A stretch of 64,000 bases of DNA, taken from a virus. Of this stretch, positions 1 through 64,000 are shown one piece after another. The stretch lies in the IMG/VR virus record IMGVR_UViG_3300034520_000378, one strand, 5' to 3'. The notes beneath the pieces are model-generated. The model ran no database searches. It saw only the letters and a program-made list of their open reading frames with translations, and was not told the DNA's origin. Position numbers and translations under genes: made by a program. The first letter of the stretch is position 1. Each line of letters starts with the position of its first letter.

Positions 1-111
1 GTCGCCGATTTCTGCACCAATCAAGCCTATTGTGCCATATATAGCACTGCCTGCTAGCGCGCTTAACAGGTATTTGTATGTGTTGGACGATATACTATTG
101 AGCGATGCCAC
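1..111 (-). CDS. 5' part of a hypothetical protein running off the window edge (MASLNSISSNTYKYLL...)
   Basis: GTG at 111 preceded by GAGGAG; frame open to position 1; manual translation. Confidence 0.6.
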   Translation of the reverse strand, partial: MASLNSISSNTYKYLLSALAGSAIYGTIGLIGAEIGD

Positions 112-127
112 CCGGCGCTCCTCTCTC

Positions 128-2188
128 CTATGCTACGCAGTATGATACAAGTATCACGGAACCCGGCCCCGGCGCCACGTTGAACGTTATGGTCCGGCCG
201 CTCATTGTGTAGTCATTGTCAGCACCTTTGTTCATGAGCAGGCCGTTCACGAACACTTCCTCGCTGTCCTCAACTATGTCTTCAGGCAGGGTGAATACAT
301 TGTTTACGCCGTCTATAACCCCGTCCGGTTTCACTCTTACCCTCCTGTTTACACTGCTGCTACCGGTTGCTTTGAGGATTACCCTCTTGTTAGTACTATC
401 TACCTCTACCTGCATGCCATCACCGATGACTATCTCCAGCACGTCGGTTTTATTGGCCGCCTGTATGACATAGTTTCCTATCTTGACAGCAGAGAACGCG
501 TTCTGGTTGGGTTCAGCATAGGTTTGGACAGTATCGAGCTTGGCTTTGTCGATGGCAGACATCAGCCCTGCAGTCTGGGATGTTGCAAGTCCTGGGCGAC
601 CCTGTATTTCTTCCCACTTGACGTTATCCCAGCCTATACTCCCGGGCGTGCTCCCCGCTTTCAATACCTTGCCGCCGTTTGTAGTGCCGGTAGCGGGAAC
701 GTGCAGATATCCATCACCTGTCGGGTGCTCATACTGATAAGAACATACTTTGTGCGTTGGGTGAACGTACCTGTTTGCGCCAAACTCTATGCTGTCGAGC
801 TTGGCTTTGTCCTGGGGCGACATAAAGCCCGCCATGCTCTGAGTAGCTGTTGCGTGAGCGTTTCCGTTTGTTCCGATGTGCTCTACAGGCGCAAATCTAC
901 CCTGCGCCCACTCCCGGGTAGCGAGGGTCTCTAAGCTTTCCCCTATGCCCAGCTTGAACTTGTCGTCGGATTCGTCAAACAAGAGCTTGGCGTCTTCAAG
1001 CTGGCCGCGGTCGACAGCTATCCCCGCAGTGCCTGCCGTTACGCCTTGACCCTGCTCACCTTCGTTTAGTATAATGGTGTTGTCGGATGTTGTTACGGTT
1101 TCCGTGTTAACCTGGAATACGGTACCCTGGAATGTGGCGTCACCGTTGACAACGAGATTGCCTACTGTAGCAGTCCCGGTAATGTTTGCGTTGCCGGTAA
1201 CATTAACACCCGGCGCTGTGATGTTTATCTCTTTCTGTGATGCCAGGTTTATCTTTGCGTTAGGCCCGTCTGTGTGAATATCAATGTTTGCATCTGTATA
1301 CTCCGGGGTGTATATCTCTACATGCGCCTCGGAGCTTATTTTTGTCTCGCCGGCGCCGGTCGTCTTTATGTCTATCGTCTGGTTCGGCTCAGCCTGTACC
1401 TTTACCTTTGCCTCTTCAGTTCCGAGTATCGGCGTGGAGCCTATATACAGCGTGTTTGTGGACAGGTATGCCTCTTCGACGTATATTGCCTTGAACTTGG
1501 CTGATGGACTACCAATGTTCTGTACACCGTTTTGCGCTGGTAGGATGTCTCCGGTGACGGTCAGGTTACCCTGCACGCCCAGATCGCCTTCCATTGTGTC
1601 GCCGGCTTTGTTGAGCGGCGTGAAGTTCATCTGCGTCAGCTCGGCGATCTTGTTCTTCTCCTCGGTCGTCACAAACCTGTGCTGGTCGTCCTCTTCAATC
1701 ATCGATGCAGGATGTGTGGGCGGGTGAACGTATTTGTTAGCCCCGTATTCGACCGACGCAAGCTTTATCTTCTCTTCGTCTGTGAAGGTGTTTGTGTTGG
1801 GGTTTGCTTCGTAGAGCGCCTTGACCTCGGCCGGAGAAAGCAGACTGTCGCCGCTGTTGATGGTCACAAACCCCGCCCCGGCACCTTCAATCCTGAGGAT
1901 TACTTCGTCCCCCTTCTGCAGAGGCTCGTTAAACATGATTGTCGTGCTGTTTAGCTCGATGTAGCCGCCATCCTCGCCCGCTCTCTGCAGGACGCCGTTG
2001 ACGAACACTTTAAGCTGACCAGAGCCAGTGGTGAACGGCTTTTCAACTGTAATCATTCGCTGCCCGTCGACTGCTTTTACTATCTGCTGGAAGGGCTGCG
2101 ACATTCCCGTCAGCTGTTCGCCTAAGTGCTCATAATCAGGGGAACTTGCCTTGATCTGTTTTAGAGGAATCTTGCCTATCTTTGCCAT
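128..2188 (-). CDS. virion fibre/structural protein (686 aa) with terminal VFVNG beta-sandwich modules
   Basis: N- and C-terminal 'VFVNG..L..G..DY....TI.F' modules; repeated YVHP and G(F/L)MSxxDKAKLD motifs typical of phage fibre proteins; tail gene context. Confidence 0.7.
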   Translation of the reverse strand: MAKIGKIPLKQIKASSPDYEHLGEQLTGMSQPFQQIVKAVDGQRMITVEKPFTTGSGQLKVFVNGVLQRAGEDGGYIELNSTTIMFNEPLQKGDEVILRIEGAGAGFVTINSGDSLLSPAEVKALYEANPNTNTFTDEEKIKLASVEYGANKYVHPPTHPASMIEEDDQHRFVTTEEKNKIAELTQMNFTPLNKAGDTMEGDLGVQGNLTVTGDILPAQNGVQNIGSPSAKFKAIYVEEAYLSTNTLYIGSTPILGTEEAKVKVQAEPNQTIDIKTTGAGETKISSEAHVEIYTPEYTDANIDIHTDGPNAKINLASQKEINITAPGVNVTGNANITGTATVGNLVVNGDATFQGTVFQVNTETVTTSDNTIILNEGEQGQGVTAGTAGIAVDRGQLEDAKLLFDESDDKFKLGIGESLETLATREWAQGRFAPVEHIGTNGNAHATATQSMAGFMSPQDKAKLDSIEFGANRYVHPTHKVCSYQYEHPTGDGYLHVPATGTTNGGKVLKAGSTPGSIGWDNVKWEEIQGRPGLATSQTAGLMSAIDKAKLDTVQTYAEPNQNAFSAVKIGNYVIQAANKTDVLEIVIGDGMQVEVDSTNKRVILKATGSSSVNRRVRVKPDGVIDGVNNVFTLPEDIVEDSEEVFVNGLLMNKGADNDYTMSGRTITFNVAPGPGSVILVSYCVA

Positions 2189-2262
2189 AGACCTCTGCGC
2201 GACGAACGCATGCCCTCCTTCTGTAGGATTTTAGGCAGTGGATAAACAAAGTCCACGTTATC

Positions 2263-2400
2263 TCAATTATTCTCCCCTGCCAGCACTTCTTGGACCACTT
2301 CCTTCAGGTTTAAGAGCTGGGGCACCTGTTCGATGGAATACTTTCCTTCCTTTATATACCTCACCCATAACCTTACAAGAGCGCTTTCTGGTGTGAACAT
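2263..2400 (-). CDS. small XkdX/CD1375-like protein (45 aa, MFTPESALVRLWVRYIKEGKYSIEQVPQLLNLKEVV...), missed by the ORF track
   Basis: GGAGGTG SD, TAATG overlap with the upstream stop; 'I..GKY.IEQVP' pattern; usual position after a fibre chaperone. Confidence 0.75.
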   Translation of the reverse strand: MFTPESALVRLWVRYIKEGKYSIEQVPQLLNLKEVVQEVLAGENN

Positions 2401-2687
2401 TATTGTACACCTCCAACTGCCATGGAAAGTTCAAGCAGCGCCCGCTCAAGCTGCTGAATCCTCTCTTCCAATGTGAGCGGCCTGTCGGCGTATTCATACC
2501 ACATTTCCTTGGTTGTAGGGTTAATGTATAGCACCGCCATTTTGCCGTCTACTTCTTGCGGTTCTGGTATTTCAGCAACTTCAATTCCCTGTTCGCGCAA
2601 CGCGGCGGGCAGTTGTTCAGGCATATAATGTATTAGAGTTACCCTGCCGCGATTTGTGTTTTCCTGTTCATAGAATACTAAAGGCAT
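2400..2687 (-). CDS. tail fibre-associated chaperone-like protein (95 aa, XkdW-like position)
   Basis: AAGGAGG SD supports the MPLVFY start at 2687 rather than 2792; C-terminal 'EERIQQLERALLELS' coiled coil. Confidence 0.65.
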   Translation of the reverse strand: MPLVFYEQENTNRGRVTLIHYMPEQLPAALREQGIEVAEIPEPQEVDGKMAVLYINPTTKEMWYEYADRPLTLEERIQQLERALLELSMAVGGVQ

Positions 2688-2710
2688 ATATATCATACCT
2701 CCTTGTTGAG

Positions 2711-3793
2711 TTACCAGCAGTGCGGGAAGGCACCACAGAGTCCTGGATCTACTGCTACGGAGTAGACAGCGGCGCCAAGAGAATACGACCATACTTGGCT
2801 ACCACTAGGAGTGAGTTTGCGGACGAAAACACCACTACCAGCATATACATATCCATCAGGGTCTACTGCTACGGAGTTGACATTGTAGCTAGCATTATAC
2901 GACCATACTTGGCTACCACTAGGAGTGAGTTTGCGGACGTAGCTACCACTACCAGCATATACATATCCATCAGGGTCTACTGCTACGGAGTTGACATTGT
3001 AGCCAGCATTATACCACCATACTTGGCTACCACTAGGAGTGAGTTTGCGGACGAAAACACCACTACCAGCATATACATATCCATCAGGGTCTACTGCTAC
3101 GGAGTTGACATTGTAGCTAGCATTATACGACCATACTTGGCTACCACTAGGAGTGAGTTTGCGGACGTAGCTACCACTACCAGCATATACATATCCATCA
3201 GGGTCTACTGCTACGGAGTTGACATTGTAGCCAGCATTATACCACCATACTTGGCTACCACTAGGAGTGAGTTTGCGGACGAAAGTACCACTACCAGCAT
3301 ATACATAGAAATCATTAAACGAATGTACTAACCACTGTGCCCCATTCCACCAATAGCTCTTTACCCATTCCCATTCCGTGCCGGTCCGGCGCCGCACAAA
3401 GCCAAGAAATACCCAGATATCAAGAGTACTTGGACAAGAGACAGAAGCATCACCAGCAGTAGCTCCTACGAAACCGTAAAACTTGAGGTTATAAGCGTTG
3501 GTATAAGTCTCAGGTGGAGCATTCGGTGCGTCAGTATCCACCCTCTTTGGTATGAACTTGATCCAGAAGTCGCCTTCGCTTGGATCTGTCGGCTCTTCGG
3601 CTTGAAAGTATACCTTATTCGGTTGATTATCTGTACATACCCAAATGTCATACAGAGACGGATTGGGCGGTTCGGTGCTTGAGAACGTCATCTTGACAGT
3701 CCGCCCGGTAATGCCGCTTGAGGGAGGAGTAGCAGAACGCCCTCCTCCCAGCAAGCCATGAAGCATCAAATCGGGACGTGTGTGTTTAAGCAT
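2711..3793 (-). CDS. putative receptor-binding tail protein with five PQQ/NHL-like beta-propeller blades
   Basis: 38-aa repeats YVYAGSGxxVRKLTPSGSQVWxY...SVAVDPDG; N-terminal 'EPxxPxxxDxW' fibre motifs; flanked by fibre chaperone genes. Confidence 0.7.
   Translation of the reverse strand: MLKHTRPDLMLHGLLGGGRSATPPSSGITGRTVKMTFSSTEPPNPSLYDIWVCTDNQPNKVYFQAEEPTDPSEGDFWIKFIPKRVDTDAPNAPPETYTNAYNLKFYGFVGATAGDASVSCPSTLDIWVFLGFVRRRTGTEWEWVKSYWWNGAQWLVHSFNDFYVYAGSGTFVRKLTPSGSQVWWYNAGYNVNSVAVDPDGYVYAGSGSYVRKLTPSGSQVWSYNASYNVNSVAVDPDGYVYAGSGVFVRKLTPSGSQVWWYNAGYNVNSVAVDPDGYVYAGSGSYVRKLTPSGSQVWSYNASYNVNSVAVDPDGYVYAGSGVFVRKLTPSGSQVWSYSLGAAVYSVAVDPGLCGAFPHCW
2748..3307. repeat. ~4.9 tandem copies of a 114-bp coding repeat with 228-bp higher-order periodicity
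   Basis: tctactgctacggag recurs at 2748, 2862, 2976, 3090 and 3204; copies 2 and 4 (protein order) are identical. Confidence 0.97.
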
Positions 3794-4076
3794 TACGTGC
3801 TACCTCACTTTCCAGCTCACCGTCGGCATTATAGACAAGGTCGTATACTATCTCCTTCAGCAGCTCGCCCTCGGGACTGTAGTATTTGACCCTGCGTTCA
3901 GCGTATTGAGGTGGCGTACCGCCAGAAAGCTCTGACGTCTTAAAGAGCGAGCCATCTGGGCGGCGCCACTCCACCAGGGTATATACCCCATGGCTGTCCT
4001 TGTTCTGACAGATTACGCTCATTTCTTCGCCAGCTACTGTTAAATGTGTCATTAGCGATTCAAATGTGCGTGGCAT
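3786..4076 (-). CDS. tail fibre module protein (96 aa)
   Basis: ORF with SD; 'R.DG.L...S.LSGGT.PQY..R...YY....YDL.Y..DG.L.SEV' pattern recalled from Bacillota prophage tail regions. Confidence 0.65.
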   Translation of the reverse strand: MPRTFESLMTHLTVAGEEMSVICQNKDSHGVYTLVEWRRPDGSLFKTSELSGGTPPQYAERRVKYYSPEGELLKEIVYDLVYNADGELESEVARNA

Positions 4077-4108
4077 TATGAATCAGCTCCCGTTTGAGAG
4101 TGCGGATT

Positions 4109-4288
4109 TTACAGTTTCGGCTTCCAGCGCTGGTGTACAAATGGTACCCAGCTGAGGGGGAACTTGCGCGCAGGCCCGATATTGCCTTGTGATGGGAGCG
4201 CACCATCTTCTTTAGCCATTTCCGAACGCACGCCAAGGAAGTAGTCGCCTACTTTTCTAGTAGACGGCCCGGTATTAAAGATATCCAC
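4109..4288 (-). CDS. possible small hypothetical protein (59 aa, MDIFNTGPSTRKVGDYFLG...)
   Basis: GTG-started frame filling the gap 3 nt after the upstream stop; no strong SD. Confidence 0.4.
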   Translation of the reverse strand: MDIFNTGPSTRKVGDYFLGVRSEMAKEDGALPSQGNIGPARKFPLSWVPFVHQRWKPKL

Positions 4289-4291
4289 TAT

Positions 4292-4684
4292 CTACTTGAG
4301 CTTTAAAGCCATGATTTCAATTGTAAACGACATAGCAGCAGTGGGCTTGATGCGCAGGTAAATGTTATTGCTCTCCGTAGTGCACACATATGGCAAGTCA
4401 AGTACGTCATAGAGTTCGCCGGATGCGGGCAGGGAAGCATACTCGACGCGGCCGTCAGTTTCCGCCGTCAATATCTCCACTTCAAACGTATCAGCTGCGT
4501 TGTCTGATGTAACTCTGATTGTCTTGATGAGCACCTTTTGAACGCCAGCCGGTACCGCCACTATTGATGCGGTATCAGCAGGGATTTCTTGCGTTGTGGT
4601 GTTTAACACAATCAGCTCCATATCCCCACCTCCGATTCCGGCCGCGGCCAGCTGCGCTTTGAGCAAGTCAAGCGTACGAGGCAT
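4292..4684 (-). CDS. tail fibre module structural protein (130 aa)
   Basis: ORF, coupled to upstream stop; beta-rich; N-terminus resembles that of 3786..4076. Confidence 0.6.
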   Translation of the reverse strand: MPRTLDLLKAQLAAAGIGGGDMELIVLNTTTQEIPADTASIVAVPAGVQKVLIKTIRVTSDNAADTFEVEILTAETDGRVEYASLPASGELYDVLDLPYVCTTESNNIYLRIKPTAAMSFTIEIMALKLK

Positions 4685-4887
4685 TATCCATCAACCCCTG
4701 TTTCTTCAACCTCGATCTGTTCGTCGCTTGCCCCCATGACTAACTTCAAGAAATTCATGCACTCGTCAACGGAAGCAAAGTCTTCCCCTGTAAACGGGTT
4801 GAATTGCTGGATGAGGAACGTATTGCCGTTATCGTCAACACCATATACGACATACTTGCCGTTTTCGGAAGCTATCTGAAAAGACAT
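4684..4887 (-). CDS. small acidic hypothetical protein (possible fibre chaperone)
   Basis: GGAGG SD, tight packing. Confidence 0.6.
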   Translation of the reverse strand: MSFQIASENGKYVVYGVDDNGNTFLIQQFNPFTGEDFASVDECMNFLKLVMGASDEQIEVEETGVDG

Positions 4888-4902
4888 ATCTTAAAACCTC
4901 CC

Positions 4903-5433
4903 CTATCTAGGAATGAGACCGGCCGGCATGACTTCAATAGTCAGCGCCAGCTGGCTGCCGTCATCGGTGGTAACGGTGAGATAGTGAGTACCTGTAACCA
5001 GCGGCGTGCCAGTGATGTAATAGCCGTCGCTGGATATGCTTAAGGAAGTTGGCAGGGCGGGCGAAATGCTCTGAATGCGCTTTTTGTTGGCAGCACCGAA
5101 GGCGATTTGGCACGGCCGCCCCGCAACGACGCGGAAGTAGAGTTCGCCGAGACCGCCTTGTCCAAGTTTCAGCAGGTCAGTCTTAGTAACACCTGTTACC
5201 GGTATCGCTGTTGGTTGTTCTGACACCATTACCGTATCATCTCTTAGAACATATGACGTCAGTCCCGCGCTTATAGTTACAGGATATTTGACAGGTTCAG
5301 CAGCAGGAGCCGCGCACAAAGCAGCCCCTGCTTTGTGTATATATCCATCGCCCGTTTCAAGCATCCGTGCAGGTTCGGCATGACTATGACCGAAATTGTA
5401 TGTGAGACTATCCGTATCGTGAACTATCGGCAT
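4903..5433 (-). CDS. virion protein with C-terminal He_PIG/Ig-like domain
   Basis: 'LPTSLSIS..G.ITGTP...GT.YLTVT' Ig-like signature; AAGGAGG SD. Confidence 0.65.
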   Translation of the reverse strand: MPIVHDTDSLTYNFGHSHAEPARMLETGDGYIHKAGAALCAAPAAEPVKYPVTISAGLTSYVLRDDTVMVSEQPTAIPVTGVTKTDLLKLGQGGLGELYFRVVAGRPCQIAFGAANKKRIQSISPALPTSLSISSDGYYITGTPLVTGTHYLTVTTDDGSQLALTIEVMPAGLIPR

Positions 5434-5446
5434 GCGGTACTCCTCC

Positions 5447-7288
5447 TTATACGGCCGGGCTTGCAGTTACGCTCAGCATGCCGCTTCCCTTAACGATTAT
5501 CGGGACCTCCAGCGAAGCATCGGCCAACGTCTGCACTACAATCGCCTTTTGCCCGTTCGATGCAAATACGGCATTGCCATTGAGAACCAGGTGCACATAA
5601 GCAGCCACACGGTTGTTGCTGGAATCAAACGTGTCAACATATACGCTGCTTGATATATCCACGCCATTGTATGAATAGCTCTGGCTGGCAAACCTGGTGG
5701 CTATAAACATAGATACAGAGGTGTCGGGTATAAGGTCTACGCGCAGGTCATTGGCATTAGCTGAGTATACGCACCAGAGACGCTCCAGGTCGTCAATGCC
5801 GATACCGTGTACATCATCTACAATGCTCTTTGTAAGCACCAGCTTGTCATTCACGGCATCAACCGCAAACATCAAGATTCCCTTCTGGCTTGCCACGATG
5901 ACTGTCTTATAATTACCAGCCACAAACGCCGCTTCCGGCGCAGTCTTGGCATTTACATCGAAAGGTATCGAGTAAACATCGGTCAGTGTAAGCTGGCTGC
6001 CATCGTCGATGCGGAAGAGGTACATCTTTGTACCCTCTGTGCGGTAGCGGAGCGTGGCCAGTGTGTCGTTAGTAACACCTGTATAATCCACCACAGAGTT
6101 GTAGTTCACGCACGGCACGTAGCAGAGGTACTTCTTGGTGCCGTAGTCAAGGTAGAGGAGTTTGTTGACGGTGAACATGGCGGCACCGTTGGCACAGAGG
6201 TAGTAGGCGCAGGCGTTAACAGTGGCAGCCCCCGCTCCCAACTGAGTGATGCCTACCAGGCTTGTTGTCAGGCCGTTCAGGTTTACCGCACAGGCCGCGG
6301 GCGCGGAGACGGTGTTGTTAGCCAGGTCTACCGTCAGCATGGCGATGCCGAAGGTGCCGTCGTCGCCGTAGCTGGTGATAAAGTAGACTTTGCTCCCGTC
6401 CGGCGAGACCGCTGGCTCGCTGTAGAGACAGAAGGCCGATGCGGTATTAACGACCGTTGTCTGGCTGGCCGCCACGGTGTAGATGCCGGTGGCAGGATTA
6501 TAGAGCACAGCGTTGAAGACCGTCGGCGTGTAGGCCTTGCCGTTGTTTGCGCTAGACGTGCGGGTGCCGTAGGAACTGGTCAGCACCACCAGCCTGCCGT
6601 CGGCGGTGGGGCCGAGCACGCCGTGTAGGAAGCAGTAGGAGAACCACGACGGCGCAGAGGGGGAGAAGGCGCTGTTCAGCACCACGGGGTAGCCGTACTT
6701 GGGCGGGTAGAGGGCGTAATAGTTGTAGGCGCCGCTGCTATAGAAAAACCCATCCCCCCTGTACCCTACATACGGCGCCGCCGGCCCGGTGATGCTAGTT
6801 AAAGTCTCTACCCTCAACTGGTCGCGGCCGAAGGTGACCACATTGCTCCCCACCGGAATAAACTTGCTCATGCCGTGCCGGTAGGTACCCCAGGCGGTGC
6901 TGCCGGTGTAGGTATAGTTGGTCTTGAAGTTTGCATCCACCGCTACCAGAGAGAGGAGTTCATCCGGATACCCGATCCACTTGACACCGCCTACGTCCAC
7001 AGCAGACCGTAGAGGCGTGACGCTCGGCGGCAGCGGGCAGCGGTAAGCCGGAGCCGTGCCGTCGCCCAGGTAGCGGCTGTAGTAGCGGGTATTCGTGCAA
7101 ACAGGAGTAATGTTTGCCCTCGCAGAGTAAAGCGGTATCAGAGCCACGCCTTCCGGCACGGGCACCAGCGTTGCTTTGTCATACGGTCTGCCGTTGATAA
7201 ACATGTAGTCGCCGGCTTCAATAATGAGAGGGATGCCTTGAGTATTTGTGAGAGGTTTATTAGTCTTGTAGTCGAAGATAATGGCCAT
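5447..7288 (-). CDS. putative tail fibre/receptor-binding protein (613 aa, beta-rich)
   Basis: Long Tyr/Thr/Gly/Val-rich ORF downstream of the baseplate genes. Confidence 0.6.
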   Translation of the reverse strand: MAIIFDYKTNKPLTNTQGIPLIIEAGDYMFINGRPYDKATLVPVPEGVALIPLYSARANITPVCTNTRYYSRYLGDGTAPAYRCPLPPSVTPLRSAVDVGGVKWIGYPDELLSLVAVDANFKTNYTYTGSTAWGTYRHGMSKFIPVGSNVVTFGRDQLRVETLTSITGPAAPYVGYRGDGFFYSSGAYNYYALYPPKYGYPVVLNSAFSPSAPSWFSYCFLHGVLGPTADGRLVVLTSSYGTRTSSANNGKAYTPTVFNAVLYNPATGIYTVAASQTTVVNTASAFCLYSEPAVSPDGSKVYFITSYGDDGTFGIAMLTVDLANNTVSAPAACAVNLNGLTTSLVGITQLGAGAATVNACAYYLCANGAAMFTVNKLLYLDYGTKKYLCYVPCVNYNSVVDYTGVTNDTLATLRYRTEGTKMYLFRIDDGSQLTLTDVYSIPFDVNAKTAPEAAFVAGNYKTVIVASQKGILMFAVDAVNDKLVLTKSIVDDVHGIGIDDLERLWCVYSANANDLRVDLIPDTSVSMFIATRFASQSYSYNGVDISSSVYVDTFDSSNNRVAAYVHLVLNGNAVFASNGQKAIVVQTLADASLEVPIIVKGSGMLSVTASPAV

Positions 7289-7292
7289 CCTG

Positions 7293-7712
7293 TTAACCCC
7301 CTATTGCAATGTAGTTGACTTGATACTTAACCTTACCTTTCCCTGAGGCACGGATAATGATGTCGTTCCTGATGACTTCAAAAGAGGCTGTGCGCCCGGA
7401 AGGGATAGAGCCTGAGTAGAGCATGTCCTGCCCGCTGTAGACTTCAAAGCTTACAGAATCAGGAGAGGCGTTTGCGATGTCGATGACGCCGTTGATGACC
7501 GCCCCCTGGACTATGCTGTACAGGGAAAAGACATCCTCTAACTGCTGGGTGTCGAACTCGACCTCTGCCGATTCAGATTTGATCTGGGTGGACATGGAGT
7601 TGAGCCTATCGGCAAGCGTTGCTTTACCGCCGCGCGCTTCGGCGATCTCATTCCTGAGCGCTTCTATCTTAAGGCTGTGTATCTGATAGTCCTGTATGCG
7701 TGTGGTTGCCAT
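7293..7712 (-). CDS. virion structural protein (139 aa)
   Basis: AAGGAGG SD; 'EIAEARGGKATLADRL' motif common in tail/baseplate proteins. Confidence 0.65.
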   Translation of the reverse strand: MATTRIQDYQIHSLKIEALRNEIAEARGGKATLADRLNSMSTQIKSESAEVEFDTQQLEDVFSLYSIVQGAVINGVIDIANASPDSVSFEVYSGQDMLYSGSIPSGRTASFEVIRNDIIIRASGKGKVKYQVNYIAIGG

Positions 7713-7756
7713 GACGATCCTCCTTCGACCGTTCTCTATGCATTATACTACCCAAC

Positions 7757-7809
7757 AAAAAGAGGGCAGGGACGGCTCATGTGTTGAGGAGAATGTTCAA
7801 CTGCCCTCC
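7757..7809 (-). terminator. putative intrinsic terminator followed by a TATAAT box
   Basis: GAGGGCAG...CTGCCCTC inverted repeat then TTTTGTT on the minus strand; long loop; TATAAT at 7742-7747. Confidence 0.45.
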
Positions 7810-7811
7810 GC

Positions 7812-8642
7812 TTATCGTGCCGCGCTTACCACCCGAACGCCTACCGCTCCGTCCTCTACAAACCTTTCATTCCAACGGCACTGCTGGTCGGCTACGTCAA
7901 CCTTTCTCCCGTTTCTTGTAAGGGAAAGTATCCTGACTTCCTCTGCTGCCGGGTGTACCGCGTCTTTGACTACTGCTAACAGATCTGAGATTACCAATGG
8001 CGCGCCGGGGTATAGGGAGTTAAGATACTTTGCCGCTGAAAGCTCGGCTGCCGACCTGTAAGCTGCTTTGTCGTCATCCATCACATCGCCGCTGAACGCC
8101 ACGAAAAGCTCCAAGCCTATCGGTATCAACCTGGGGAGCAGGACTTCGACACGGGTGCCGCATGCCTTAACCTCCTCCACAGCCCACCTTACGCTCTCCA
8201 CTATGCTGTCAAACTGAGCCGGGTCGTCCGCAACCACGTACACAGCACAGGACCCGGTGCCCAGGGCATGCTCGTGGATTATGACGTCCTTAACGCCCTC
8301 TACAGACAGCGCAGCAAGCCTGATAGCGGTGGTATTAGCCGTAGCATCGGCAAGCGCCTGCTGGGATATCCTGTACCTGTACTCATCGTCCGGTTCATCG
8401 GGCAGTCGCTTGCAGTGGACTATATCGCCTAACAGATCGAGGAATTCGCCCGAGGCTGTTGAGACGAAGCTGCTGTAGTGTGCAGTGCTGAGCTGTCTGT
8501 ACAGGTCCTCCACAGCGGAATTTACAACTGCAAGCAGCAGCCGCACCACGCTGCCCGGGCCGCTGTCGCCCAACACCGTGCTCTTCAGCAGCTCAAGCGC
8601 CCGCGTCTGAAGCTCGTCTAACGTTCTAACAGGAATGAACAC
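7812..8642 (-). CDS. baseplate J-like wedge protein
   Basis: 'A.GEFLDLLG.....R...E.DDEYRYRI', 'SVEGVKDV', 'G.G...VYV' baseplate J motifs. Confidence 0.85.
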   Translation of the reverse strand: MFIPVRTLDELQTRALELLKSTVLGDSGPGSVVRLLLAVVNSAVEDLYRQLSTAHYSSFVSTASGEFLDLLGDIVHCKRLPDEPDDEYRYRISQQALADATANTTAIRLAALSVEGVKDVIIHEHALGTGSCAVYVVADDPAQFDSIVESVRWAVEEVKACGTRVEVLLPRLIPIGLELFVAFSGDVMDDDKAAYRSAAELSAAKYLNSLYPGAPLVISDLLAVVKDAVHPAAEEVRILSLTRNGRKVDVADQQCRWNERFVEDGAVGVRVVSAAR

Positions 8643-8664
8643 GCTTGACTACCTCCCCTTTTCT

Positions 8665-9063
8665 TTACACCTGCGTCACCGTAGCGCCGCTGTTCAGGTT
8701 TAGGTCAACCTTGAAACCAACGGGATTCCACATATCGGCCGTCTTGACAAACACGAACACGTTAAGCGTCACACTGTCTATAGGTACTGCCTTGACAAAT
8801 ACATCATTTCGCGATAGCAGGCCGTCCCCCGTCAGAGTCGACACAATCCTTTCGGTTATCGCGTCAGCCGTCTCCCTGGAGTTGGGATACCCGAGAAAGT
8901 CTATGAGGTCGGCGCCGATGTGGTCGTAAAACCAGTCAACGGTCACCGATTTCAGCCTGTTTCTAACAGACTGGATAACGTATTCCGCACCTTCGGCCAG
9001 CATTATGTCGCCCACATCGTCAAGAACAATGTCACCGTCTTCTGAAAGCATGATATCGGCCAC
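8665..9063 (-). CDS. baseplate wedge/sheath-initiator (gp25-like) protein
   Basis: 'DI.L..DGDI', 'Q...RL......W......GA.L..F.G' pattern; upstream of baseplate J; SD favours GTG at 9063. Confidence 0.7.
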   Translation of the reverse strand: MADIMLSEDGDIVLDDVGDIMLAEGAEYVIQSVRNRLKSVTVDWFYDHIGADLIDFLGYPNSRETADAITERIVSTLTGDGLLSRNDVFVKAVPIDSVTLNVFVFVKTADMWNPVGFKVDLNLNSGATVTQV

Positions 9064-9080
9064 TGCACACGCCTCCCCTC

Positions 9081-9590
9081 TCATTCAAATACGTACTTGG
9101 GCGCCTTAAAGCGTATCGGTTGTGAGGATCTTATCTCAACACCGCCGTCAGAGGTGATGTTTACCTTCACCTTGCCGCTTACGGTTACCGTTCTGTCTGA
9201 GGTTATCTTCACGTTCTTCCTGCTCCTGACATCAATGTCCGAGTGACACATCACGGTGGTCTTACCTTTTATCTCCGCCTTGAGCTCTTTGTTGATATGG
9301 CTCAAGACATGGTTCAAATGATGCACCAGCCTGTCTGCGATGAAATGCATGGACTCATCAAGCGGATCAAGCTTTATGCCGCAGTCGTTTTCGACGAATA
9401 TGTCAATGGTGCCGTCATCGTGCAGCCGTACGGAGCTTTTATGCAGTGGGTGCGACAGCGCCACCTCCTGCGTTTTGGGAAACGGTACGTCCTGAAGCTG
9501 CTCTTCAATGCTCTGCAGCGGGTGCTCTATTCTCTTTGTCAGCAGCTCGTTCAATCTTTCCTGCGGACTAGGTGGAATACCGATGCTCAA
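9081..9590 (-). CDS. baseplate spike-like protein
   Basis: C-terminal repeated short beta strands as in gpV/gp5 spikes; baseplate context. Confidence 0.55.
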   Translation of the reverse strand: MSIGIPPSPQERLNELLTKRIEHPLQSIEEQLQDVPFPKTQEVALSHPLHKSSVRLHDDGTIDIFVENDCGIKLDPLDESMHFIADRLVHHLNHVLSHINKELKAEIKGKTTVMCHSDIDVRSRKNVKITSDRTVTVSGKVKVNITSDGGVEIRSSQPIRFKAPKYVFE

Positions 9591-9593
9591 CTG

Positions 9594-9992
9594 CTACCAC
9601 CCCACAAACTGACGCGTGCTTAAAGCCTGTCTTGATATTAGTATCCCATGCTTTTGGTAGTTCTGTGAATGCCCCCTGGTTGCAGCCATGTACGCGTTAT
9701 CGACAAGCCCCACAACCATTGGCGTATTGTAGCTGCCGTTTATGAACTCCACAAGCACCTTTTGGCCGGGCATCGGACCGGCCGTCTTAACACCACCGGA
9801 TATAACCACCGGCACGCGCTCAAATAAGCTGTCGACACCCGTCCCGGGCTCGCTAATTCTGACGGATGCCAGATTGGTCTTTTCATCGTAGCTCTCGATA
9901 ACACCAATTAACGGCCGTGCCTGCGTTCGCAGCACGGGCAGCACGACCTCGTCAATCAACATCTGTTTGAATGACGACAACTTACACAGCAC
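9594..9992 (-). CDS. baseplate spike OB-fold-like protein
   Basis: 'G.I..YD', 'P.PGQKVLVEF.NG....P.VVG' gpV N-terminal pattern. Confidence 0.65.
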   Translation of the reverse strand: MLCKLSSFKQMLIDEVVLPVLRTQARPLIGVIESYDEKTNLASVRISEPGTGVDSLFERVPVVISGGVKTAGPMPGQKVLVEFINGSYNTPMVVGLVDNAYMAATRGHSQNYQKHGILISRQALSTRQFVGW

Positions 9993-10013
9993 CCCCTAAT
10001 CCAGCAGCTATGG

Positions 10014-11963
10014 TTACGGCAGCCGCCAGGACGACGGCGGCAGGTATTCAAGCGGATCCACATGCTTACCGTTGATCCTGAGCTCAAAATGCAGATGCGG
10101 TCCGGTAGAGTTACCAGTACTGCCTTGATAGCCTATTACCTGGCCCTGATATACAGGCTCCCCTCGAGCTACAGTGACCGTTTTCATGTGCGCATACAGC
10201 GTTTCTATACCGTCGCCATGGTCGATTATGACATAGTGTCCGTAACCGTCACGGTCATAAGCTACCAGCTTTACCGTCCCGCTCGCCACAGCGAGGATCG
10301 GTGCCGGACTGTCTTTTTCGCTGAACGCCAGGTCAACACCCTTGTGCTCTCTGTAACCGCCAGATGACTTCTTCCTCTTCTCCCCAAATGCCGACGTTAC
10401 TGTACCCACCCTGTTCGATGGCGACCCAAACACCAGCACACCGCGGCTGGCTTGTATTGTTTGCTGTCCGGGTTCACCCTCCGCAATGCTGGGCGGTATG
10501 CGGTCGTTGTCATATGCTATGATATGTTTGCCACCAGTTATTCCAGCAACGAAATAGTTGCCCTTGAGGAACAGTGGGAATATCTTTATCCTGTTGAGGT
10601 TCTCAAAGAAGATACAGATCTTCCTCAGCGCTTTGTTGATGAGCTCAGTTACTAGGTATGTTATGACGAAGCTGACAATGCCTGCCGTTCCAATAGCTCT
10701 AATACCTGCTATTACACCCCGTATACCAGCTGAAATAGCTGCCACGGTTCTAGCAGTTTTAGCAGTCAGTATAGCGGCGCGTGCCGCTCTGTATGCCCCA
10801 ACAGCTGCGCTCATTACCTGTACAAGCCGTACCCTGTTCCAGCACACAAACGTACCAACCGCAAGTCCGTTCGTGATAATACGCGCCAGCGTGTTCGCCT
10901 TGCCATCCGTTGTTGTTATAAGATCAGGCTTGATAGAGGTGACAAACCCCGTCTCACCGGAAAACATGTACACCACACGCCCAACCTCGCACAGGCCGTA
11001 CATGTGGTTGACCGTGTCGTTAAGCGATATCATGTCATACGGCTTAATCCCCGGTATACCGCGCGTCACCAGCTCGCCACGGTACATGTCACGCATCCGT
11101 TCGGCCAGATAGTTGCGCCCGTATGCCAGCGCAACGTCCTCGCCCAGCGTAACCCCCAGAAAGCTGTACACCCCATCAGGGCCGAGTATGTCCTGCACCG
11201 TCCCTGAATCCACAATCTCCGTCTTCTGTAAGTCCGACCTTATGGTAAAGTCGGCGCGCACAATCGGCGATGTCTTGGGCGAGCTGCCGCGCGTGTATAT
11301 CACCGAGACGTTTGTGATAATGTCCCTCGAGCTTGCTATTACCTGGTTGTCTATGATATCGCTATGCGACGACAAGGCATGGAACTGCTGCATGGTAGTG
11401 TATACACACTCGTAGTTTTCGTATCCAGCAAACGGTCCCGATGCCTTATCGGAAACCCCTTCTATCCATTCTTTTATGTGCCCAATTGGGTCCTCGAAAA
11501 ACTCCTCTATCCATTTGTTGGCTTGGGCAGCCGGATTTGAGGGTTTATACACGTAGGCTTTAAGTTTCTGCCTGCCAAACTTAAGCGCCTCATTGCGGTC
11601 AGGAATGAATATGTCCAGTCGATACCCCTTGATAGCACCACCAGTGTCTTCGGCTATAAACCAACCCCTATTTGGCCAGTGTTGAAGCGCGGGAATGAAT
11701 ATCCTAGACCCGTAAGGGATAAGCTTTGGGTCAACCGCGATTGTACGGCCGTATGTAACTTTCGTACCTGTAGCCGTAATACCGCGCCCGTCCATCCCAG
11801 GATCATTTGCCGTATATGCCGTAACTATAAACTCAGCCTCTATATCCGCTTCTGCTATAAGCAGCTCCCAGGAGCCGCTCTTCATCGCAAGCCATACCTT
11901 TTCAAGAAAGGTAGCGGCATGTTGTGCAGTCTCTCCAATCCAGGAAGACAGCCCACCAGACAA
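10014..11963 (-). CDS. tail-associated lysin/hub protein with 3D domain and M23 peptidase
   Basis: 3D: VTAY, GITATG, IAVDP..IPYG, EDTGGAIKG.RLDIF; M23: HKGVD, YAHM, STGPHLHFE. Confidence 0.88.
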   Translation of the reverse strand: MSGGLSSWIGETAQHAATFLEKVWLAMKSGSWELLIAEADIEAEFIVTAYTANDPGMDGRGITATGTKVTYGRTIAVDPKLIPYGSRIFIPALQHWPNRGWFIAEDTGGAIKGYRLDIFIPDRNEALKFGRQKLKAYVYKPSNPAAQANKWIEEFFEDPIGHIKEWIEGVSDKASGPFAGYENYECVYTTMQQFHALSSHSDIIDNQVIASSRDIITNVSVIYTRGSSPKTSPIVRADFTIRSDLQKTEIVDSGTVQDILGPDGVYSFLGVTLGEDVALAYGRNYLAERMRDMYRGELVTRGIPGIKPYDMISLNDTVNHMYGLCEVGRVVYMFSGETGFVTSIKPDLITTTDGKANTLARIITNGLAVGTFVCWNRVRLVQVMSAAVGAYRAARAAILTAKTARTVAAISAGIRGVIAGIRAIGTAGIVSFVITYLVTELINKALRKICIFFENLNRIKIFPLFLKGNYFVAGITGGKHIIAYDNDRIPPSIAEGEPGQQTIQASRGVLVFGSPSNRVGTVTSAFGEKRKKSSGGYREHKGVDLAFSEKDSPAPILAVASGTVKLVAYDRDGYGHYVIIDHGDGIETLYAHMKTVTVARGEPVYQGQVIGYQGSTGNSTGPHLHFELRINGKHVDPLEYLPPSSWRLP

Positions 11964-12003
11964 CTACAGTCATCCTCCCTTTTATCTCAAGCAGGCTCAA
12001 TGG

Positions 12004-13995
12004 TTACTTGAGCAGTGCGTTTATCTTGCTCCACGTTTGATACCCCACAATACCGTCGACCTTTAGGCCGTACCGCTTTTGGAACGCCTTGACAGCCGCC
12101 TCCGTCTTTGCACCAAAGATTCCGTCCACTTTGCCGCAGTTGAACCCCAGGCTGTTCAGCGCAGTCTGCAGGCGCGCTACCGCCTCGCCTTGGTCTCCAC
12201 GGCGCAGTGTCGGATAAGTGGACTGCTGCGTTGCGGTGCCACGACTCGACAGAGCCGCAGAAGAAGACAGCCCCACTCCGGGCAGCGCCATCCCCTTGCC
12301 GTTCTTGCGCCGGTACCTTATACACACAGGCCAGAACGGCATCCCGATAAACAGCGTTGACCTAAACTGAAATGGCAGAACTGCGGCTACATATCCATCA
12401 GCTGTTAGCGTACAAGTCTTGATAACATCCCATGGCGTCTTGTTAGCAAGGAATACGGACACATACGGCCCTGTAAAGATGGAAGTATCGCCCATGTACA
12501 CCTGAAGTGGAGGGCGCTGCGGTCCTGAAGCGTATACAGCCGCACCGCCTCTGCGCTGTGCTACACGGTCCGCTACACCCATCAACTTGTCACGCGGGTT
12601 GCCCTGCGTGCCGCCGCCCGATGAGGTGCCCATGTTTGCCGCATTGGGCGCGGACTGCGTCGCTACCTTCTTCCAGTGCTCGTTAAAGTCCGCACCAGCC
12701 AGCGTAAATGGATAGACGTTCAACATGACGTCCCATGTCTGTATCGTGCCCATCAACTGCGACGCAATCGTAAGAGGTGTCGTATGCTTTCGGACGGTCC
12801 CAAAGTGCTCTATGCCGTACGGGCTTGATGCGCCGTACTGATACTGACCCACTACATCGCCAGCCAGGGCGGAAAGTGTCCCGGGCCAGTTAAAATGAAA
12901 CCCCCAGCCACGCTTGGTCATTATGTTCCTTATGATACTGTCGGGCGTAAGGCCAAACTTGAACAGGCCGGTCTTGTCCTCGTCCGAGAAGCCGGGCATC
13001 GTGTTCATGAGTTCGTGCCCATCACCCTGTGCCACAAACGTGACTATTTCGTCAGCGTTTGCCTCAACTATTGTACCATTGAACAACACGGGCAGGCGCG
13101 ACGCCACAGCACCGTAACCCATACGTATGTGTACTCGCGTACCGGGATTTATGTTAAGCTCGTCAAGCAGTCTCTTGCGCGCATCAATGCTCTTTTTGTC
13201 TATCACTGTTGGAAGTATGTTCTTCAGCGCCTGGCCAAGCCAACTCTGATTGGTGTCAGATGTAGGTGTAAGCGGCTGACTATTCAGCGCGCCATACGTA
13301 TTCGTCACTTCTATGTAAGCAAGGTCAGCCGGATTCTTCCTGTCCTTCACTATGCTTATACCAACAAGGGAGTGGTAGAAGTAGAAGTTGTTCCACAGCT
13401 TGCGACCGCCTACCCACTCGCCTTCGTCAATGAACAGAATAAGGTACGTTGGGAACGCCTGAACCAGCCGGCCGCGTCCGCCATACGCCAGCTCATCGTG
13501 ATACATCATGTTGGATATCTGCTCCGGCGTGAACTTGGTCGGGTCTATATCGCTGTGCAGGTCGTATGCTTTCTCCTTTAACGGATGTACAAAATAGCAC
13601 GAATCCAAAGGCGCAAACCATGACGGTTTTTTGGTAGCATCAACCTGGGCACTGAGGAATGTCCCCGACGTCGACGCAGATCGTTCTGCAACAGGCTGCC
13701 CTGCTGATGTTTTTGATTCAAGTAGTTCGATTATCTTACCCCACGTCTGCGGCCCCACAATCCCGTCAACCTTCAAATTGTATGCACTTTGGAACGCCTT
13801 CACAGCAGCTTCCGTCTTGGGGCCGAATATACCGTCCACTGCTCCACAGTTAAAGCCGAGGGTATTCAAGGCCTCCTGTAGTGTCCTTACCGCTTCGCCA
13901 CGAGAACCTCTCCTCAATAGTGTTTTAGCGCTGTTGCGTAATAAGCCCACGGCACCACTGCTGCTGCCACCATCACTATGCATTGTAACAGCCAT
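12004..13995 (-). CDS. baseplate hub-like protein with N- and C-terminal peptidoglycan-binding domains
   Basis: Two PG_binding_1-type copies (LRRG..GEAV..LQ.AL..LG...DGIFG.KT.AAV.AFQ....L.VDGIVG.QTW); central 'IRMGYG......VLFNGTI' hub motif. Confidence 0.75.
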   Translation of the reverse strand: MAVTMHSDGGSSSGAVGLLRNSAKTLLRRGSRGEAVRTLQEALNTLGFNCGAVDGIFGPKTEAAVKAFQSAYNLKVDGIVGPQTWGKIIELLESKTSAGQPVAERSASTSGTFLSAQVDATKKPSWFAPLDSCYFVHPLKEKAYDLHSDIDPTKFTPEQISNMMYHDELAYGGRGRLVQAFPTYLILFIDEGEWVGGRKLWNNFYFYHSLVGISIVKDRKNPADLAYIEVTNTYGALNSQPLTPTSDTNQSWLGQALKNILPTVIDKKSIDARKRLLDELNINPGTRVHIRMGYGAVASRLPVLFNGTIVEANADEIVTFVAQGDGHELMNTMPGFSDEDKTGLFKFGLTPDSIIRNIMTKRGWGFHFNWPGTLSALAGDVVGQYQYGASSPYGIEHFGTVRKHTTPLTIASQLMGTIQTWDVMLNVYPFTLAGADFNEHWKKVATQSAPNAANMGTSSGGGTQGNPRDKLMGVADRVAQRRGGAAVYASGPQRPPLQVYMGDTSIFTGPYVSVFLANKTPWDVIKTCTLTADGYVAAVLPFQFRSTLFIGMPFWPVCIRYRRKNGKGMALPGVGLSSSAALSSRGTATQQSTYPTLRRGDQGEAVARLQTALNSLGFNCGKVDGIFGAKTEAAVKAFQKRYGLKVDGIVGYQTWSKINALLK

Positions 13996-14071
13996 GAGAA
14001 AACGCCATCTTAAGCCGCCGCTAAGGCGAGCAAAGACGGCTTAGACACCCCCTCTGTTCGTCTGATAATTA

Positions 14072-15781
14072 TCACAGCAGTTCATTGCTGTGGTACGAGT
14101 AGTCTATGTAAAAGTCAGGGTCGACAACAAGCGCTGGGCTGTCGTTCCACAGCGGATGCTTGTACGGCGTAAAGTTGATAGCGTTCAAGCCATAAGCCGC
14201 ACGCTGCTTGTTGATAAGCTCCATTGCATCAGCTACACGTGCATACGTCGGCAGGTCAAGATCGGGATAAAGGTCAAATACGTCTAGAATCTCCTCAACT
14301 AAGCACGCATGCTCTATCTCGGTCAGGTCTTTTAAATCGACAGTCGCTACCGCCTTGAGCACTTTGTCAATGTACTGCACGGCATGTATGCGTTCGTACT
14401 CACGCTGCATTTTGTCAAAGTCGACCATTGACAGCACTATCCTGTAAAGCCCGGCGCTCTCCGGTACGGTCTCCACCTCTATAGCATTGACGATTACGTA
14501 CCTTATCCCGAACAGGGCCGTAAGCTCGTTGTCAAATCCCAGAAAACCGCTCACAAACTTGTTCCGGTACTTTACCGAATACTCATCCGCAGTATCAATA
14601 AGCTGTTTGAGTGCCGCCACCGCATCTTTGTTTGCTGTCTCGAACGTGGCTATAACATGCTTCTCCATACCGCCTATGTACTGATGCGATGGCGTGGTGA
14701 AGGCTTGAATGTGCCCCGACGCAAACCTGTTTCCAATGGCAATAACCAGGTTCGTCAGTACAAGGTCGTCCGGCAGCGGTACGTCCACCATGTACGGGTC
14801 GGGCGACCAGCCGGGCACATCAGCCGCTATATTGCCCTTTGGAACAAGCGTTATCGTTCCCGATACCGGTTCGTAATACGTGTCATAGCCAAGGGTACTG
14901 GCAGTATCCCGTAGGGTCACAAATACTCTACCGTTGGCCGTTCTGTACGGTTTGAAGCTCCACGGGCCTATTACAATGTAGGGCGACTTCCAGTCCGTGG
15001 TAAGTCCGAGCTTCTGAGCAAGAATGCGCGCCTCAATGATGGGCTCGTCACGGCCATCTATCTTCACAATCTGATACTCGCTGCGATTAATCGTCTTCTT
15101 CGGCGTAGGACCCCGGTTGTGTGCAATCTCCTCTAAGACTTTGCTGTCAAGTATCCTGAACTTGTAGCGCGCAGTAAAATGCTCCGTCTCAACCGGTGCA
15201 AGATAATAAGCACTTTCGGGCTGCATCACCTGTTGGTAGTACCACCTGAACAGCGGCCATACAATCTTGTCAGCAAAACCGTAGTCAGGAATAAGCATGT
15301 ACGGCTCTATTGTGGTGGCGTACATTGCCAGCTTGGCCTCCAGAGCGCCAGGAAAGTTGGGCACGGTTGAGATGGTAAGCGAGTTAAGTGTCACGGTATG
15401 TATATCGTACACATCGTTAAGCGTTTCGTTGAATACTGGGACTATCGGTGCGCGCATGAAGTGCGCAATAAGGCTGCGCAGCCCGTCCATATAGTATGAC
15501 CGGCCGTCAACACCCTCAACCGCCACACCGTTTATGTCGTCCATGTCATTAAACCATAAGTCGACCCCAATCTCGGTCTGTGTGTTACCAGTCTTTGTGA
15601 TAATAGGCCCTCTCTGCCGTACACCCCATATGGTCTTATTACCGCTCACCTTTTTGACGTTTATACTGAGCGGTGGTATGCGCAAAAAACAGTCGCCCAC
15701 CTGCAGGTGGTCTGGCGAGAGCCCCACCCTGCCGGCCGGAATAAGGTCGTTACCCACCTTGATAAGCGGCTCGGAACGCAA
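14072..15781 (-). CDS. virion/baseplate structural protein (569 aa)
   Basis: Long ORF with SD and TTG start between tape-measure-like and hub genes. Confidence 0.65.
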   Translation of the reverse strand: MRSEPLIKVGNDLIPAGRVGLSPDHLQVGDCFLRIPPLSINVKKVSGNKTIWGVRQRGPIITKTGNTQTEIGVDLWFNDMDDINGVAVEGVDGRSYYMDGLRSLIAHFMRAPIVPVFNETLNDVYDIHTVTLNSLTISTVPNFPGALEAKLAMYATTIEPYMLIPDYGFADKIVWPLFRWYYQQVMQPESAYYLAPVETEHFTARYKFRILDSKVLEEIAHNRGPTPKKTINRSEYQIVKIDGRDEPIIEARILAQKLGLTTDWKSPYIVIGPWSFKPYRTANGRVFVTLRDTASTLGYDTYYEPVSGTITLVPKGNIAADVPGWSPDPYMVDVPLPDDLVLTNLVIAIGNRFASGHIQAFTTPSHQYIGGMEKHVIATFETANKDAVAALKQLIDTADEYSVKYRNKFVSGFLGFDNELTALFGIRYVIVNAIEVETVPESAGLYRIVLSMVDFDKMQREYERIHAVQYIDKVLKAVATVDLKDLTEIEHACLVEEILDVFDLYPDLDLPTYARVADAMELINKQRAAYGLNAINFTPYKHPLWNDSPALVVDPDFYIDYSYHSNELL

Positions 15782-15796
15782 GCGTAATTCCCCCTC

Positions 15797-15836
15797 TCAA
15801 AAAGTATACTACCCGCTGGTATGTAGCCAGCGGGTA
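15797..15836 (-). terminator. putative terminator hairpin after the 2093-aa gene
   Basis: TACCCGCTGG-N7-CCAGCGGGTA perfect stem, T-tract a few nt downstream. Confidence 0.55.
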
Positions 15837-15839
15837 CCG

Positions 15840-18800
15840 TTAAACCCTGGCATATCCGTACTTCAGAAGCTGAGAGAACACTTCTTTGGCATAGTCCTCG
15901 TTAAGCTGTGACGTGTCGTTTGAGAAGTTGACGTTGACGTTCACATTGCCGTTAAACGCCTCGCTTGCTATGGCGTTAATGTCATTAGCAGACAGCCGCC
16001 GTTTTGTCCTGCCGCGTATGGTTATACGCGCACCGGTGTTTTCTACCGGGACAGGCCTCTGGTATACTTCACCCTGCTCACCTTCCGACATGGCAGGCGC
16101 AACAGGGATAGGTTTCTGAGCTCTGGCGTATCTGCCGCCACTGCTCTCCGGTTCTGTGTAGTCATCCTTGTCTCGTGGCCGCAGGAGTGCCATTAAGCCC
16201 AGACTAGCCAAGCCTATTCCCGCCAGCACCTTCCAGTTGCCTATCGCCGAGCCGAGCAGACCTCCGGCTCCACCGCCCGCACCAGCGGCACCGGAAGCTG
16301 ACTTGGCAGCCGCCTTGGCCTTGATGAAGTTGTTTATCTGCTTTATATGCTGTGCACCGGGCCCCTGTTTACCGCCCGCCGCAGCAGCTTGCGCTTTTAT
16401 GGCTTGATTTATTCGCCTTACTTCCTCTGCGCCTGGCGCAGCACTGGCCGCTTCTGCAGCACGCTGTGCTATATCCTCTGCTGCTTGTTGAGTAGCACTA
16501 CGCGCCGCCTGCTGAGCTGCTGCAGCATTGGCAGCTGCTGTATCAATTACATCAGCCGCTTGTCGCGCTACTGCCGCAGTAGTGGCTGTATCAACGACGT
16601 CAGCTGCTTGTTGTACCGCCGCAGCAGCCGCTTCTGTAACAGCATCAGCTGCGCCCTGCACCTGCTGTTCAAGTGGTCGGAACAAGCTGTACAGCCGTTC
16701 TTCAAAGTCCGCGAATCCCTTGCTACTGCCACTCTGTACCTTCTGCCTCAGTCCGGAATCCTTAACAAAATCCGCAAGTCCCCTGTCATCCCGTACTCTT
16801 AGTGAATAGCTTATCTCCTGCCTGAGTTCTGGATCCTTCAGCATTTCATACAGCTGTGCCTGCAGTTCGGAAAAGTCCAGTGTCGGCCGTCTAAACACTC
16901 GCTTTTGCTCAAACCTCCGTGGCTGTAGCTGGGAGAGATCCTGTATCGGCCGTCCGGGCACTCTCTTTTCCTTAAACTCTCGCAGCAGGTCAAACAACTG
17001 TTCCTGGAACTGCGGTGTTTGCTCCAGCTCAATCAGTTGTTTGAGTCCACCAAGCCTCTCGCCAAGCTGCTGCCTCAGGTTGCGGAACCGTACCAAAAAG
17101 CTCTCCGGATCCTGCGTCTCCACCAGCATCTTATCCGGTGTCGTTAGGTCTTCAAACAGAGTGTGGATACGGCGCCAGAGCTTTTCCTGCAGCGGCAGCT
17201 CCGGCGGCTCGTGCCGCACAACCTGAACAGGGATAGAACTCTGCAGCGGCACATGCGTTCCGGTAAGAGGATCTATCCCGCTTTTGACAGCAGTACTGAC
17301 ATCCACATCCGGCTTTAGGTGCCGCACAATAGCGTCCCGGACATGCCCTTCTACCGTGTCAGCGCCCGCTCTGGTATAATACAGAGCAATTTGCTCCAGC
17401 TGTTCGGGCGTAAAATCGCCGATACGCTTGAAGAATATGTCGCCAACGCCCGGGACATTGCCGGTCAGTGGTATGCGCATGTCCGCGCCGCTGCCCAGCA
17501 TCGCCCACGTTGGCCGCCTGTCTGCCCGCAGCTCTTTCTGCAATCGACTGCGCAGCTGCTCTAGCGCATCACCCATCTCAAACAATTCCAGGTCGGACTT
17601 TGTCAGAGGAACGGCGTTTGCATTGTATGCATCGCGCAACTGCTGAAACTCGTCTATTATCTGCTGGATGTTCGCCATATCCTCTGCGGGATTGGCCGAC
17701 AGCGGCGGTATAGAAACATCCTCTGTAGGTACGTTGGTAAGCACGTCAGCCGCTTCGCCGATAGCCGGCAGTGCTGCGATGTCTATACCGGCATCCTTCA
17801 GCTCCTGTATACCCCGCTCTAGCGCGTCCAGTCGGGCGCTAATCACCGGTCTTTGGCGCAGCCATTCCATAAACTGCGCACGTCCCTGTACGCCCTGCTT
17901 CTTAGCCTCAGCTGGTATGATGAAGCTGTCATATACCCAGTCGATGAAACGTGAAGCGGTTTGTTCGTCACGTATCGCCGGGATGTGCGCAGCTTCGAGA
18001 CTGGCTGCAAACTCGTCCAGCGCACCGCGCTGTGCTGCGTTGTATATGCTCTGCGCAAGCCCGTCCAAAGTGCGTACATTCTCATCCGCAATCCCGCACT
18101 GTCTGAAGTAGTCTATGAGGGAATATACCGCTTTTTTCCGGCCCTCCGGTGTTTTAGCGCTGCGCTCAACGTACTCGCGCAGCCTGCTGTACAACTCTTC
18201 AGGCACAACGGTGGGAATATGGATTTCACCTTTACCAACCGGAAGGCCGGTAAACTTGTACAAGCGATAGGGCGTGTACCGCGATACTTCCAGCCCAAGC
18301 TTCTTGCCGGTCTCGCCCTTTATGAAACCTCTCTTAAACTTCTCCCCGATCTGGCTGTAAAGCTGTCCCGGGTCCCCTTTCAGCACGCCTGCACCGTGGA
18401 GCATGACTATGTCTTCAGCAAGCGTCTTAAAAGCCTGGCCTTCCGGGCTGGCGAGCCATTCCTGCATGTGCGGCAGCATGTGCTTGTACATTGGCGAAAC
18501 GTCTCGCGTTAAGTAGTAGCGCATCTGGTCTACGGTCTTCTTGCTTATGTCACGCGACCCGGTACTACCAAGCATGGATACAAGCAGCTGCTCACCCGGT
18601 GTAAGCTGTGCACCACTGTCCAGTTTGTGTGCCGCTTCGAGTGTTTTGTCAATGATCGGCTGAAAAGCCTCCGGTCCTGCTGCACCCTGTCCGGTATACG
18701 CTACCAGCCGGCTCAGCTGCGGCAGCGAGGTCTTAATGCCGCGCACCTCGCGAGCTGTCAAATCAAGCACATCGTCCATAAAGATGTTCTTCGCTTCTTC

Positions 18801-21800
18801 AGCCGATGGAACGTATGCAAACTGCGAGTGGAAACGTTTGGCCAGGTCGGTAAAGCTCTCCGCTGCCACCTCGTCTATTATACCGGTGCCACGCCAGCGC
18901 CCTGCCTCGTCAAGATCGAGCCGCTCAGCTAGCGCATACAGTACACCGTCCCGCTCTTCTATGCCGCGAAAACGGTAGATACCCTTGGTTGCCGTATCGC
19001 CGGCAATTGGAGTGAGGTTGCCTATAACGCGATCTGGAACGGTATGTCGGTACAACAGATCGCCTTTGCGCAGCGGTCTTATATCCGCTTCAGCCGGCAG
19101 TGCAGTTGAAATACCAGCATCAAGTACTGTAAGCGCGTCACTCTTTGCTGGCAGGTCAAACACGCTTCGTACGGTATAAGTGTCTATCTTGGGCTTCCTA
19201 AACAGGCTGGTCAAAGTGCGCTCAAACCGCGGCGCCGCTTCCGGTGCACTTGTGCGCACCATACCAACAGCCTCAGCATATGTCTTACCAAGGTCTGGAC
19301 CGGCAACATAGTCAACGCTCTGTTTAATCCTGCGTAGGTTCGCTATGGTATCGTCAAGCACCTCGTCCGGTGCAGCAGCTGCTTCCGGGACCGCGAGGTT
19401 TATAACCTCCGGTGCGCCGACAAGCTCGGAGATAATGCGGCCGTCGTCACCACGGCTGTAGCGCACCAGTTGTACATTCAGTCCGGTGGTGGCTGCGCCT
19501 TCTGCTGCCTGTACCGGCGTGATAACCGCAACTGTGTATGGCCGCCTGCTAACGTTAGCCTTTAGCCTGGTCAGCGTGCCAAGCGTCTCATCAACGGTCA
19601 CACCCCCGCTGGGCGGTGTCGCCCGCTCCAGAACAATACCGCCACCCCTGGTAAGGCGCTCATATCCCGGCGGAGTCAGATTGGGAATACCCTGTGTTGG
19701 TTTAAAGACTTCAAACTCGTCCAGCAGTCCCGCCGTCAGCTCATCCATACCGCTTACAAGATAGTGCTCACCGGTAAGCACATCGCTGGCGATTATGTCA
19801 CCGCCCGTGCCGCGCTCAAGCGTTACGGGATGCCAGACATTGCTCTGTTTGACATACGTCTTAAGCTTTACCTTGCCGCCGGACTTCTCACTTAAGTCAA
19901 ACAGAGTACTGATTCGTTCCTGGCGCTCACGCTCAGGTACGCCGGACAGGTCTATCTCGTACCTAACCGGCTGAGTGATGTCCATTGTTTCCTGAGCTGC
20001 TTGTGCCGCACTTTCGCCCGCCTCTTCCGGCAGCTCAAGCTCGTACACCAGCCCGCTGTCCACAACCTCGTCTGCTACATCTTCCACAATGCCTTCCACA
20101 CGGTTTGTGTCAAGAGTGACATCCCTACCTGCCAGCCTGCCGGTTGACGAACCTTCGGCCAGTGTGACAAGCGACTCCTCCTCAACCGGCCTTTGTTTTA
20201 GGTACCTGGCTATCTCGGCCGGCTTCATGTCTGCAATGTACTGCAGATGCTCGATACCGCTAGTGACATCACTATCGCCGGCCTCGCGAACAAGACTAAC
20301 AACAGCGTCGTGTATAAGCTTGGCCTTCTCCAGGTCGGTCAGCTCGCGCACCCTACCGCCCTCTATGACGGTAAGCCCCTTGAGCTTGCTGCCTATAGTC
20401 GCTATTGCGCTGTACTCGTCACTTGCTGCACGCAGGTCGGTAGCAAACAGCTCGCCCAACAGCGCACGACGGTAGGTCTTCCGAAATACCGCGTTCCTGG
20501 CTACCCCAGCAGGATTGTATGCATCTATCTTGCCCGCAATCGATGCGCGGCTGATCGCCCTGTTCAATGCAAGCCAGCTTGACGATACGATGTCAACATC
20601 CTCGTACTTGCCTTTGGCCCATGGCGCAACGCTCAGCGCTGTTTTGAGTAGGTACGCGTTTACGTCCTCATCCGTTAGCTGTGCAACTGCTTTCTCTGCC
20701 TCTGCTGCAGCCAGGCTCCTGATTATCTCTGCCGTGTTGACAACGCTAACTCTTCCCGGTGCTGTTGCGCCAAATACTTCGCTTACACCGCCGCCCCACT
20801 CTATGTTTCGGTATGCGCCTTTGACCTCTTTTGCGAAGAAGCGCGCCATCGCCTCACGCTGCTCGCGGGTCTGTATTGCCTCCACCGCACCGGGCTCGAT
20901 CTCAACGACTATGCGCGTCTCTGCAGGCAGTTTTTGTGCCGCCAGAGTAACGACACCCTGTTCTTCGTCGATACTTGTTATGCGGAACGGCACAGCACTG
21001 CCGGCTATCATGACCTTTTGGTCAAGGTCGCGCGCTTCAAGCCATCTCGTGCGGCGCTCGGCCAGCTTCGCAGCTGGAACTTCACGATACAGGCTCTCCA
21101 CCTGCTGCCCCTCAGCCAGGTATGCAGCACGTGCGCGCACCAGCTCTGTACCGCCACCACCCAGCTGGAGCTTTTTACCGAACTTAAGCGCTTCAACAGT
21201 CTCATCTGTTTGTGCCTGCACCTGAGCTATCTCCGCTGCTACGGCATCGCGGCCCGGCCCCTGTGGCGTGCGGTTAGAAGACAGCAGGCCTATCTTCTCA
21301 AGATACGCCACTTCTTCTTTGCTGTACGCATTGGTCATACTGAGGAAGTGCGTCTTCATTTCGTCTTCAAACTCTTGAGCAGCGGTTTTGTACGCCTCCC
21401 TCAGCACCGAACTCGTGCTCTTATAGACACCCCGCGCCCTGTTCAGCCGCAGGCGTATGGACTCGATGATATTGCGGTTTGCAACGTCCGTGCCGACCAG
21501 CGCTTCAACATCACTGAACTGCTGCGTGAGCGCCTGGAATCTCCCCTCCAGCTGCTGGAACCGCGCCAACAGGCCCGTCCTTGTCAGCTCGTCTTCCAGC
21601 TTCTTCAGCCTGTTGAAATCCTCTGGCGCAAGCGATCTTGCCGCCTTCAAGCGCTTATATGTGGCGTAGTCCCAGCTTTTTTGCTGCAGGTCTTTGAAAT
21701 CGTCCAATAACCTGCGGAGCTGGCTGTCGTATTCCCTGAGCCGCTGTATTGAGACGCCACGCTCAATCTCGGCACGACCAATTACATCAATACCGCCTTC

Positions 21801-22121
21801 TACCAGTTCCTGCAAGAAGCTTTTCGCCCGACCCACATGGATCGGTTCTATCAATATGTCTTCAAACGATATCTCGCCCGGCTTGTATCCAGCGCGCTCA
21901 ATCAGCTTCCTTGTTTCCTCCTGTATAGCTTGTATCATGCTAACAGGATGGGGATTGACCTTTGTGCGGAGCGTCTCGAAGAACTCATCAGCCACTTCAT
22001 CGCTGTGCACAAAGGATAAGACGCGGACGGCGTCCAGCACGCTGCTAACCAGCGTGCTTGCATACTTCTCAGATACCTGTTCGAGATATTGTGGGTTGAA
22101 TATGTGCGGGTTCAGGCGCAA
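15840..22121 (-). CDS. giant virion protein (2093 aa), tape-measure/ejection-protein-like
   Basis: Helical composition, Ala/Gln-rich repeats near aa 1820-1950, hydrophobic segment WKVLAGIGLASLGLMALL; between TMP-like gene and hub. Confidence 0.6.
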   Translation of the reverse strand: MRLNPHIFNPQYLEQVSEKYASTLVSSVLDAVRVLSFVHSDEVADEFFETLRTKVNPHPVSMIQAIQEETRKLIERAGYKPGEISFEDILIEPIHVGRAKSFLQELVEGGIDVIGRAEIERGVSIQRLREYDSQLRRLLDDFKDLQQKSWDYATYKRLKAARSLAPEDFNRLKKLEDELTRTGLLARFQQLEGRFQALTQQFSDVEALVGTDVANRNIIESIRLRLNRARGVYKSTSSVLREAYKTAAQEFEDEMKTHFLSMTNAYSKEEVAYLEKIGLLSSNRTPQGPGRDAVAAEIAQVQAQTDETVEALKFGKKLQLGGGGTELVRARAAYLAEGQQVESLYREVPAAKLAERRTRWLEARDLDQKVMIAGSAVPFRITSIDEEQGVVTLAAQKLPAETRIVVEIEPGAVEAIQTREQREAMARFFAKEVKGAYRNIEWGGGVSEVFGATAPGRVSVVNTAEIIRSLAAAEAEKAVAQLTDEDVNAYLLKTALSVAPWAKGKYEDVDIVSSSWLALNRAISRASIAGKIDAYNPAGVARNAVFRKTYRRALLGELFATDLRAASDEYSAIATIGSKLKGLTVIEGGRVRELTDLEKAKLIHDAVVSLVREAGDSDVTSGIEHLQYIADMKPAEIARYLKQRPVEEESLVTLAEGSSTGRLAGRDVTLDTNRVEGIVEDVADEVVDSGLVYELELPEEAGESAAQAAQETMDITQPVRYEIDLSGVPERERQERISTLFDLSEKSGGKVKLKTYVKQSNVWHPVTLERGTGGDIIASDVLTGEHYLVSGMDELTAGLLDEFEVFKPTQGIPNLTPPGYERLTRGGGIVLERATPPSGGVTVDETLGTLTRLKANVSRRPYTVAVITPVQAAEGAATTGLNVQLVRYSRGDDGRIISELVGAPEVINLAVPEAAAAPDEVLDDTIANLRRIKQSVDYVAGPDLGKTYAEAVGMVRTSAPEAAPRFERTLTSLFRKPKIDTYTVRSVFDLPAKSDALTVLDAGISTALPAEADIRPLRKGDLLYRHTVPDRVIGNLTPIAGDTATKGIYRFRGIEERDGVLYALAERLDLDEAGRWRGTGIIDEVAAESFTDLAKRFHSQFAYVPSAEEAKNIFMDDVLDLTAREVRGIKTSLPQLSRLVAYTGQGAAGPEAFQPIIDKTLEAAHKLDSGAQLTPGEQLLVSMLGSTGSRDISKKTVDQMRYYLTRDVSPMYKHMLPHMQEWLASPEGQAFKTLAEDIVMLHGAGVLKGDPGQLYSQIGEKFKRGFIKGETGKKLGLEVSRYTPYRLYKFTGLPVGKGEIHIPTVVPEELYSRLREYVERSAKTPEGRKKAVYSLIDYFRQCGIADENVRTLDGLAQSIYNAAQRGALDEFAASLEAAHIPAIRDEQTASRFIDWVYDSFIIPAEAKKQGVQGRAQFMEWLRQRPVISARLDALERGIQELKDAGIDIAALPAIGEAADVLTNVPTEDVSIPPLSANPAEDMANIQQIIDEFQQLRDAYNANAVPLTKSDLELFEMGDALEQLRSRLQKELRADRRPTWAMLGSGADMRIPLTGNVPGVGDIFFKRIGDFTPEQLEQIALYYTRAGADTVEGHVRDAIVRHLKPDVDVSTAVKSGIDPLTGTHVPLQSSIPVQVVRHEPPELPLQEKLWRRIHTLFEDLTTPDKMLVETQDPESFLVRFRNLRQQLGERLGGLKQLIELEQTPQFQEQLFDLLREFKEKRVPGRPIQDLSQLQPRRFEQKRVFRRPTLDFSELQAQLYEMLKDPELRQEISYSLRVRDDRGLADFVKDSGLRQKVQSGSSKGFADFEERLYSLFRPLEQQVQGAADAVTEAAAAAVQQAADVVDTATTAAVARQAADVIDTAAANAAAAQQAARSATQQAAEDIAQRAAEAASAAPGAEEVRRINQAIKAQAAAAGGKQGPGAQHIKQINNFIKAKAAAKSASGAAGAGGGAGGLLGSAIGNWKVLAGIGLASLGLMALLRPRDKDDYTEPESSGGRYARAQKPIPVAPAMSEGEQGEVYQRPVPVENTGARITIRGRTKRRLSANDINAIASEAFNGNVNVNVNFSNDTSQLNEDYAKEVFSQLLKYGYARV

Positions 22122-22132
22122 TACTATCCCTC

Positions 22133-25100
22133 CTAATCAGCAAGCAGCATTGCGGGATCTCTGTTGATGTATTCAACCAGGTCACGCGACATGTCATAGC
22201 CCATATGCATGTTGACTTCTATGCCGGCCTTGTCGCTCGGCTCAACATTCACGTCTATGTCTTCTACACCAGCAGCGGAGAGCAGCCTGCGCAGCCGCTC
22301 GGCAATCTCACCAGCATTACCGGGCGTGCGCATATTCATCTTGGGCACGCGTACCGGTACCTGCTGCGCTCTCAGCTTGTCTTCCTCCCAAATGTCAAAC
22401 TCGCCTGGGTCAAGATGCATTTTGTCCACCAGCTTGACGCGCACCGCTTCAAGGTCTACATCCGGACGCCAGCCTTCCCAGGACTCGTCCGGTAGATAGT
22501 GCGTCTTAAAGTATTCCTCAAGCTTGGGCTTCTTTGGTGCTTTATCACCGTGCGCAGGCGCAAGGCCGTAGAACAGCCATTCCGGTGCAACCTTCTTGAG
22601 CTTTTTGTACTCCCACTTGGGCATCTTGAGGAAGTAGCGGAAGTAGCGCCGCTCCTTCTTGGGCAGCGCGACGATAAAGTCACCCAGCGGTTCGCCAGGC
22701 TCGTAACCATACATCGTCTGCTTCATCTGCCTGTAGTAGGCAATCGCCCTTCGCGCCCGCGGTGGTAAGTCCTCTTCAGACACCTCTGGAGACGTCTTCA
22801 GACTGGCAAGCTCGGCATTAATGCTCTTTATGGCGAGCTTCTTCAGCTCGTCCAGCGACCGCTGCACTCTCTTTGCCTTTTCCTTTTCGTCAGCTTCTTC
22901 AGCCTGCGCTCTTGCAAGCTCGTTGGCCTGTTTTATTTCCAGTGCTGCGGTTTCTTGTTCTGTCCTCTTAACAGCTTTGCGTGCCTTTTTCTTGTCATCC
23001 TCTACAGCAAGACGTATGTTATACTTCCTGAGTATCTCAAACAGTTCATCTGTTTGATTGCCCTTCAGCTTCTGTATGGCGCGCTTTGCCTCCATGAGCG
23101 CCCTTTTACGCGCCTTCACGAGCTCCTTGTGCTTGTCCCGCGCTTCAAAGTACTTCTGTACATCAAAGCCCTCTTCTTCAAGCGCACGCTTGCGTTCATG
23201 CTCATACAGACGTCTGTACTTTACGTACTTGAGAATATCAACGTATTGCTCCAGCTCCCACTCGCGCCGCCTCCTGGCCGGAATCCACTTCTTGCCCGTT
23301 ACAACTTGATATGCGGTAGTATACAAGGCCCCGGCACCAACAGTGGCAGCGCCAATCGCCGCACCTATTACCCTGGTCGCCGGTCTTCTCCCGAATAGAG
23401 CACCTATACCCGCACCTAAAAGCATCGCAATAGGCAGGGGCTTAGAGATGAACGACTGGTATGTCGGTATGAGAAAGTCCCTTATGGGGTGCTCCCAGCT
23501 CTGAAAGTTCTTGCCGTATACCTCACGCCTTACCCAGTCCTCATATGCACTGCGCACCTGGAGAAACTTGGTATGAATGGGCGTGTCAAGGTGGGAATTA
23601 TGGACAGCGCATACAAGAGTTGTATAGCTATGATTATCCTCTACTGTGAAGTCGTACACCAGTTTACCTTCGTATTTGACTTCTTCTACTTCTTTAATCC
23701 TGGCGAAGAGAACTCCATCCTGAATAAATGCCCAGCCATTAGTCTCTCGTTTTGATGAAGGTATCTCTTTGCCAAGCAGTTTGGCTAGTTCTCTACCCTG
23801 TTTCCCACCAATGTGCAACATATACCGTTTCTTATGGATGGTGCCGCTTACATCCTTACGAGCCTCCGCTATATGCAGACCCGGTATGAATCCTAAATTC
23901 AGCAACACCATCCTCATAGGAATGATTATGTTAGGCTGGACAGAAACACAGGATACAGTTTCACCTATATGGCCATCGCCGCGGAAATAGCCAACCACCA
24001 ACCCCTTTAGAGCCTCTAAGTCATCAGTAAGTGCTTCCGTGCTAAGCCGTTTATCGACAGTACGCCCCAAAAGTGCATTAAAGAACTCGGTTACTATAGA
24101 ATTCCCAAGGTGCACTATCTGCACATTACAACTGGGCTGATAATGAACAGTGCAACTTACCCCAAACACCTTGCGTGCGCACTCAATAACCTCATTGGCG
24201 TATTCAGTTTCGTTAATGTGAAAAGCAAACTGAACAGCTACAGGTTTGCCTCGCTGAAGCTTAATATGTCCCTCGCTTAGATAGTAACCGAAAAGTGTAT
24301 ACAGCTCACGGGAAACCGGAATGTAGCGATCGACTGGGACACTACTCTTTCTAATAGCGTTTGGATTAAATCCTCCTACTTTAAGGTAGATTTTGTCGTC
24401 GATCACAACCTTGTTGCTTAGGTCAATATAGTCAACAAGGTCAAAAACACGCCTCTTTGGAAGCTTCGCAATAGGCATACACACCCAGTCGTCCTTGCGT
24501 AACTCCTCGGCCTTTATCCATGTTGGTTTATAGGCCGCAGGACAGCCATCACGACATATACTTCGACCAGGAGCACATACGCCGGGCCGGCACCCATTGG
24601 AACCCTTCACAAAAGGACATGACTGCGCTTTGGCGGCATACACCTCATGATTGCCGGTTAGTACTAATGCGTCACTAGTCATCCATGTCCGAATGCGGTA
24701 AACTTTCTCTGATTCGGCTAGCGGACGCTTATGAACACAGACTACCTTATGCCAATTGCCATCCGTAGTGAGCACCAAATCGCCCAGTTTCACTTCCTTA
24801 GCCTGTTTTAGATCATCGTGAGTTACAATTAGCTGGTTTTCGCTGACGCAGAACCGCTCCCATGCCTTACCGAAGGCCCTCTCAAGCCGGCTGAAGCGCG
24901 CCATCACGGCAGCAGGTGAGTAGTCCTTCTCTTTTTCCTTGGCAACCTTCTCCTTAAGCAGGAGCCTGTTGATGTTCTCGCCCTTCACGTATACAACCGC
25001 TTTGATGGGGCTGTAGTCCTTCCTGGCTTTTCTTTCATCATCCGGTTCGTAGTAGATCACTATCTTGGTACCGGGCTTCAGCTTGCTCTGCAGGAGCTCC

Positions 25101-28100
25101 GCTGCACGCTGCGCAGCTTTGTCATCCTTCGCACCGGCAACGTGTATGCCAGCAAACTTTATGGGGATATTAGGCAGTTCCTTGACAAAGATGGTATTGT
25201 TGTCAGCCAGGGACTCTACTGTTACAACACGCTTTTTCAGCTCACGCTCGGCACCAACAAACCTGTAGGGATATATCCTGAGTGGCTCCTTCATCTTGCG
25301 GACCATTTCGCGGATCCGCTTTACCTCTTCCTTCTGCTCGGGCGTGAGCTTTATCTTGCTCATCAGCTTGCTGTACTCTTTGTACTCTTTGCTGTATGGC
25401 GCAACATGTGCTAAGATACGGAACCTGTCCAGAGGGCCGTACAGTTCATAGCGGTTTATGACGCCTTTCTTGTGGAGCTCAATAATCTCAGGATGCTCCT
25501 TGAGGAACCTGGTAAAGTCCTTGTTGTACAACGCCTCATAACCGCCACCGGGAAGCAGCATCTCGCCGTGAGGTAAATACGAATCGCCAGTATGGAAGTC
25601 TATATAATAGTCACGCGGCAGCCACGATGGCATGCGATTGGGAACCGGATTAAACATCTCGCCCCATTTCTCTCTTCTGCCGATAAAGCGCCGCACAATC
25701 TCGTTTACGTTACCGCCAAGCCCGCCCAGGTTTTCCTCCCAGAACCGCCGCCTAATGGAGTATATACCGCGCGCCTCTGCAATGCGTACTTCCTTGTCCT
25801 TGGGCACGTCCTGCGATATACCTGTCGCAGTTTCGGCAAGGAAACCGTAGAAGCCCGCAACCTCGGTAACACTCGACCAAAAGGCCCGCGCTACATCCCT
25901 CGCACTCCCGGGAGCTGTATACTTGCGTCCGTACTCGTCAACTATGTCGCCCTCGGGTGTGATCTCTACACGTACACCACCGGACGTGATGTAGCCACCT
26001 TCAGTGGTCTCTTCTTCGGGCTCTCCAGCCGTTTCGTGTCTTTCAGCTGTCCCTTCCGGCTGTCCAGCTGCACCCTCTAGCCCTCCAACTGCTCCGTATC
26101 CTCCCGATGGCCCGGCTGCTGCCCCGCCACTGGCAGGCGGCTCCACAACTAGGTACTCTCCCTCAGGCAGTTCTCCCTCTGGCCGCCCCTCAAGCTGCGC
26201 CCAAACCTCGGGATGCATCTTCTTCCTCGGCTTTATAAGCCTGCTCACGGCTGTGAGGAGAGGGCCTATAATCGGCAGCTCAACCAGTTCGGGATAATCA
26301 CCAGTGTAGAGGTATGGCCTCTCGTAATAGTGTTTTTCTTCCAGCCAGTACCTGTCCGTCACATATCGCTTAATTGGCGCGGTAGGATAGCGCGGCGTGG
26401 GGATAGGAGCATGAGCAAAGTATTCATCCTCGCTGCCGTACAGGACATCCGTGTACTTCCACTTGGACTTCAGCCGTCGGTACCAGTTGGGTCGCCACGC
26501 CTGGATGCGCCCACCAGTAAAGGGAGTATTTCCCAGCGGCCAATAGCGCCCTTTCCTGACGGGTTCCTCGCCGCTCTCAAACCATTCCTCCATCTCCTCA
26601 GGCGTCTTGGTCATCCAGATGGTGGCATCCTTGACAATCGGCAGCTCGAGGATCTGGTCAGAACCGGGCGTGAGCTGTTGCAGCCTGTCCATAAATCCGG
26701 TCAGGCCGATAGCACTGCTGAGCCGTGACAGTGCAGTCATGGTATACCGATAGGCGTCTGCCAGCAGGAATTCCGGCCTTACACCGGTCAGCTTCTCCAT
26801 CTCGTAATTCAGATAGTGCCATCCGAAAGCAAGGCCGCCAAGCACGAGTGCGCGGCGCAGGAACAGATTGGTGAAGAGGCTGAGCGTGTCACCGGTATGC
26901 TTGGACGATAACCCTAGCCGCGCTTTACCAAGTGAAAGATCCATCCGACCCACGCCTATGTACGGTATGAGCGTTAGCGTGGACACATCCTGAAGTCTGT
27001 GCCGCCCCGCAGTCAGCTGCTTCCAGATCGAACCTAACGAGCTGAAGTCGGCAGCATTAACATAGACCCATGGTTGTTCAATAAAACGCTTTGTGGCCGG
27101 TGGTATGTGGCTCGCACGCTCGGGCCCCAGTGCGTCTATAATCTTACCTATACCGGCCTCCATTGCCTCGAACAGCGGGTTTTCCGCCTCTTTTCTACCA
27201 AGAAACCCTAGCCTTGGATCGTCCCACAGGAATGTGTCCTGGTAGCCTATGTCGAGGGCTCTAAACAGCGGGTCCAGTAAACCTCTCACACCACCGCGCT
27301 TTGTATACTCGTTCATCTCCAGACCCGCCATAGTGCGGATATACTGCAACTTTACGTTACCCAAGCCGTGTATCAAATAGCCCAGCCCTTTGTTTACCTT
27401 TACAAGATCGTCCAGCTTCTGCGGGATGTTCCCTACATCAAACACTTCGCCGCCGATGAACAACAGCTGTCGCCCCAGCTCGTCTATATTACCGGTAAGC
27501 AGCGGCTGACGCTCTGTCACATCAAACAGATAGGTGAATGGACTCCTGTTGATGCCAAGCACGTCGCTCAGGTGCAAAAGTCCAAGGGGATTAAAGTTGA
27601 CTATCGGGATCTGGATATCTTTCTCCAGCCGCTGTATGAACTTTGTAAGCTGTTCGCTCATGCCGCGCATGTCAATCAGTTCGCCGGCCTCATTTATGAA
27701 CAGCGCCGGGTCGACAATAATATTCCCACCGGACAGGCCATAGATCTTTGCAAGCTGTTTCAGCCTGGCAAACTCGGGGACATTAAGCTGCATGATATCG
27801 TCCAGTACTGCATACCTAACCCCGGCAACCTTCTGCATCATGCTCTGCAGCTTGGCATTCGGAGTGAGACGCTTTTGGATCTGCTCCACAATCTTGGCTT
27901 TAACAACGTCCACACCTTGATCGATTGCAGTCTGTGTAACCCCATGCTGCGCGCCCCACGAACTCTTCAGATCGTCAAGCACATCCCGTGATTGTCTCAA
28001 TATCTCTTCCAGATAGAAGTGCGGTTTTTGAGTGCCGTGCTTGTTTTTCACAGCGCTTACAACATACCTTTTTAGTTCTGATGCCTTTCCAAGTGCGGAA

Positions 28101-28360
28101 AGATTCTGCCCCTGCCCCTTGGTGACGTAGTGCTCCCACTGGTATACTCCTTCTATAGCACGCGCAACAGGGCCGGGCTTGTATTTGCTGCTCAGCACCA
28201 TCGTCTTTTGAACGGATGCCTTTAAAAGACCGGTGCGCCAAAACAGGTATCCCCCGGCCAGCAGCCCGCCAACAAGCAGGGCCGTGTTGACCGCCGAACC
28301 TTTTTCCTGCTCCTTTTCGCTGTAGTAGTATGCGTCCTCCCGTTTCCTGTACTTTGCCAT
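22133..28360 (-). CDS. tape-measure-like giant virion protein with an SNase-like region, interrupted by an intein
   Basis: Follows tube and chaperone genes; several hydrophobic segments; SNase-like pattern just before the intein; start 28360 or 28375. Confidence 0.7.
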   Translation of the reverse strand: MAKYRKREDAYYYSEKEQEKGSAVNTALLVGGLLAGGYLFWRTGLLKASVQKTMVLSSKYKPGPVARAIEGVYQWEHYVTKGQGQNLSALGKASELKRYVVSAVKNKHGTQKPHFYLEEILRQSRDVLDDLKSSWGAQHGVTQTAIDQGVDVVKAKIVEQIQKRLTPNAKLQSMMQKVAGVRYAVLDDIMQLNVPEFARLKQLAKIYGLSGGNIIVDPALFINEAGELIDMRGMSEQLTKFIQRLEKDIQIPIVNFNPLGLLHLSDVLGINRSPFTYLFDVTERQPLLTGNIDELGRQLLFIGGEVFDVGNIPQKLDDLVKVNKGLGYLIHGLGNVKLQYIRTMAGLEMNEYTKRGGVRGLLDPLFRALDIGYQDTFLWDDPRLGFLGRKEAENPLFEAMEAGIGKIIDALGPERASHIPPATKRFIEQPWVYVNAADFSSLGSIWKQLTAGRHRLQDVSTLTLIPYIGVGRMDLSLGKARLGLSSKHTGDTLSLFTNLFLRRALVLGGLAFGWHYLNYEMEKLTGVRPEFLLADAYRYTMTALSRLSSAIGLTGFMDRLQQLTPGSDQILELPIVKDATIWMTKTPEEMEEWFESGEEPVRKGRYWPLGNTPFTGGRIQAWRPNWYRRLKSKWKYTDVLYGSEDEYFAHAPIPTPRYPTAPIKRYVTDRYWLEEKHYYERPYLYTGDYPELVELPIIGPLLTAVSRLIKPRKKMHPEVWAQLEGRPEGELPEGEYLVVEPPASGGAAAGPSGGYGAVGGLEGAAGQPEGTAERHETAGEPEEETTEGGYITSGGVRVEITPEGDIVDEYGRKYTAPGSARDVARAFWSSVTEVAGFYGFLAETATGISQDVPKDKEVRIAEARGIYSIRRRFWEENLGGLGGNVNEIVRRFIGRREKWGEMFNPVPNRMPSWLPRDYYIDFHTGDSYLPHGEMLLPGGGYEALYNKDFTRFLKEHPEIIELHKKGVINRYELYGPLDRFRILAHVAPYSKEYKEYSKLMSKIKLTPEQKEEVKRIREMVRKMKEPLRIYPYRFVGAERELKKRVVTVESLADNNTIFVKELPNIPIKFAGIHVAGAKDDKAAQRAAELLQSKLKPGTKIVIYYEPDDERKARKDYSPIKAVVYVKGENINRLLLKEKVAKEKEKDYSPAAVMARFSRLERAFGKAWERFCVSENQLIVTHDDLKQAKEVKLGDLVLTTDGNWHKVVCVHKRPLAESEKVYRIRTWMTSDALVLTGNHEVYAAKAQSCPFVKGSNGCRPGVCAPGRSICRDGCPAAYKPTWIKAEELRKDDWVCMPIAKLPKRRVFDLVDYIDLSNKVVIDDKIYLKVGGFNPNAIRKSSVPVDRYIPVSRELYTLFGYYLSEGHIKLQRGKPVAVQFAFHINETEYANEVIECARKVFGVSCTVHYQPSCNVQIVHLGNSIVTEFFNALLGRTVDKRLSTEALTDDLEALKGLVVGYFRGDGHIGETVSCVSVQPNIIIPMRMVLLNLGFIPGLHIAEARKDVSGTIHKKRYMLHIGGKQGRELAKLLGKEIPSSKRETNGWAFIQDGVLFARIKEVEEVKYEGKLVYDFTVEDNHSYTTLVCAVHNSHLDTPIHTKFLQVRSAYEDWVRREVYGKNFQSWEHPIRDFLIPTYQSFISKPLPIAMLLGAGIGALFGRRPATRVIGAAIGAATVGAGALYTTAYQVVTGKKWIPARRRREWELEQYVDILKYVKYRRLYEHERKRALEEEGFDVQKYFEARDKHKELVKARKRALMEAKRAIQKLKGNQTDELFEILRKYNIRLAVEDDKKKARKAVKRTEQETAALEIKQANELARAQAEEADEKEKAKRVQRSLDELKKLAIKSINAELASLKTSPEVSEEDLPPRARRAIAYYRQMKQTMYGYEPGEPLGDFIVALPKKERRYFRYFLKMPKWEYKKLKKVAPEWLFYGLAPAHGDKAPKKPKLEEYFKTHYLPDESWEGWRPDVDLEAVRVKLVDKMHLDPGEFDIWEEDKLRAQQVPVRVPKMNMRTPGNAGEIAERLRRLLSAAGVEDIDVNVEPSDKAGIEVNMHMGYDMSRDLVEYINRDPAMLLAD
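23597..24850 (-). mobile_element. 418-aa intein with LAGLIDADG homing endonuclease
   Basis: Block A CVSENQLIVT, block B LTGNHEV, LAGLIDADG-like LFGYYLSEGH and LVVGYFRGDGH, block F VYDFTVEDNHSY, terminal VHN followed by Ser; visibly more AT-rich than flanks. Confidence 0.95.
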
Positions 28361-28376
28361 ATAAAAAGACCGCACC

Positions 28377-29249
28377 TTAAATCTGTTCAGGATTCAGGTG
28401 CGGTTCTCTCCCCTCCTTTGCCGCATCAACACTGCTCATCTGTTCTGTTTGCTCTTGCTGTTTTGCAGCGTTAGTACTGGAATACACGCGCCAGCTGCCC
28501 GGACCGGTTATAAGCATATCGGGCATCATCTTGGGACGTAGGTCTGCAGGATCAAGCAGTAGCATCGGGTCAATGCCCTGCTCTCTAAGCGCATTCGGGT
28601 CTATCTTCTTGCTGTCCGTATCAGCCGTGTCGTTCAGCAGGTCGAATCTTACCGGCAGCCCGTACAGCACATTGGCCAGCCACTCCGCCCTGACCGCATA
28701 ATCAAGAAGTTTGGCTATCGGCCAGTTGCGCATCTCCTCTATCCGGATGGCGGGAAACATGTGTGCGATGAGCGTTTCAGCCTGGCGCTCAAAACCCTCC
28801 ATCAGCGACCTGAAGCTCTCAAGCTCCTCTGTTAGACGCTTCGGATTCGGCAGGGCGGACATGCGCCATATATCGTCAGCCAGCCGCGTCACCACGCCAG
28901 CAGGAAACGTAGTATAGTCAAAACCGCGGGGATATACCACCGCAGTCTTGCAAATATCGTATACTACATCCTCGCCATTCTGCTTCCTGAGAACAAACTT
29001 GTAGTACTCACTCCTGGCGAGCGGCCGCCATATGAAGAGAATACCATTCAGGTACGAAGTGTATATGTACTCATGCTGCTCCGCCAGGCGCTCTATAAGC
29101 CTGTCGAGAGCATTTACAGCATTATCGGCGGCTCGTAGTTTTCTACGAATCCGCTTGCTTCCATTATTTGTTGTGCCAGAAGCGCTGGAACTCCCGCTTT
29201 GTCCTTTGCCATCTTCTCGTAATTGTATCCCATCGGCCATAATACGCAT
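28377..29249 (-). CDS. tail assembly chaperone-like protein 2 (start uncertain)
   Basis: Paralogous to 29114..29506 (WRPL.R.EY / WRTL.R.EY; IC...V.YP / IC...V.WP; AGV..LA..I...S); homology begins near 29100. Confidence 0.6.
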   Translation of the reverse strand: MRIMADGIQLREDGKGQSGSSSASGTTNNGSKRIRRKLRAADNAVNALDRLIERLAEQHEYIYTSYLNGILFIWRPLARSEYYKFVLRKQNGEDVVYDICKTAVVYPRGFDYTTFPAGVVTRLADDIWRMSALPNPKRLTEELESFRSLMEGFERQAETLIAHMFPAIRIEEMRNWPIAKLLDYAVRAEWLANVLYGLPVRFDLLNDTADTDSKKIDPNALREQGIDPMLLLDPADLRPKMMPDMLITGPGSWRVYSSTNAAKQQEQTEQMSSVDAAKEGREPHLNPEQI

Positions 29250-29506
29250 GTCTCACATATTATCTCCTCTCTCTGGAGTGGATCGGTATTAGGCAGGTTC
29301 ACTATCTGTTTGTACTCATAACGGTTAAGCGTGCGCCACACGTAGTAATCATTGCCTATCCTGGATACGTATATCTCGCCTTCCTTGATGATGTTACCTT
29401 CTTCATCAGTGATGGCAAACTGCTTCTTCCAGCTGTCAATCTGACTCTTTAGCGGCCCGCCTGGGAAAATGGGGCCATCGTTACGTTCAATCTTTTCCTT
29501 GGACAT
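29114..29506 (-). CDS. tail assembly chaperone-like protein 1
   Basis: GGAGG SD; small acidic protein between tube paralogs and the TMP-like gene. Confidence 0.7.
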   Translation of the reverse strand: MSKEKIERNDGPIFPGGPLKSQIDSWKKQFAITDEEGNIIKEGEIYVSRIGNDYYVWRTLNRYEYKQIVNLPNTDPLQREEIICETCVLWPMGYNYEKMAKDKAGVPALLAQQIMEASGFVENYEPPIML

Positions 29507-29520
29507 ACATCAACCTCCGT

Positions 29521-31581
29521 TTAGTCAATGTCTCTGGCTATAAATTCGTATACCTCTTCAATCGGCTTCCCCGTGGGATCCAGCACCTGCGTACAGCCCG
29601 TAAGCTGTACGCCTCTTATAGCCTTGACCGTGGTATTGTAGCTTACCATACCGGGGAGCGTATTGCCCCTCTTCTCTACATCGTAAGGCAGCGGTCCGTA
29701 AACTATGTATATATCAAACCCAGTCTCCTGCAGCGCCTTTGAATATTCGCCGCTGTAGAAGAAAGGCTTATAGTGCCGGCTTTGTGCGCGTTCCGGAACG
29801 AACGGATCGCCCCATATCTCGTTCTCATAGTCACTCATGGCTTTATGAGCTCCAGAACTGCCCGATGTTCCGCCTGTTGTACCAGAACCAGTGCTGGAGC
29901 TGCTGCGCGAATTGAGCAGTTCGTTGATCTTTGCCCACGTCTGCGGCCCGACAATGCCGTCTACCACTAGGCCGTACTTTTTCTGGAATGCCTTGACCGC
30001 GGCTTCGGTCTTGGGACCAAATATTCCATCTATGGGCCCCGGATCAAAACCAAGCCGTTTCAGAGCCTCCTGCAGCCTTCTTACATCCTCACCACGAGAA
30101 CCTCGCTTGAGCAGCGGCATTCGTGTGGATTGCCCTGCAGGCGCCGATGAGCTGAGTAGCTCGTTTATCTTACCCCACGTCTTAGGTCCCACAATACCGT
30201 CGACCACCAGGCCGTACCTCTTCTGAAACTCCTTAACTGCAGCCTGAGTCTTGGGGCCGAAAATGCCGTCTACGGCGCCACAGTTAAACCCCAGCTTGTT
30301 CAATGCAGTCTGCAGCCGCTTTACATCCTCGCCGCGGGAACCAAGCTTGAGCAGCGGTGTCGAGGTTGAAGCCGACTGTCCCGCCGAAGACGGCGCCGTC
30401 GGCGCTCTTGAACCCAGCAGCTCGTTTATCTTACCCCACGTCTGGGGACCGACAATGCCATCAACCTTCAATCCATACTTCTTCTGAAAGGCCTTAACAG
30501 CAGCCTGAGTCTTGGGACCAAAGATACCGTCGGCCGCACCACAGCTGAAGCCCAACTGGTTTAAAGCGTTTTGCAACCGCTTTACATCTTCACCGCGGGA
30601 GCCAAGCTTGAGCAGTGTGGCTTGGATCTGCATCGCCCCGCGACCGCTCATTGATGCTCTGTTCAGCAGTTCACTTAACTTTCCCCACGTCTGAGGACCT
30701 ACAATGCCGTCGACTTTTAAGCCGTACTGCCGTTGAAATGCTTTAACAGCAGCTTCCGTCCTGGGCCCAAAGATACCATCGATAGGGCCAGGATCGTGGC
30801 CCAGCTGTTTCAAAGCTGTCTGCAACCGCTTGACATCTTCGCCGCGGGAACCACGCTTCAAAAGCGGGCCAGTACTGGATATCGTTGAGACCGTCTTTGT
30901 ACCCAGCAGTTCGTTTATCTTACCCCATGTCTGAGGGCCTACAATACCGTCAACTTTCAAGTTGTGCGCCTTTTGGAACGCTTTCACAGCAGCCTCTGTT
31001 TTAGGTCCAAATATACCGTCTATAGGCCCCGGATCGAAACCAAGCTGCTTTAAAGCCGTCTGCAGTCTTTTAACGTCCTCACCACGGGAGCCCCTTTTCA
31101 ACAGCACGGTTTTTGAAGGCTGTACTGCTGAAGACTGCACAACCGTCGAAGAAGATTGCACTGCTGGCTGGCTGCCGGAATTAAGCACGTCCTCTATCGT
31201 TCGCAGCGCATCCCTGTGCCATTCCGGTACCGGCTGGTCGCTTAACATATAAGACAATGCAGGGGCATCGCGATTGCCCCCAAGCTCACCTATATGCTCG
31301 AGTACGTTGTAGAGATACCCCGCCTTCCTGAAGGCTATACTAAAGCGGCCCTGTACTAAGCGGGAACCACGCTTGACAGCGTCGTACGTGTACGAAGCGT
31401 AACCATATATGGGCCGCACTTGCTCAACAAGCGTAAACTGGAGGCTGGTGATATCCGCAAGCCACACGTCGCCGAAGTATATGACCACATCGGCCCCGCT
31501 GAAGAACTCCTCCGGAAAGTGCTGATATTCAATTTGCTGTCTTGTATATGCCACACCGGCCGGCGTTTCGTGCGAAGCCAT
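29521..31581 (-). CDS. tail tube-like protein carrying five inserted peptidoglycan-binding domains
   Basis: N-terminal FSGAD...G.R.V.G tube-paralog motif and C-terminal FIARDID flank five PG_binding_1-type repeats (~29915-31105). Confidence 0.8.
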   Translation of the reverse strand: MASHETPAGVAYTRQQIEYQHFPEEFFSGADVVIYFGDVWLADITSLQFTLVEQVRPIYGYASYTYDAVKRGSRLVQGRFSIAFRKAGYLYNVLEHIGELGGNRDAPALSYMLSDQPVPEWHRDALRTIEDVLNSGSQPAVQSSSTVVQSSAVQPSKTVLLKRGSRGEDVKRLQTALKQLGFDPGPIDGIFGPKTEAAVKAFQKAHNLKVDGIVGPQTWGKINELLGTKTVSTISSTGPLLKRGSRGEDVKRLQTALKQLGHDPGPIDGIFGPRTEAAVKAFQRQYGLKVDGIVGPQTWGKLSELLNRASMSGRGAMQIQATLLKLGSRGEDVKRLQNALNQLGFSCGAADGIFGPKTQAAVKAFQKKYGLKVDGIVGPQTWGKINELLGSRAPTAPSSAGQSASTSTPLLKLGSRGEDVKRLQTALNKLGFNCGAVDGIFGPKTQAAVKEFQKRYGLVVDGIVGPKTWGKINELLSSSAPAGQSTRMPLLKRGSRGEDVRRLQEALKRLGFDPGPIDGIFGPKTEAAVKAFQKKYGLVVDGIVGPQTWAKINELLNSRSSSSTGSGTTGGTSGSSGAHKAMSDYENEIWGDPFVPERAQSRHYKPFFYSGEYSKALQETGFDIYIVYGPLPYDVEKRGNTLPGMVSYNTTVKAIRGVQLTGCTQVLDPTGKPIEEVYEFIARDID

Positions 31582-31595
31582 ACAGCGCAACGCTC

Positions 31596-32723
31596 CTATC
31601 GCGAATATTTGTCCTTAAGCTCAGAGATACTGAACTTGAGAAGCTGGGTGGGATTGAGAAATGTCGTGCTGTTGGTAACCGGAAACATCGGCTCCAACAT
31701 ATAGTCGTTGTACTCGAGCAGGATTATGTCGCGAGCCATGTAGCTCCACACATTCTCCGTGATTATATCGTCTATGGACATTACCTTGCCTTCTTCGTAC
31801 ACCGTAGCGCCGTATATGACCAGCCTAGAGGCGCGCCCGTATTCCGAAGCCATGGTGATTATGATATCGAAAGGCGGCAGCTCGTCCGTCTTAAGCCTCC
31901 CCATCTTGTTCAGGTACTCCACCTGTGCCCTGAGATTGTTCAGCTCGTGCTGCTCAAGGACGGTGAAGATGATTGTGCCTGCCACGCGCCTTTGTCCGCG
32001 TGCATAACCCCTCACGGAGATCCTGCCCAGTGTCCTAACTTCCTGCAGGTCCCTGAGGATGGAGTAAGAAACGGTAGAGCATTCCCCTACCGTAACCGGC
32101 TGTGCACCAGGCAAGAGAATGCTCACGATCATGTCGACACCCGAAAACGAGCCATAACCCGGAAGTTCTTTATGCACTGCAACTTTACTTGCAGATGAAC
32201 TCGCAGATGAACTCGTAGTATCAGCATCCCGCACCCTAACCACAATCCCGCTCTGAGGCCCCACCCGCCTTGCCGTTAGTATATCGTTGACCATTGTTTT
32301 GACCACGGCAAGCGGAAAGTTTCTGCCAGGACAGGCTGTAGCGGCAAGCTCCTTGTGCCCCACAATACTGGCACTAGGATACTTTTCCTTGAGGTAGCAG
32401 ACGAGATCAATCAAAGCAAGCCTTTGCTTCTCACCCATCTGCTCAACCTCAAAGTTGCCTTCACAACATACGCCTACAGATACAGTGTTATAGCCCAAGC
32501 AGTGGGCCCCCACCGTGTTCTCCGGGCGCAGGCTGTATACGGTGCCGTCCTTGCGAACAAGATAATGATATCCTGCACCCGCCCAGCCTTTGGCAAGGTG
32601 CCAGCGGTGGATATCCTCCGGACTGCTGACCGAGGCTGCAGCGTGGTGCAGGACAATATACTGTGTCGCCGACCTTACGTCGAGCTTCTCTCTAAACTGG
32701 AGATTAGCATTGATAATTTGCAT
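31596..32723 (-). CDS. N-acetylmuramoyl-L-alanine amidase (Amidase_2) fused to a tail tube-like domain
   Basis: IVLHH, GYHY, GAHC.GYN, GHKE...TACPG; Ser-rich linker; C-terminal SFSGVD...RG.RR.AGT.IF...LPPFDI...A.EYG matches the main tube protein. Confidence 0.85.
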   Translation of the reverse strand: MQIINANLQFREKLDVRSATQYIVLHHAAASVSSPEDIHRWHLAKGWAGAGYHYLVRKDGTVYSLRPENTVGAHCLGYNTVSVGVCCEGNFEVEQMGEKQRLALIDLVCYLKEKYPSASIVGHKELAATACPGRNFPLAVVKTMVNDILTARRVGPQSGIVVRVRDADTTSSSASSSASKVAVHKELPGYGSFSGVDMIVSILLPGAQPVTVGECSTVSYSILRDLQEVRTLGRISVRGYARGQRRVAGTIIFTVLEQHELNNLRAQVEYLNKMGRLKTDELPPFDIIITMASEYGRASRLVIYGATVYEEGKVMSIDDIITENVWSYMARDIILLEYNDYMLEPMFPVTNSTTFLNPTQLLKFSISELKDKYSR

Positions 32724-32777
32724 CTTTGTTTCCCCTACACTGACATGATACTTCCATGGTATGCCTCATCTTCCATC

Positions 32778-34636
32778 TTACTGTTTCTCGACAATCGGAT
32801 AGTATGGTTCTAATGAGCCGTCTCCTTTGTACACTCCCCTGATGATTGGCGATATCCTGCGCGCGATGAATGTGAAGTGACGCTCCATGACGATAGTGTC
32901 AACATTGACACCGCTGCCTTCATTGAGCAGCTCAACGTCGTATATCTTCTGGAACGCGGTCTGGCCATACTCGTTGGCAAATGTCATCATGATGTCAAAT
33001 GGTGGAATCATGTCTGCGTATATGATGTTTTCAGGCTTAATCAGGTCAAATCCTGGAGGTACATGAATTGCCTTGTACTGACGCAGGTCGGATCCAACCG
33101 TTGGCGGATTCTTCGCATACTCTGCCGCCGCCTGATTGGCTTTCTTGTTCCACTCAGATATCTCTAAAGCGCTGAACAGGTCGCTCTGCTGTTTGGTTAC
33201 CTGCGAAACGTTACCGGCAGCGGTAAACATCGCTGGTGGCGCTATGCTCTGCCATACAGCTTGGTCCTTAACAAGAGCTTCAATAAGAGCATCCCTGTCA
33301 AATACGGCAAATACCAGGGTGCCGCTTATGCCGCGCTTGCCGCGGCTGAAGGATCTTGGATCTGGGCTCACCATTCCAACGGTTTCCCATTGGGGTGGAC
33401 TATATCTTGAGGCCTTACATGAACTGACTGGGTAGCCCTGCTTCGGTCAAAGCTTTTTCCCAACTGCCAAATACTGCATTGATAGCCTTAAACGAATAAG
33501 TCCCAGGAGTGTAGTTATACAGCACAACAGGAAACTTCTCCGGCCTGCCAATTTGCTCATAGAATGATACAAGGTTCTGGATTATGAGCCGCTTATTAAT
33601 CTCCTTGTCTGCTTTCCTGTTTATCCTGAGGTGGAAGTGGGGCGGTAAACTGTGCGCTTTGTCCCAGCCCAGGGGAAGTTTGCGCTGCATGCACGGAAGA
33701 ATATACGGGCTCACTATCTTAAGGAGTTTAATGGCTTCTTCCCGCGGAAAATACACATAGTAGCACTTCCGCTTCCCCTTACCCCGCCTGGCTATGGAGA
33801 TGTTTATGTCATAAACATCCCTAAGGTAGTCCCTTATCAAATGGTGCTCCTCAAGAGTAAAGGAATATGTCGATATCTCAACAGTGTTCCGGTTTATGTG
33901 GTAGGAGCCGTCGTCCATATACCACACAGCGAGGGATAGCGGAGTCAACTTTTCCAACCAACCGGCGGTTATAGCCTTTCTGTTGTCGACGTATATCTCT
34001 TCTCTCAGCTCTCTGAAGAAGTCGTCCATTTTGCTGTAGAGGGATAAAGACTTTGACTTAATTCCGCGGCCGTCGAGGTTGGAATGCCTTTCTCTGAGCC
34101 TGGGCCCAACATTGAATATATCCTTCAACTCATCATACAGCCAGTAGACGTATTCGCTGTCCTCGACGCTATGCTCAACTTCAAACCGGTAGTATGTTGC
34201 ATAGCCATAATCCAGTTTGGCGATGTATGCATCTCCGAGCAGGGCGCCGTAGATTATCGCCAGTTGCCTGTCAGTCAGTTTCATGCAGTCGCCTCCCGAG
34301 CGTATGATACTGCCTATGACACACACCTGGGTGTGTGGAGACAGTATCTCGGGCGCTCCGCCCTCAGTCTCTACGGGGAGTTGTCCCCGGCGCATGAGCC
34401 GGATGCTCTTCCCTCGGTATTACCCGCGAAGGGCTCCACCGATATAGCTCGGTTTTTCTCAGTCAATCACTTGACTGAGGGGCAGTCTATCTACCCATGG
34501 TATAAACTGGAACTTTCTCTCTGGTAATAGCCCATGTAATCTGCTGGAGCTCTCCGATGACTGTCTTGCCAAACGAAACAATCAAGTCCGCCCCGGAAAA
34601 GCTTGTGAGAGTCCTAGTGTACTCCACTCCTGCCAA
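32778..34636 (-). CDS. major tail tube protein, spliced: join(34636..34493, 33368..32778), 244 aa
   Basis: Exon 1 (TTG, AAGGAGGT SD) MAGVEYTRTLTSFSGAD...VYTMG joins in frame to SPDPRSFSRGKRGISG; directly follows the sheath gene. Confidence 0.88.
33369..34492 (-). ncRNA. group I intron (1124 nt) in the tail tube gene
   Basis: Exon ends in U (GGGU) pairing with IGS GCCC; P TATATCGGTGGA, Q AATACCGAG, R GTAGAGACT, S AAGATATAGTCC; terminal G; restores reading frame. Confidence 0.92.
33415..34284 (-). CDS. intron-encoded LAGLIDADG homing endonuclease (289 aa)
   Basis: IYGALLGDAY and LAVWYMDDGS motifs; C-terminal 'FGSWEKALTEAGL'; GGGAGG SD before ATG 34284; lies between intron R and S elements. 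Confidence 0.93.
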   Translation of the reverse strand: MKLTDRQLAIIYGALLGDAYIAKLDYGYATYYRFEVEHSVEDSEYVYWLYDELKDIFNVGPRLRERHSNLDGRGIKSKSLSLYSKMDDFFRELREEIYVDNRKAITAGWLEKLTPLSLAVWYMDDGSYHINRNTVEISTYSFTLEEHHLIRDYLRDVYDINISIARRGKGKRKCYYVYFPREEAIKLLKIVSPYILPCMQRKLPLGWDKAHSLPPHFHLRINRKADKEINKRLIIQNLVSFYEQIGRPEKFPVVLYNYTPGTYSFKAINAVFGSWEKALTEAGLPSQFM

Positions 34637-34689
34637 AGTAGACTACCTCCTTTGTGATATATAGGTAAAGCCTTACGCCGGAACCGGCG

Positions 34690-36531
34690 TTACAGCTCCG
34701 GCGTGAGGCTTACTACCACGGTGATCTGGCGCAATTCGAACGGTGGGACGATGGTCAGCTCTATCTTCGCACGTCCCAACACCTGGTCCATAAGCGTGGA
34801 TATTATGTTGAACCTGTAATCGCTCAAGTCCCCGGCCTCTTTCATCGCAGACAGTCTCTTGTCTATGGCTGCAGCCATCGCATTCCTGTTGGGTACATTG
34901 TTGGGTTCGCCAAGGAATGGGTCGCATGCATCTTTGACCGCATCAACCGCAGCCTTGACTACGCGAACAGTGGTGGTTCTTGCATAGTCAGAACCGGGCT
35001 GAGCACAGGTCATAGCATCCTCTACAGCAACGATAGTGCCATTGTTCTTGGTCTTATAGGTTACATACCTTGCAGCGGTCAATCTGTCTCTTTGCGCGTT
35101 GCTGTAGTTGAAGCGCAAACCGACAATACCAGGTACGCGCTTGTTGAGCGGTGAAGATCCGGGCCTCATCGTGCTCATCATAGCAGCGAAGATTACCGCA
35201 CTGTTTGCAGTGTATGTGCCCAACCTGGTGTTCCGCAATATCACGTCCGGGCCGGCTACCACGTGGATGAAGCGACCGATGTCGTACGGCTTGCCCTCGG
35301 CATCAAGCACAGGATTGCCGTACTTGTCCAGCACGAAGTAGTCGTTCTTGCGAGCGAGCAGCTTGCTCACATGCTCGTCGATGGACTTCAGATCGGTCGC
35401 ACGAGCAGGCTTAGTTGAGATTACGCCGTATGTGGTGTGCTGCCTGGTCGAGATATAAGCACAGGCCATCGCGAGCTCTTGTGCGAAGTTCTTCTTGTTG
35501 TCAGGCAGCTCGTCATCAGCATACACACCAAGCGGCACTACCCAGTCAACGGTGTAGTTCTCAAGCAGCTGATATGCACCGGGTTCGATCAGGTTACCAT
35601 CTGCATCGCGCTTACCGCTCAGCAGCTCAAACAGCCTTGACTTGGAAAGGTTGAGCTCATCATCGCCGCCGGTGAACTGGGTGGTATCCATAAGCTGCAG
35701 CAACTCAGGCGACTGCTCCGCTATCTCAGGATCGCATGTAGCAACGAATATGCTGTTTGGATCATTGTTTATAGCGTTGACTAACGCCTCAATGGTGAAG
35801 TAGTCCGCAGAGCTGTACTCCAGAGGCTGTTCGCCAGGAGCTTTCTTTAAAGCCGGCTTCTCAAGTATTATCTTCCTGCCCTGGTTGTCTACAATCGTGG
35901 TTACAGTAGCCTTGCACTCGTTGTAGAGCGAACCGGCAAACTTGGTCTCAATCTTGATGCTGCCGTTGATAGTGGTTGTTACATTGGCAAGGTACTTGGC
36001 TACAAGCTTTGTGCCAAGCGTGAGCCCCGAAGTGTCAACCATGATGTCCTGGCCATTCAATGTGACAAGTGAGCTGTCAACAGCTACGTCATCAGCATAT
36101 ACAACCAGTGACCCTTCGATAGGTACATAGTCTAAAGTAGCAGTTATCACGCTGCCGTCTGCAAGGCCAAGCTCTTCTTCAATCAACTTCTCTTCTGTAA
36201 CAGTAATTGGTGCACAGGGGATGATTACTGATGCCGGTTTACCGGATATCCTCATCAATCTTATGTCACGGCATCCAGCATTCCATGCTTCCTCAAACCC
36301 CACCACTAGCGTGGCGCCGTTGGGCCGGCCGTTGCTGTCAACCGCCTTGCCAAACACCAGTTCAACAGTGGAAGCGTCAACTGCTACCGGTACTCCAACA
36401 GGCCCATCAGTAGCAGTACCCAACAGAAGAATACTTTCGGTTTGAGGCGGGTTGGGATCTGTCCTCAGCTGCAGACCGCCATCCTTAAATTCAGTAAGTA
36501 TGCCTGGTAAGTTGGGGTACAAGTTAAACAT
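34690..36531 (-). CDS. major tail sheath protein
   Basis: 'YPNLPGI..E', 'GTA.DGPV..PV', C-terminal 'FLGEPN...R' and 'L.IVP.FELR.I.V' sheath motifs. Confidence 0.88.
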   Translation of the reverse strand: MFNLYPNLPGILTEFKDGGLQLRTDPNPPQTESILLLGTATDGPVGVPVAVDASTVELVFGKAVDSNGRPNGATLVVGFEEAWNAGCRDIRLMRISGKPASVIIPCAPITVTEEKLIEEELGLADGSVITATLDYVPIEGSLVVYADDVAVDSSLVTLNGQDIMVDTSGLTLGTKLVAKYLANVTTTINGSIKIETKFAGSLYNECKATVTTIVDNQGRKIILEKPALKKAPGEQPLEYSSADYFTIEALVNAINNDPNSIFVATCDPEIAEQSPELLQLMDTTQFTGGDDELNLSKSRLFELLSGKRDADGNLIEPGAYQLLENYTVDWVVPLGVYADDELPDNKKNFAQELAMACAYISTRQHTTYGVISTKPARATDLKSIDEHVSKLLARKNDYFVLDKYGNPVLDAEGKPYDIGRFIHVVAGPDVILRNTRLGTYTANSAVIFAAMMSTMRPGSSPLNKRVPGIVGLRFNYSNAQRDRLTAARYVTYKTKNNGTIVAVEDAMTCAQPGSDYARTTTVRVVKAAVDAVKDACDPFLGEPNNVPNRNAMAAAIDKRLSAMKEAGDLSDYRFNIISTLMDQVLGRAKIELTIVPPFELRQITVVVSLTPEL

Positions 36532-36555
36532 CGCTTATAGCCTACCTCCTTAATG

Positions 36556-37149
36556 TTAGGTTGTTGTTTGCTGCTGCTTGACTTGGATGGACAAGTCTTC
36601 AAGCAGTTTCCCTCTCACTATCCTTATCTCTTCCACTCGGACAAGGTAGCGCAGCGTTCTCACGGCAAGGTTGCCGGTTTGTATGCGGGTGCGCCCAGCT
36701 TCCCCTTCGCCGAGGAATATGAGCTCGCTCATCCCATTTTCCTTGAAGTATCCCGCATACGTGTCTATGAATGCCTCAAGCTTGTTGGTCCAGTATCGCG
36801 CCTCCCTGTCCGTGCGCGCGTAGCACAAGAAGTCGACCCTGCAGTCATACCACTTGCGCCATACTTCGACGTGATGCCCTTCATACAGTGTGTCAGGCAT
36901 TGTCTCAAAGAACCTTTTCTTGAGAGGGGTGAGCTCCTTGTTAGGCTCTCTTGATACAAGATGAAATACAATATATGGCAACTGCATGTTTTCGGGGTCG
37001 TCAAAGGTTGTCTCCTCATCTGAGAAGACGCCCCAGCCGGTCCCCCATGCAGCGTCAAGCAAGCGTCTGAGCGTATCAGCAAAGCTGTTCAGCGTGTCGC
37101 ATGAATAGCGCTCATGCGTAATACCTGGTATGTCGTATACCCCTGCCAC
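36556..37149 (-). CDS. tail completion/terminator-like protein
   Basis: 'LPYIVF', 'VDF..YA.T..EA' pattern; position between neck and sheath. Confidence 0.55.
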   Translation of the reverse strand: MAGVYDIPGITHERYSCDTLNSFADTLRRLLDAAWGTGWGVFSDEETTFDDPENMQLPYIVFHLVSREPNKELTPLKKRFFETMPDTLYEGHHVEVWRKWYDCRVDFLCYARTDREARYWTNKLEAFIDTYAGYFKENGMSELIFLGEGEAGRTRIQTGNLAVRTLRYLVRVEEIRIVRGKLLEDLSIQVKQQQTTT

Positions 37150-37180
37150 ACAGCAAGCCCCCTTCTGGTTGTTGGGCCCC

Positions 37181-38707
37181 TTAGACGTTAAACACCATGG
37201 TGGCCGACATATCCTCTACAGCGTATTTTGCTTTGAAGGTCACATCAATCAGGCAGCCAAACGAAAAGGCGTCATACTGATACTCCGTCATGTCAAGCGA
37301 GTACGACTTTATCACACCTTCTCGCTGTATTGCCTTCATGGTTTCGTCAGCCGCCCGCTTCACCATCTCTCTAATAGGTATAATACCGCCAGTGGTGCCT
37401 ACAAAACTGTCCAGTACATTGCGGAGTCTGGAAATTATATAGTGTCCAGTCCGAACATTGGCTATATAGCGCAGCGGTCTTTCGTACGGCGCTGCAGTCA
37501 CGCCGTTGTACACGGAAAGCCCATTCTTCACCGAGTTGTAGAACACCACCAGCCCGGCTGCGGAAGCCCACCGCAGCGCCTCATCATCAAGCTCCACCCT
37601 CTGTTCGGTTATACTCACAAGCGGCTTGTTTGTGGTGGTCTCAGTACCATAAGCAGCAAGCAGTGCGGCATACGCTGGAGCACCGGATATATACATCCCA
37701 TCAAATGCAAGGTCGCCAAACACTATCGAGATGTAGTGCCCAAAATCCGTACCGTCCCGTACAAACCCGAGACGATTGTTAAGGCACGAGAACTTGATAA
37801 AGGATGCTATGTGCTCCGCGTTAAGCACCGGTACACTGTCGGGTATCGGCCGCACGCCAAGAACGCCAACAGTTGACACACCTACCGCCGCCTGCCTCCT
37901 GCAGAAGTCTATCAGCTGGCCGTGGAACGTGGGCGGCTCGCCATTGCTAAGAGGATATGTATCGAGAAAATCGGGATCGTCAGAGTACCACATGGTATAG
38001 CTCTGATCCGTGTCCCCCTCTTCAAGAAAGAGGGTGTACGACACGTCATTAAAGCGTGCATCAAGCAAAACCACTATGTCTGTCCTTCTGCCCTCAAGCA
38101 CGCTATAAGCATCCTCGAGCATTTGATAGAGCTCGTCCTTTGACGGAGCAAGCTCGTCGTTGCCGCCGTCGAGGTATACCACACTAGTGCCAAGCTCCGC
38201 TTTTAAGGCCTCCAGTGCAGCGATAAGCGCATCAGACGCAAAGTCCGGGTCAGTTGCACTGACCGATACCGGCACGCTGTCATTGTTTATCGCCTCGACA
38301 AGCATGCCAAGTGCCGGGTAGTTACTCAATGCGTAGCTGCCCACAAGCTGGTCACCCTGGTCATCGGACAGAAAGAACAAGAGCTGGCCTGCGTCTGCGG
38401 CAACCGCTATCCGGTTGCCCACCTCTCCGGCTTCCCTGCTCTTTATCTCGAAAAAGCACTGCCTGCCGTCAGTATCGGTCAGGACTAAAAGGCGCCGGGC
38501 ATGCTTGCCGTTTATACGCATCAAACAGTAGGTAGCATTGGGATTGACAGCATAAGCCATGCGGTATGCGTTATAAAGCGTGCCGCCGTATCCAAACACC
38601 GCCGCGGCATGTGCGGGGCTGGTAACCTCAATCGGCTCGAGAACGGGCCCGCCAGCTGCTGTGCCAAGCATCACGATTACTGACCCTATCGGTGCACTGT
38701 CAACCAT
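37181..38707 (-). CDS. second tail sheath-like protein
   Basis: Paralog of 34690..36531 (GTA.GGPV..P, MRINGK.A, GG.DEL..SK..L...L..AY..LE, T.NKP). Confidence 0.8.
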   Translation of the reverse strand: MVDSAPIGSVIVMLGTAAGGPVLEPIEVTSPAHAAAVFGYGGTLYNAYRMAYAVNPNATYCLMRINGKHARRLLVLTDTDGRQCFFEIKSREAGEVGNRIAVAADAGQLLFFLSDDQGDQLVGSYALSNYPALGMLVEAINNDSVPVSVSATDPDFASDALIAALEALKAELGTSVVYLDGGNDELAPSKDELYQMLEDAYSVLEGRRTDIVVLLDARFNDVSYTLFLEEGDTDQSYTMWYSDDPDFLDTYPLSNGEPPTFHGQLIDFCRRQAAVGVSTVGVLGVRPIPDSVPVLNAEHIASFIKFSCLNNRLGFVRDGTDFGHYISIVFGDLAFDGMYISGAPAYAALLAAYGTETTTNKPLVSITEQRVELDDEALRWASAAGLVVFYNSVKNGLSVYNGVTAAPYERPLRYIANVRTGHYIISRLRNVLDSFVGTTGGIIPIREMVKRAADETMKAIQREGVIKSYSLDMTEYQYDAFSFGCLIDVTFKAKYAVEDMSATMVFNV

Positions 38708-39233
38708 TGCGCAAAGCCTCCTTTATGCGCGGCAGCATCCCGTTGAACCGCGGCACATCAAAAGCCCTGAACATCCCAAGCGCATATATGTACTCAACAC
38801 GCCCGCGAAAGCCAAGGATCTTGTCGCTCCGCACTACGTGGTATACACGCTCTACCCGCACCGGCACGCCTTTAGCCCAGCGCACGGCAAGTATGTAGTC
38901 GCCATCAGAGATGCTGACATCGTGCGGCAGGTAAAACCCTTCTGTGTCATGAAGCTGCGGCGTGGGGCTTTCCTTGCGCGGCGGCAGTGCAGCGCCCATA
39001 TATGTCGGTACTGCTTCGCTGGATACCGGCATCTGTACGCGCCTGGCTCTAGCCTTGAATGCGCGAACCATATAGCCCGTTCCGAGGCACACATCGCAGT
39101 CCGAGCGCGGTTCGCGCGTTGCAGAGTCCCAGCACGCAGGACACTTAAAGCGCCGGTCTGCATGCAGGATAACCACGTCACTGCCGAAATCCCTCAGAAT
39201 GTCACCAAACTCTTTCCTTAAATCAAGCAGCAC
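38700..39233 (-). CDS. head completion/neck protein with CxxC...CxxC
   Basis: CPACWD...CDVCLGTGY; neck position. Confidence 0.6.
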   Translation of the reverse strand: MLLDLRKEFGDILRDFGSDVVILHADRRFKCPACWDSATREPRSDCDVCLGTGYMVRAFKARARRVQMPVSSEAVPTYMGAALPPRKESPTPQLHDTEGFYLPHDVSISDGDYILAVRWAKGVPVRVERVYHVVRSDKILGFRGRVEYIYALGMFRAFDVPRFNGMLPRIKEALRNG

Positions 39234-39239
39234 TGCTTA

Positions 39240-39770
39240 TTACACTCCTCTCGGCGCAAGCGGATATGGATATGCCTCGCCGCCACGCACCGCCGAAGCA
39301 ATGGGATACCGCCCTCTGAGCCGCGCTTCCCAATACGCCACCTCGCGCTCAAGGTTTCTAACGGCAACCTGCAGCTCGTTTGCCGTAACAGCCGGCCGGC
39401 GGTCTACCGCCAAATTGTCCAGCCTTTGCGATACAGACTCGCGCCCCTTATACGTGATACTGCGCAGGCGCGATATCACCACGTCCAGTGCCGCACGGTA
39501 GCGCGTATACTCGCGCATCGCCACCGTCGGCCTGTCCGGAATCTCCTGGTTTGTACGCTCAAGTATGTCATTGCACATGAGGCTTGCACGGTACAGCACG
39601 CGCAGGGCGTCAAACTCGTTCAGCTCGTCCGGCGTAAGCCCGGTGTCAAGGAGCAGCTGTTCGTATGACGAATAAAGCGGCTGACACTTCGTGGCAAACT
39701 TGAACTGATACATACCGCCAGTGGTATTAATGCTAAGGTCGTATATCTGGTTTTCCATCAGCAGCGCCAT
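39240..39770 (-). CDS. head-tail connector-like protein
   Basis: 'PLYSS', 'YTRYRAA.D', 'S.RL..L.V' adaptor-like pattern; GAGGT SD before 39770. Confidence 0.55.
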   Translation of the reverse strand: MALLMENQIYDLSINTTGGMYQFKFATKCQPLYSSYEQLLLDTGLTPDELNEFDALRVLYRASLMCNDILERTNQEIPDRPTVAMREYTRYRAALDVVISRLRSITYKGRESVSQRLDNLAVDRRPAVTANELQVAVRNLEREVAYWEARLRGRYPIASAVRGGEAYPYPLAPRGV

Positions 39771-39775
39771 GTCCG

Positions 39776-40033
39776 TTACCTCGCAACACACATAATCTCC
39801 GCTCGCTCGGGAAGCGGTTCCGACAGCCTTATCGTCTTGGTACCGACAAAGGTATAGTCAATGCCGGGATATGCCAGAAGGCCGTTAATGTATACCAGCA
39901 CATGCGTCCTGCCGGGAATATACTCAATATCCGAAAGTGCTATCTCCTGCTGTCCCGCCTCACAGATGACATACTCCGTCCGTTCAAAAGCCTTGCCTTT
40001 CCTGAAGAGCGCTACCACCCAAAACCACCTCAC
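39776..40033 (-). CDS. stand-alone VYING beta-sandwich module protein (85 aa)
   Basis: 'Y.PG...VLVYING.L...G.DY......I.L.EPL' matches the module in 128..2188 and 58046..59446. Confidence 0.65.
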   Translation of the reverse strand: MRWFWVVALFRKGKAFERTEYVICEAGQQEIALSDIEYIPGRTHVLVYINGLLAYPGIDYTFVGTKTIRLSEPLPERAEIMCVAR

Positions 40034-41109
40034 GACGTTGAAATCACAAGCGAAAACCTGTGATCCGTGGACGGGAAAAACAGCATGTCCTGCGGCCGCT
40101 GCACCTTTACCCAGAACGCCGCATAACCCCCGGCTTCAACCTGTGGTATGTACACGCTCTTGTCGTAATACCCCGGAACACCGCCAACATCAGGCGCAAG
40201 CAGCACCCATTTGTCACCATGTGCCGTGTTAAAGTTGGTAGCATACACGGACACGTTTGCTACAGCCTCCGTCCCGGGATTGTATATCTCCAGCCGCTTT
40301 TCAACCGTCCCATTCATCAAGCCGCCAAGAAACACTTCATCACCCGGCAAAACCTCTACACCGTCGTTTATGAGCTTAAGGTCCAGTGTGTTGTACCAAA
40401 ATATGTCCCCACCAAATATCTCAGTGAGCCCAGTGCTGGCAACCAATACACCGCCGCTGTCGTAAACGCTTATCTGGCCCTTCACAGCAAGACCGATAAG
40501 CCCGATGTTTATCTCGACAGCACCGTTGACAGGAACACTGGATGCAACCGTGGTGCCATACTCATTAGTAACTGCGACTGTATAGCCGCTCGGCACATTG
40601 CCAACAAATATGGAAGACGCCCTGACCACAACCACCTCTTCCACGGTCACGGGAGATACGCCATCGGCATATACGCCCGGCAGCGGGTCCTTCGATATAA
40701 ACGCAGTGCCCACTACCTCCCATTCATTCCTGCTTGATGAATAGGCATATGCCTCGCACCTTTCATCCTTCACACAAAACCTAAGCCTGTCATACACCCT
40801 GTCCGTCCCAGATACAAGGGAGAGATAAATTGCCTCATCATCGCTGGACCACAGCACAAGGCCGGCGCTGTCATCCAGGGAAGACGGCAAGTACCGGAGC
40901 TTGACTTCAACGGCATACTGATAGTTCAGTCCTCTGCAGGAAAGCAAGGCCAGGACAGAACCATCCGGGCTCAATGATGGATCCATCCGGAGCCCTTCCG
41001 GTGTCATAGCGTAGTAATCGCCGCTCGGCGACAAAATCCATTCCGCCCCCACTGACTCGAACCTTGTCCTGTATATAAAGCCGCTGCTTACCAAGTCTAT
41101 CCTGGCCAT
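40030..41109 (-). CDS. virion structural protein with lectin/ConA-like N-terminal beta sandwich
   Basis: GGAGG SD; 'VEVK..Y.P....D.AGLVLW' pattern; beta-rich. Confidence 0.55.
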   Translation of the reverse strand: MARIDLVSSGFIYRTRFESVGAEWILSPSGDYYAMTPEGLRMDPSLSPDGSVLALLSCRGLNYQYAVEVKLRYLPSSLDDSAGLVLWSSDDEAIYLSLVSGTDRVYDRLRFCVKDERCEAYAYSSSRNEWEVVGTAFISKDPLPGVYADGVSPVTVEEVVVVRASSIFVGNVPSGYTVAVTNEYGTTVASSVPVNGAVEINIGLIGLAVKGQISVYDSGGVLVASTGLTEIFGGDIFWYNTLDLKLINDGVEVLPGDEVFLGGLMNGTVEKRLEIYNPGTEAVANVSVYATNFNTAHGDKWVLLAPDVGGVPGYYDKSVYIPQVEAGGYAAFWVKVQRPQDMLFFPSTDHRFSLVISTS

Positions 41110-41132
41110 CGCTCAACCTCCAAGCTTACAGC

Positions 41133-41348
41133 TTATCCGAGCGTGAGTACCATCCTCTTGTCTATCTTCTTGCAGACCATTATGGAATCGGAGCTCACCT
41201 TCTTAATGAGCTCTTCACAGACGCGCTTTGCGTCGTGTATAGAGCGGTATATGCCGTAGACTACCCATACGTCATACGTTGTGCTTGATACGTTGTACCC
41301 GAGCGTAGCACTCGGTTTCACAAACACTACATACTGGACGTTAGTCAT
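41133..41348 (-). CDS. small hypothetical protein
   Basis: GGAGG SD, tight packing. Confidence 0.65.
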   Translation of the reverse strand: MTNVQYVVFVKPSATLGYNVSSTTYDVWVVYGIYRSIHDAKRVCEELIKKVSSDSIMVCKKIDKRMVLTLG

Positions 41349-41354
41349 GGATTT

Positions 41355-43916
41355 TTACCTCCCAAGTCTCGGTCTTTTACCTAAGTTGAACAACCTGGTG
41401 CCTTTTACCTTCCCCTCATGGTGCAGGTCATAGTACCTCTTAAGCATGCCGATGAGCATATCGACAGCCTCGTAGCCGTTCACGTTCTTGGGCGATTCAA
41501 TGACCTGCGCCGAGCGGAACTTAACATAGTCTACCTTCATCCCGCTCAACTCCATCCGGTCTTCTTCCGATTCTGTATGAAATTCGAACAGAATGGTGTG
41601 GTTACCTTTGGGAAGGTCGGCTTCGGCTCGGGCCAGCGACGCGAGCAGATAGCTCTTGTCCTGACCGTCTACCGTCAGCTTTGCAGCTGCAGTGCCCGAT
41701 GCGTTAGTTATCGCCACCGTGAACTCAAATGTCGTCGGCAGTAGGTTGGCTATGTTTATCTCGAGCACCGCATCCTTGGCCTGTGTAGCGTACACCAGCT
41801 TATCCCTGTCAACCGCCCACCCGTCAGCACGAACTATATACGACCTATCGTCTTTCGGGATGCCATCCTCAAGGTTGAGCGACTGTTCGTGCGAGATCCA
41901 CGGTTCGTACTCCCGAACAAGGAAGTAGTTATTGGTCGACACTATCACATACTCGCTGTACCAGCGTACCATCCTGAATGCTCTCTGGTACTCTTCCCTT
42001 TTGTAATCAAACTGCCTCAATTTGTTATATAACCTGTCTATGGCAACACGGACTGCCTCACCAGGCGGCAGCTTTTCGTAGCTAAATGTATTCTCCTTGA
42101 GGTCCCTGTAAAGAAGCAGCATGACGTCCCTTAAGACCCATAGATGGACATTGACTATCTTAAGCCCCACGTCAGCATATTTACCAACAGGGTGTGAGGC
42201 GGGGAACTCTACCATAACTTCCGGTACGTCAGCGGGACTAAGCGGTTTGTACGGCTCCCCGGTCTTGGGGTCGTAAAGAAGCGCAGTGTCATACTTAAAG
42301 TCAACGGGCGGCAGCTGCAGCCTGTCCACCCGCTCGCTGTAGTCTCGAAACAACTCCTCCCACAGTGCATCCCATGAAAGGCCGCGCGGAACACATAAAA
42401 GCTCTGCACTCGACACCTCGCGCTCTAAACCCATGCCCTCACTTACAGCAGCATCATCGGGAGCGAGCTCGACCGGCTGTGCAGCACCCGCAGTACCCAC
42501 TTCTTTGTCCTGCTTAAGAACCGCTGTGCCATCAAGGACTTCACCTGCTAGTGCTCTTGTCTGCGCATCAACTGCTCCGTCGAGTTCAGCACCGCTGTGC
42601 GTCACAGTCTCAACAGGAGCGCTGTCAAGCATACTCCCGGGCAGCGCAATCGTCCGCGCATCAACCATTCCGTCAAGCTTGGCGCCATAATTGGCTGCAG
42701 TGTTGGTTTGAAAGCCGTCCAGGATTGTTCCGTTCAGCAGCATGCCCTGCGCACCAACTGCTTTGCCAAGTTCAGTGCCACTGTGTGTCGCAGCACCTGC
42801 AGAAACAATATCAAGACTGCTGCCTGCCCCTCTGAACAGCCTGGAAAGCGCAGTCGTGGACTGAAAAACGTCCACCACCTTGTGTAGCCTGGAAAATGGG
42901 ATGGATAAATGCATGCCATCCTGAGCAGAAACCTCGGTCAGTTTTCTTGCAGCAGGCGCACTATCAGTTAGCCTAACGCCACTGCGAGATACAGCACGCT
43001 CCAGTCCCTGCGCATATTTCTGTATGAGAGCGTTAGAAACACTCTTGCTGCCGGTCAGTACAGAAAACTTACCGCCCCTGGTCCGGTCTCTTTCACCATA
43101 ACCAGGAGTCAGCTTTGCTGTGCCGCGCACTGCGCCTCTGTCAGCCGAACTATGCTGGACTGCGAACGCGCCGCCAGCACCGCCTTCCATCGCTCCGGCA
43201 ACGCACTGGCGGAAAGCCGTCCTGCTGCCCAAATACCTGTATCCAGTAAGCTGACTAATCTCGGCTTCTCTCGCATAGTAGTACTGCGTGCTGACAGGTG
43301 TATGAATTTGGGTAATACCGCGCAGGTCTGTCACGGCGCCCTGCGGCATACAGCTGTGAGCCGCAGTGAACACATCTCTACTAGCCGACTGATGTGCATG
43401 GACATCGGCTTCTCTTGTGCTTGTCCTCTCCGTTTCTCCCTGGACTATAACCTCTGTGCCATTACGATTTTCGGTATGCGCTAGCTTATCACGGAACAGC
43501 TCAGCCTGCTCACCAATGGCCACGGTCCCGTGCGGCAGCTCATGCTTGTCTGCTGCTCTGGTTTCACCCCGCACCACAGCAGCCGCATCCAGCTCTCTCA
43601 CCTCTGTATGAACAGCCGGTTCCATCAGTACCTCGGATAAGGCACTAATACTTCCGGCGCTTTGTGGAGGCGCAGCCGTGTCCTCTCTATCATCCAAAAC
43701 ACGGGCCGGCTTTCCATTGGCATGCATGCTGAACGCTCGAAGCAAAACCGAGTCGGCGTCCTTTATAACAGCCGGAACCGGCGCGGGATGTTTACCGGAA
43801 TCAAATATGCTGTAGGGCAGATACCTTACAGGATACGCTCCAGATGTGTAAATAGGAGACACGGCGGTATAGGCCGCCATGTCTCCCTCAGTGCTGAAAC
43901 GCACGGTACAGTACAT
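41355..43916 (-). CDS. large virion structural protein (853 aa) with a degenerate repetitive N-terminal half
   Basis: Long ORF in the structural cluster; roughly 31-aa degenerate repeats (THSG.EL..AV.AQ...L.G..LDG). Confidence 0.6.
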   Translation of the reverse strand: MYCTVRFSTEGDMAAYTAVSPIYTSGAYPVRYLPYSIFDSGKHPAPVPAVIKDADSVLLRAFSMHANGKPARVLDDREDTAAPPQSAGSISALSEVLMEPAVHTEVRELDAAAVVRGETRAADKHELPHGTVAIGEQAELFRDKLAHTENRNGTEVIVQGETERTSTREADVHAHQSASRDVFTAAHSCMPQGAVTDLRGITQIHTPVSTQYYYAREAEISQLTGYRYLGSRTAFRQCVAGAMEGGAGGAFAVQHSSADRGAVRGTAKLTPGYGERDRTRGGKFSVLTGSKSVSNALIQKYAQGLERAVSRSGVRLTDSAPAARKLTEVSAQDGMHLSIPFSRLHKVVDVFQSTTALSRLFRGAGSSLDIVSAGAATHSGTELGKAVGAQGMLLNGTILDGFQTNTAANYGAKLDGMVDARTIALPGSMLDSAPVETVTHSGAELDGAVDAQTRALAGEVLDGTAVLKQDKEVGTAGAAQPVELAPDDAAVSEGMGLEREVSSAELLCVPRGLSWDALWEELFRDYSERVDRLQLPPVDFKYDTALLYDPKTGEPYKPLSPADVPEVMVEFPASHPVGKYADVGLKIVNVHLWVLRDVMLLLYRDLKENTFSYEKLPPGEAVRVAIDRLYNKLRQFDYKREEYQRAFRMVRWYSEYVIVSTNNYFLVREYEPWISHEQSLNLEDGIPKDDRSYIVRADGWAVDRDKLVYATQAKDAVLEINIANLLPTTFEFTVAITNASGTAAAKLTVDGQDKSYLLASLARAEADLPKGNHTILFEFHTESEEDRMELSGMKVDYVKFRSAQVIESPKNVNGYEAVDMLIGMLKRYYDLHHEGKVKGTRLFNLGKRPRLGR

Positions 43917-43922
43917 ATCGCA

Positions 43923-46900
43923 TCACTGCTTCTTTATAGCAATGCCGTAGAAGCTGTTAGCGCTTGAGGATATGAAGCTGTACGGCGCGTTAATCGCGAA
44001 GAACTTATAAACCTCCTCATCAGGCTGACCTTTGTTTACAACCAGTTCGTCAATTGGCGCAAGGCTGGCGCCGTCAACCGCAACGACACCGTCCAATGTG
44101 CCGCGGTAACCATCGAACGGATGCACAACGCTTATGCAGCTGACGTACACCTTGCCTGTGAAGCTGGATGGATTGAAGCCAATCTTGGTCATAAACTCCT
44201 CGGGCGTATGGAAGGCTGCCCTGTGCTGCTGGTAATAAGCCCCGCCGCGGGTGCGGTACATGCTGATATCGGTCACGCCGGTGGCAGTAGCTGGACCAAA
44301 GCTGCTCGGATAGTTTATCTTTGTCACTACTCCGGTCTGTGGATCTCTTACTATCTGGTTGATAACATATCCGGTTGGCGACGGCGATTCGTTCTTGAGA
44401 TTAGTAATGCTGCCGTCATCGATAAATTCCGTGACAGCCACATCTTGCACATAAGCAAGGAGCTTGTACTTGGTGGTATCTTTTGCTGCAGAAGACAAAG
44501 CGCGTTTATCCCATCCTAAAAAGGCGCCCCAGTAATTTGTCTTTCTAGTTGCACTAACCTCGGTATAGCGGTATATCTTCCAGCCAACAATGTCGTCCCG
44601 CTGCGGCAGTGTAACGGAAATCTTAACGCTGTAGTTAGTTCTTTTCTCTGGCGTGACAGTTGATTCAAACGTGTCTACATACACCATTTCGCTCGGGGGC
44701 GATTCGCCACTGTCAGTTACGAAGGTGATCATGTAGCAGTAATAAGTTGGATTACTGGAAGAGAAATTACCACTGCCAGGCATAAGCTGTGCGGAGACGA
44801 TTGTTTTTTCTGTCGGGGGATTTATCCTGTTTGCCGGCACAGTCGCAGAGGTTGTGGTAAGAGCAAAATTACCAAACGTATCATTGATCCCGCCTTCATA
44901 CGGCTTAATCCTTCCAATATAGGCAAAGCCAATAATGTAGTTCATGTAATCTACTCCCGGCTCACCCATGAGAACCATTACCAGCCTGTCATTGGTCACA
45001 CTCATCCAGTAACGTATAGCCACTTCCGTCATAGAAGACGGCAAGTTGACAGGCTTTAAATAACCACCCCTGCTGATCTGAATCGTGTTTCCACTAGTGC
45101 CACCGGAAATGTCATAAACAACAGGCACTTCTTCCCAGTCGCGCAGCCAGGACAGTTTGCTCCACGGCGACACGTGGGCGCCTTCGCTTACCAACATACC
45201 AGACGAATCATACACATTAGCAGCCGGTTTTTCAGCTACCGCATCCCATTTGTCAAACATCCTTACCTCGATGTAATGGTGGTTGGCGCCTGTTGGTTGG
45301 AACACGCCGTTCGCATCTCTGTAATATGTGGTACAGGTCTCCGGATTGATAATCTTGCTGGAGCGGTAGAACTCAACATACATCGTGAGCGATGTCATGT
45401 TGAGCCTTTCGTCGCTGTAGAGGTTCTGCAGCTTCTGCTCGTCTGTCAGCTCTACTGGCGTTGTGGTCGTTTTGAGCACAAGCCTGTCTTTTATCGCAGC
45501 AATAGCCTCTTCAATACCGTTTGTGTAGTAGCTGTAGTCTATTGTCGCCTGGTCCAAAACGTCCACCGGCTGGTTAAACACAACTGTACCGTCCTCATAG
45601 ATTACCTTATACTCACTTGTATCGACGGCTTGACCGTTGATGTAAACAGTCAGCGTATGCTCCGCGGATATTGGCTTGTTTGCAGTCTTGAACAGCTGGT
45701 TGTTAACCGGCACCAGCTCTTCATTCAGGATATCCTCAACAGATGCATAGTACGTGTAGTCTGCGGTTATATAATCCATCCGCGGGCAGAAGACAAACGA
45801 TGCTGTAATCACGGCAGACGTATCCTGGATGGTATTGAATACTATATTACCGTTTGTGGTATCAAGCGTGTATTCGCCCTGCGACACCGTCTGCCCGTTC
45901 CTCTTAACAACAAGGTTCTGCGACAGAACGTTTTTAACACCGGTCGAATAGACGATGTAGTTGGTGGTGGTCAGCCGGACATCCTGCAATGACACAACCG
46001 CTTCATAGTAGTAGTAATCAACGGTTATGGCATATGGCGTGCCGTAGTAGGAGTAGTCAACGGTTATGACAGCAGATGGGTCCTGAGCAGTGTTAAACAC
46101 TATGCGGTTGTTGTTTGTGTCAACGGTGTATTCCGATGCATCTACAGGCTGTGAATTGCGGTACACCACTACAGTGCCGGGTACTATCGGACTCCCAGCA
46201 ACGGTGTATATCTTGTTGTCCTGTGTCGAAGTAACCTCCTGTGTAACGCTTATAACCCTGCGCTGAATGTTGTTAAATGTGATCGTGCCGTTTATCCTGT
46301 CAACTGTGTACTCGGTTGGCGCCACAACATTACCATCCCTGTACACAACAATCGCATCTTCGAACGTGATAGGCTTGTGGGATACCGAATACACTCTGTA
46401 GTCAGTGGTACCGGGCGCTTCGCCCAATACGAAGGATACATTGCTCTGCACGGTGTCAAACGTAATTGTGCCGTTTGCAAGGCCTACGGCATACTCTGAT
46501 GGTGAAACATAAGTGCCGTTCCTGTACACTTTCAAAAGGTCAGCCGAGACAAGGGCGCCGTTCTGTGTACTGAAGTTGACACCGTCCGTCGACTTCAAAA
46601 CCTCGCCCGTTACCGCTGTGGCATTTGAGTAGCATGTATAGTCCGCAGTTATCACGTAGGGCTCGGACAGGTACTCGTAGCTTGCGGTTATGGCCGCATT
46701 CTCGTCCTGATAGAGACGGAACGTTACCTTGCCGTTCTTGGTCTCAAGCACGTACTCCACCGGGTCAACTTCCGCACCGTTCCTGAACACTTTAAGCGTG
46801 CTCGCCACGATCTCCGTATGACCGAGGTCGTACGTCCTATAATCGGTCGTCTGAAGGGAGACGTTCTCTACCGCCGCCCTCATCCTCTGCGGCTCTTTAA

Positions 46901-47213
46901 AGAGTATCGTGCCGTTTTGGTAGTCAACAGTGTATTCCGTCGAGCTGACAAGGCTGCCGTTGCGGAATACACGCACCACTCTGTTAGGCACGATGGGCTT
47001 TCTTGAAGTGTTGTAAAGCAGGTAGTTCTTGGATTCGAGCACTTCCTGCAGCACACGCCTTATTGACCTGTACTTCTGCGGAGATGGATATATCAGTTCC
47101 CAGTTCTTGCCCGGTATAAGCTCGCCTGCCGCATCTTTGAAGACCGTACAGGCGTTTCTTGCAATAGTCTTCAGTATCTCGTTGGACGATGTAAAACCCT
47201 CAATCCATGCCAT
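43923..47213 (-). CDS. fibre-like virion protein (1096 aa) with seven beta-sandwich repeats
   Basis: Seven 'V(Y/F)RNG..V...EY.VD..NG.I.F' cores and seven 'IT.DY'-type closing strands. Confidence 0.75.
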   Translation of the reverse strand: MAWIEGFTSSNEILKTIARNACTVFKDAAGELIPGKNWELIYPSPQKYRSIRRVLQEVLESKNYLLYNTSRKPIVPNRVVRVFRNGSLVSSTEYTVDYQNGTILFKEPQRMRAAVENVSLQTTDYRTYDLGHTEIVASTLKVFRNGAEVDPVEYVLETKNGKVTFRLYQDENAAITASYEYLSEPYVITADYTCYSNATAVTGEVLKSTDGVNFSTQNGALVSADLLKVYRNGTYVSPSEYAVGLANGTITFDTVQSNVSFVLGEAPGTTDYRVYSVSHKPITFEDAIVVYRDGNVVAPTEYTVDRINGTITFNNIQRRVISVTQEVTSTQDNKIYTVAGSPIVPGTVVVYRNSQPVDASEYTVDTNNNRIVFNTAQDPSAVITVDYSYYGTPYAITVDYYYYEAVVSLQDVRLTTTNYIVYSTGVKNVLSQNLVVKRNGQTVSQGEYTLDTTNGNIVFNTIQDTSAVITASFVFCPRMDYITADYTYYASVEDILNEELVPVNNQLFKTANKPISAEHTLTVYINGQAVDTSEYKVIYEDGTVVFNQPVDVLDQATIDYSYYTNGIEEAIAAIKDRLVLKTTTTPVELTDEQKLQNLYSDERLNMTSLTMYVEFYRSSKIINPETCTTYYRDANGVFQPTGANHHYIEVRMFDKWDAVAEKPAANVYDSSGMLVSEGAHVSPWSKLSWLRDWEEVPVVYDISGGTSGNTIQISRGGYLKPVNLPSSMTEVAIRYWMSVTNDRLVMVLMGEPGVDYMNYIIGFAYIGRIKPYEGGINDTFGNFALTTTSATVPANRINPPTEKTIVSAQLMPGSGNFSSSNPTYYCYMITFVTDSGESPPSEMVYVDTFESTVTPEKRTNYSVKISVTLPQRDDIVGWKIYRYTEVSATRKTNYWGAFLGWDKRALSSAAKDTTKYKLLAYVQDVAVTEFIDDGSITNLKNESPSPTGYVINQIVRDPQTGVVTKINYPSSFGPATATGVTDISMYRTRGGAYYQQHRAAFHTPEEFMTKIGFNPSSFTGKVYVSCISVVHPFDGYRGTLDGVVAVDGASLAPIDELVVNKGQPDEEVYKFFAINAPYSFISSSANSFYGIAIKKQ

Positions 47214-47267
47214 ATCAAAACTGCGGCCTGGGGACCCGCCGCCTTTAGGGGGCGGGAGGAAAGACCG

Positions 47268-48296
47268 CTAAACTACCTCCTTTCCAGAAATATACTGAGA
47301 CCGCCAGGAAACAGAGGTTAATACCCGGCAATCCTCGGGTTTCACAGTTCGTGTGACCCTCTTCCCTGTTTTGATGTCGTGCAGGCTCAGTCGACCGTTT
47401 AAGTGGCCGCCAACGTAGCAGAGGCCCCACCGCAGGTGCTTCACCAGTGTGCCGCGCTTGAGCCCCAGGCTACGAGTACCGCCGTAAGGCCTCCTGATTC
47501 CACCCTCCTCCGGCTCCAGGCGGTGCAGCTGGCGGCGGTGGAACCGCAATGGAACCAGGTAGTAGAGCCCGATGTGGTCGGGGTGTTCGGCGCCCGACAC
47601 GGAGGCCGCCAACACCCAGGCGTCCACGCAGTGGGAGAAGAAACTCTTCTTTCTTTTGTCGCCGTTCTTCTTGAGGCCGAACGCTTCCCGGAGCTGTTTC
47701 GTCTCGTGACCCTGCCTCAGAACGGGCTCGAACCCCAGCTCTCCCAGCTTCCGGTAGAAGCATTCCTTCCCCACCTGGACAGGGGAAAAGCTCCTGTTCC
47801 AGCGGCGGCTCCCCTTCTTCATCTCTGCCTTGACGTCCTCCACCACAATGTGGGAGATGGGAAGTATCCTGAGTAAGTCCCGGATTATCCTCAGCTTCGC
47901 CTCCCACCTCGCCCGGGTTGACGGGGGAAGGGTGTTACGCCCACGCAACCTCTCGGGCTTCGTAACCCGGCGACGGGTCTTGCGGTAACGCCTGGCGCGG
48001 CGCATCCGCCTCCTCTGCTCCACGGCCTTTTTCACGTGGGTTACGGCTTCCGACATGATGTTCAGAACGGTATGCTTTGTGCCCACTACGGAAGTACCCT
48101 CGAACTTGCTGCCCGGGTCCTGGCCAAGTGCAAGGATTTGATTTGCAGGCTCCACTTCGTAGGTGAGTTGGATGTAGAATATGCCCAGCTTGCTCCGCTT
48201 TGGAAGCGCTTTACCCCGCTTCAGGAACAACCTCGCCTTGGCCGGATGGCAGGGCATGAGGGGCCTTCCACCGGCGTCGACGACGGGAATGCGCAT
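47268..48296 (-). CDS. isrB: IsrB RNA-guided RuvC nickase (342 aa)
   Basis: PLMP motif, RuvC-I GQDPGSK, Arg-rich bridge helix, RuvC-II VVEDV, RuvC-III SHCVDA; no HNH domain; size ~350 aa; AAGGAGG SD. Confidence 0.9.
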   Translation of the reverse strand: MRIPVVDAGGRPLMPCHPAKARLFLKRGKALPKRSKLGIFYIQLTYEVEPANQILALGQDPGSKFEGTSVVGTKHTVLNIMSEAVTHVKKAVEQRRRMRRARRYRKTRRRVTKPERLRGRNTLPPSTRARWEAKLRIIRDLLRILPISHIVVEDVKAEMKKGSRRWNRSFSPVQVGKECFYRKLGELGFEPVLRQGHETKQLREAFGLKKNGDKRKKSFFSHCVDAWVLAASVSGAEHPDHIGLYYLVPLRFHRRQLHRLEPEEGGIRRPYGGTRSLGLKRGTLVKHLRWGLCYVGGHLNGRLSLHDIKTGKRVTRTVKPEDCRVLTSVSWRSQYISGKEVV

Positions 48297-48309
48297 CTCA
48301 ATTTCCTCC

Positions 48310-48602
48310 TTTTCCCGCTTGTACGGGAGAGCTATTCGCTCGGCTCCGGGTCAAAGCCCGGGTGAAATTCCCCTTCGGCAATGCCCGACAGGCATAGCGC
48401 GGTTTTAAACCACGCGCGGCATTCAGCGGTTCTGCCGGAAGGGACCGGACTAGGGGGGCATCCGGGCTTCCTTCGTAGCCCACCGGGCGTAGGGCTAACT
48501 GAGGAAGGAAGTCCTTCCGTCTTGTTGCCCTGAGCCTAGTGCACGGGTTACCCTCGGGCCCGCCAACCCAAGCCCTACGCCTGAAGGCGTAGGGTCCGTG
48601 AC
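48310..48602 (-). ncRNA. omegaRNA scaffold of IsrB
   Basis: ~290-nt highly structured region directly 5' of isrB, with GTCA..ACCC/GGGCTTG start, 'GATGC...CCTAGTCC' and 'CATTGCCGAAGGG' segments as recalled for omegaRNAs. Confidence 0.82.
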
Positions 48603-49045
48603 TAAGTAGTCCCTCCTGCAATGGCGAAATTCATGTCTATCCACGCCACCTTGGATGTGCCGCTGGCGTTGTTGAACACAAACCTGAGCACATCGCCAGC
48701 CTTAAGCTTGACAGCACCAAAGCTCTTAACCTGTGCCACCTCTTTGCAGTATATCGTCTCACAGACAACTTCACCGTTGATGTAGAACGACCAGTAATCA
48801 ACGTCCATGTATCCCGTACAGCCTACTTCTATGGACAGCAGCTCGGCATCCTGCGGCAGCGTGTATTCAATGGGGTACTCTCCAGGTGCAGCAGGCATTT
48901 CTACTCTAAACCCTTTAATGAAAGGCTTTTGGTATGTTGCAAACAGATGTGGAGGCAGGACAACCTGAACAGGGGCCCCTATGCCGTCTATCTTTCTTAC
49001 CCTGTCTATAAGCCCACCAACAGAGTAGTTTACATTAAAGCTCAA
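48602..49045 (-). CDS. virion structural protein (147 aa)
   Basis: GGAGG SD, TTG start; beta-rich; its stop codon overlaps the IS end. Confidence 0.7.
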   Translation of the reverse strand: MSFNVNYSVGGLIDRVRKIDGIGAPVQVVLPPHLFATYQKPFIKGFRVEMPAAPGEYPIEYTLPQDAELLSIEVGCTGYMDVDYWSFYINGEVVCETIYCKEVAQVKSFGAVKLKAGDVLRFVFNNASGTSKVAWIDMNFAIAGGTT

Positions 49046-49968
49046 CTGCCTCCCTCCTCTTTAGCGCGGATACGGACAATGCATCCGCCGTCCGTCTGCT
49101 CAATGACATAATCCACTTTGACAATGCCGTGGTCATCTCCGGGCATCCCGGTAACGCTCTTGCCTATTAGCCGTATGCCGAGTATGTCGCTCTCGGTTAG
49201 ATATAGCGGCAAGAACACGGCTATCTCGTTCGCTGTAGGATCAACAGCAGTAAGTTCAGATTCAAACAGAAGATGGGGTTCGTTGTTGGGTGGGGATGAT
49301 GTCTCCTCTTCTTCTGTCACGTACTGCTGCCCCACTGAAAATACGTAGACCGCCGACCATAAGCCAGTATTCCCGCTGGCATCAAGCGCTCGCACACGCC
49401 AGAAATAGTTGCCGTCATCCAAAGTAACGGCCGGCACCACACTTGTCTCCACCGTTGTGGTGCTCCACAGCAGCGGGTCCATCTCCGGTACAGCAGCCAG
49501 CTGTACCTCGTACAGCGCCGCACCACTGACGGATGCCCAGCTGAACTGGACAGTACCTGTAACAGCGGTCATGTTGACGGGAGACAGCAGCCTGGGCGCC
49601 TCAAGCAGAGCTGCAGCAGTGGTGGTAAAAGAAAACACGTGCATGCCTGCCATTGGGTAGCCCAGAATGGACTTGACACCATCCTGTCTGCCGTCATCAA
49701 GATCGGCATCGCCAACAACTATAACATTGTATGTAGTAGCGCCCTCTAACGGGGCGTTAGGTTTAAATACAGCTTTGCGGTCTGCATATGTTATAGCCCC
49801 GACAACCTTCTCCCCACCTGAAGCCTTTTGGACAATGATGTTGCCCACCAGGCTCTGGGGATCCATATCAGTGCTGAAAACAATAGTTATGTCCGTGGAG
49901 ACAGGGACGTCCACGGACATATTCGCTGGATTCGTACTGACAACGAAAGGCATGAAGACGTAACTCAT
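49042..49968 (-). CDS. virion protein with Ig-like (Big_5) and FN3-like domains
   Basis: 'VVST.PA.....VP....ITI.FS..MD', 'F.P..PL...TTY'; 'FSW..V.GA..Y.VQ...YFWRVRA...G.WS'. Confidence 0.8.
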   Translation of the reverse strand: MSYVFMPFVVSTNPANMSVDVPVSTDITIVFSTDMDPQSLVGNIIVQKASGGEKVVGAITYADRKAVFKPNAPLEGATTYNVIVVGDADLDDGRQDGVKSILGYPMAGMHVFSFTTTAAALLEAPRLLSPVNMTAVTGTVQFSWASVSGAALYEVQLAAVPEMDPLLWSTTTVETSVVPAVTLDDGNYFWRVRALDASGNTGLWSAVYVFSVGQQYVTEEEETSSPPNNEPHLLFESELTAVDPTANEIAVFLPLYLTESDILGIRLIGKSVTGMPGDDHGIVKVDYVIEQTDGGCIVRIRAKEEGGS

Positions 49969-49974
49969 GGAAGA

Positions 49975-50367
49975 TTACCGCCTCTTTTTACGAACAGGCT
50001 TCTTATCCTCCCCAGTCTCAACAGGCTCTACTACCTCTTCCTCTGCAGCAGACTCCTGCACATCCACCACGTCCTGCTCGGCCGCTGGGGTCTCCTCTTT
50101 CTGTTTGATTTCTTCAGCAGGAGTGGCCGCCTGCTCAACGACAGCTTCTTTTCCCTGGGGTTGCGCCTGTCCATTTTCATCAGCAAAAACAGTACCGTTT
50201 ACGTCAATCAATTCTCCGTACCGCACCGCCCGCTTGATATTGGTCAGGTCTGCGCCAAACGGCAGCTCACCAACCACCTTCTGCGGATATGTTAGGAATA
50301 ACCCCGAGACGGGGTCGCGGAAGTACACCCGCCTCGGGGCTAGCTTCAAAATATGCTTATCAGCCAT
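49975..50367 (-). CDS. head-associated hypothetical protein with acidic tail
   Basis: ORF directly after MCP; acidic low-complexity C-terminus ending in KKRR. Confidence 0.65.
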   Translation of the reverse strand: MADKHILKLAPRRVYFRDPVSGLFLTYPQKVVGELPFGADLTNIKRAVRYGELIDVNGTVFADENGQAQPQGKEAVVEQAATPAEEIKQKEETPAAEQDVVDVQESAAEEEVVEPVETGEDKKPVRKKRR

Positions 50368-50384
50368 TCTGGCTCACCCTAACC

Positions 50385-51488
50385 TTATACTGTCTTAATA
50401 CGGGGCGGTTCGGGCCAGCTGGCATCAAGCGTAATGTTCTTAGCAACGGCTATAGCACGTCCCTTGTGCAGTATTCCAATACCATACCTCTCAGTGAGCT
50501 TGATGTCCCTTATGTCGCGGGCAGGATTGTCAAACTCCTGAGTCCTTATATCCTCTCTTACGAGCAGAATACCGACGTTGTCCCTGTCTACACAGTACAT
50601 GTCAAACTTCTTGGCTTCTTTGTCGAATGGCACGAATGGCGACAGCAGCACTTCAAGCCCGAATGGTATCCTACCCTGTATGCTCTCGGGCCCTATCTCA
50701 AACTTCTGCGGCATCTCAGGGCTGCCGAAATACCATTTAGCACCGAAGGTCAAGAGCCCAGCAATCTCAGACTTGGCAAACGCAGACCATGTGAGCGGAT
50801 GCATTATAATGGTCGTCGGAGTAAACTCGTTTGCCATAACAGCGAGTATCAGATCCAGGAAGTCCTCCAGGGACATCGTTCCGTTCGGATTGCCGTCCTT
50901 GCCGAGGCCGGTGGTGTGTGCTTCGGGATACTGCTCTGCGGGGAGGCTGTTGTCGAAGACAGTCCAGCCATGCTTGCTGAATTCCCTGAATATCTTCTGC
51001 TCCTTGTGCCGTGCGAGAGCTCTTCCAGCCTCTTCAAGCATCATAGCCACGATATCCCACATGCTGTCCTCGATGAGCTCTCTGGTTACCTGCACCCTTA
51101 CGCCGGCCTTCCCGATGCGGACCTCGAGAGTGCCTTCGTAGGTCTGCACATCTACAGACTCGGCAGGGATTTCTTGCCCTTCGGCCACATCATACGCTCT
51201 GATAGGCCCAATTGCAGGGAATACATATACCTGACCGGAATTCTTGGTCCTCACGGTTTTGAGAAGCTTCTTGCCCAGGTATATAGGCTCGGCCGCCCTG
51301 CGTACAGCTCCAATTATGACCTTGGGGAGCAGAATTTGCGCAGAGGGCAATGCGGTAAACTCCTGGATAGTGGGCACGTCGCTTACCGCTTCGCCCCTCA
51401 TCGCAGCATTAACTCTCTCTATCAAATCAACCTCTTCCTGAGTGAGTGTGTAATTCTCAATGTCTTCCATGAATCTCCTGTTCATCAC
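50385..51488 (-). CDS. major capsid protein (HK97-like)
   Basis: 'A..VAEGQEIP', 'K.G..V.VT.ELIEDS..DI', 'IIMHPL.W', 'ERYG' patterns; follows protease and decoration genes. Confidence 0.88.
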   Translation of the reverse strand: MMNRRFMEDIENYTLTQEEVDLIERVNAAMRGEAVSDVPTIQEFTALPSAQILLPKVIIGAVRRAAEPIYLGKKLLKTVRTKNSGQVYVFPAIGPIRAYDVAEGQEIPAESVDVQTYEGTLEVRIGKAGVRVQVTRELIEDSMWDIVAMMLEEAGRALARHKEQKIFREFSKHGWTVFDNSLPAEQYPEAHTTGLGKDGNPNGTMSLEDFLDLILAVMANEFTPTTIIMHPLTWSAFAKSEIAGLLTFGAKWYFGSPEMPQKFEIGPESIQGRIPFGLEVLLSPFVPFDKEAKKFDMYCVDRDNVGILLVREDIRTQEFDNPARDIRDIKLTERYGIGILHKGRAIAVAKNITLDASWPEPPRIKTV

Positions 51489-51558
51489 TGCCCGGCATTT
51501 GCTGTATCAAAACAGCTATGCCACTTCCTCCTTTCCTCGTTCTGGTCTCATGCTTGGT

Positions 51559-52605
51559 TTAGAATATCAGTATTCTTGCAACACCAGCAGCACCGACATA
51601 GTCCCAACCGGGAGGTGTGCCAAGATAGTCAGTGCTGGTCTGAGCTATGACATATCCGTTGAGGTCCTGTCCAGCAGGCCATGGCAATGTAATAGTCACA
51701 GTCGCTTTTTCGTAATCAACGCTGAACTGGCTGGATGGCAGTTCCATACCAGCTACATACACTTTCACAAGGCCGTTGAACACAATGCTTCCAAGATTGA
51801 CAGTATAAGTCGTCTGGCCCATTGGAATAGTGAACGGCACCCTTGTGGAGCCTCTGTAGGCGCCATCAGTCAGACCGGGCATCCCCACAGGTGTATACTT
51901 GCTCGCCTCTACGCCGTCTCTGTAGCGCGGATCATATGGATACCCGTTTTCACCGGGTACAGCGTTTTGTGCAAAGTCAGGTTCAGGATAGAGCTCTTTC
52001 TTGGTCGCATCATCGAACATTACCCACTTGAACAAGCCCCATGGCTCTTTCTCGTCCTCAATTGCGATTACCTGGCCAACAACTGTCAGTGGATTGGTAC
52101 CATCATACTTGGTGAGGTGCCCTTTGTTGGCAGGATCCTTGGATACCATTACGTAGTCGCCAACGTTGAGACGGTTGTTTTCATCAATGTCATGTATTGC
52201 GCCGTACTTCACCAAAGCACAGTCGTCAGCCTTGGGGATATAGGGCAGCTCGATGTATGCCTGACGTATGAAGCTGGGCTCGTTGCCCACCATCTGATCA
52301 GGATACTTCTTGCAGATATTGTAGGGAGCAATTCCCACGTATGGCTTGTTGCCGTCAGCAATCGTAAGAACGGTCTTCTTAATGCCTGTCTCAGGATCGA
52401 CCGTTCTACCGTTTATAGCGACGGCTGTACCTTTGGGAATCACTACTTCCCTGTAACCAGGGAATCCGAATGGGTTTTCAAACAGAACAGGTAAGCTGGG
52501 GTCGGCTATGAAGCTTTCAGCGGGACTCTCGATCCCTGATACAACAAGCCTCGCGTTAGCCGTCCTGTCTTTAAGCCGATAGTCCATTTTGGGCATCAGT
52601 GCCAT
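51559..52605 (-). CDS. capsid decoration/cement protein
   Basis: Between protease and MCP; 'VVIPKG..VA', 'VGIAPYN', 'L.VGD.V', 'VVGQV'; extra beta-sandwich insert near the C-terminus. Confidence 0.6.
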   Translation of the reverse strand: MALMPKMDYRLKDRTANARLVVSGIESPAESFIADPSLPVLFENPFGFPGYREVVIPKGTAVAINGRTVDPETGIKKTVLTIADGNKPYVGIAPYNICKKYPDQMVGNEPSFIRQAYIELPYIPKADDCALVKYGAIHDIDENNRLNVGDYVMVSKDPANKGHLTKYDGTNPLTVVGQVIAIEDEKEPWGLFKWVMFDDATKKELYPEPDFAQNAVPGENGYPYDPRYRDGVEASKYTPVGMPGLTDGAYRGSTRVPFTIPMGQTTYTVNLGSIVFNGLVKVYVAGMELPSSQFSVDYEKATVTITLPWPAGQDLNGYVIAQTSTDYLGTPPGWDYVGAAGVARILIF

Positions 52606-52643
52606 TTCCGTTACTCCTCCTTATCTTGAGTGTTCATAGATGT

Positions 52644-53741
52644 TTATCTGCTGCTAAGCAGCTTTAAGAGTGCAGCTTCTAGGTCCTTAATGGTATACTT
52701 GTTTTCGTCTTGGGCTGCAGCCTTTTCCTCGACTACACCCTCGCCACCCGGGCACTGTACAGACTCGGTCTGCCGCGGTTCCGTGTGAAGCTTGGCTGAA
52801 AGCTTCAGTATCTCACCGCGCAGCTCTTTGGCGCTCATTTCAGCAGCCTTTTGCTCAGCCTCATCAGCTGTGCCGCAAAGCCCGGATGCAACAGCAAGGT
52901 CTGCATAGTGGTGCACAAGCTCTTCACGCAGGATCCTGGCAAGCTCAACGCTCTGCTCAACAACGGCAGTCAGTTTGCCCTGTGATTCCTCAACTGCCGC
53001 TTTCACTGCTTCAAGCTGCTGCTTCAGCTCTTCAATCTGACCCTTGAGCTCACCTACAGCGTCCTGCGTCTCCTCATTAGCCTGTACAACCTCCGTGCTC
53101 TCCTCCTTGTTCTCCACTGGTTCCTCAAAGGCCTCAACAATCTCTTCAATGAGTTCCATCTTTTCCATTGCAACCTCCCCATTTCTCCTATTACATATAC
53201 TACCGGCATCGCTGAGTTTTACAGCATCCATACTTTCCTGCGTTTTCTCCTCCGCAGTTTTAATGTCTATGATCTGCGCGTATGGATCTGCCGGGTAGTT
53301 GACGAACGACACTTCAACATGCTCGCCAATCTTTGCTATCCAGTAACAGAGCTTGCCGTCATATACACGGCCTTTCCTGTGCTCGCACGGTGTGCCCTGC
53401 GCCCAGTCATTCTTACAGATAGAGCACACGGCACTGGTTATCGTGGTGCCAATACTCAGGGTGTGGTACCGCCCGTCCTCTATCTTCTTTTGCGCATCAG
53501 GGTCGGTTATATTCAGCGTTAGCTCGGCGCAGTAGCTGTTCATCTTGAGGGAGCTCTTTCTAAAGCGCGCTCCAACAACCCTTCCCACGGGCTCGCTGTC
53601 AAGGTTGTGATGCGTCAGCACGGGCTTATTGTACGGCTCAGTCCAGGTGCTAAGTGCACGCTCAAGCTCTGCACGTGGATAGAAGTTGAAGTTTCCCGTC
53701 ATGCCGGAATGAATGGCCTCAGCAACCACAATCAGCGCCAT
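52644..53741 (-). CDS. prohead protease with C-terminal scaffold
   Basis: 'KPVLTHH', 'PVGRV', 'I.DGRY.TLSIG', 'EVSFVN.PAD'; acidic coiled-coil tail; AAGGAG SD before 53741. Confidence 0.85.
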   Translation of the reverse strand: MALIVVAEAIHSGMTGNFNFYPRAELERALSTWTEPYNKPVLTHHNLDSEPVGRVVGARFRKSSLKMNSYCAELTLNITDPDAQKKIEDGRYHTLSIGTTITSAVCSICKNDWAQGTPCEHRKGRVYDGKLCYWIAKIGEHVEVSFVNYPADPYAQIIDIKTAEEKTQESMDAVKLSDAGSICNRRNGEVAMEKMELIEEIVEAFEEPVENKEESTEVVQANEETQDAVGELKGQIEELKQQLEAVKAAVEESQGKLTAVVEQSVELARILREELVHHYADLAVASGLCGTADEAEQKAAEMSAKELRGEILKLSAKLHTEPRQTESVQCPGGEGVVEEKAAAQDENKYTIKDLEAALLKLLSSR

Positions 53742-55356
53742 GCGGAATCCCTCTCCTTTCTCCGGCAACCTTTTTATACGCCGCCTCAACTGCGGTATCG
53801 ATATCCATACCTTCTCCTTTGACAAGGGACTCTATCAGTACAAGGGCTGCTTCTTTAGCAACCTCAGGCGCATCGTCACCGTAAACGCTCGCCCGCTCGC
53901 ACACGTCAATCATCAGCTCTGCAGGCGATACGGCTTCTTCCGCCTTGCCCTTTCTGCCCGGCTTGCCAGGAGCGCTGGGCGTGGTCTGCGGCTGCGTCCG
54001 TGTAACCACATCGCTGGGCGATACAGCCACCTTCTTGCCCGTAGACTGGGCGACGGGTATCGTCACCAGGTTGTAGAACAGCTTTGCACGGTCAGTTATC
54101 GGATCCCGGCCCAGCTCTGCGCGCATCTCGTCTTCGGTGATACAGTTGGTAATGTACTGGTATATGATGTGGTTCTCGTACTTGATCTTCATGTCAAGGT
54201 CTATCTCGCGGAACCTGAAATAGACAGCGTCCTTGGGATTGAGCAGCGGGTCATATCCGCCCTCCATAAGCAGTTCCTTGATGATAAACTCGTTGATGAA
54301 CGATTCCATAACCCTCTGCATTGCTTTGACGGTCTCGCGCAGGTCAAAATACTGCGACTCGGCCGTTGCACGGCTGGCGGAACCGCTGCGTCCCATAACC
54401 GTCTCGGAAACACCCAGCCCGGTAAATACCCTCTGTTCGAAATACCTCAGGTAATTGTTAGCGTCTATCACGTTGTCAAGAGCTATGGGTACTATCTTGT
54501 GCCTTTCCGTAGTGACCAGGCCCGCTTCAAGGTCCATGTTCTCTATCATCTGCTTGGCTGCCTGTACCTCTTCATCCGTACCGCCATACCCCTCACGGTC
54601 AAGCCCTATAATGTGATGCAGGAACGGGTAGAGGTTGCGGTATATCAGCTTGAGGACATTCTCTTCAACCTGCCTTAAGGCGTTGATGTCCTCAATAACG
54701 GATACAAGGTACGGCATTGCAAAGACCTGGTTTTTGTCACGCTTGTAGTAAAAGTGGACAACGTCTTCAGGTTTCAGCTCAAGCGGTTTGGTATTACCCG
54801 GGAAATTGACCACCCATTTGTACACGTTTCCCGCGCTATCACGCTCAATCTGGACATAGTTCAGATTAACAGGGAAGTAGCCAACAACCGGCTGCTTGCC
54901 ATTGATGCCGCGAACCACAAGCCCTTTAGGCCAGGTAATGTTCTTCCTGACCTTTATCACAACGGCGTTTGAATACTTGACAAGATCCTCGGCTATCTCA
55001 ACAAACAGCTGGTTGGTAGGGATCCTGGTCATTTCAGCTATCAGCTTGAGCCGCTTGTTGATATAATCCACTATCCGTGGATTGTCGCCTATGAAATCCC
55101 AGCCGGCCTTGAACATCAGCTCTATGTGCTTGTCAACCGCCCGACGCACAAACGCCTCGTTCTTGTACAAAGCGTCAATCCTGGCTATATCAAAGTCTAC
55201 CGGGGTGAGCTCGCGGTCAAAGTCCTGCTTGCGCCCCGGAATCAGCTCGATCCGCGCTATCGGGTCACGCTGCGTTTTCTTCGGCTCAGGAGCCGGCTGT
55301 TCGTGTACTCTAACATCCCTATTCAAGAACGCTTTAATCGCATTAGCTATCCTCAA
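53719..55356 (-). CDS. portal protein
   Basis: 'FVRRAVD', 'DLVKY.NA', 'PEDVVHF', 'F..LGV', 'IT.DEMR.ELG.DP' portal motifs; upstream of protease. Confidence 0.85.
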   Translation of the reverse strand: MRIANAIKAFLNRDVRVHEQPAPEPKKTQRDPIARIELIPGRKQDFDRELTPVDFDIARIDALYKNEAFVRRAVDKHIELMFKAGWDFIGDNPRIVDYINKRLKLIAEMTRIPTNQLFVEIAEDLVKYSNAVVIKVRKNITWPKGLVVRGINGKQPVVGYFPVNLNYVQIERDSAGNVYKWVVNFPGNTKPLELKPEDVVHFYYKRDKNQVFAMPYLVSVIEDINALRQVEENVLKLIYRNLYPFLHHIIGLDREGYGGTDEEVQAAKQMIENMDLEAGLVTTERHKIVPIALDNVIDANNYLRYFEQRVFTGLGVSETVMGRSGSASRATAESQYFDLRETVKAMQRVMESFINEFIIKELLMEGGYDPLLNPKDAVYFRFREIDLDMKIKYENHIIYQYITNCITEDEMRAELGRDPITDRAKLFYNLVTIPVAQSTGKKVAVSPSDVVTRTQPQTTPSAPGKPGRKGKAEEAVSPAELMIDVCERASVYGDDAPEVAKEAALVLIESLVKGEGMDIDTAVEAAYKKVAGERRGIPHGADCGC

Positions 55357-55436
55357 CGCAATCGCCGCCCTTCTTGTCCGGCTATTCCCTCCTCCCCAGC
55401 CCCTGCCGTACTGCCCTCAGTCGGAGAAGGTACGCT

Positions 55437-55754
55437 CTACTGTTTGTTCTCGATCTTCTGACGCAGGAGCTTGTAGAAGTCGTGCACAAAGTTGGAACCA
55501 CGGCTCACCACAAGCACGGCAACCAAATTCATAAGCAGGTTGTATCTATCATTGTCAAAGGGCCTAAGCGGTGATACAACAACGAACAAGAGCACGCTTA
55601 CTACAAGCGCAATGAGCCTTTTGGCATCCGCATTGAGCTGGGCACGCACTTTCTCCGGTAAGTTTTCCTTGATTATCTCGGTGACTATCTCAACGATGAA
55701 CGCTGCAAGAACAAGGTACGAAGAGTAGTCTAACAGAACGGAAAAGTCAAACAT
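55437..55754 (-). CDS. holin-like membrane protein
   Basis: 105 aa, three hydrophobic segments, 'SRGSNFVHD' motif, basic C-terminus. Confidence 0.7.
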   Translation of the reverse strand: MFDFSVLLDYSSYLVLAAFIVEIVTEIIKENLPEKVRAQLNADAKRLIALVVSVLLFVVVSPLRPFDNDRYNLLMNLVAVLVVSRGSNFVHDFYKLLRQKIENKQ

Positions 55755-55768
55755 CTATGTGCGCCTCC

Positions 55769-56086
55769 TTATTCCCTCTCTGACATAATAGGCTCTTCAG
55801 TCGGAATACTATCAACAGATGTTCTCTTGCGTCCGCCCGCCCACGGCAGCGGTAGATGCCCAATCGCCTTACCGCCAACCGCGATCAACAGCGGATAGCT
55901 CAGTACCGTGAAAAAGTCAACCTGCACCGGACTTAGACTTTCCGACAGCGCCAGCCTAATAGCTACATACATCCAAACAGGGAGGATGAGTATAACAACA
56001 ACGTCGGCTAGGCTGAGACCGTCGTCGTCCGCCCAAAAACCCTTCTCAATAACCGACATTGCCTTGTGTGTAAACATCTTAAGCAT
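55769..56086 (-). CDS. small two-TM membrane protein (holin-like)
   Basis: 'FW.DDDGLS..D' followed by two hydrophobic segments. Confidence 0.55.
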   Translation of the reverse strand: MLKMFTHKAMSVIEKGFWADDDGLSLADVVVILILPVWMYVAIRLALSESLSPVQVDFFTVLSYPLLIAVGGKAIGHLPLPWAGGRKRTSVDSIPTEEPIMSERE

Positions 56087-56456
56087 TAGAGCAGCACCCC
56101 AAGGAAACAGGTATAGGTCTTTTGATGTGCACCATGTTCGCTATGCAGTCATCACCCAACTTTGAAATGATATAGCTACATGCGGCAACTGGATCGCAGT
56201 GCCTGCCGCATGTAAAACAGTCTACAGCTGCATAGCCGTACTCGGGATATGTATGGATCGAGATATGGCTTTCGGACAAAAGCAGTACGACTGAAACGCC
56301 TTGCGGCTCAAACTTCTCGTAGGCCTCACCCCGAATGGTGGCCCCGGCAGCCTGAGCCGCACACCGTAATATGTCCCTTATCATGTCTAGATTGTCCAGT
56401 ATCGCAGGATCCGCATTGTATATCTCACAGATGGAGTGTTTGCCGTGAACCTCCAT
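56079..56456 (-). CDS. speD: S-adenosylmethionine decarboxylase proenzyme family
   Basis: G.H, KFEPQGVS, LSE/SHISIHTYPE self-cleavage motif, DCFTCG. Confidence 0.93.
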   Translation of the reverse strand: MEVHGKHSICEIYNADPAILDNLDMIRDILRCAAQAAGATIRGEAYEKFEPQGVSVVLLLSESHISIHTYPEYGYAAVDCFTCGRHCDPVAACSYIISKLGDDCIANMVHIKRPIPVSLGCCSNA

Positions 56457-56459
56457 TCG

Positions 56460-56594
56460 GAGCTACACCTCCCCATGCTACGTTTCCATCAATTGTATTC
56501 AAAGGCCCACCGCCTTGCGGTTCGGGTAAAGGCCGAACAGCAAAGGACAGGTGAGCGCGATCCACTCTGTATGTACATGCGCTAGTTAACTAGC
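56460..56594 (-). promoter_or_regulatory. structured speD leader containing a 29-codon uORF (56578..56489)
   Basis: 133-nt gap; uORF MYIQSGSRSPVLCCSAFTRTARRWAFEYN; hairpin CCC-GA-ACCG-CAAGG-CGGT-GGG; uORF lacks a clear SD. Confidence 0.4.
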
Positions 56595-56793
56595 AGCACA
56601 CGTTTGCTACGTACTCTACACCGTCCTCGTCCTGGTCTATGCTAAAGATGATCCAATCCTTGTCAGCTAATACAGTGTGCACATCATATCGTACTTCGGG
56701 GTTAGCAAGGCAAACGAATTCGCTGCCTTGCAGTTCAAACACCAGCACAGCGTCACGCCTAACGTCTCCAACATAGATTGCTCTGGTTCGCAC
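56590..56793 (-). CDS. small hypothetical protein
   Basis: GTG start with GGGTG SD; 67 aa. Confidence 0.5.
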   Translation of the reverse strand: MRTRAIYVGDVRRDAVLVFELQGSEFVCLANPEVRYDVHTVLADKDWIIFSIDQDEDGVEYVANVCC

Positions 56794-56810
56794 GATAGAT
56801 CACCCTGGTA

Positions 56811-56942
56811 TGACGAGGCAGGCTGGGATTTGCACCCAGCATGGTGGCCTTTCCGCTGCCACCTCGGGGCTTATACCAAGCAGTGGGCAGGAGCCTTGCG
56901 GTCCTCCACATCCCTAGCGTTTACCTATTCCGCCACTGCCTC
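56811..56942 (-). ncRNA. tRNA-like RNA (~132 nt) without a recognisable anticodon arm
   Basis: Acceptor GAGGCAG/CTGCCTC, D-arm TGGCGGAATAGGTAAACGC, T-arm GCTGG-GTGCAAATC-CCAGC, ~75-nt structured insert; intergenic. Confidence 0.8.
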
Positions 56943-57020
56943 GAAAGTTTGCTTTAAGAAGCATTAAAGCCGGCCCCGGAATACCGTGACCGTGAACTCC
57001 TTCTACACATGGTAGATGAG

Positions 57021-57953
57021 CTATTTCCCGCATAAAGCCGCGGACGGATATGCGGTTACAAATCCATATCCAGTGTATCTATCAAGCCCTGTTTTCCCTA
57101 TGTCAACGGTCATAAGCCTTGTAATAGTCTTAAGCTCGCCGGCTGTAGGCTTGCGTCCTGTGCGCTTCACGAACTTCTCTATTACGCACGCTGCAAAGGC
57201 CGCCACATGCGGACAGGCCATAGATGTGCCGCTCATGTTTGCATAACTGGAGTTGATATAGGTTGATACAATGTCTTCACCCGGTGCGGCTACCTCTACG
57301 TGGTCGTTTGTGTTTGTGAAATAGCACGCTGCAAAGTTGTGCTTTATCGCACCAACGGAAAGCGTCTCGGGATACGCCGCCGGATAGTCAAGCTCAATAG
57401 TGCTGTCATTGCCATCACCGGAATTTCCTGCTGCACACACAACAAGCATGCCGCTTGCAAAGGCCTTTCTCACAGCAGCGGCAAGCAAAGGATGATGATC
57501 AGGCCCGCCAAGGCTCATGTTTATAACATCCACCTTTTCGCCGTTAGGCCCGCGCCAGTTGACAGCATAGTCAAGCGCACGAATCACCCTGTCGGTACTG
57601 CACTGGCCACTGGCGTCAAACACCTTGATTATGAGCAGCTTGGCGTCCGGCGCGCCACCTCTGATCCGTCCGTTTGCGGCTATTATCCCCGCAACGTGCG
57701 TTCCGTGTCCGTTCTCGTCCCTGATATCCGATATGCTCTGTCCATCCACCAGGTTCATACCACCAATGATATTGGCCTTTAGATCGGGATGGTTCACATC
57801 ACAGCCGGAGTCTATAACCGCTACTACTACGCCTTTGCCGCTGCACTCCTTCCACAGGTGCTGGAACCCCATGAGCTTTATGTTGTCGAAGGTGCTGTTC
57901 ACTGCCTCGAAAACGGTAAGCTCATGCGCTTGTACGTCAAAAAGCTGCATCAC
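57021..57953 (-). CDS. subtilisin-like S8 serine protease (intracellular type)
   Basis: Catalytic triad VIDSG, HGTHVAG, GTSMACPHV; oxyanion AAGN; no signal peptide. Confidence 0.95.
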   Translation of the reverse strand: MMQLFDVQAHELTVFEAVNSTFDNIKLMGFQHLWKECSGKGVVVAVIDSGCDVNHPDLKANIIGGMNLVDGQSISDIRDENGHGTHVAGIIAANGRIRGGAPDAKLLIIKVFDASGQCSTDRVIRALDYAVNWRGPNGEKVDVINMSLGGPDHHPLLAAAVRKAFASGMLVVCAAGNSGDGNDSTIELDYPAAYPETLSVGAIKHNFAACYFTNTNDHVEVAAPGEDIVSTYINSSYANMSGTSMACPHVAAFAACVIEKFVKRTGRKPTAGELKTITRLMTVDIGKTGLDRYTGYGFVTAYPSAALCGK

Positions 57954-57984
57954 TATGTACCCTCCAAACCCCAGCCTGCTAGTG

Positions 57985-58030
57985 AGAAGAAGTTAACAAC
58001 CAGCCATGCAGCATTAGCTGCATGGCTGGC
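57985..58030 (-). terminator. strong hairpin/putative terminator
   Basis: CCAGCCATGCAGC-TAAT-GCTGCATGGCTGG 13-bp stem followed by TTGTTAACTTCTTCT. Confidence 0.65.
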
Positions 58031-58045
58031 CGCTGTAAGCTATTA

Positions 58046-59446
58046 TCAGGCGTTAATGTAGTACCAGAATGTCACTTTGTCGCCGGGCTGCAGAACTTCA
58101 GGAGTGAAGTCTACACCGCGACCGTCAGGCAGCTCAGCGTAGTTGACGCCTTCCTCCTGCAGTACACCGTTGAGGAACACACAGAGGCTTCCGTTGCCAG
58201 GAGTAAATGCAGGTTTTTCTGCCGGTATGTTGACAACAGAGGATTCTGCATCGATAGGGACGGTAAACTTGTAGAAAGACCACTTGTGGGCATTGTAGTC
58301 GGCAGTTAAAGCATTGATCTGGTTCTGGAGGTTCTGGTCAGCAGCCTGGCGAGCAGAAGCTTCGCTGTCAATAGCAGCCTGCAGGTCAGCTTCAGCTTGC
58401 TGTGCACGGGATGTTTCCGCAGCTATAGCAGCATCTATTGCATCAAGCCTTGCATCGAGGTTTGCATATTCGCCGCGTGCAGTCGCTATTTCAGCTTCAA
58501 CAGCATCCAGTCTCGCATCTAACGATGCAAGGCTGAGCCCGCTGTCGCCACCCCCGACAAGGTTGGCTATGTCATTCTTCAATTCGAGCAGTGCGGCTTC
58601 AACAGTGGTTGCCTGGAACTTACCTTCTACGTCAGCTATACCAATGAGCGATGCGCCTTTTCCTGCCTCATTGGATGCAAGATCCGCATACAGGTTGGTT
58701 ATGGCTTGCTGACGAGCATTAGCCTCAGCGTCTATTCTGTCGCCTAATGCCTCTTCAGCAGCAGTGGCCCTTGTTATCTCCTCAGCCAACTGCTCGACCA
58801 GGGATTTGCTCAGGTTGGCGTTTCCGTCGCGATCAAGGCTGTACCCTGGACCGTAGAGGTCTTTGGCGAGCTGGACAATGTTCAGGTGAGCGGTAATATC
58901 AGCCGCGCCTTCGACGAACTTCTCGTTTGCTGCAAAAAGCTCGTCGACATCAGCCAAGTTAAACCTTCTTGCGTACTGGAAATCAATCTGTACGTCGGCA
59001 GCTGGTGCAAATGCTACCTCGGCCTGACTGTCAAAGTAGAAAAGCTGCAACTTGAACGCATTAGCGCTTTCGTCGAATATTACGCGCCCATATACCTCTT
59101 CACCGTTTGGGCCGTAAAGCGGCTCCCCCGTCTCAGCATTCCTTACCGCTGCCTTGTTCTTTGGGGCGTCGATTATGACACCTTCGACGTTGATGTCATT
59201 AGACCCGGTCTTGGGATCGGATGCAGGAATTATCCCTACAGCAGTGAGGTTTACTTCGCTTGCCCCTGCAGCAACGGTTACACCGCTTACCTGCACGAAG
59301 TCAATGAGCTTCCTGGTCTTCAGCGCTTCGTTGTAGTGTGCCGCCCAGTTGATGTCCAGGTTGTTTTCAACGATCTTTTCACCGATGTGCCTGTTGAGTA
59401 TCACACCGTCTTTGAGTTGTTCACCACGAAGTTTCATCAATGGCAT
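58046..59446 (-). CDS. coiled-coil virion fibre protein with C-terminal VFLNG module
   Basis: 'E..RA..AE..L...ID.E..AR' heptads, EIATARG motif, C-terminal beta module. Confidence 0.7.
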   Translation of the reverse strand: MPLMKLRGEQLKDGVILNRHIGEKIVENNLDINWAAHYNEALKTRKLIDFVQVSGVTVAAGASEVNLTAVGIIPASDPKTGSNDINVEGVIIDAPKNKAAVRNAETGEPLYGPNGEEVYGRVIFDESANAFKLQLFYFDSQAEVAFAPAADVQIDFQYARRFNLADVDELFAANEKFVEGAADITAHLNIVQLAKDLYGPGYSLDRDGNANLSKSLVEQLAEEITRATAAEEALGDRIDAEANARQQAITNLYADLASNEAGKGASLIGIADVEGKFQATTVEAALLELKNDIANLVGGGDSGLSLASLDARLDAVEAEIATARGEYANLDARLDAIDAAIAAETSRAQQAEADLQAAIDSEASARQAADQNLQNQINALTADYNAHKWSFYKFTVPIDAESSVVNIPAEKPAFTPGNGSLCVFLNGVLQEEGVNYAELPDGRGVDFTPEVLQPGDKVTFWYYINA

Positions 59447-59498
59447 ACTTCAATCATCCTCCCTGTTCTCGATAGTATCTACTCTTGACAAACCCGGC

Positions 59499-60299
59499 TT
59501 AGAACTTCACATCTACCACCTTTACCTGGCTGTACAGGTCTATCTTCACAAGACCCGTACGAACAGGAGGCATAGCCATCATGTCGGCGTATGACTCGGG
59601 CCAGTCAAGTAGGCTTCCTGTAATGATATAATACCTGCATGCCGTCTTTACGCTATCATCGGTGTCGTCTATCGTATAGACAGCTTCCTTGTGTACTTGA
59701 CGGTCGTGCAGGTGCCCCATCATGTAAATGTCCGCTTGAACAATGTCCCTTAGGTTGCGCAGTGCATTGAGCCTGCCGGATGGACTCCGCGCCGCGGAAC
59801 GTCCATGCACCGTCAAAACCTTGTAGGTGACATCGCCCACCACCCACTTGTGGAAGGCAGTATAGCCCAGGTACGGCACGCAAAGCGATTTGGCAAGCAT
59901 GTAAACAGGGTCCATGCCCGTGGCAAGCGTTGCACGCATCTCATGGTTTCCGGTGTGCAGGCCGAGCAGTTTGCCCGCCTGCGCAAGCGGGCGCAGCATC
60001 TCCTCAAGCCTCTCATACTGCTGCGGGAAATGGATGTCTTCCTCGTACATGCCAAGCCCAACAGAAGTGCGTGTAGCGTTCTCCATATAGTCGCCAAGAC
60101 CGATTGCATAGCAGTCTGGTGTGTTCATGATGTACGAGAGATACTGCCTTAAGAGAGGTGCGTTATGCTTGCGCGCACCGTAATGCAAATCCGTGATAGG
60201 CACTATGGATATCTTGTCGCTGTTGGTTTTGAATACCCGCACATTAAGCTGGGGCGCCTGAGTATGGGAGCCTAAAAACAGCTCAAGCTCTGTCTGCAT
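59499..60299 (-). CDS. calcineurin-like metallophosphoesterase
   Basis: DLHYG, GD..EN, GNHE, HG, GH.H motifs; start overlaps the upstream stop (TGATG). Confidence 0.9.
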   Translation of the reverse strand: MQTELELFLGSHTQAPQLNVRVFKTNSDKISIVPITDLHYGARKHNAPLLRQYLSYIMNTPDCYAIGLGDYMENATRTSVGLGMYEEDIHFPQQYERLEEMLRPLAQAGKLLGLHTGNHEMRATLATGMDPVYMLAKSLCVPYLGYTAFHKWVVGDVTYKVLTVHGRSAARSPSGRLNALRNLRDIVQADIYMMGHLHDRQVHKEAVYTIDDTDDSVKTACRYYIITGSLLDWPESYADMMAMPPVRTGLVKIDLYSQVKVVDVKF

Positions 60300-61495
60300 C
60301 AGCACACGTCTCCTTTCTTGCTTCCCATTATTGCGCCCACCATCCTGCACTGAGCTTTTCTCTGTTCCTCCGTCCCCGAAAAGTCCACCGCCGCAGCTAC
60401 GGCCTTGGCAAGCGTGACAAACTGCCTGATTCGCTTGCGCTGTAGTATGTTATCAAGCCGCTCCTGCAGCAGCAGTTCCTCCATCTTCTGCATCTTGTAA
60501 AGGTCAAGTATGGTCGTATCAAGCCCGACACTGATGCTCTCCAGCCCGTCAAGAAGGCACTCTGCTATAAACCTACCGGGCGACTCTAGATCGTTCGCGT
60601 CAATGGCATTGAGAAAACCGGCTGCTGAGGACACAGCCTTGCTTCGCAGTTCAAACAGCGCCATGGCTGACTGCTGCAGGCGCTTACAGGACTCCACACT
60701 GTCTATCCTCGCCTCACGCGCCATAATAGCCAGCCCTTTATCCGCCAGCTCGCCAAACGCGACACCAAGCGTGGTGATAATGTGCTGCACGGCATCAGCG
60801 CCACCGGACGCAAAACCCGCAGCCACGTGTCCCGCATCGCCGCCACATGAATCATCGATGGTAAGCCTAAAGACCTCCATGCCCTGCTCAACCGCATCCG
60901 CAAAAGCAAGCATGCGCTTGGTAATCTGAAACTTAAGCTGCGCTTCGTATGCCAGCGACAGCCTGTCTATCGAGCCGGGGTTTGTATACTCCATGTATGC
61001 CAGATTGGAGTAGTGCTCCTCTTCTTTCTCAGCAAGCCTTTGGGTATTGCCGCTGGTATCAAAAGCGGGGGCTATATTCTTCTGCACAAACTCCCTGAGC
61101 CACTCGGTCCGTCTCTTGATATCCTTAAGCAGGGCATATATTTCGGCGCCGCTCGAGCCTGATAGGTCGGCGCAGTTAAACTCCTCAAAGCGGTACACCG
61201 TCTCGTAATCCCCGCTTTCAACCGCCCTGTCATAGTCCTCAACAGACAATCCGTCAAACATCTTTCCCTTCAAACAGGAACGGATCTCTGCTGTGCCTTC
61301 GTCAATGAGGTCACAAAGCCAGTCCGCCATCGCAAGCAAATCGCTTGCGAGCACTGCGGACGCGTCAACCAGCTCTGACGGTAGCTCCACCTGGTCTACA
61401 GCCCTGCCTTTTTCTACCTGAACGCGGTACTCAAGCGCACGCTTGATGTCAAACCGCGGTGAGTATCGTATGTAATCATTTTCGTCGAACAACAA
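60299..61495 (-). CDS. hypothetical helical protein (398 aa)
   Basis: Long ORF with GAGGAG SD directly downstream of terL. Confidence 0.7.
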   Translation of the reverse strand: MLFDENDYIRYSPRFDIKRALEYRVQVEKGRAVDQVELPSELVDASAVLASDLLAMADWLCDLIDEGTAEIRSCLKGKMFDGLSVEDYDRAVESGDYETVYRFEEFNCADLSGSSGAEIYALLKDIKRRTEWLREFVQKNIAPAFDTSGNTQRLAEKEEEHYSNLAYMEYTNPGSIDRLSLAYEAQLKFQITKRMLAFADAVEQGMEVFRLTIDDSCGGDAGHVAAGFASGGADAVQHIITTLGVAFGELADKGLAIMAREARIDSVESCKRLQQSAMALFELRSKAVSSAAGFLNAIDANDLESPGRFIAECLLDGLESISVGLDTTILDLYKMQKMEELLLQERLDNILQRKRIRQFVTLAKAVAAAVDFSGTEEQRKAQCRMVGAIMGSKKGDVC

Positions 61496-61508
61496 GCATC
61501 AACTCCTC

Positions 61509-63436
61509 TTAGAACCGTCTGCGCGGTGACGGCCCGCCTATATAGCGCCCAAATGTAGAAGGACCGCCTACCCCGCCCATCTTCGGTCTGCGCTTGGGAA
61601 CAAAGCTCTTTGTCGGCTCAGCCAATACGTTCTTCACTACCGCTATCTTCCGCCCAACGTTGACCTTGCATATGTCCGAGAAGTGCATCAAAAGACCGTG
61701 CACAGCAAGGCCTACGGCGTCAATGATGTGCTCGTCCTCATCGCTGTACACAGGCTCGCCACTTGCCGCATAGCTTACAACACGGTAGTTGAAGAACTGC
61801 CTGATCATGGCTCTGTCATCAGGCGGCAGGGCTATCTGCCCTCTTTCAAACAGGATCTGGAGGTTGTTCACTATCCAGTGCTTGAGGCGCTTCTTGGAGG
61901 GCTCCTTGGTGAACGGGTCCAGTATCTTCACACCATCGGAAAACGTGACGCCTTTGACTTTGTCAGCAAGACCGGTTTCGGGATGCTCAAGCCCGTACTT
62001 GTGCAGCGTCTCCACTTGATACTCACCTGCACCGCGGTCGACGTATATGTAGTCAAGGTCATAGGTCTCGTTGAGGGATATGATCTTGTTGACGGCGTTA
62101 TCAAAAGTGAATTTGGAGCGCGGGATCTCGACACGCAAAATAGGCTTGTAAATGCCTTTCTCGACGTCGAATTCCACAATCACCATGTTTGTGGCCGCAC
62201 CGTATTTCACGTTGTTACTCCATGCTTATATACATGGGGCCAGGTCATTTCTGCCTGGCTCTCACGGCTTTCCCGTGAGGTCGGACCATATCTTGCGCCA
62301 GAGTTCCTGGCGACGGCACGCCACCTTTAACCGTTGCCGGCCAAAGGCCCTACTTACATCCCGGAGGGATGCGTTCGGTGGTCTCTGAACCTTCCTCTGC
62401 CTTGCGACAGAGGCTTGGCTGCTGATTGCCCATTGTTGCATCGGCTTGATTTTCAAGCCATCGCGCCCGCGGTCGCCCGCCACGCTGTGGCTCAAGCCGC
62501 TTTAGGGGTTCCCAGCAGTTCGTGCCGTAGGGACAAATACCGCTTATCCCAGTCCACACCAAACACACGCGGCCCTGCTTTCTCATTGCTGCCGGTCTCG
62601 TACTTCAAGCCTATATCCCTGCCGAGCTGGATCGCATGCTCTACATGCTGCCGTATAAACACGCTCGATGACTCACTGGTGAACTCGGCAGCAACCTCAA
62701 GCGCATAAGCATCGCCCGGGAATTCTTCCCTAAGCTGCGCCTCCATCTCGGCATTCCAGTTGGGATTGACCCACGTGGGATAGTGAAACTCCTGCCAGCC
62801 CAGCTCCTTGTTCACGCACCATCTCCTGAAATGGTTGTCGCCGCCTATCGGAGTGGACGCGGCAACCACCCTTATCCTGTTCGGGTCCTCGAGCTGTAAG
62901 GCAAGGAGCGTATTGACGTCCTGCGAAGTAAGATACGCCGCCTCGTCAAGTATCAGCAGATCCGCCCACTGGCCACGAATATTGGCCGCACCCTTGCCCG
63001 TACGGGAGCCGGCACTCATACCCTTGATAACAGACCCGTTGGCAAATTCTATCTCGTGCGGATTCCTCACGTCCCTCACAACAGAGGCGGATACATTCTC
63101 GCTGTTCGATATAAGCTCGCGGACACGCGTGAAGAACTCGTTGACCTGCGACTCATACGGGGCTACATAGAGGACCCTGTACGACGGCTTCTGTCCCTTG
63201 TTGGGCTGCAGGTAGGCGTGATAGATTGCCATGACGCACGTTACATCGGTTTTACCTGTTCTACGCCCCGCCCTTATCACTATCTTCCTCGCTTTGCTCC
63301 TCAATATCTCCGCCTGGTACCAGCGCGCATCCCACTTAAGCTCAAGCTTGGCCCACAGGGCAGGGTCGGATAAGATCCTGAGGAGCCCGAGCTCCTCAGG
63401 ACTGAGCTGGACATTAGAAGGAGTCGAAGTAGCCAC
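61509..63436 (-). CDS. terL: terminase large subunit, spliced: join(63436..62546, 62207..61509), 529 aa
   Basis: Walker A GRRTGKT, Walker B LILDEA, motif ASTP; nuclease motif GVDWD|KYG rebuilt by splicing; C-terminal DEH..DA. Confidence 0.93.
62208..62545 (-). ncRNA. ORF-less group I intron (338 nt) in terL
   Basis: P1 GGGAU/GUCCC with U-G at the splice site; P10 GUAUUU/AAAUAC; P AACTGCTGGGAA, Q AATCAGCAG, R TTCAGAGACC, S AAGATATGGTCC; terminal G. Confidence 0.95.
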
Positions 63437-63905
63437 GGCTTATCCTCCTAGCCTCGCTGCCAAGCGCAAAGTTAACGGCCATCTTCGATTCCTGCATCGC
63501 AGCAACCGCCCTGCGCCTTGCAGTAGCCTTTGCAGCATTGTCAAAGAACCCGCGGCCTATTGAGTTGCCATTTCTGACACCGGGCGTTGGTCTGTACGTA
63601 AACGCTCTTTGCCCCAGTATACCGCCCAGGGTGTAAGCAAGCTGACCGAATGATAACCCCCACATCACCGGACTGGCAACCTTCCACAGTAGCAAATCGA
63701 AGGCGGCGCGGCCAGCTGCGCCCACCAGCCCTTCCTTGGGATTTTCCTTCATGCGATTTGCTACGTCCCAGGCCGTCAGTCCCACGGTGAGCACGGTGCC
63801 GAAGCCTATACCGTGCGGAATAACCGCCTGCTTCAGAAGGTACCCGCCAGCTCTGACATTGTTGACAGCATTGTTGATAAAGGTAGATGCCTTAAAACCA
63901 GGCAA
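63414..63905 (-). CDS. hypothetical protein with hydrophobic segments, upstream of terL
   Basis: TTG start with GGGGAG SD; overlaps the terL start. Confidence 0.65.
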   Translation of the reverse strand: MPGFKASTFINNAVNNVRAGGYLLKQAVIPHGIGFGTVLTVGLTAWDVANRMKENPKEGLVGAAGRAAFDLLLWKVASPVMWGLSFGQLAYTLGGILGQRAFTYRPTPGVRNGNSIGRGFFDNAAKATARRRAVAAMQESKMAVNFALGSEARRISRGYFDSF

Positions 63906-63921
63906 CGACGATCACTCCCCT

Positions 63922-64000
63922 TTAGCCGTTGCGCAACGCATGCAGCGCAAGCGCCAGCTCGCCATCAGCCCCCAGATGGTCAAGGAACCCACCTGTTTGT
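63922..64000 (-). CDS. 3' end of a hypothetical protein entering from the right edge (...HLGADGELALALHALRNG)
   Basis: Open frame to TAA at 63922; manual translation. Confidence 0.5.
   Translation of the reverse strand, partial: QTGGFLDHLGADGELALALHALRNG

What the first reader, a model, noticed from the sequence alone, without database searches (positions are those of the whole stretch)
47215..48625. Intact IsrB-omegaRNA OMEGA system in a phage virion operon, with readable guide and TAM
Seen: RuvC D/E/D residues are intact and the scaffold looks complete. The 5' flank is the end of a structural gene (...TTGCAGGAGGGACTACTTA) and the other flank begins TTGA (47218-47215). Established: IscB/IsrB guides come from the flank 5' of the scaffold, with a 3' TAM, and NTGA was reported for Desulfovirgula thermocuniculi IsrB. 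Inference: it nicks the IS-free allele ...GGGACTACTTA|TTGATATGGCA in sister phages or after excision, acting as an RNA-guided homing element. It is also a candidate compact, possibly thermostable nickase.
Basis: partly seen in the sequence, partly recalled or inferred. Interest (0 to 1): 0.72.

Follow-up and report, generated by a model that had tools for sequence, protein, structure and literature searches.

The report
IsrB guide-RNA transposon in phage operon
A 1.4-kb selfish DNA element that encodes a small RNA-guided DNA nickase (IsrB) and its guide RNA sits exactly between two virion genes of a large phage, and sister phages from four other data sets have the same site empty, so its exact borders, target and recognition motif can be read directly. 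The kind of element is already known.

Summary
Window 47214-48602 (minus strand, 1389 bp) is an intact, non-autonomous IS200/IS605-type element. It carries an omegaRNA scaffold (48297-48602) and isrB (47268-48296, 342 aa). The protein's best PDB match is DtIsrB 8DMB (E 6e-51), D60/E153/D225 are intact and there is no HNH domain. It lies in a myovirus-like virion module.

The right border is wrong by 5 nt. A sister IMG/VR contig, and contigs from three compost metagenomes of three separate studies, join 47213 directly to 48603. The empty allele is therefore ...GGGACTACTTA|ATGGCA. TTGAT is the last 5 nt of the element, and the TAM is ATGG, which contains the start codon of the downstream gene.

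Thirty-three insertion sites of related elements all abut RTGR. The IsrB residue that reads TAM base 4 (DtIsrB Q326) is Q at all 25 NTGA sites. It is K or R at 7 of 8 NTGG sites, including R316 here.

The insertion rebuilds the upstream stop codon (TA+G). It also separates the downstream gene from its Shine-Dalgarno sequence.

No tnpA is present. Expression, nicking and homing remain untested. This is a new member of a known kind and is useful as a natural before/after pair.

The parts
47214..48602 (-). Whole inserted element, 1389 bp. On the IsrB sense strand it begins GTCACGG and ends GCAGTTTTGAT. It makes no target-site duplication.
   Evidence: Empty allele in L001. BLAST breaks at L001 5943/5944, matching window 48603/47213. 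Contigs of runs X5, X6 and X8 skip exactly 1389 bp with 0 ambiguous letters. GC is 0.58-0.64 inside the element against about 0.5 outside.
48603..48622 (-). Flank that would supply the roughly 20-nt guide (CATTGCAGGAGGGACTACTTA region). It is the end of the 147-aa virion gene. It contains the AGGAGG Shine-Dalgarno of the downstream gene (48617-48612) and the TA of the stop codon.
   Evidence: It lies directly 5' of HEARO model position 1. It is identical in L001. It occurs once in the window, even with up to 3 mismatches allowed. The guide position follows Hirano 2022.
48297..48602 (-). omegaRNA scaffold, about 306 nt. The Rfam HEARO match covers 48362-48602. Compared with relatives it has an insertion of about 25 nt in one stem-loop and an extra 3' hairpin ahead of the isrB Shine-Dalgarno.
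48573..48594 (+). Subterminal hairpin of the transposon right end on the transposon top strand (CCCTACGCC TGAA GGCGTAGGG). It ends 8 nt from the element end. On the other strand it is stem-loop 1 of the omegaRNA.
   Evidence: DNA fold, z = -3.0, 0 of 200 shuffles as stable. The stem covaries across relatives.
47268..48296 (-). isrB coding sequence, 342 aa. RuvC residues: D60 (48117-48119), E153 (47838-47840), D225 (47622-47624). TAM-reading residues: R313, and R316 (47349-47351).
47235..47256 (+). Subterminal hairpin of the transposon left end on the top strand (CCCGCC.GC TTTA GG.GGCGGG), 21 nt from the element end.
   Evidence: DNA fold. On its own it is weak (z = -1.4). Its position and shape resemble IS200/IS605 ends.
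47210..47213 (-). TAM ATGG on the IsrB sense (non-target) strand. Its ATG is the start codon of the 1096-aa virion gene.
   Evidence: It is the first flank base pairs in the empty allele. Thirty-three related insertion sites all abut RTGR.
48602..49045 (-). Upstream 147-aa virion structural gene. Its stop codon is TAA in the empty allele. Here it is TAG, with the G being the first base of the element.
   Evidence: PHROG 5955, 2e-32. Sequences.
43923..47213 (-). Downstream 1096-aa virion structural or fibre-like gene. The insertion now puts 1389 bp between this gene and its Shine-Dalgarno sequence.
   Evidence: PHROGs virion structural protein hits and Pfam DUF2460. In L001, AGGAGG lies 9 nt before the ATG.

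Best explanation
This is a non-autonomous IS200/IS605-superfamily element of the ISC1/IsrB type. It inserted, without a target-site duplication, between the TA and the A of the overlapping stop/start TAATG that joins two late virion genes of a large myovirus-like phage.

Shown by the data:
- the exact borders of the element;
- the empty allele in sister phages;
- an intact isrB and an intact omegaRNA;
- the same orientation as the operon;
- a guide-encoding flank identical to the empty allele;
- the flank motif ATGG.

Inferred mechanism:
1. Read-through transcription of the late operon yields an omegaRNA whose 5' roughly 20 nt copy the end of the upstream gene.
2. The IsrB-omegaRNA complex binds the element-free allele (protospacer followed by ATGG). 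R313 reads G3 and R316 reads G4 of the TAM.
3. It nicks the non-target strand about 8-11 nt 5' of the TAM, as DtIsrB does.
4. Replication turns the nick into a break, which is repaired from an element-bearing genome. This copies the element into co-infecting sister phages, or restores it after excision by TnpA.
5. The phage's own allele is spared because its protospacer is followed by GTCA, which has no G at TAM position 3.

The first insertion needed a Y1 TnpA supplied in trans, presumably by the host.
For: - Identity of the protein: Pfam RRXRR, 8DMB at 6e-51, profile against 8DMB at 2.4e-72 over residues 2-319, Foldseek top hit 8DMB.
- Catalytic D60/E153/D225 are invariant, and the length is the same as in the 73-78% identical relatives.
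- omegaRNA: HEARO full-length match and covariation in 30 of 35 pairs.
- Borders and empty allele.
- The right end starts at GTCA in every related element, with unrelated flanks. Other contigs of source run X2 also leave the omegaRNA 5' end at 48603/48604 and run into unrelated DNA.
- TAM: all 33 related sites abut RTGR.
- Residue/TAM covariation: Q at 25 of 25 NTGA sites, K or R at 7 of 8 NTGG sites, Fisher p = 1.9e-6. There are four within-family sister contrasts, plus this window against its Q-bearing relatives.
- Literature: Q326 reads TAM A4 and Q326R accepts G; the nick lies 8-11 nt upstream of the TAM; the guide is 20 nt (PMC9581776). [quoted passage not shown] TnpA-independent spread among plasmids, and the idea of homing into co-infecting phages, are discussed in PMC13565253.
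- The protospacer is unique in the window.
Against: - There is no expression data, and no promoter-like site lies in or near the element, so guide production depends on assumed read-through.
- IsrB is only a nickase, and homing driven by an IsrB nick has not been demonstrated for any element.
- No tnpA is present in the window or next to any of 167 related loci.
- The occupied allele is seen in one study only, and no sample shows both alleles, so one old transposition event would explain the polymorphism without any homing.
- The insertion removes the Shine-Dalgarno from the 1096-aa virion gene, which is a probable cost.
- One related element (L102) sits at ATGG while carrying Q.
- The R316 assignment rests on a sequence alignment of the GKRxxQ motif, not on a structure of this protein.
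Confidence: 0.6

Rival explanations
1. Passive passenger. A host TnpA dropped the element once into single-stranded phage DNA at a CCAT/ATGG site. It is intact only because it is young, and IsrB plays no part in its persistence or spread in the phage.
For: - The occupied allele is found in one study only, while the empty allele is found in four independent data sets.
- GC is 10 points above the flanks, as expected for a recent foreign arrival.
- There is no tnpA, no promoter and no RNA evidence.
- The insertion disrupts the Shine-Dalgarno/start arrangement of a virion gene.
Against: - Every functional part is intact and matches its target: the catalytic triad, the full scaffold, a perfect guide-to-empty-allele match, and a TAM-reading residue that fits the local TAM.
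- The element-bearing contigs have high word depth, about 90, in the source run, and no empty-allele contig is present there.
Confidence: 0.28
2. Competition weapon. The phage keeps the element because the RNA-guided nick damages co-infecting sister phages that lack it (marker exclusion), whether or not the element is copied into them.
For: - The target lies in a conserved gene junction that includes the Shine-Dalgarno, and it is present unchanged in sister phages.
- Free-standing phage homing endonucleases are known to exclude competitors (PMC13565253).
- A low-depth variant allele in X6 replaces the 5 TAM-proximal target bases, as an escape variant would.
Against: - A single nick is readily repaired.
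- There is no evidence that the phages meet in one cell.
- The X6 variant is one contig at depth 3.
- This rival cannot be separated from homing with the present data.
Confidence: 0.08
3. Decaying prophage. The virion module belongs to a defective prophage, and the element is one of several insertions that are inactivating it.
For: The Shine-Dalgarno of a large virion gene is cut off. The only terminase match is a 314-aa piece at 62492-63436.
Against: - All other virion ORFs are long and open, and all lie on one strand.
- The 6 kb upstream of the element is 97% identical to L001, which is classed as viral, and the same module recurs in three compost metagenomes.
- No other IS or HEARO copy is present in the window.
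Confidence: 0.04

Closest known systems
DtIsrB-omegaRNA of Desulfovirgula thermocuniculi (PDB 8DMB; Hirano 2022, PMC9581776)
   Same: It has the same domain order: PLMP/RRXRR, a split RuvC without HNH, and a C-terminal TAM-interacting domain. The size is about 350 aa. The omegaRNA lies upstream on the same strand with the guide at its 5' end. R313 aligns with R323 in the GKRxxQ motif. The sequence match is E 6e-51 and it is the best fold match.
   Different: Foldseek gives 34% sequence identity to 8DMB. Position Q326 is R316 here, and the natural site has TAM ATGG, whereas wild-type DtIsrB cuts NTGA but not NTGG. The scaffold is about 40 nt longer. Activity has not been tested.
BbIsrB (NTGG TAM) and K2IsrB (from a viral metagenome), both in Hirano 2022
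   Same: BbIsrB is a natural IsrB with an NTGG TAM, and K2IsrB is an IsrB found on viral metagenome DNA. Neither feature is therefore unprecedented.
   Different: Those proteins were characterised as enzymes only. No insertion site, empty allele or phage gene context was described. Their sequences were not compared here.
ISGst IscB/TnpB elements of Geobacillus stearothermophilus (Meers et al. 2023, 10.1101/2023.03.14.532601)
   Same: These are IS200/IS605-type non-autonomous elements. The omegaRNA is bounded by the right end. The TAM that abuts the left end is shared by transposase and nuclease (GstIscB TTCAT, which is ATGAA on the IscB strand, against ATGG here). The element has the same orientation as the upstream gene. 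The logic is homing to the donor joint.
   Different: Those nucleases make double-strand breaks and sit in a chromosome with TnpA in the same cell. This one is a nickase on a phage with no tnpA in 64 kb.
Free-standing and nicking homing endonucleases of phages (T4 Seg/Mob; the SPO1/SP82 I-HmuI type is cited from memory)
   Same: A selfish nuclease gene is wedged between conserved phage genes. The target is the allele that lacks it. For I-HmuI, a nick is sufficient for homing.
   Different: Their target recognition is by protein rather than by a guide RNA copied from the flank. They have no transposon ends.

Membership tests
IsrB (OMEGA RNA-guided nickase) | N-terminal PLMP/RRXRR domain | tested here: met
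   Pfam PF14239 at 1e-36 over residues 3-161, and the PLMP motif at residues 12-15.
IsrB (OMEGA RNA-guided nickase) | Split RuvC with a catalytic D/E/D triad | tested here: met
   D60 (DPG), E153 (VEDV) and D225 (VDAW) are invariant in 19 relatives and align to DtIsrB.
IsrB (OMEGA RNA-guided nickase) | No HNH insertion between RuvC II and RuvC III (this separates IsrB from IscB) | tested here: met
   Only 71 residues lie between E153 and D225. There is no HNH Pfam hit. The best matches are IsrB rather than IscB, and IscB structures align only to the N-terminal 115-160 residues.
IsrB (OMEGA RNA-guided nickase) | C-terminal TAM-interacting domain with the G3-reading arginine | tested here: met
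   The profile alignment reaches the GKRxxQ motif of 8DMB, placing R313 at Dt R323 and R316 at Dt Q326. The model has beta strands over residues 284-336, and the Foldseek alignment to 8DMB spans 348 columns. The model has low confidence over residues 251-278.
IsrB (OMEGA RNA-guided nickase) | Cognate omegaRNA (HEARO type) directly upstream on the same strand | tested here: met
   Rfam RF02033 covers model positions 1-211, E 2.8e-10, but 57 bits is below the gathering score of 83. Covariation across 37 homologous upstream regions supports it.
IsrB (OMEGA RNA-guided nickase) | Guide- and TAM-dependent nicking of the non-target strand | not testable with these tools
   This needs biochemistry.
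IS200/IS605 superfamily (ISC1-type, non-autonomous) | Insertion without target-site duplication, 3' of a fixed short motif that abuts the left end | tested here: met
   Comparison of empty and occupied alleles shows no duplication. The top-strand motif is CCAT here and YCAY at 33 related sites.
IS200/IS605 superfamily (ISC1-type, non-autonomous) | Subterminal hairpins at both ends instead of terminal inverted repeats | tested here: met
   The right-end hairpin lies 8 nt from the end (z = -3.0). The left-end hairpin lies 21 nt from the end (z = -1.4, weak). The stems are similar: CCCnnCGCC...GGCGnnGGG.
IS200/IS605 superfamily (ISC1-type, non-autonomous) | Y1 HUH transposase TnpA | tested here: not met
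   No homologue was found in the six-frame translation of the window (best E 0.5) or in the flanks of 167 related loci. This is the usual state: about 1.5% of iscB genes lie near tnpA. The element is therefore filed as non-autonomous.

The most novel reading that the evidence does not exclude
This would be a natural case of TnpA-independent, nick-driven 'non-restorative' homing of an OMEGA element between co-infecting phages. The IsrB has switched its TAM reading (Q to R at the Dt Q326 position) to match an ATGG site that is the start codon of a virion gene. The guide covers that gene's Shine-Dalgarno, so the target cannot easily mutate away.
Probability: 0.3. Interest if true: 0.65.

Novelty: new member of a known kind. 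Interest (0 to 1): 0.42.

Why it matters
IsrB elements, their omegaRNAs, NTGA/NTGG TAMs and the homing model are all published, so the class is not new. This locus adds three things.

1. It is a clean natural before/after pair. The borders are known to the base, the empty alleles come from independent metagenomes, and guide and target match perfectly. That makes RNA-guided homing by a nickase in phages directly testable.
2. Across natural insertion sites, the residue at DtIsrB position 326 tracks the fourth TAM base: Q with A, K or R with G. This agrees with the engineered Q326R result and allows the TAM to be predicted from sequence.
3. It shows the cost side. The insertion cuts a virion gene off from its ribosome-binding site while rebuilding the upstream stop codon.

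As a tool candidate it is one more compact nickase, probably with an NTGG or NTGR TAM. Thermostability is unproven.

Tried and rejected
- No whole genome is held for this window.
- GenBank phages gave no near match to 20 kb around the site.
- IMG/VR holds one empty junction (L001) and no occupied junction.
- No RNA holder is listed among the public runs, so expression could not be assessed.
- Only contigs could be laid, not raw reads, so rare excision junctions in the source runs could not be sought.
- The C-terminal 70 aa searched alone against the PDB gave only chance hits, such as phage gpW at E 0.07. The profile search was used instead.
- Test of whether the TAM ATG is usually a real start codon: 20 of 33 sites open an ORF of at least 50 codons or run off the contig, against a 37% background. 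A Shine-Dalgarno-like motif lies in the 5' flank in 5 of 23 sites, against a 10% background. This is suggestive but not established.
- No promoter-like site was found in the region, and no terminator-like site on the minus strand.
- No tRNA and no other Rfam family above threshold was found in the window.
- No group I intron or IStron signal was found.
Full report
**What is there**

On the minus strand, the 342-aa ORF at 47268-48296 is an IsrB.
- Pfam gives only RRXRR (PF14239), at 1e-36.
- The best solved relative is Desulfovirgula thermocuniculi IsrB, 8DMB, at E 6e-51 over residues 2-296. IscB structures match only the N-terminal part.
- A profile of 19 relatives extends the 8DMB match to residue 319, at 2.4e-72.
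- An AlphaFold model (pLDDT 74) has 8DMB as its top Foldseek hit, E 1.4e-27, aligned over its whole length.
- D60, E153 and D225 are invariant in the alignment, and the protein has the same length as its nearest relatives. Those are 73-78% identical and come from MAGs labelled Bacillota and Moorellales.
- No HNH domain is present.

Directly upstream on the same strand, Rfam HEARO (the IscB/IsrB omegaRNA) matches 48362-48602 over the whole model. The E-value is 2.8e-10, but 57 bits is below the gathering score of 83. I aligned the region from GTCA to the start codon with 36 homologous upstream regions from fetched loci. The window copy has every conserved block, and RNAalifold finds 35 pairs, 30 of them with compensatory changes. 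The scaffold is therefore complete. It carries an extra insertion of about 25 nt in one stem-loop and one extra 3' hairpin before a strong Shine-Dalgarno and the ATG of isrB.

**Setting**

Nearly all long ORFs of the window lie on the minus strand. They include:
- a terminase large-subunit piece (62492-63436);
- an S8 protease (57021-57953);
- portal (53719-55356);
- major head protein (50385-51488);
- a 147-aa virion structural protein (48602-49045);
- a 1096-aa virion structural or fibre-like protein (43923-47213);
- tail sheath (37181-38707).

The element lies between the 147-aa and the 1096-aa genes. Its GC content is 0.58-0.64, against about 0.5 on either side.

**Borders and the empty allele**

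A tblastn-confirmed relative of the 147-aa gene in IMG/VR is L001, an 8.6-kb contig. There the two virion genes are joined as ...GGAGGGACTACTTAATGGCATGG, with the stop TAA overlapping the start ATG by one base. BLAST of L001 on the window breaks exactly at L001 5943/5944, which corresponds to window 48603/47213. Identity is 97.0% over the 5.9 kb upstream and 81.9% over the 2.4 kb downstream.

Logan contigs of three compost-metagenome runs from three different studies (X5, X6, X8) also join 47213 to 48603. They skip 1389 bp with no letters that could belong to either side. The four runs that hold the whole stretch all come from one study and may be the source of the window. They carry the occupied allele at a word depth of about 90, and no contig there joins across the element.

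The element is therefore 47214-48602. On the IsrB strand it begins GTCACGG, which is HEARO position 1, and ends GCAGTTTTGAT. It makes no target duplication.

The right border is 5 nt off. TTGAT belongs to the element, and the flank is ATGGCA.

**Consequences for the phage genes, read from the sequence**

- The insertion falls between the TA and the A of the stop codon TAA.
- The first G of the element recreates a stop (TAG), so the 147-aa protein is unchanged.
- The 1096-aa gene keeps its ATG. Its Shine-Dalgarno (AGGAGG, 9 nt before the ATG in L001) is now 1389 bp away, and the last 30 nt of the element offer nothing comparable.
- No promoter-like site was found in the region, and no terminator-like site on the minus strand.

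The empty allele confirms that reading.

**Type of element**

[quoted passage not shown] For GstIscB the TAM is TTCAT, which is ATGAA on the IscB strand.

This element fits that layout. On the transposon top strand (window plus strand):
- the left end starts after ...CCAT and has a GC-rich hairpin 21 nt inside;
- the right end has a perfect 9-bp hairpin that ends 8 nt before the terminal ...GTGAC.

All-against-all BLAST of 167 fetched IsrB loci shows many families of units about 1.3 kb long, with unrelated flanks. In each family the unit starts at GTCA. Other contigs of source run X2 also match the omegaRNA 5' end up to 48603/48604 and then run into unrelated DNA, so related elements sit elsewhere in that community.

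No Y1 TnpA is encoded in the window. A six-frame phmmer search with two TnpA proteins taken from genomes G004 and G005 gave a best E of 0.5. None lies within 2.5-3 kb of any related locus either. This is the normal non-autonomous state described in the literature.

**The TAM**

At 33 insertion sites of related elements, the first four flank bases after the left end are always RTGR: 25 NTGA and 8 NTGG. ATGG in the window is within that range.

Hirano et al. showed the following for DtIsrB:
- R323 reads G3 and Q326 reads A4 of the TAM.
- The wild-type enzyme cuts TTGA and ATGA targets but not TTGG or ATGG.
- The Q326R mutant cuts all four.
- BbIsrB naturally prefers NTGG.
- The nick lies 8-11 nt upstream of the TAM on the non-target strand.

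The profile alignment places the window's GKRVTR on DtIsrB's GKRIGQ, so R313 corresponds to R323 and R316 to Q326. The nearest relatives have Q at this position.

Across the sites with a readable TAM, every one of the 25 NTGA sites has Q. The NTGG sites have K (L095, L114, L135, L143, L066) or R (L017 and the window), with one exception (L102, which has Q at ATGG). Fisher's test gives p = 1.9e-6. Because relatives share states, the fairer count is four within-family contrasts that agree, plus the window against its relatives.

The element's own nuclease therefore looks matched to the site where it sits.

**Mechanism**

Shown:
- a complete nuclease gene and scaffold;
- a guide-encoding flank that is unique in the window and identical to the empty allele;
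- a compatible TAM in the empty allele;
- GTCA in place of a TAM in the occupied allele;
- the same orientation as the operon, which is what guide transcription from outside the element requires.

Inferred: read-through transcription, processing into an omegaRNA, nicking of element-free sister genomes, conversion of the nick into a recombinogenic break during replication, and copying of the element.

A 2026 review treats homing into co-infecting phages as theoretically possible. It cites TnpA-independent, TnpB-dependent spread within a plasmid population. Nothing comparable has been shown for IsrB.

The main rival is a young passive insertion. The occupied allele is known from one study only, nothing shows expression, and the insertion probably costs the phage translation of a virion gene.

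**How ordinary it is**

The IsrB family is very large, with 2794 proteins at E <= 1e-20 in one search. At least 76 loci in IMG/VR encode relatives at 32-58% identity. One characterised orthologue, K2IsrB, came from a viral metagenome. The class, the TAM range and the homing idea are all known.

The value of this locus lies in its base-exact natural alleles and in the residue/TAM covariation.

Thermostability is not supported by any test here. Compost and subsurface sources, and relatives labelled Moorellales, are only hints. Another agent's note calls the host heat-loving Firmicutes (e1-5734404), and I did not verify that.

**Limits**

- No genome is held for the window.
- Only contigs, not reads, could be laid on the window.
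- No RNA run is listed.

Noticed in passing
Loci L014-L166 and window 47349-47351: Across natural IsrB insertion sites, the residue aligned to DtIsrB Q326 tracks the fourth TAM base. It is Q at 25 of 25 NTGA sites and K or R at 7 of 8 NTGG sites. There are four within-family switches that agree, and one exception (L102).
   Followed up: yes
window 47213-48608; run X6: A low-depth (3x) sister-phage contig has a variant empty allele. The five target bases next to the TAM (ACTTA) are replaced by CAATAG, giving ...GGGACTCAATAG|ATGGCA. That would mismatch the guide in its TAM-proximal part, so this may be a naturally resistant allele.
   Followed up: no
window 43923-47213 against 48603-54551; L001: Identity to the sister contig L001 drops from 97.0% upstream of the insertion point to 81.9% downstream, and is 92.7% in the first 300 nt. 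The 1096-aa fibre-like gene is much more variable than the head genes, and the change of regime starts at the junction.
   Followed up: partly
Loci L088, L096, L104, L017, L119, L124 and others; X2 contig flank: In many related elements the TAM ATG/GTG looks like the start codon of a downstream gene in the same orientation; the ORFs from it run up to about 500 codons. One other element in the source sample sits 8 nt after an AAAGGAGG. The enrichment over background is modest: about 60% against 37% for ORFs, and 22% against 10% for Shine-Dalgarno-like motifs.
   Followed up: partly
window 62492-63905: The only terminase large-subunit match is a 314-aa ORF that covers just positions 261-488 of an 807-position PHROG profile. 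A separate 163-aa ORF lies upstream. The gene may be split, frameshifted or interrupted near the window end.
   Followed up: no
window 15840-28375: Two adjacent giant ORFs of 2093 and 2080 aa lie in the tail region. A 689-aa protein with five PG_binding_1 repeats lies at 29521-31590.
   Followed up: no
window 56079-56456 and 57021-57953: A SpeD-like S-adenosylmethionine decarboxylase and a subtilisin-family (S8) protease lie inside the head and packaging cluster.
   Followed up: no

Follow-up and report, generated by a model that had tools for sequence, protein, structure and literature searches.

A tRNA-Leu-derived RNA without an anticodon arm in a giant phage is a copy of a family widespread in Bacillota phages and prophages

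The window analysed here is a stretch of 64,000 nucleotides from IMG/VR virus record IMGVR_UViG_3300034520_000378, a phage of approximately 200 kb. Genes for an S8 peptidase, SpeD and a portal protein, a 67-aa ORF and small ORFs lie within about 3 kb of the locus. Between the S8 peptidase gene and the 67-aa ORF, the minus strand carries a tRNA-like RNA at 56942-56815, with G56814 as discriminator. These limits come from the match to R1, a covariance model whose seed is composed of 70 other members of the RNA family described below, the window being left out. The features of the locus are the following:

56457-57120, minus strand: accessory block and recently exchanged tract, without counterpart in relatives (also by sliding identity)
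56944-57020, minus strand: 77-nt leader from the S8 peptidase stop codon to the RNA, with three small hairpins (fold)
56815-56942, minus strand: whole tRNA-like RNA (cmsearch with R1, 68.2 bits, E 4.4e-17, sole match in the 64-kb window)
56936-56942, minus strand: acceptor stem 5' strand GAGGCAG, pairing perfectly with 56815-56821; the helix covaries in the family
56917-56935, minus strand: U8 G9 (56935-56934) and Leu-type D-arm GCG/GAAUAGGUAAA/CGC (sequence)
56864-56916, minus strand: branched insert at the anticodon-arm position (MFE fold and relaxed ARAGORN drawing)
56843-56863, minus strand: hairpin 3, with a 6-bp stem and a 9-nt loop, at the class II variable-arm position (fold)
56822-56842, minus strand: AU (U48 equivalent) and T arm GCUGGG/UGCAAAU/CCCAGC (sequence)
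56815-56821, minus strand: acceptor stem 3' strand CUGCCUC (sequence, fold and R1 match)
56806-56814, minus strand: discriminator G56814 and trailer UCAUACCA, the trailer probably not in the mature RNA
56590-56793, minus strand: 67-aa ORF, inserted together with the RNA (ORF list; relatives without it)

The RNA and the 67-aa ORF are an insertion in this giant phage that its relatives lack. In six relatives the S8 peptidase gene stands directly before speD, and no such RNA was found beside the S8 peptidase homologues at 19 IMG/VR loci and in six close relatives, which identifies the element as an insertion. A sliding nucleotide comparison with the contig of one relative, L024, shows identity rising from about 78% to about 98% near position 57120, and L024 carries the element with an 81-nt internal deletion. 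The 67-aa ORF is the next ORF downstream of the trailer, beginning at 56793; it has a weak match to phrog_28883, and no homologue of it was found beside other family members. No promoter or terminator was detected in a scan near the window copy that included the leader. The element is identical in three independent assemblies, and an exact search of IMG/VR with a 20-mer from the window T arm and acceptor strand gave no match.

An earlier note, made from the letters alone, had described a tRNA mimic at this place in which a branched domain replaces the anticodon arm, and every element that it described was found, on the minus strand. The perfect 7-bp acceptor stem (GAGGCAG 56942-56936 with CTGCCTC 56821-56815, plus a possible eighth pair C56943:G56814) and the Leu-type D-arm at 56933-56917, which carries A14, A15, G18 and G19, are as it had reported. 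The variant T loop UGCAAAU is also present, in a T arm at 56840-56822 whose stem has six pairs, not five. The three hairpins placed between the D-arm and the T arm exist as well, the first one, with its GCAA tetraloop, being longer than had been drawn. They make up an insert of 72 nt, in which a closing stem (GGG 56914-56912 with CCC 56868-56866) encloses hairpin 1 at 56909-56883 and hairpin 2 at 56881-56869. All tertiary-contact nucleotides are intact in the sequence of the window copy. The 3' end given as G-UCA-UACCA is correct as sequence and the trailer reads UCA, not CCA, but UACCA is no feature of the family. The trailer is probably outside the mature RNA, since CCA is encoded in three of the 167 members collected and U directly follows the discriminator in 59% of them. 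The single-sequence fold of the window RNA surpasses shuffles only modestly (z -2.25); the decisive evidence for this RNA is comparative.

Standard detectors do not recognise the element. In the window, ARAGORN reported 0 genes in default, intron, tmRNA and mitochondrial modes, and Rfam 15 gave no match at gathering thresholds, nor with the limit relaxed to E 10; this includes the tRNA model (RF00005), the tmRNA models (RF00023 and the permuted form) and the Y-RNA-like models, and at the element itself no group I or group II intron was matched. The RNA has G55 and six T-stem pairs where a canonical tRNA has U54-U55-C56 and 7/5 geometry, and it has no cloverleaf anticodon arm with a 5-bp stem and a 7-nt loop. 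The reading of the earlier note as a non-decoding RNA with a branched domain therefore stands: the element is neither a normal nor an intron-bearing tRNA, it is not in Rfam, and it is conserved, as judged by the score from a model that excludes it.

The window stretch is one copy of a widespread and strongly conserved tRNA-Leu-derived RNA family of Bacillota phages and prophages. At least 167 distinct members were collected from IMG/VR phage contigs, cultured phages and Bacillota prophages, in scans of up to about 120 loci each. The cultured carriers are phages of Listeria, Leuconostoc, Lactobacillus, Enterococcus, Bacillus and Paenibacillus, including Listeria phage vB_LmoS_188, Leuconostoc phage Ln-9, Lactobacillus phage phiJL-1, Enterococcus phage EFDG1 and Bacillus phage Goe24; 40-kb temperate phages are among them, and many gut and rumen prophages carry the RNA. 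Among the matches listed, true members are in Bacillota genomes only. Of the stem cells in the R1 alignment 98.6% are paired, whereas shuffling gives 73% and sliding the partners 36-43%, and double changes occur in 13 of 16 pairs; the covariation score is 0.686, and 0.17 and 0.04-0.12 in these two controls, respectively. The acceptor helix is 98% paired in spite of 99 different 5' strands among the 167 RNAs. Because G-U pairs in the stems (49) far exceed A-C pairs (10), the transcribed strand is fixed.

The core shared by these RNAs begins with a 7-bp acceptor stem whose last pair is G7:C66; U8 G9 and a D-arm of the form G(C/U)G / GAAUAGGUA(G/A)A / C(G/A)C come next, the D loop being near-invariant. 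On the 3' side, AU precedes a covarying T stem of six pairs (G...GG / CC...C) in 162 of 167 members, and the T loop is UGCAAAU, with G where tRNAs have U55, in 157; the T stem adjoins the acceptor 3' strand. The commonest discriminator is A73 (62% of the family). The window RNA shows the family characters: a significant R1 score, the acceptor stem and D-arm, the AU with its T arm, a structured insert in place of an anticodon arm, and no encoded CCA. No anticodon stem-loop is conserved across the family, and in the shortest members a middle of about 20 nt, with no anticodon arm, separates the D and T arms, so that members cannot decode. No published description of the family was found, by its signature motifs or otherwise, in literature outside subscription journals. 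Bulk catalogues, for instance PMC10690425, may hold the motif unnamed.

Between the two conserved halves lies a hypervariable middle of 20-230 nt, with 141 insert types among the 167 RNAs; no similar insert to that of the window was found in any other member. The whole RNAs have a median length of 124 nt and reach 284 nt, and their inserts are structured, with compensatory changes between related ones. Among 11 phage pairs whose flanks agree at 85% identity or more on both sides, seven carry unrelated inserts; 17 pairs, in contrast, have in common an insert (70-82% identity) while their acceptor and T stems differ. Searches for Rfam motifs inside the longest members found none, and complementarity of inserts to the surrounding phage DNA at their own loci showed no enrichment. 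These data point to the branched domain of the window RNA as belonging to a set of over 100 exchangeable inserts carried by a constant chassis.

Across the family, neighbouring ORFs are mostly on the same strand as the RNA, and promoter-like sites are no more frequent upstream of it than in the control (16 of 158, against 16). In lytic phages, members lie within tRNA arrays or directly after tmRNA; in Enterococcus phage EFDG1, for instance, the RNA starts 3 nt after the phage tmRNA gene. In temperate phages the RNA is at the boundary of a late-activator gene and terS/terL. Late activators, terminase subunits, HNH, SSB and YopX recur as annotated neighbour families, and the loci examined have no conserved protein-coding neighbour in common. 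In Listeria phages the RNA comes after the 5' portion of rliG, a leader RNA; vB_LmoS_188 and B025 carry the tRNA-like RNA at the same spot, where phage A118 is without it, and the A118 form of rliG, with a terminator of its own, lacks a tRNA-like part. The rliG RNA (RF02415) was rejected as the identity of the family RNA, being a neighbouring upstream leader. The cabRNA of staphylococcal phages is unrelated, the likeness being a chance 7-mer text match in a printed host RNA sequence.

The core has in common with canonical class II tRNA-Leu (RF00005) a 7-bp acceptor stem, U8, U48, G53:C61, C56, A58 and, probably, processing out of operon transcripts, and phage tRNA-Leu(UAA) genes have a 3-bp D stem and a D loop with A14, A15, G18 and G19 identical to that of the family. 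However, canonical phage tRNA-Leu genes with the identical D-arm have a 5-bp T stem and a UUCGA-type loop, whereas the family has no anticodon arm, a G55 loop, 7/6 geometry, a variable discriminator and the 20-230 nt insert. In engineered tRNA scaffolds, and in the small RNAs that murine gammaherpesvirus 68 links to tRNAs, a tRNA body is the handle through which an unrelated RNA module is processed and stabilised; these are artificial and eukaryotic-virus systems, and the likeness would be one of function only. To our knowledge, the engineered tRNA scaffold has no natural counterpart in bacteria or phages.

The earlier note had likened the element to T4 RNA C/D, which holds as an analogy and not as a relationship by the family model. 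T4 rnaC and rnaD (species 1 and 2) are also small stable non-decoding RNAs, encoded in a phage tRNA cluster, and a T arm and ends that pair are present in rnaC. However, the T loop of rnaC is the canonical UUCGAAU and its D-arm is not of Leu type, the folds of both differ from that of the family, and the T4 host, a proteobacterium, is unlike the family hosts. With R1, rnaC scores 7.3 bits (E 0.44), while rnaD gives no match in sense orientation and 5.8 bits (E 1.1) in antisense. The two T4 RNAs are analogues, not relatives.

Like the family, the tRNA-like domain of tmRNA keeps acceptor and T arms, lacks an anticodon arm and has a large insert between its halves; unlike it, the family has a full D-arm, no tag reading frame, and inserts that are unrelated and variable. 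In the window, pair 3:70 is G56940:C56817, not G:U, and the insert is too short and structured for a tag ORF. YrlA-type Y RNAs, partners of Ro60/Rsr, are non-coding RNAs with a tRNA-like module that are also found in phages (Chen et al. 2014, PMC4201824). The family likewise carries such a module, with an acceptor-like stem and D and T arms. In YrlA RNAs the Ro-binding helix is built from the two termini, with the tRNA-like module on the opposite side of the molecule, whereas the ends of family RNAs form a 7-bp acceptor stem of freely varying sequence; no Ro60-like gene was found by Pfam among the window-copy neighbours examined (about 3 kb). Finally, the Lak megaphages of Prevotella have tRNAs with "enigmatic introns" and an assignable anticodon (Devoto et al. 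2019, PMC6784885). Their genes are also oversized, with conserved inserts, and are missed by standard tRNA finders, but the family is without any anticodon.

The reading we prefer, and hold tentatively, is that the constant core is a chassis for processing and stability, kept out of translation and carrying exchangeable effector modules. The RNA would be transcribed within a phage operon without its own promoter and excised by host tRNA-maturation enzymes: RNase P would make the 5' end and RNase Z would cut behind the discriminator, with CCA probably added after the RNase Z cut. Co-transcription and processing are supported by the lack of a promoter, the same-strand neighbours, the tRNA-array setting, the missing CCA and the U after the discriminator. 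The processing enzymes would need only the conserved upper half, and the product would be a stable tRNA-shaped RNA. G55, the sixth T-stem pair (7/6 in place of 7/5) and the missing anticodon arm may exclude it from EF-Tu and the ribosome, exclusion from EF-Tu by G55 and the 7/6 stack being suggested by analogy with tRNA-Sec. A core that is both conserved and excluded from translation is proposed to serve as chassis. The working part would then be the lineage-specific folded insert, here a three-way junction and a variable-arm hairpin, as supported by the 141 insert types, the swaps between similar flanks and the reuse of inserts on different cores. It would act in trans on a partner from the host or a rival phage, plausibly in defence or counter-defence.

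A fuller form of this proposal seems possible but doubtful: a natural "tRNA scaffold", matured by RNase P and RNase Z and barred from translation, whose well over a hundred swapped modules are effectors in trans in phage-host or phage-phage conflict. The module cassettes would be swapped by recombination within the conserved arms. The preferred reading also draws on the accessory nature of the RNA, which follows from the six relatives without it, the L024 deletion and its absence from A118. Against this reading, cassette replacement could be neutral phage mosaicism with the conserved arms as recombination sites, and the near-invariant D and T loops could make the core itself the ligand. No partner was found among neighbour genes or through complementarity to the surrounding phage DNA.

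An unlikely alternative gives the element a role in cis: RNase P and RNase Z cuts would separate cistrons or give the mRNA defined, stabler ends, the excised RNA and its insert being irrelevant. The absence of an own promoter between same-strand genes agrees with such punctuation, as do conservation limited to what RNase P and RNase Z recognise, the temperate-phage position between the late-activator gene and terS/terL, and the Listeria members after the 5' part of the rliG leader. However, an irrelevant insert should shrink, and the inserts are long and structured; the same insert is kept on different cores, and members within tRNA arrays need no added cut site. G55, the sixth T-stem pair and the Leu-type D loop, none of them a known need of RNase P or RNase Z, are also left unexplained.

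Rather unlikely, too, is a decoy, in which the core mimics the body of class II tRNA-Leu and soaks up a binding or damaging host factor, for instance a defence nuclease cleaving in the variable region or a toxin by which the acceptor end is modified, with decoding undisturbed. The D-arm identical to that of canonical phage tRNA-Leu genes, the invariant elbow, the restriction to Bacillota phages and a patchy accessory distribution, as in anti-defence genes, are consistent with it, and the hypervariable part corresponds to the exact site where Septu and retron-Eco7 cleave class II tRNA-Tyr (PMC13096335). However, a defence of this kind is known neither for tRNA-Leu nor from the carrier hosts, G55 and 7/6 geometry make the RNA an imperfect copy of its supposed target, and bait for an anticodon nuclease is absent. 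Conservation of inserts on different cores fits an effector module better than a cleavage-resistant filler.

It is improbable that the CCA-added RNA is leucylated, supplying leucine for non-ribosomal use or titrating LeuRS. Leucylation is conceivable because LeuRS does not read the anticodon: leucine identity depends chiefly on A73 and A14, and charging is possible without the anticodon arm (PMC9976931). The Leu-type core with U8:A14 and A15/U48, and A73 as commonest discriminator, would suit this. However, A73 is missing in 38% of members, and the window has G73, a LeuRS antideterminant in E. coli tRNA-Ser; both weigh against a general LeuRS role. Moreover, the extra T-stem pair alters the distance from elbow to 3' end, and the nearby genes include no enzyme that uses Leu-tRNA. 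The earlier note had named a decoy, a ligand of a synthetase, the ribosome or a T-box, and an mRNA processing signal without preferring any; of these, the T-box ligand is weighed against by the lack of an anticodon.

A functionless, decaying tRNA-Leu pseudogene, or a chance likeness, is very improbable. The internal deletion in L024 and the dispensability of the element in other relatives would agree with decay, but not the score of 68 bits by a model excluding the window, the intact tertiary-contact nucleotides, the identity in three independent assemblies or the compensatory changes pervasive across 167 members. Scarcely credible is a decoding tRNA with an intron, namely the tRNA-His(GUG) with a 36-nt intron at 37/38 that relaxed ARAGORN calls at 90% of its threshold, even with the unexplained introns of Lak megaphage tRNAs (PMC6784885) as precedent, since nothing appears at default thresholds with or without introns or with the Rfam tRNA model at E up to 10, the anticodon stem is mismatched, the proposed intron cuts the strongest hairpin and is too short for a group I intron (none in Rfam), the long variable arm and Leu-type D-arm are unlike tRNA-His, and the family has no conserved anticodon stem-loop, the D and T arms of some members lying about 20 nt apart.

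If the scaffold reading is true, a very common class of phage RNA genes, invisible to ARAGORN and absent from Rfam 15, has been left unannotated, and genome annotation would profit from a model able to tell these RNAs apart from tRNA genes and pseudogenes. The family also bears on the role of non-decoding tRNA-like RNAs in phages, a question that dates back to T4 species 1 and 2, and because several carriers are easily handled laboratory phages the idea is directly testable. With its constant tRNA top half and hypervariable, shuffled inserts, the family would provide the engineered tRNA scaffold with a first natural counterpart in bacteria, and a large set of structured RNA modules would be opened to experiment.

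An earlier note had read 56806-56943 as a tRNA mimic in which a branched domain replaces the anticodon arm. We confirmed the tRNA-like element, all parts of which lie on the minus strand, and both the fold and comparison with a family of similar RNAs support the structural reading. The parts are as follows:

56942-56815, minus strand: tRNA-like RNA, with discriminator G56814
56942-56936 (GAGGCAG) and 56821-56815 (CUGCCUC), minus strand: acceptor stem, perfectly paired
56933-56917, minus strand: D-arm following U8 and G9, with a 3-bp stem and the loop GAAUAGGUAAA
56914-56912 (GGG) and 56868-56866 (CCC), minus strand: stem closing a three-way junction
56909-56883, minus strand: junction hairpin 1, 27 nt, with a GCAA loop
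56881-56869, minus strand: junction hairpin 2, 13 nt
56863-56843, minus strand: hairpin 3, with a 6-bp stem, in the place of a class II tRNA variable arm
56842-56822, minus strand: T arm, AU and then GCUGGG/CCCAGC (six pairs) with the loop UGCAAAU
3' of G56814: trailer UCAUACCA, leading to the ORF
56793, minus strand: GTG start of a 67-aa ORF

The window RNA has the full set of tRNA-elbow nucleotides (U8, A14, A15, G18, G19, U48, G53:C61, U54, C56 and A58), and its D and T arms are 72 nt apart. ARAGORN identified no tRNA and no tmRNA in the whole 64 kb, and Rfam 15 gave no match in the window at gathering thresholds and none relevant at E up to 10; neither search, as proposed in that note, thus calls a normal tRNA or a known family at default or gathering thresholds. 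With introns allowed and the threshold at 90%, ARAGORN proposes a "tRNA-His(GUG) with a 36-nt intron" here, a drawing that was rejected because its anticodon stem is mismatched and the strongest hairpin is split in two. The surrounding genes are all co-oriented, and no promoter-like or terminator-like sites were detected near the RNA.

Short BLAST matches to the window D-arm and T arm gave entry to the family. The first three phages with the same architecture and a different sequence were Enterococcus phage EFDG1, where the RNA lies 3 nt downstream of the phage tmRNA gene, a Latilactobacillus prophage-derived phage and Bacillus phage Goe24. Scanning IMG/VR with the T-arm pattern CATGNNNGGTGCAAATCCNNNC identified at least 119 loci, nearly all with a perfectly complementary 7-nt acceptor strand 76-285 nt upstream, followed by TGGCGGAATAGGTAGACGC. 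A second scan, with this D-arm 19-mer as query, returned two classes of match: canonical phage tRNA-Leu of 81-87 nt, mostly with anticodon UAA, 5-bp T stems and UUCGA-type loops, and the mimic, whose T stems have 6 bp and whose loop is UGCAAAU in 28 cases and, in rare others, UGCGAAU, UUCAAAU or UGUAAAU. When one genome per prokaryotic species was scanned for the same T-arm pattern, chance matches were numerous in all phyla. The full architecture was present at 41 prokaryotic loci, which belong to Bacillota wherever a taxon is named, except for one MAG labelled Kiritimatiellia; one further MAG is labelled Tenericutes and two have no taxon. Carriers include Lactobacillaceae, Weissella, Enterococcus, Bacillus, Paenibacillus, Exiguobacterium, many Clostridia, Christensenella, Tepidanaerobacter and Dethiobacter, and cultured carrier phages infect, among others, Leuconostoc, Listeria, Lactobacillus, Weissella, Paenibacillus and Enterococcus. 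The resulting sample has 167 distinct RNAs of 75 to 284 nt (median 124).

Across the 167 RNAs, acceptor 5' strands come in 99 versions and T stems in 28, with 98% and 99% of cells paired, respectively; these percentages are inflated by the membership filter (a minimum of six pairs in the 7-bp acceptor and of five in the 6-bp T stem), which cannot create the diversity of compensating pair types, since it does not dictate the identity of the pairing bases. Acceptor positions 2-6 contain all four Watson-Crick pair types. Family stems contain 49 G-U pairs versus 10 A-C, as expected if the annotated strand is the transcribed RNA. In a MAFFT alignment of 70 filtered members, window excluded, 98.6% of cells are paired (73.4% when shuffled, 36-43% with slid partners), double changes occur at 13 of 16 pairs, and the covariation score reaches 0.686 (0.17 for shuffled alignments). 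The covariance model suggested in the earlier note, built from this alignment (R1), recovers the window RNA as its single match in 64 kb (68.2 bits, E 4.4e-17). Cultured-phage members score 49-83 bits, a truncated copy on contig L024 only 24.9 bits, and relatives without the insertion gave no match. These RNAs form a conserved family, structured and specific to one strand, that derives from tRNA-Leu or imitates it; its members are unable to decode and are accessory genes within phage operons.

G7:C66, U8, G9, the outermost T-stem pair and the two loop-closing G:C pairs are near-invariant, and the D loop GAAUAGGUAGA, the AU before the T stem and the T loop UGCAAAU occur in 130, 162 and 157 of the 167 RNAs. 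Every member is separated from real tRNAs by G instead of U at position 55 and by the sixth T-stem pair, with which the acceptor and T stems stack over 13 bp (7/6). At the discriminator, A is commonest (62%), ahead of U (23%), G (8%) and C (7%); the next base is U in 59% of members, and CCA is encoded in 3 of 167. One subfamily (L040, L074, L089, L102, L109, L110, L152 and other loci) has, beside the middle insert, a structured insertion of 25-110 nt that separates the G18 and G19 equivalents of the D loop, with the pattern GGAAUAG / ACACC...GGUGG...AAUA / GUAGACGC. Three IMG/VR loci (L177, L188 and L210) carry oversized RNAs of 138-148 nt with the same Leu-type D-arm, a canonical 5-bp T arm and a second internal T-arm-like hairpin (GGGG-UUCGACU-CCCC and similar). 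ARAGORN made no call on them, and they could represent a separate type of compound tRNA-like RNA.

No conserved anticodon arm was found in the family middles, the shortest of which are only about 20 nt. Members with identical 7-nt acceptors (14 with GTGCTTG, 8 with TATGCGG, and others) have middles no closer than random pairs (median similarity 0.49 versus 0.47 background). Among 11 phage pairs with both 300-nt flanks at least 85% identical, the middles are unrelated in seven (46-59% identity, the background range); loci L076 and L080, for instance, have flanks 97% and 93% identical and the same acceptor, with middles of 74 and 51 nt. At 70% identity there are 141 insert types, 125 of them singletons, and the window insert is unique in the sample. 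Conversely, 17 pairs have an insert in common at 70-82% identity on cores differing in both acceptor and T stems, as in EFDG1 and two gut-virome contigs, and hairpins of related inserts show compensating substitutions. Exchange, sharing across cores and compensating changes together argue that inserts are neither junk nor one conserved domain; on these sequence comparisons they appear to be many conserved modules reshuffled on a constant frame.

The window is DNA of a large tailed phage, with a portal protein that most resembles those of Bacillus phage 0305phi8-36 (49%) and Moorella phage MTATph1 (38%). Within the packaging/head region, the terminase genes and a gene for a subtilisin-like S8 peptidase precede the RNA, and the 67-aa ORF, the gene for a SpeD-type decarboxylase and the portal gene follow it. 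In six relatives (peptidase 58-68% identical) the S8 peptidase gene directly precedes speD, with both the RNA and the small ORF absent, so these two form an accessory insertion. The relatives' spacing here is only about 15-20 nt, and a 133-nt non-coding gap between the ORF and speD (56457-56589) is part of the same inserted block. The RNA region is unchanged in three independent assemblies, two spanning the whole RNA and the third (L023) ending inside it. L024 is a fourth, more distant contig (S8 peptidase 80% identical), whose nucleotide identity to the window is ~78% over the peptidase gene, rises to ~98% some 100 nt before its stop and holds through the RNA. Its copy (L024:3424-3553) has lost 81 nt between short direct repeats, from the D-arm to the 5' side of hairpin 3, leaving an acceptor/T-arm minihelix. 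The block looks like one recently exchanged and dispensable in at least one lineage. A stretch of ~33 nt overlapping the peptidase stop (56990-57025, minus strand; hairpin UCUAC-CAUGU-GUAGA, then AGGAG) is 97% identical to part of marine Vibrio phage 1.084.O (L363:601-635), in the 1 kb of non-coding sequence that follows an HNH nuclease gene; searches for tRNAs and with Rfam and R1 gave no match at that Vibrio phage stretch.

In temperate siphophages the RNA is co-oriented with its neighbours, just downstream of a late transcriptional activator gene (phrog_248, phrog_36/Alt-like, or annotated "sigma-70" in Listeria phages), with terS and terL 1-2.4 kb downstream and often an HNH gene between. 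In the cos phages phiJL-1 and Ln-9, with records that begin at the cohesive end, it is the last genome element. In Listeria phages it comes after the first 157 nt of the Rfam sRNA rliG (RF02415): phage A118 has full rliG with its own terminator and lacks the tRNA-like part, and in vB_LmoS_188 and B025 the mimic takes the place of the terminator-bearing 3' part. rliG itself is modular, the first 157 nt being common and the 3' part swapped (L360:1249-1396, L361:610-981, L362:598-835), and in B025 an mcrA RNA motif (RF03010) lies just downstream. rliG is reported to be expressed in lysogens and to be dispensable for virion production in phi10403S (PMC7397523), which is not evidence of mimic expression. 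In large lytic phages the RNA lies within tRNA arrays. On contig L126 a ROOL RNA (RF03087, 263 bits; 6641-7219) is located about 10 nt upstream of a 285-nt mimic (~7230-7513). A phage tRNA array on L086 has Rfam tRNA matches spanning 151 and 124 nt (4216-4366 and 5279-5402, minus strand), probably tRNAs with large insertions. Upstream of family members promoter-like sites are not enriched (16/158, control 16), and terminator-like sites within 90 nt downstream show a modest enrichment (23 versus 7).

Bacillus subtilis RNase Z prefers CCA-less precursors. The conserved parts coincide exactly with what RNase P, RNase Z and the CCA-adding enzyme recognise. CCA is generally not encoded, U tends to follow the discriminator and promoters are lacking; taken together, these features suggest that the RNA would be excised from the operon transcript like a CCA-less tRNA. 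By analogy with tRNA-Sec and its 13-bp stack, G55, the 7/6 geometry and the absence of an anticodon arm would keep it from TruB, EF-Tu and the ribosome. Because the insert behaves as a cassette, we tentatively favour, as a possible design, a constant core serving as chassis for an insert module that would be the effector. It is unlikely that the excised RNA is just the by-product of a cis processing signal, and next in order, also improbable, comes a constant core acting as bait for a factor that attacks class II tRNAs. Charging by LeuRS is very doubtful. Its appeal is that A73 and A14 specify leucine identity, with the anticodon arm dispensable; against it, G73, present in the window copy, is an antideterminant (PMC9976931), and A73 is missing in 38% of members.

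By sequence, the closest relative is canonical tRNA-Leu, from which the mimic differs in three defining features: anticodon arm, U55 and 7/5 geometry. T4 rnaC and rnaD are its functional analogues without being related to it. The idea of a tRNA-like module is also found in tmRNA and in YrlA-type Y RNAs. The mimic lacks the defining features of tmRNA and matches no Rfam Y-RNA model at E up to 10, its ends forming an acceptor stem instead of a Ro-binding helix; none of the genes examined within about 3 kb of the window copy is Ro60-like by Pfam. The anticodon, absent from the mimic, is retained in the Lak megaphage tRNAs with "enigmatic introns". Full-text literature searches found no published description of the family, although a bulk catalogue of phage structured RNAs (PMC10690425) may include it unnamed. 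The mimic joins the tRNA-like, non-decoding RNAs of phages, with an unusual and testable modular architecture.
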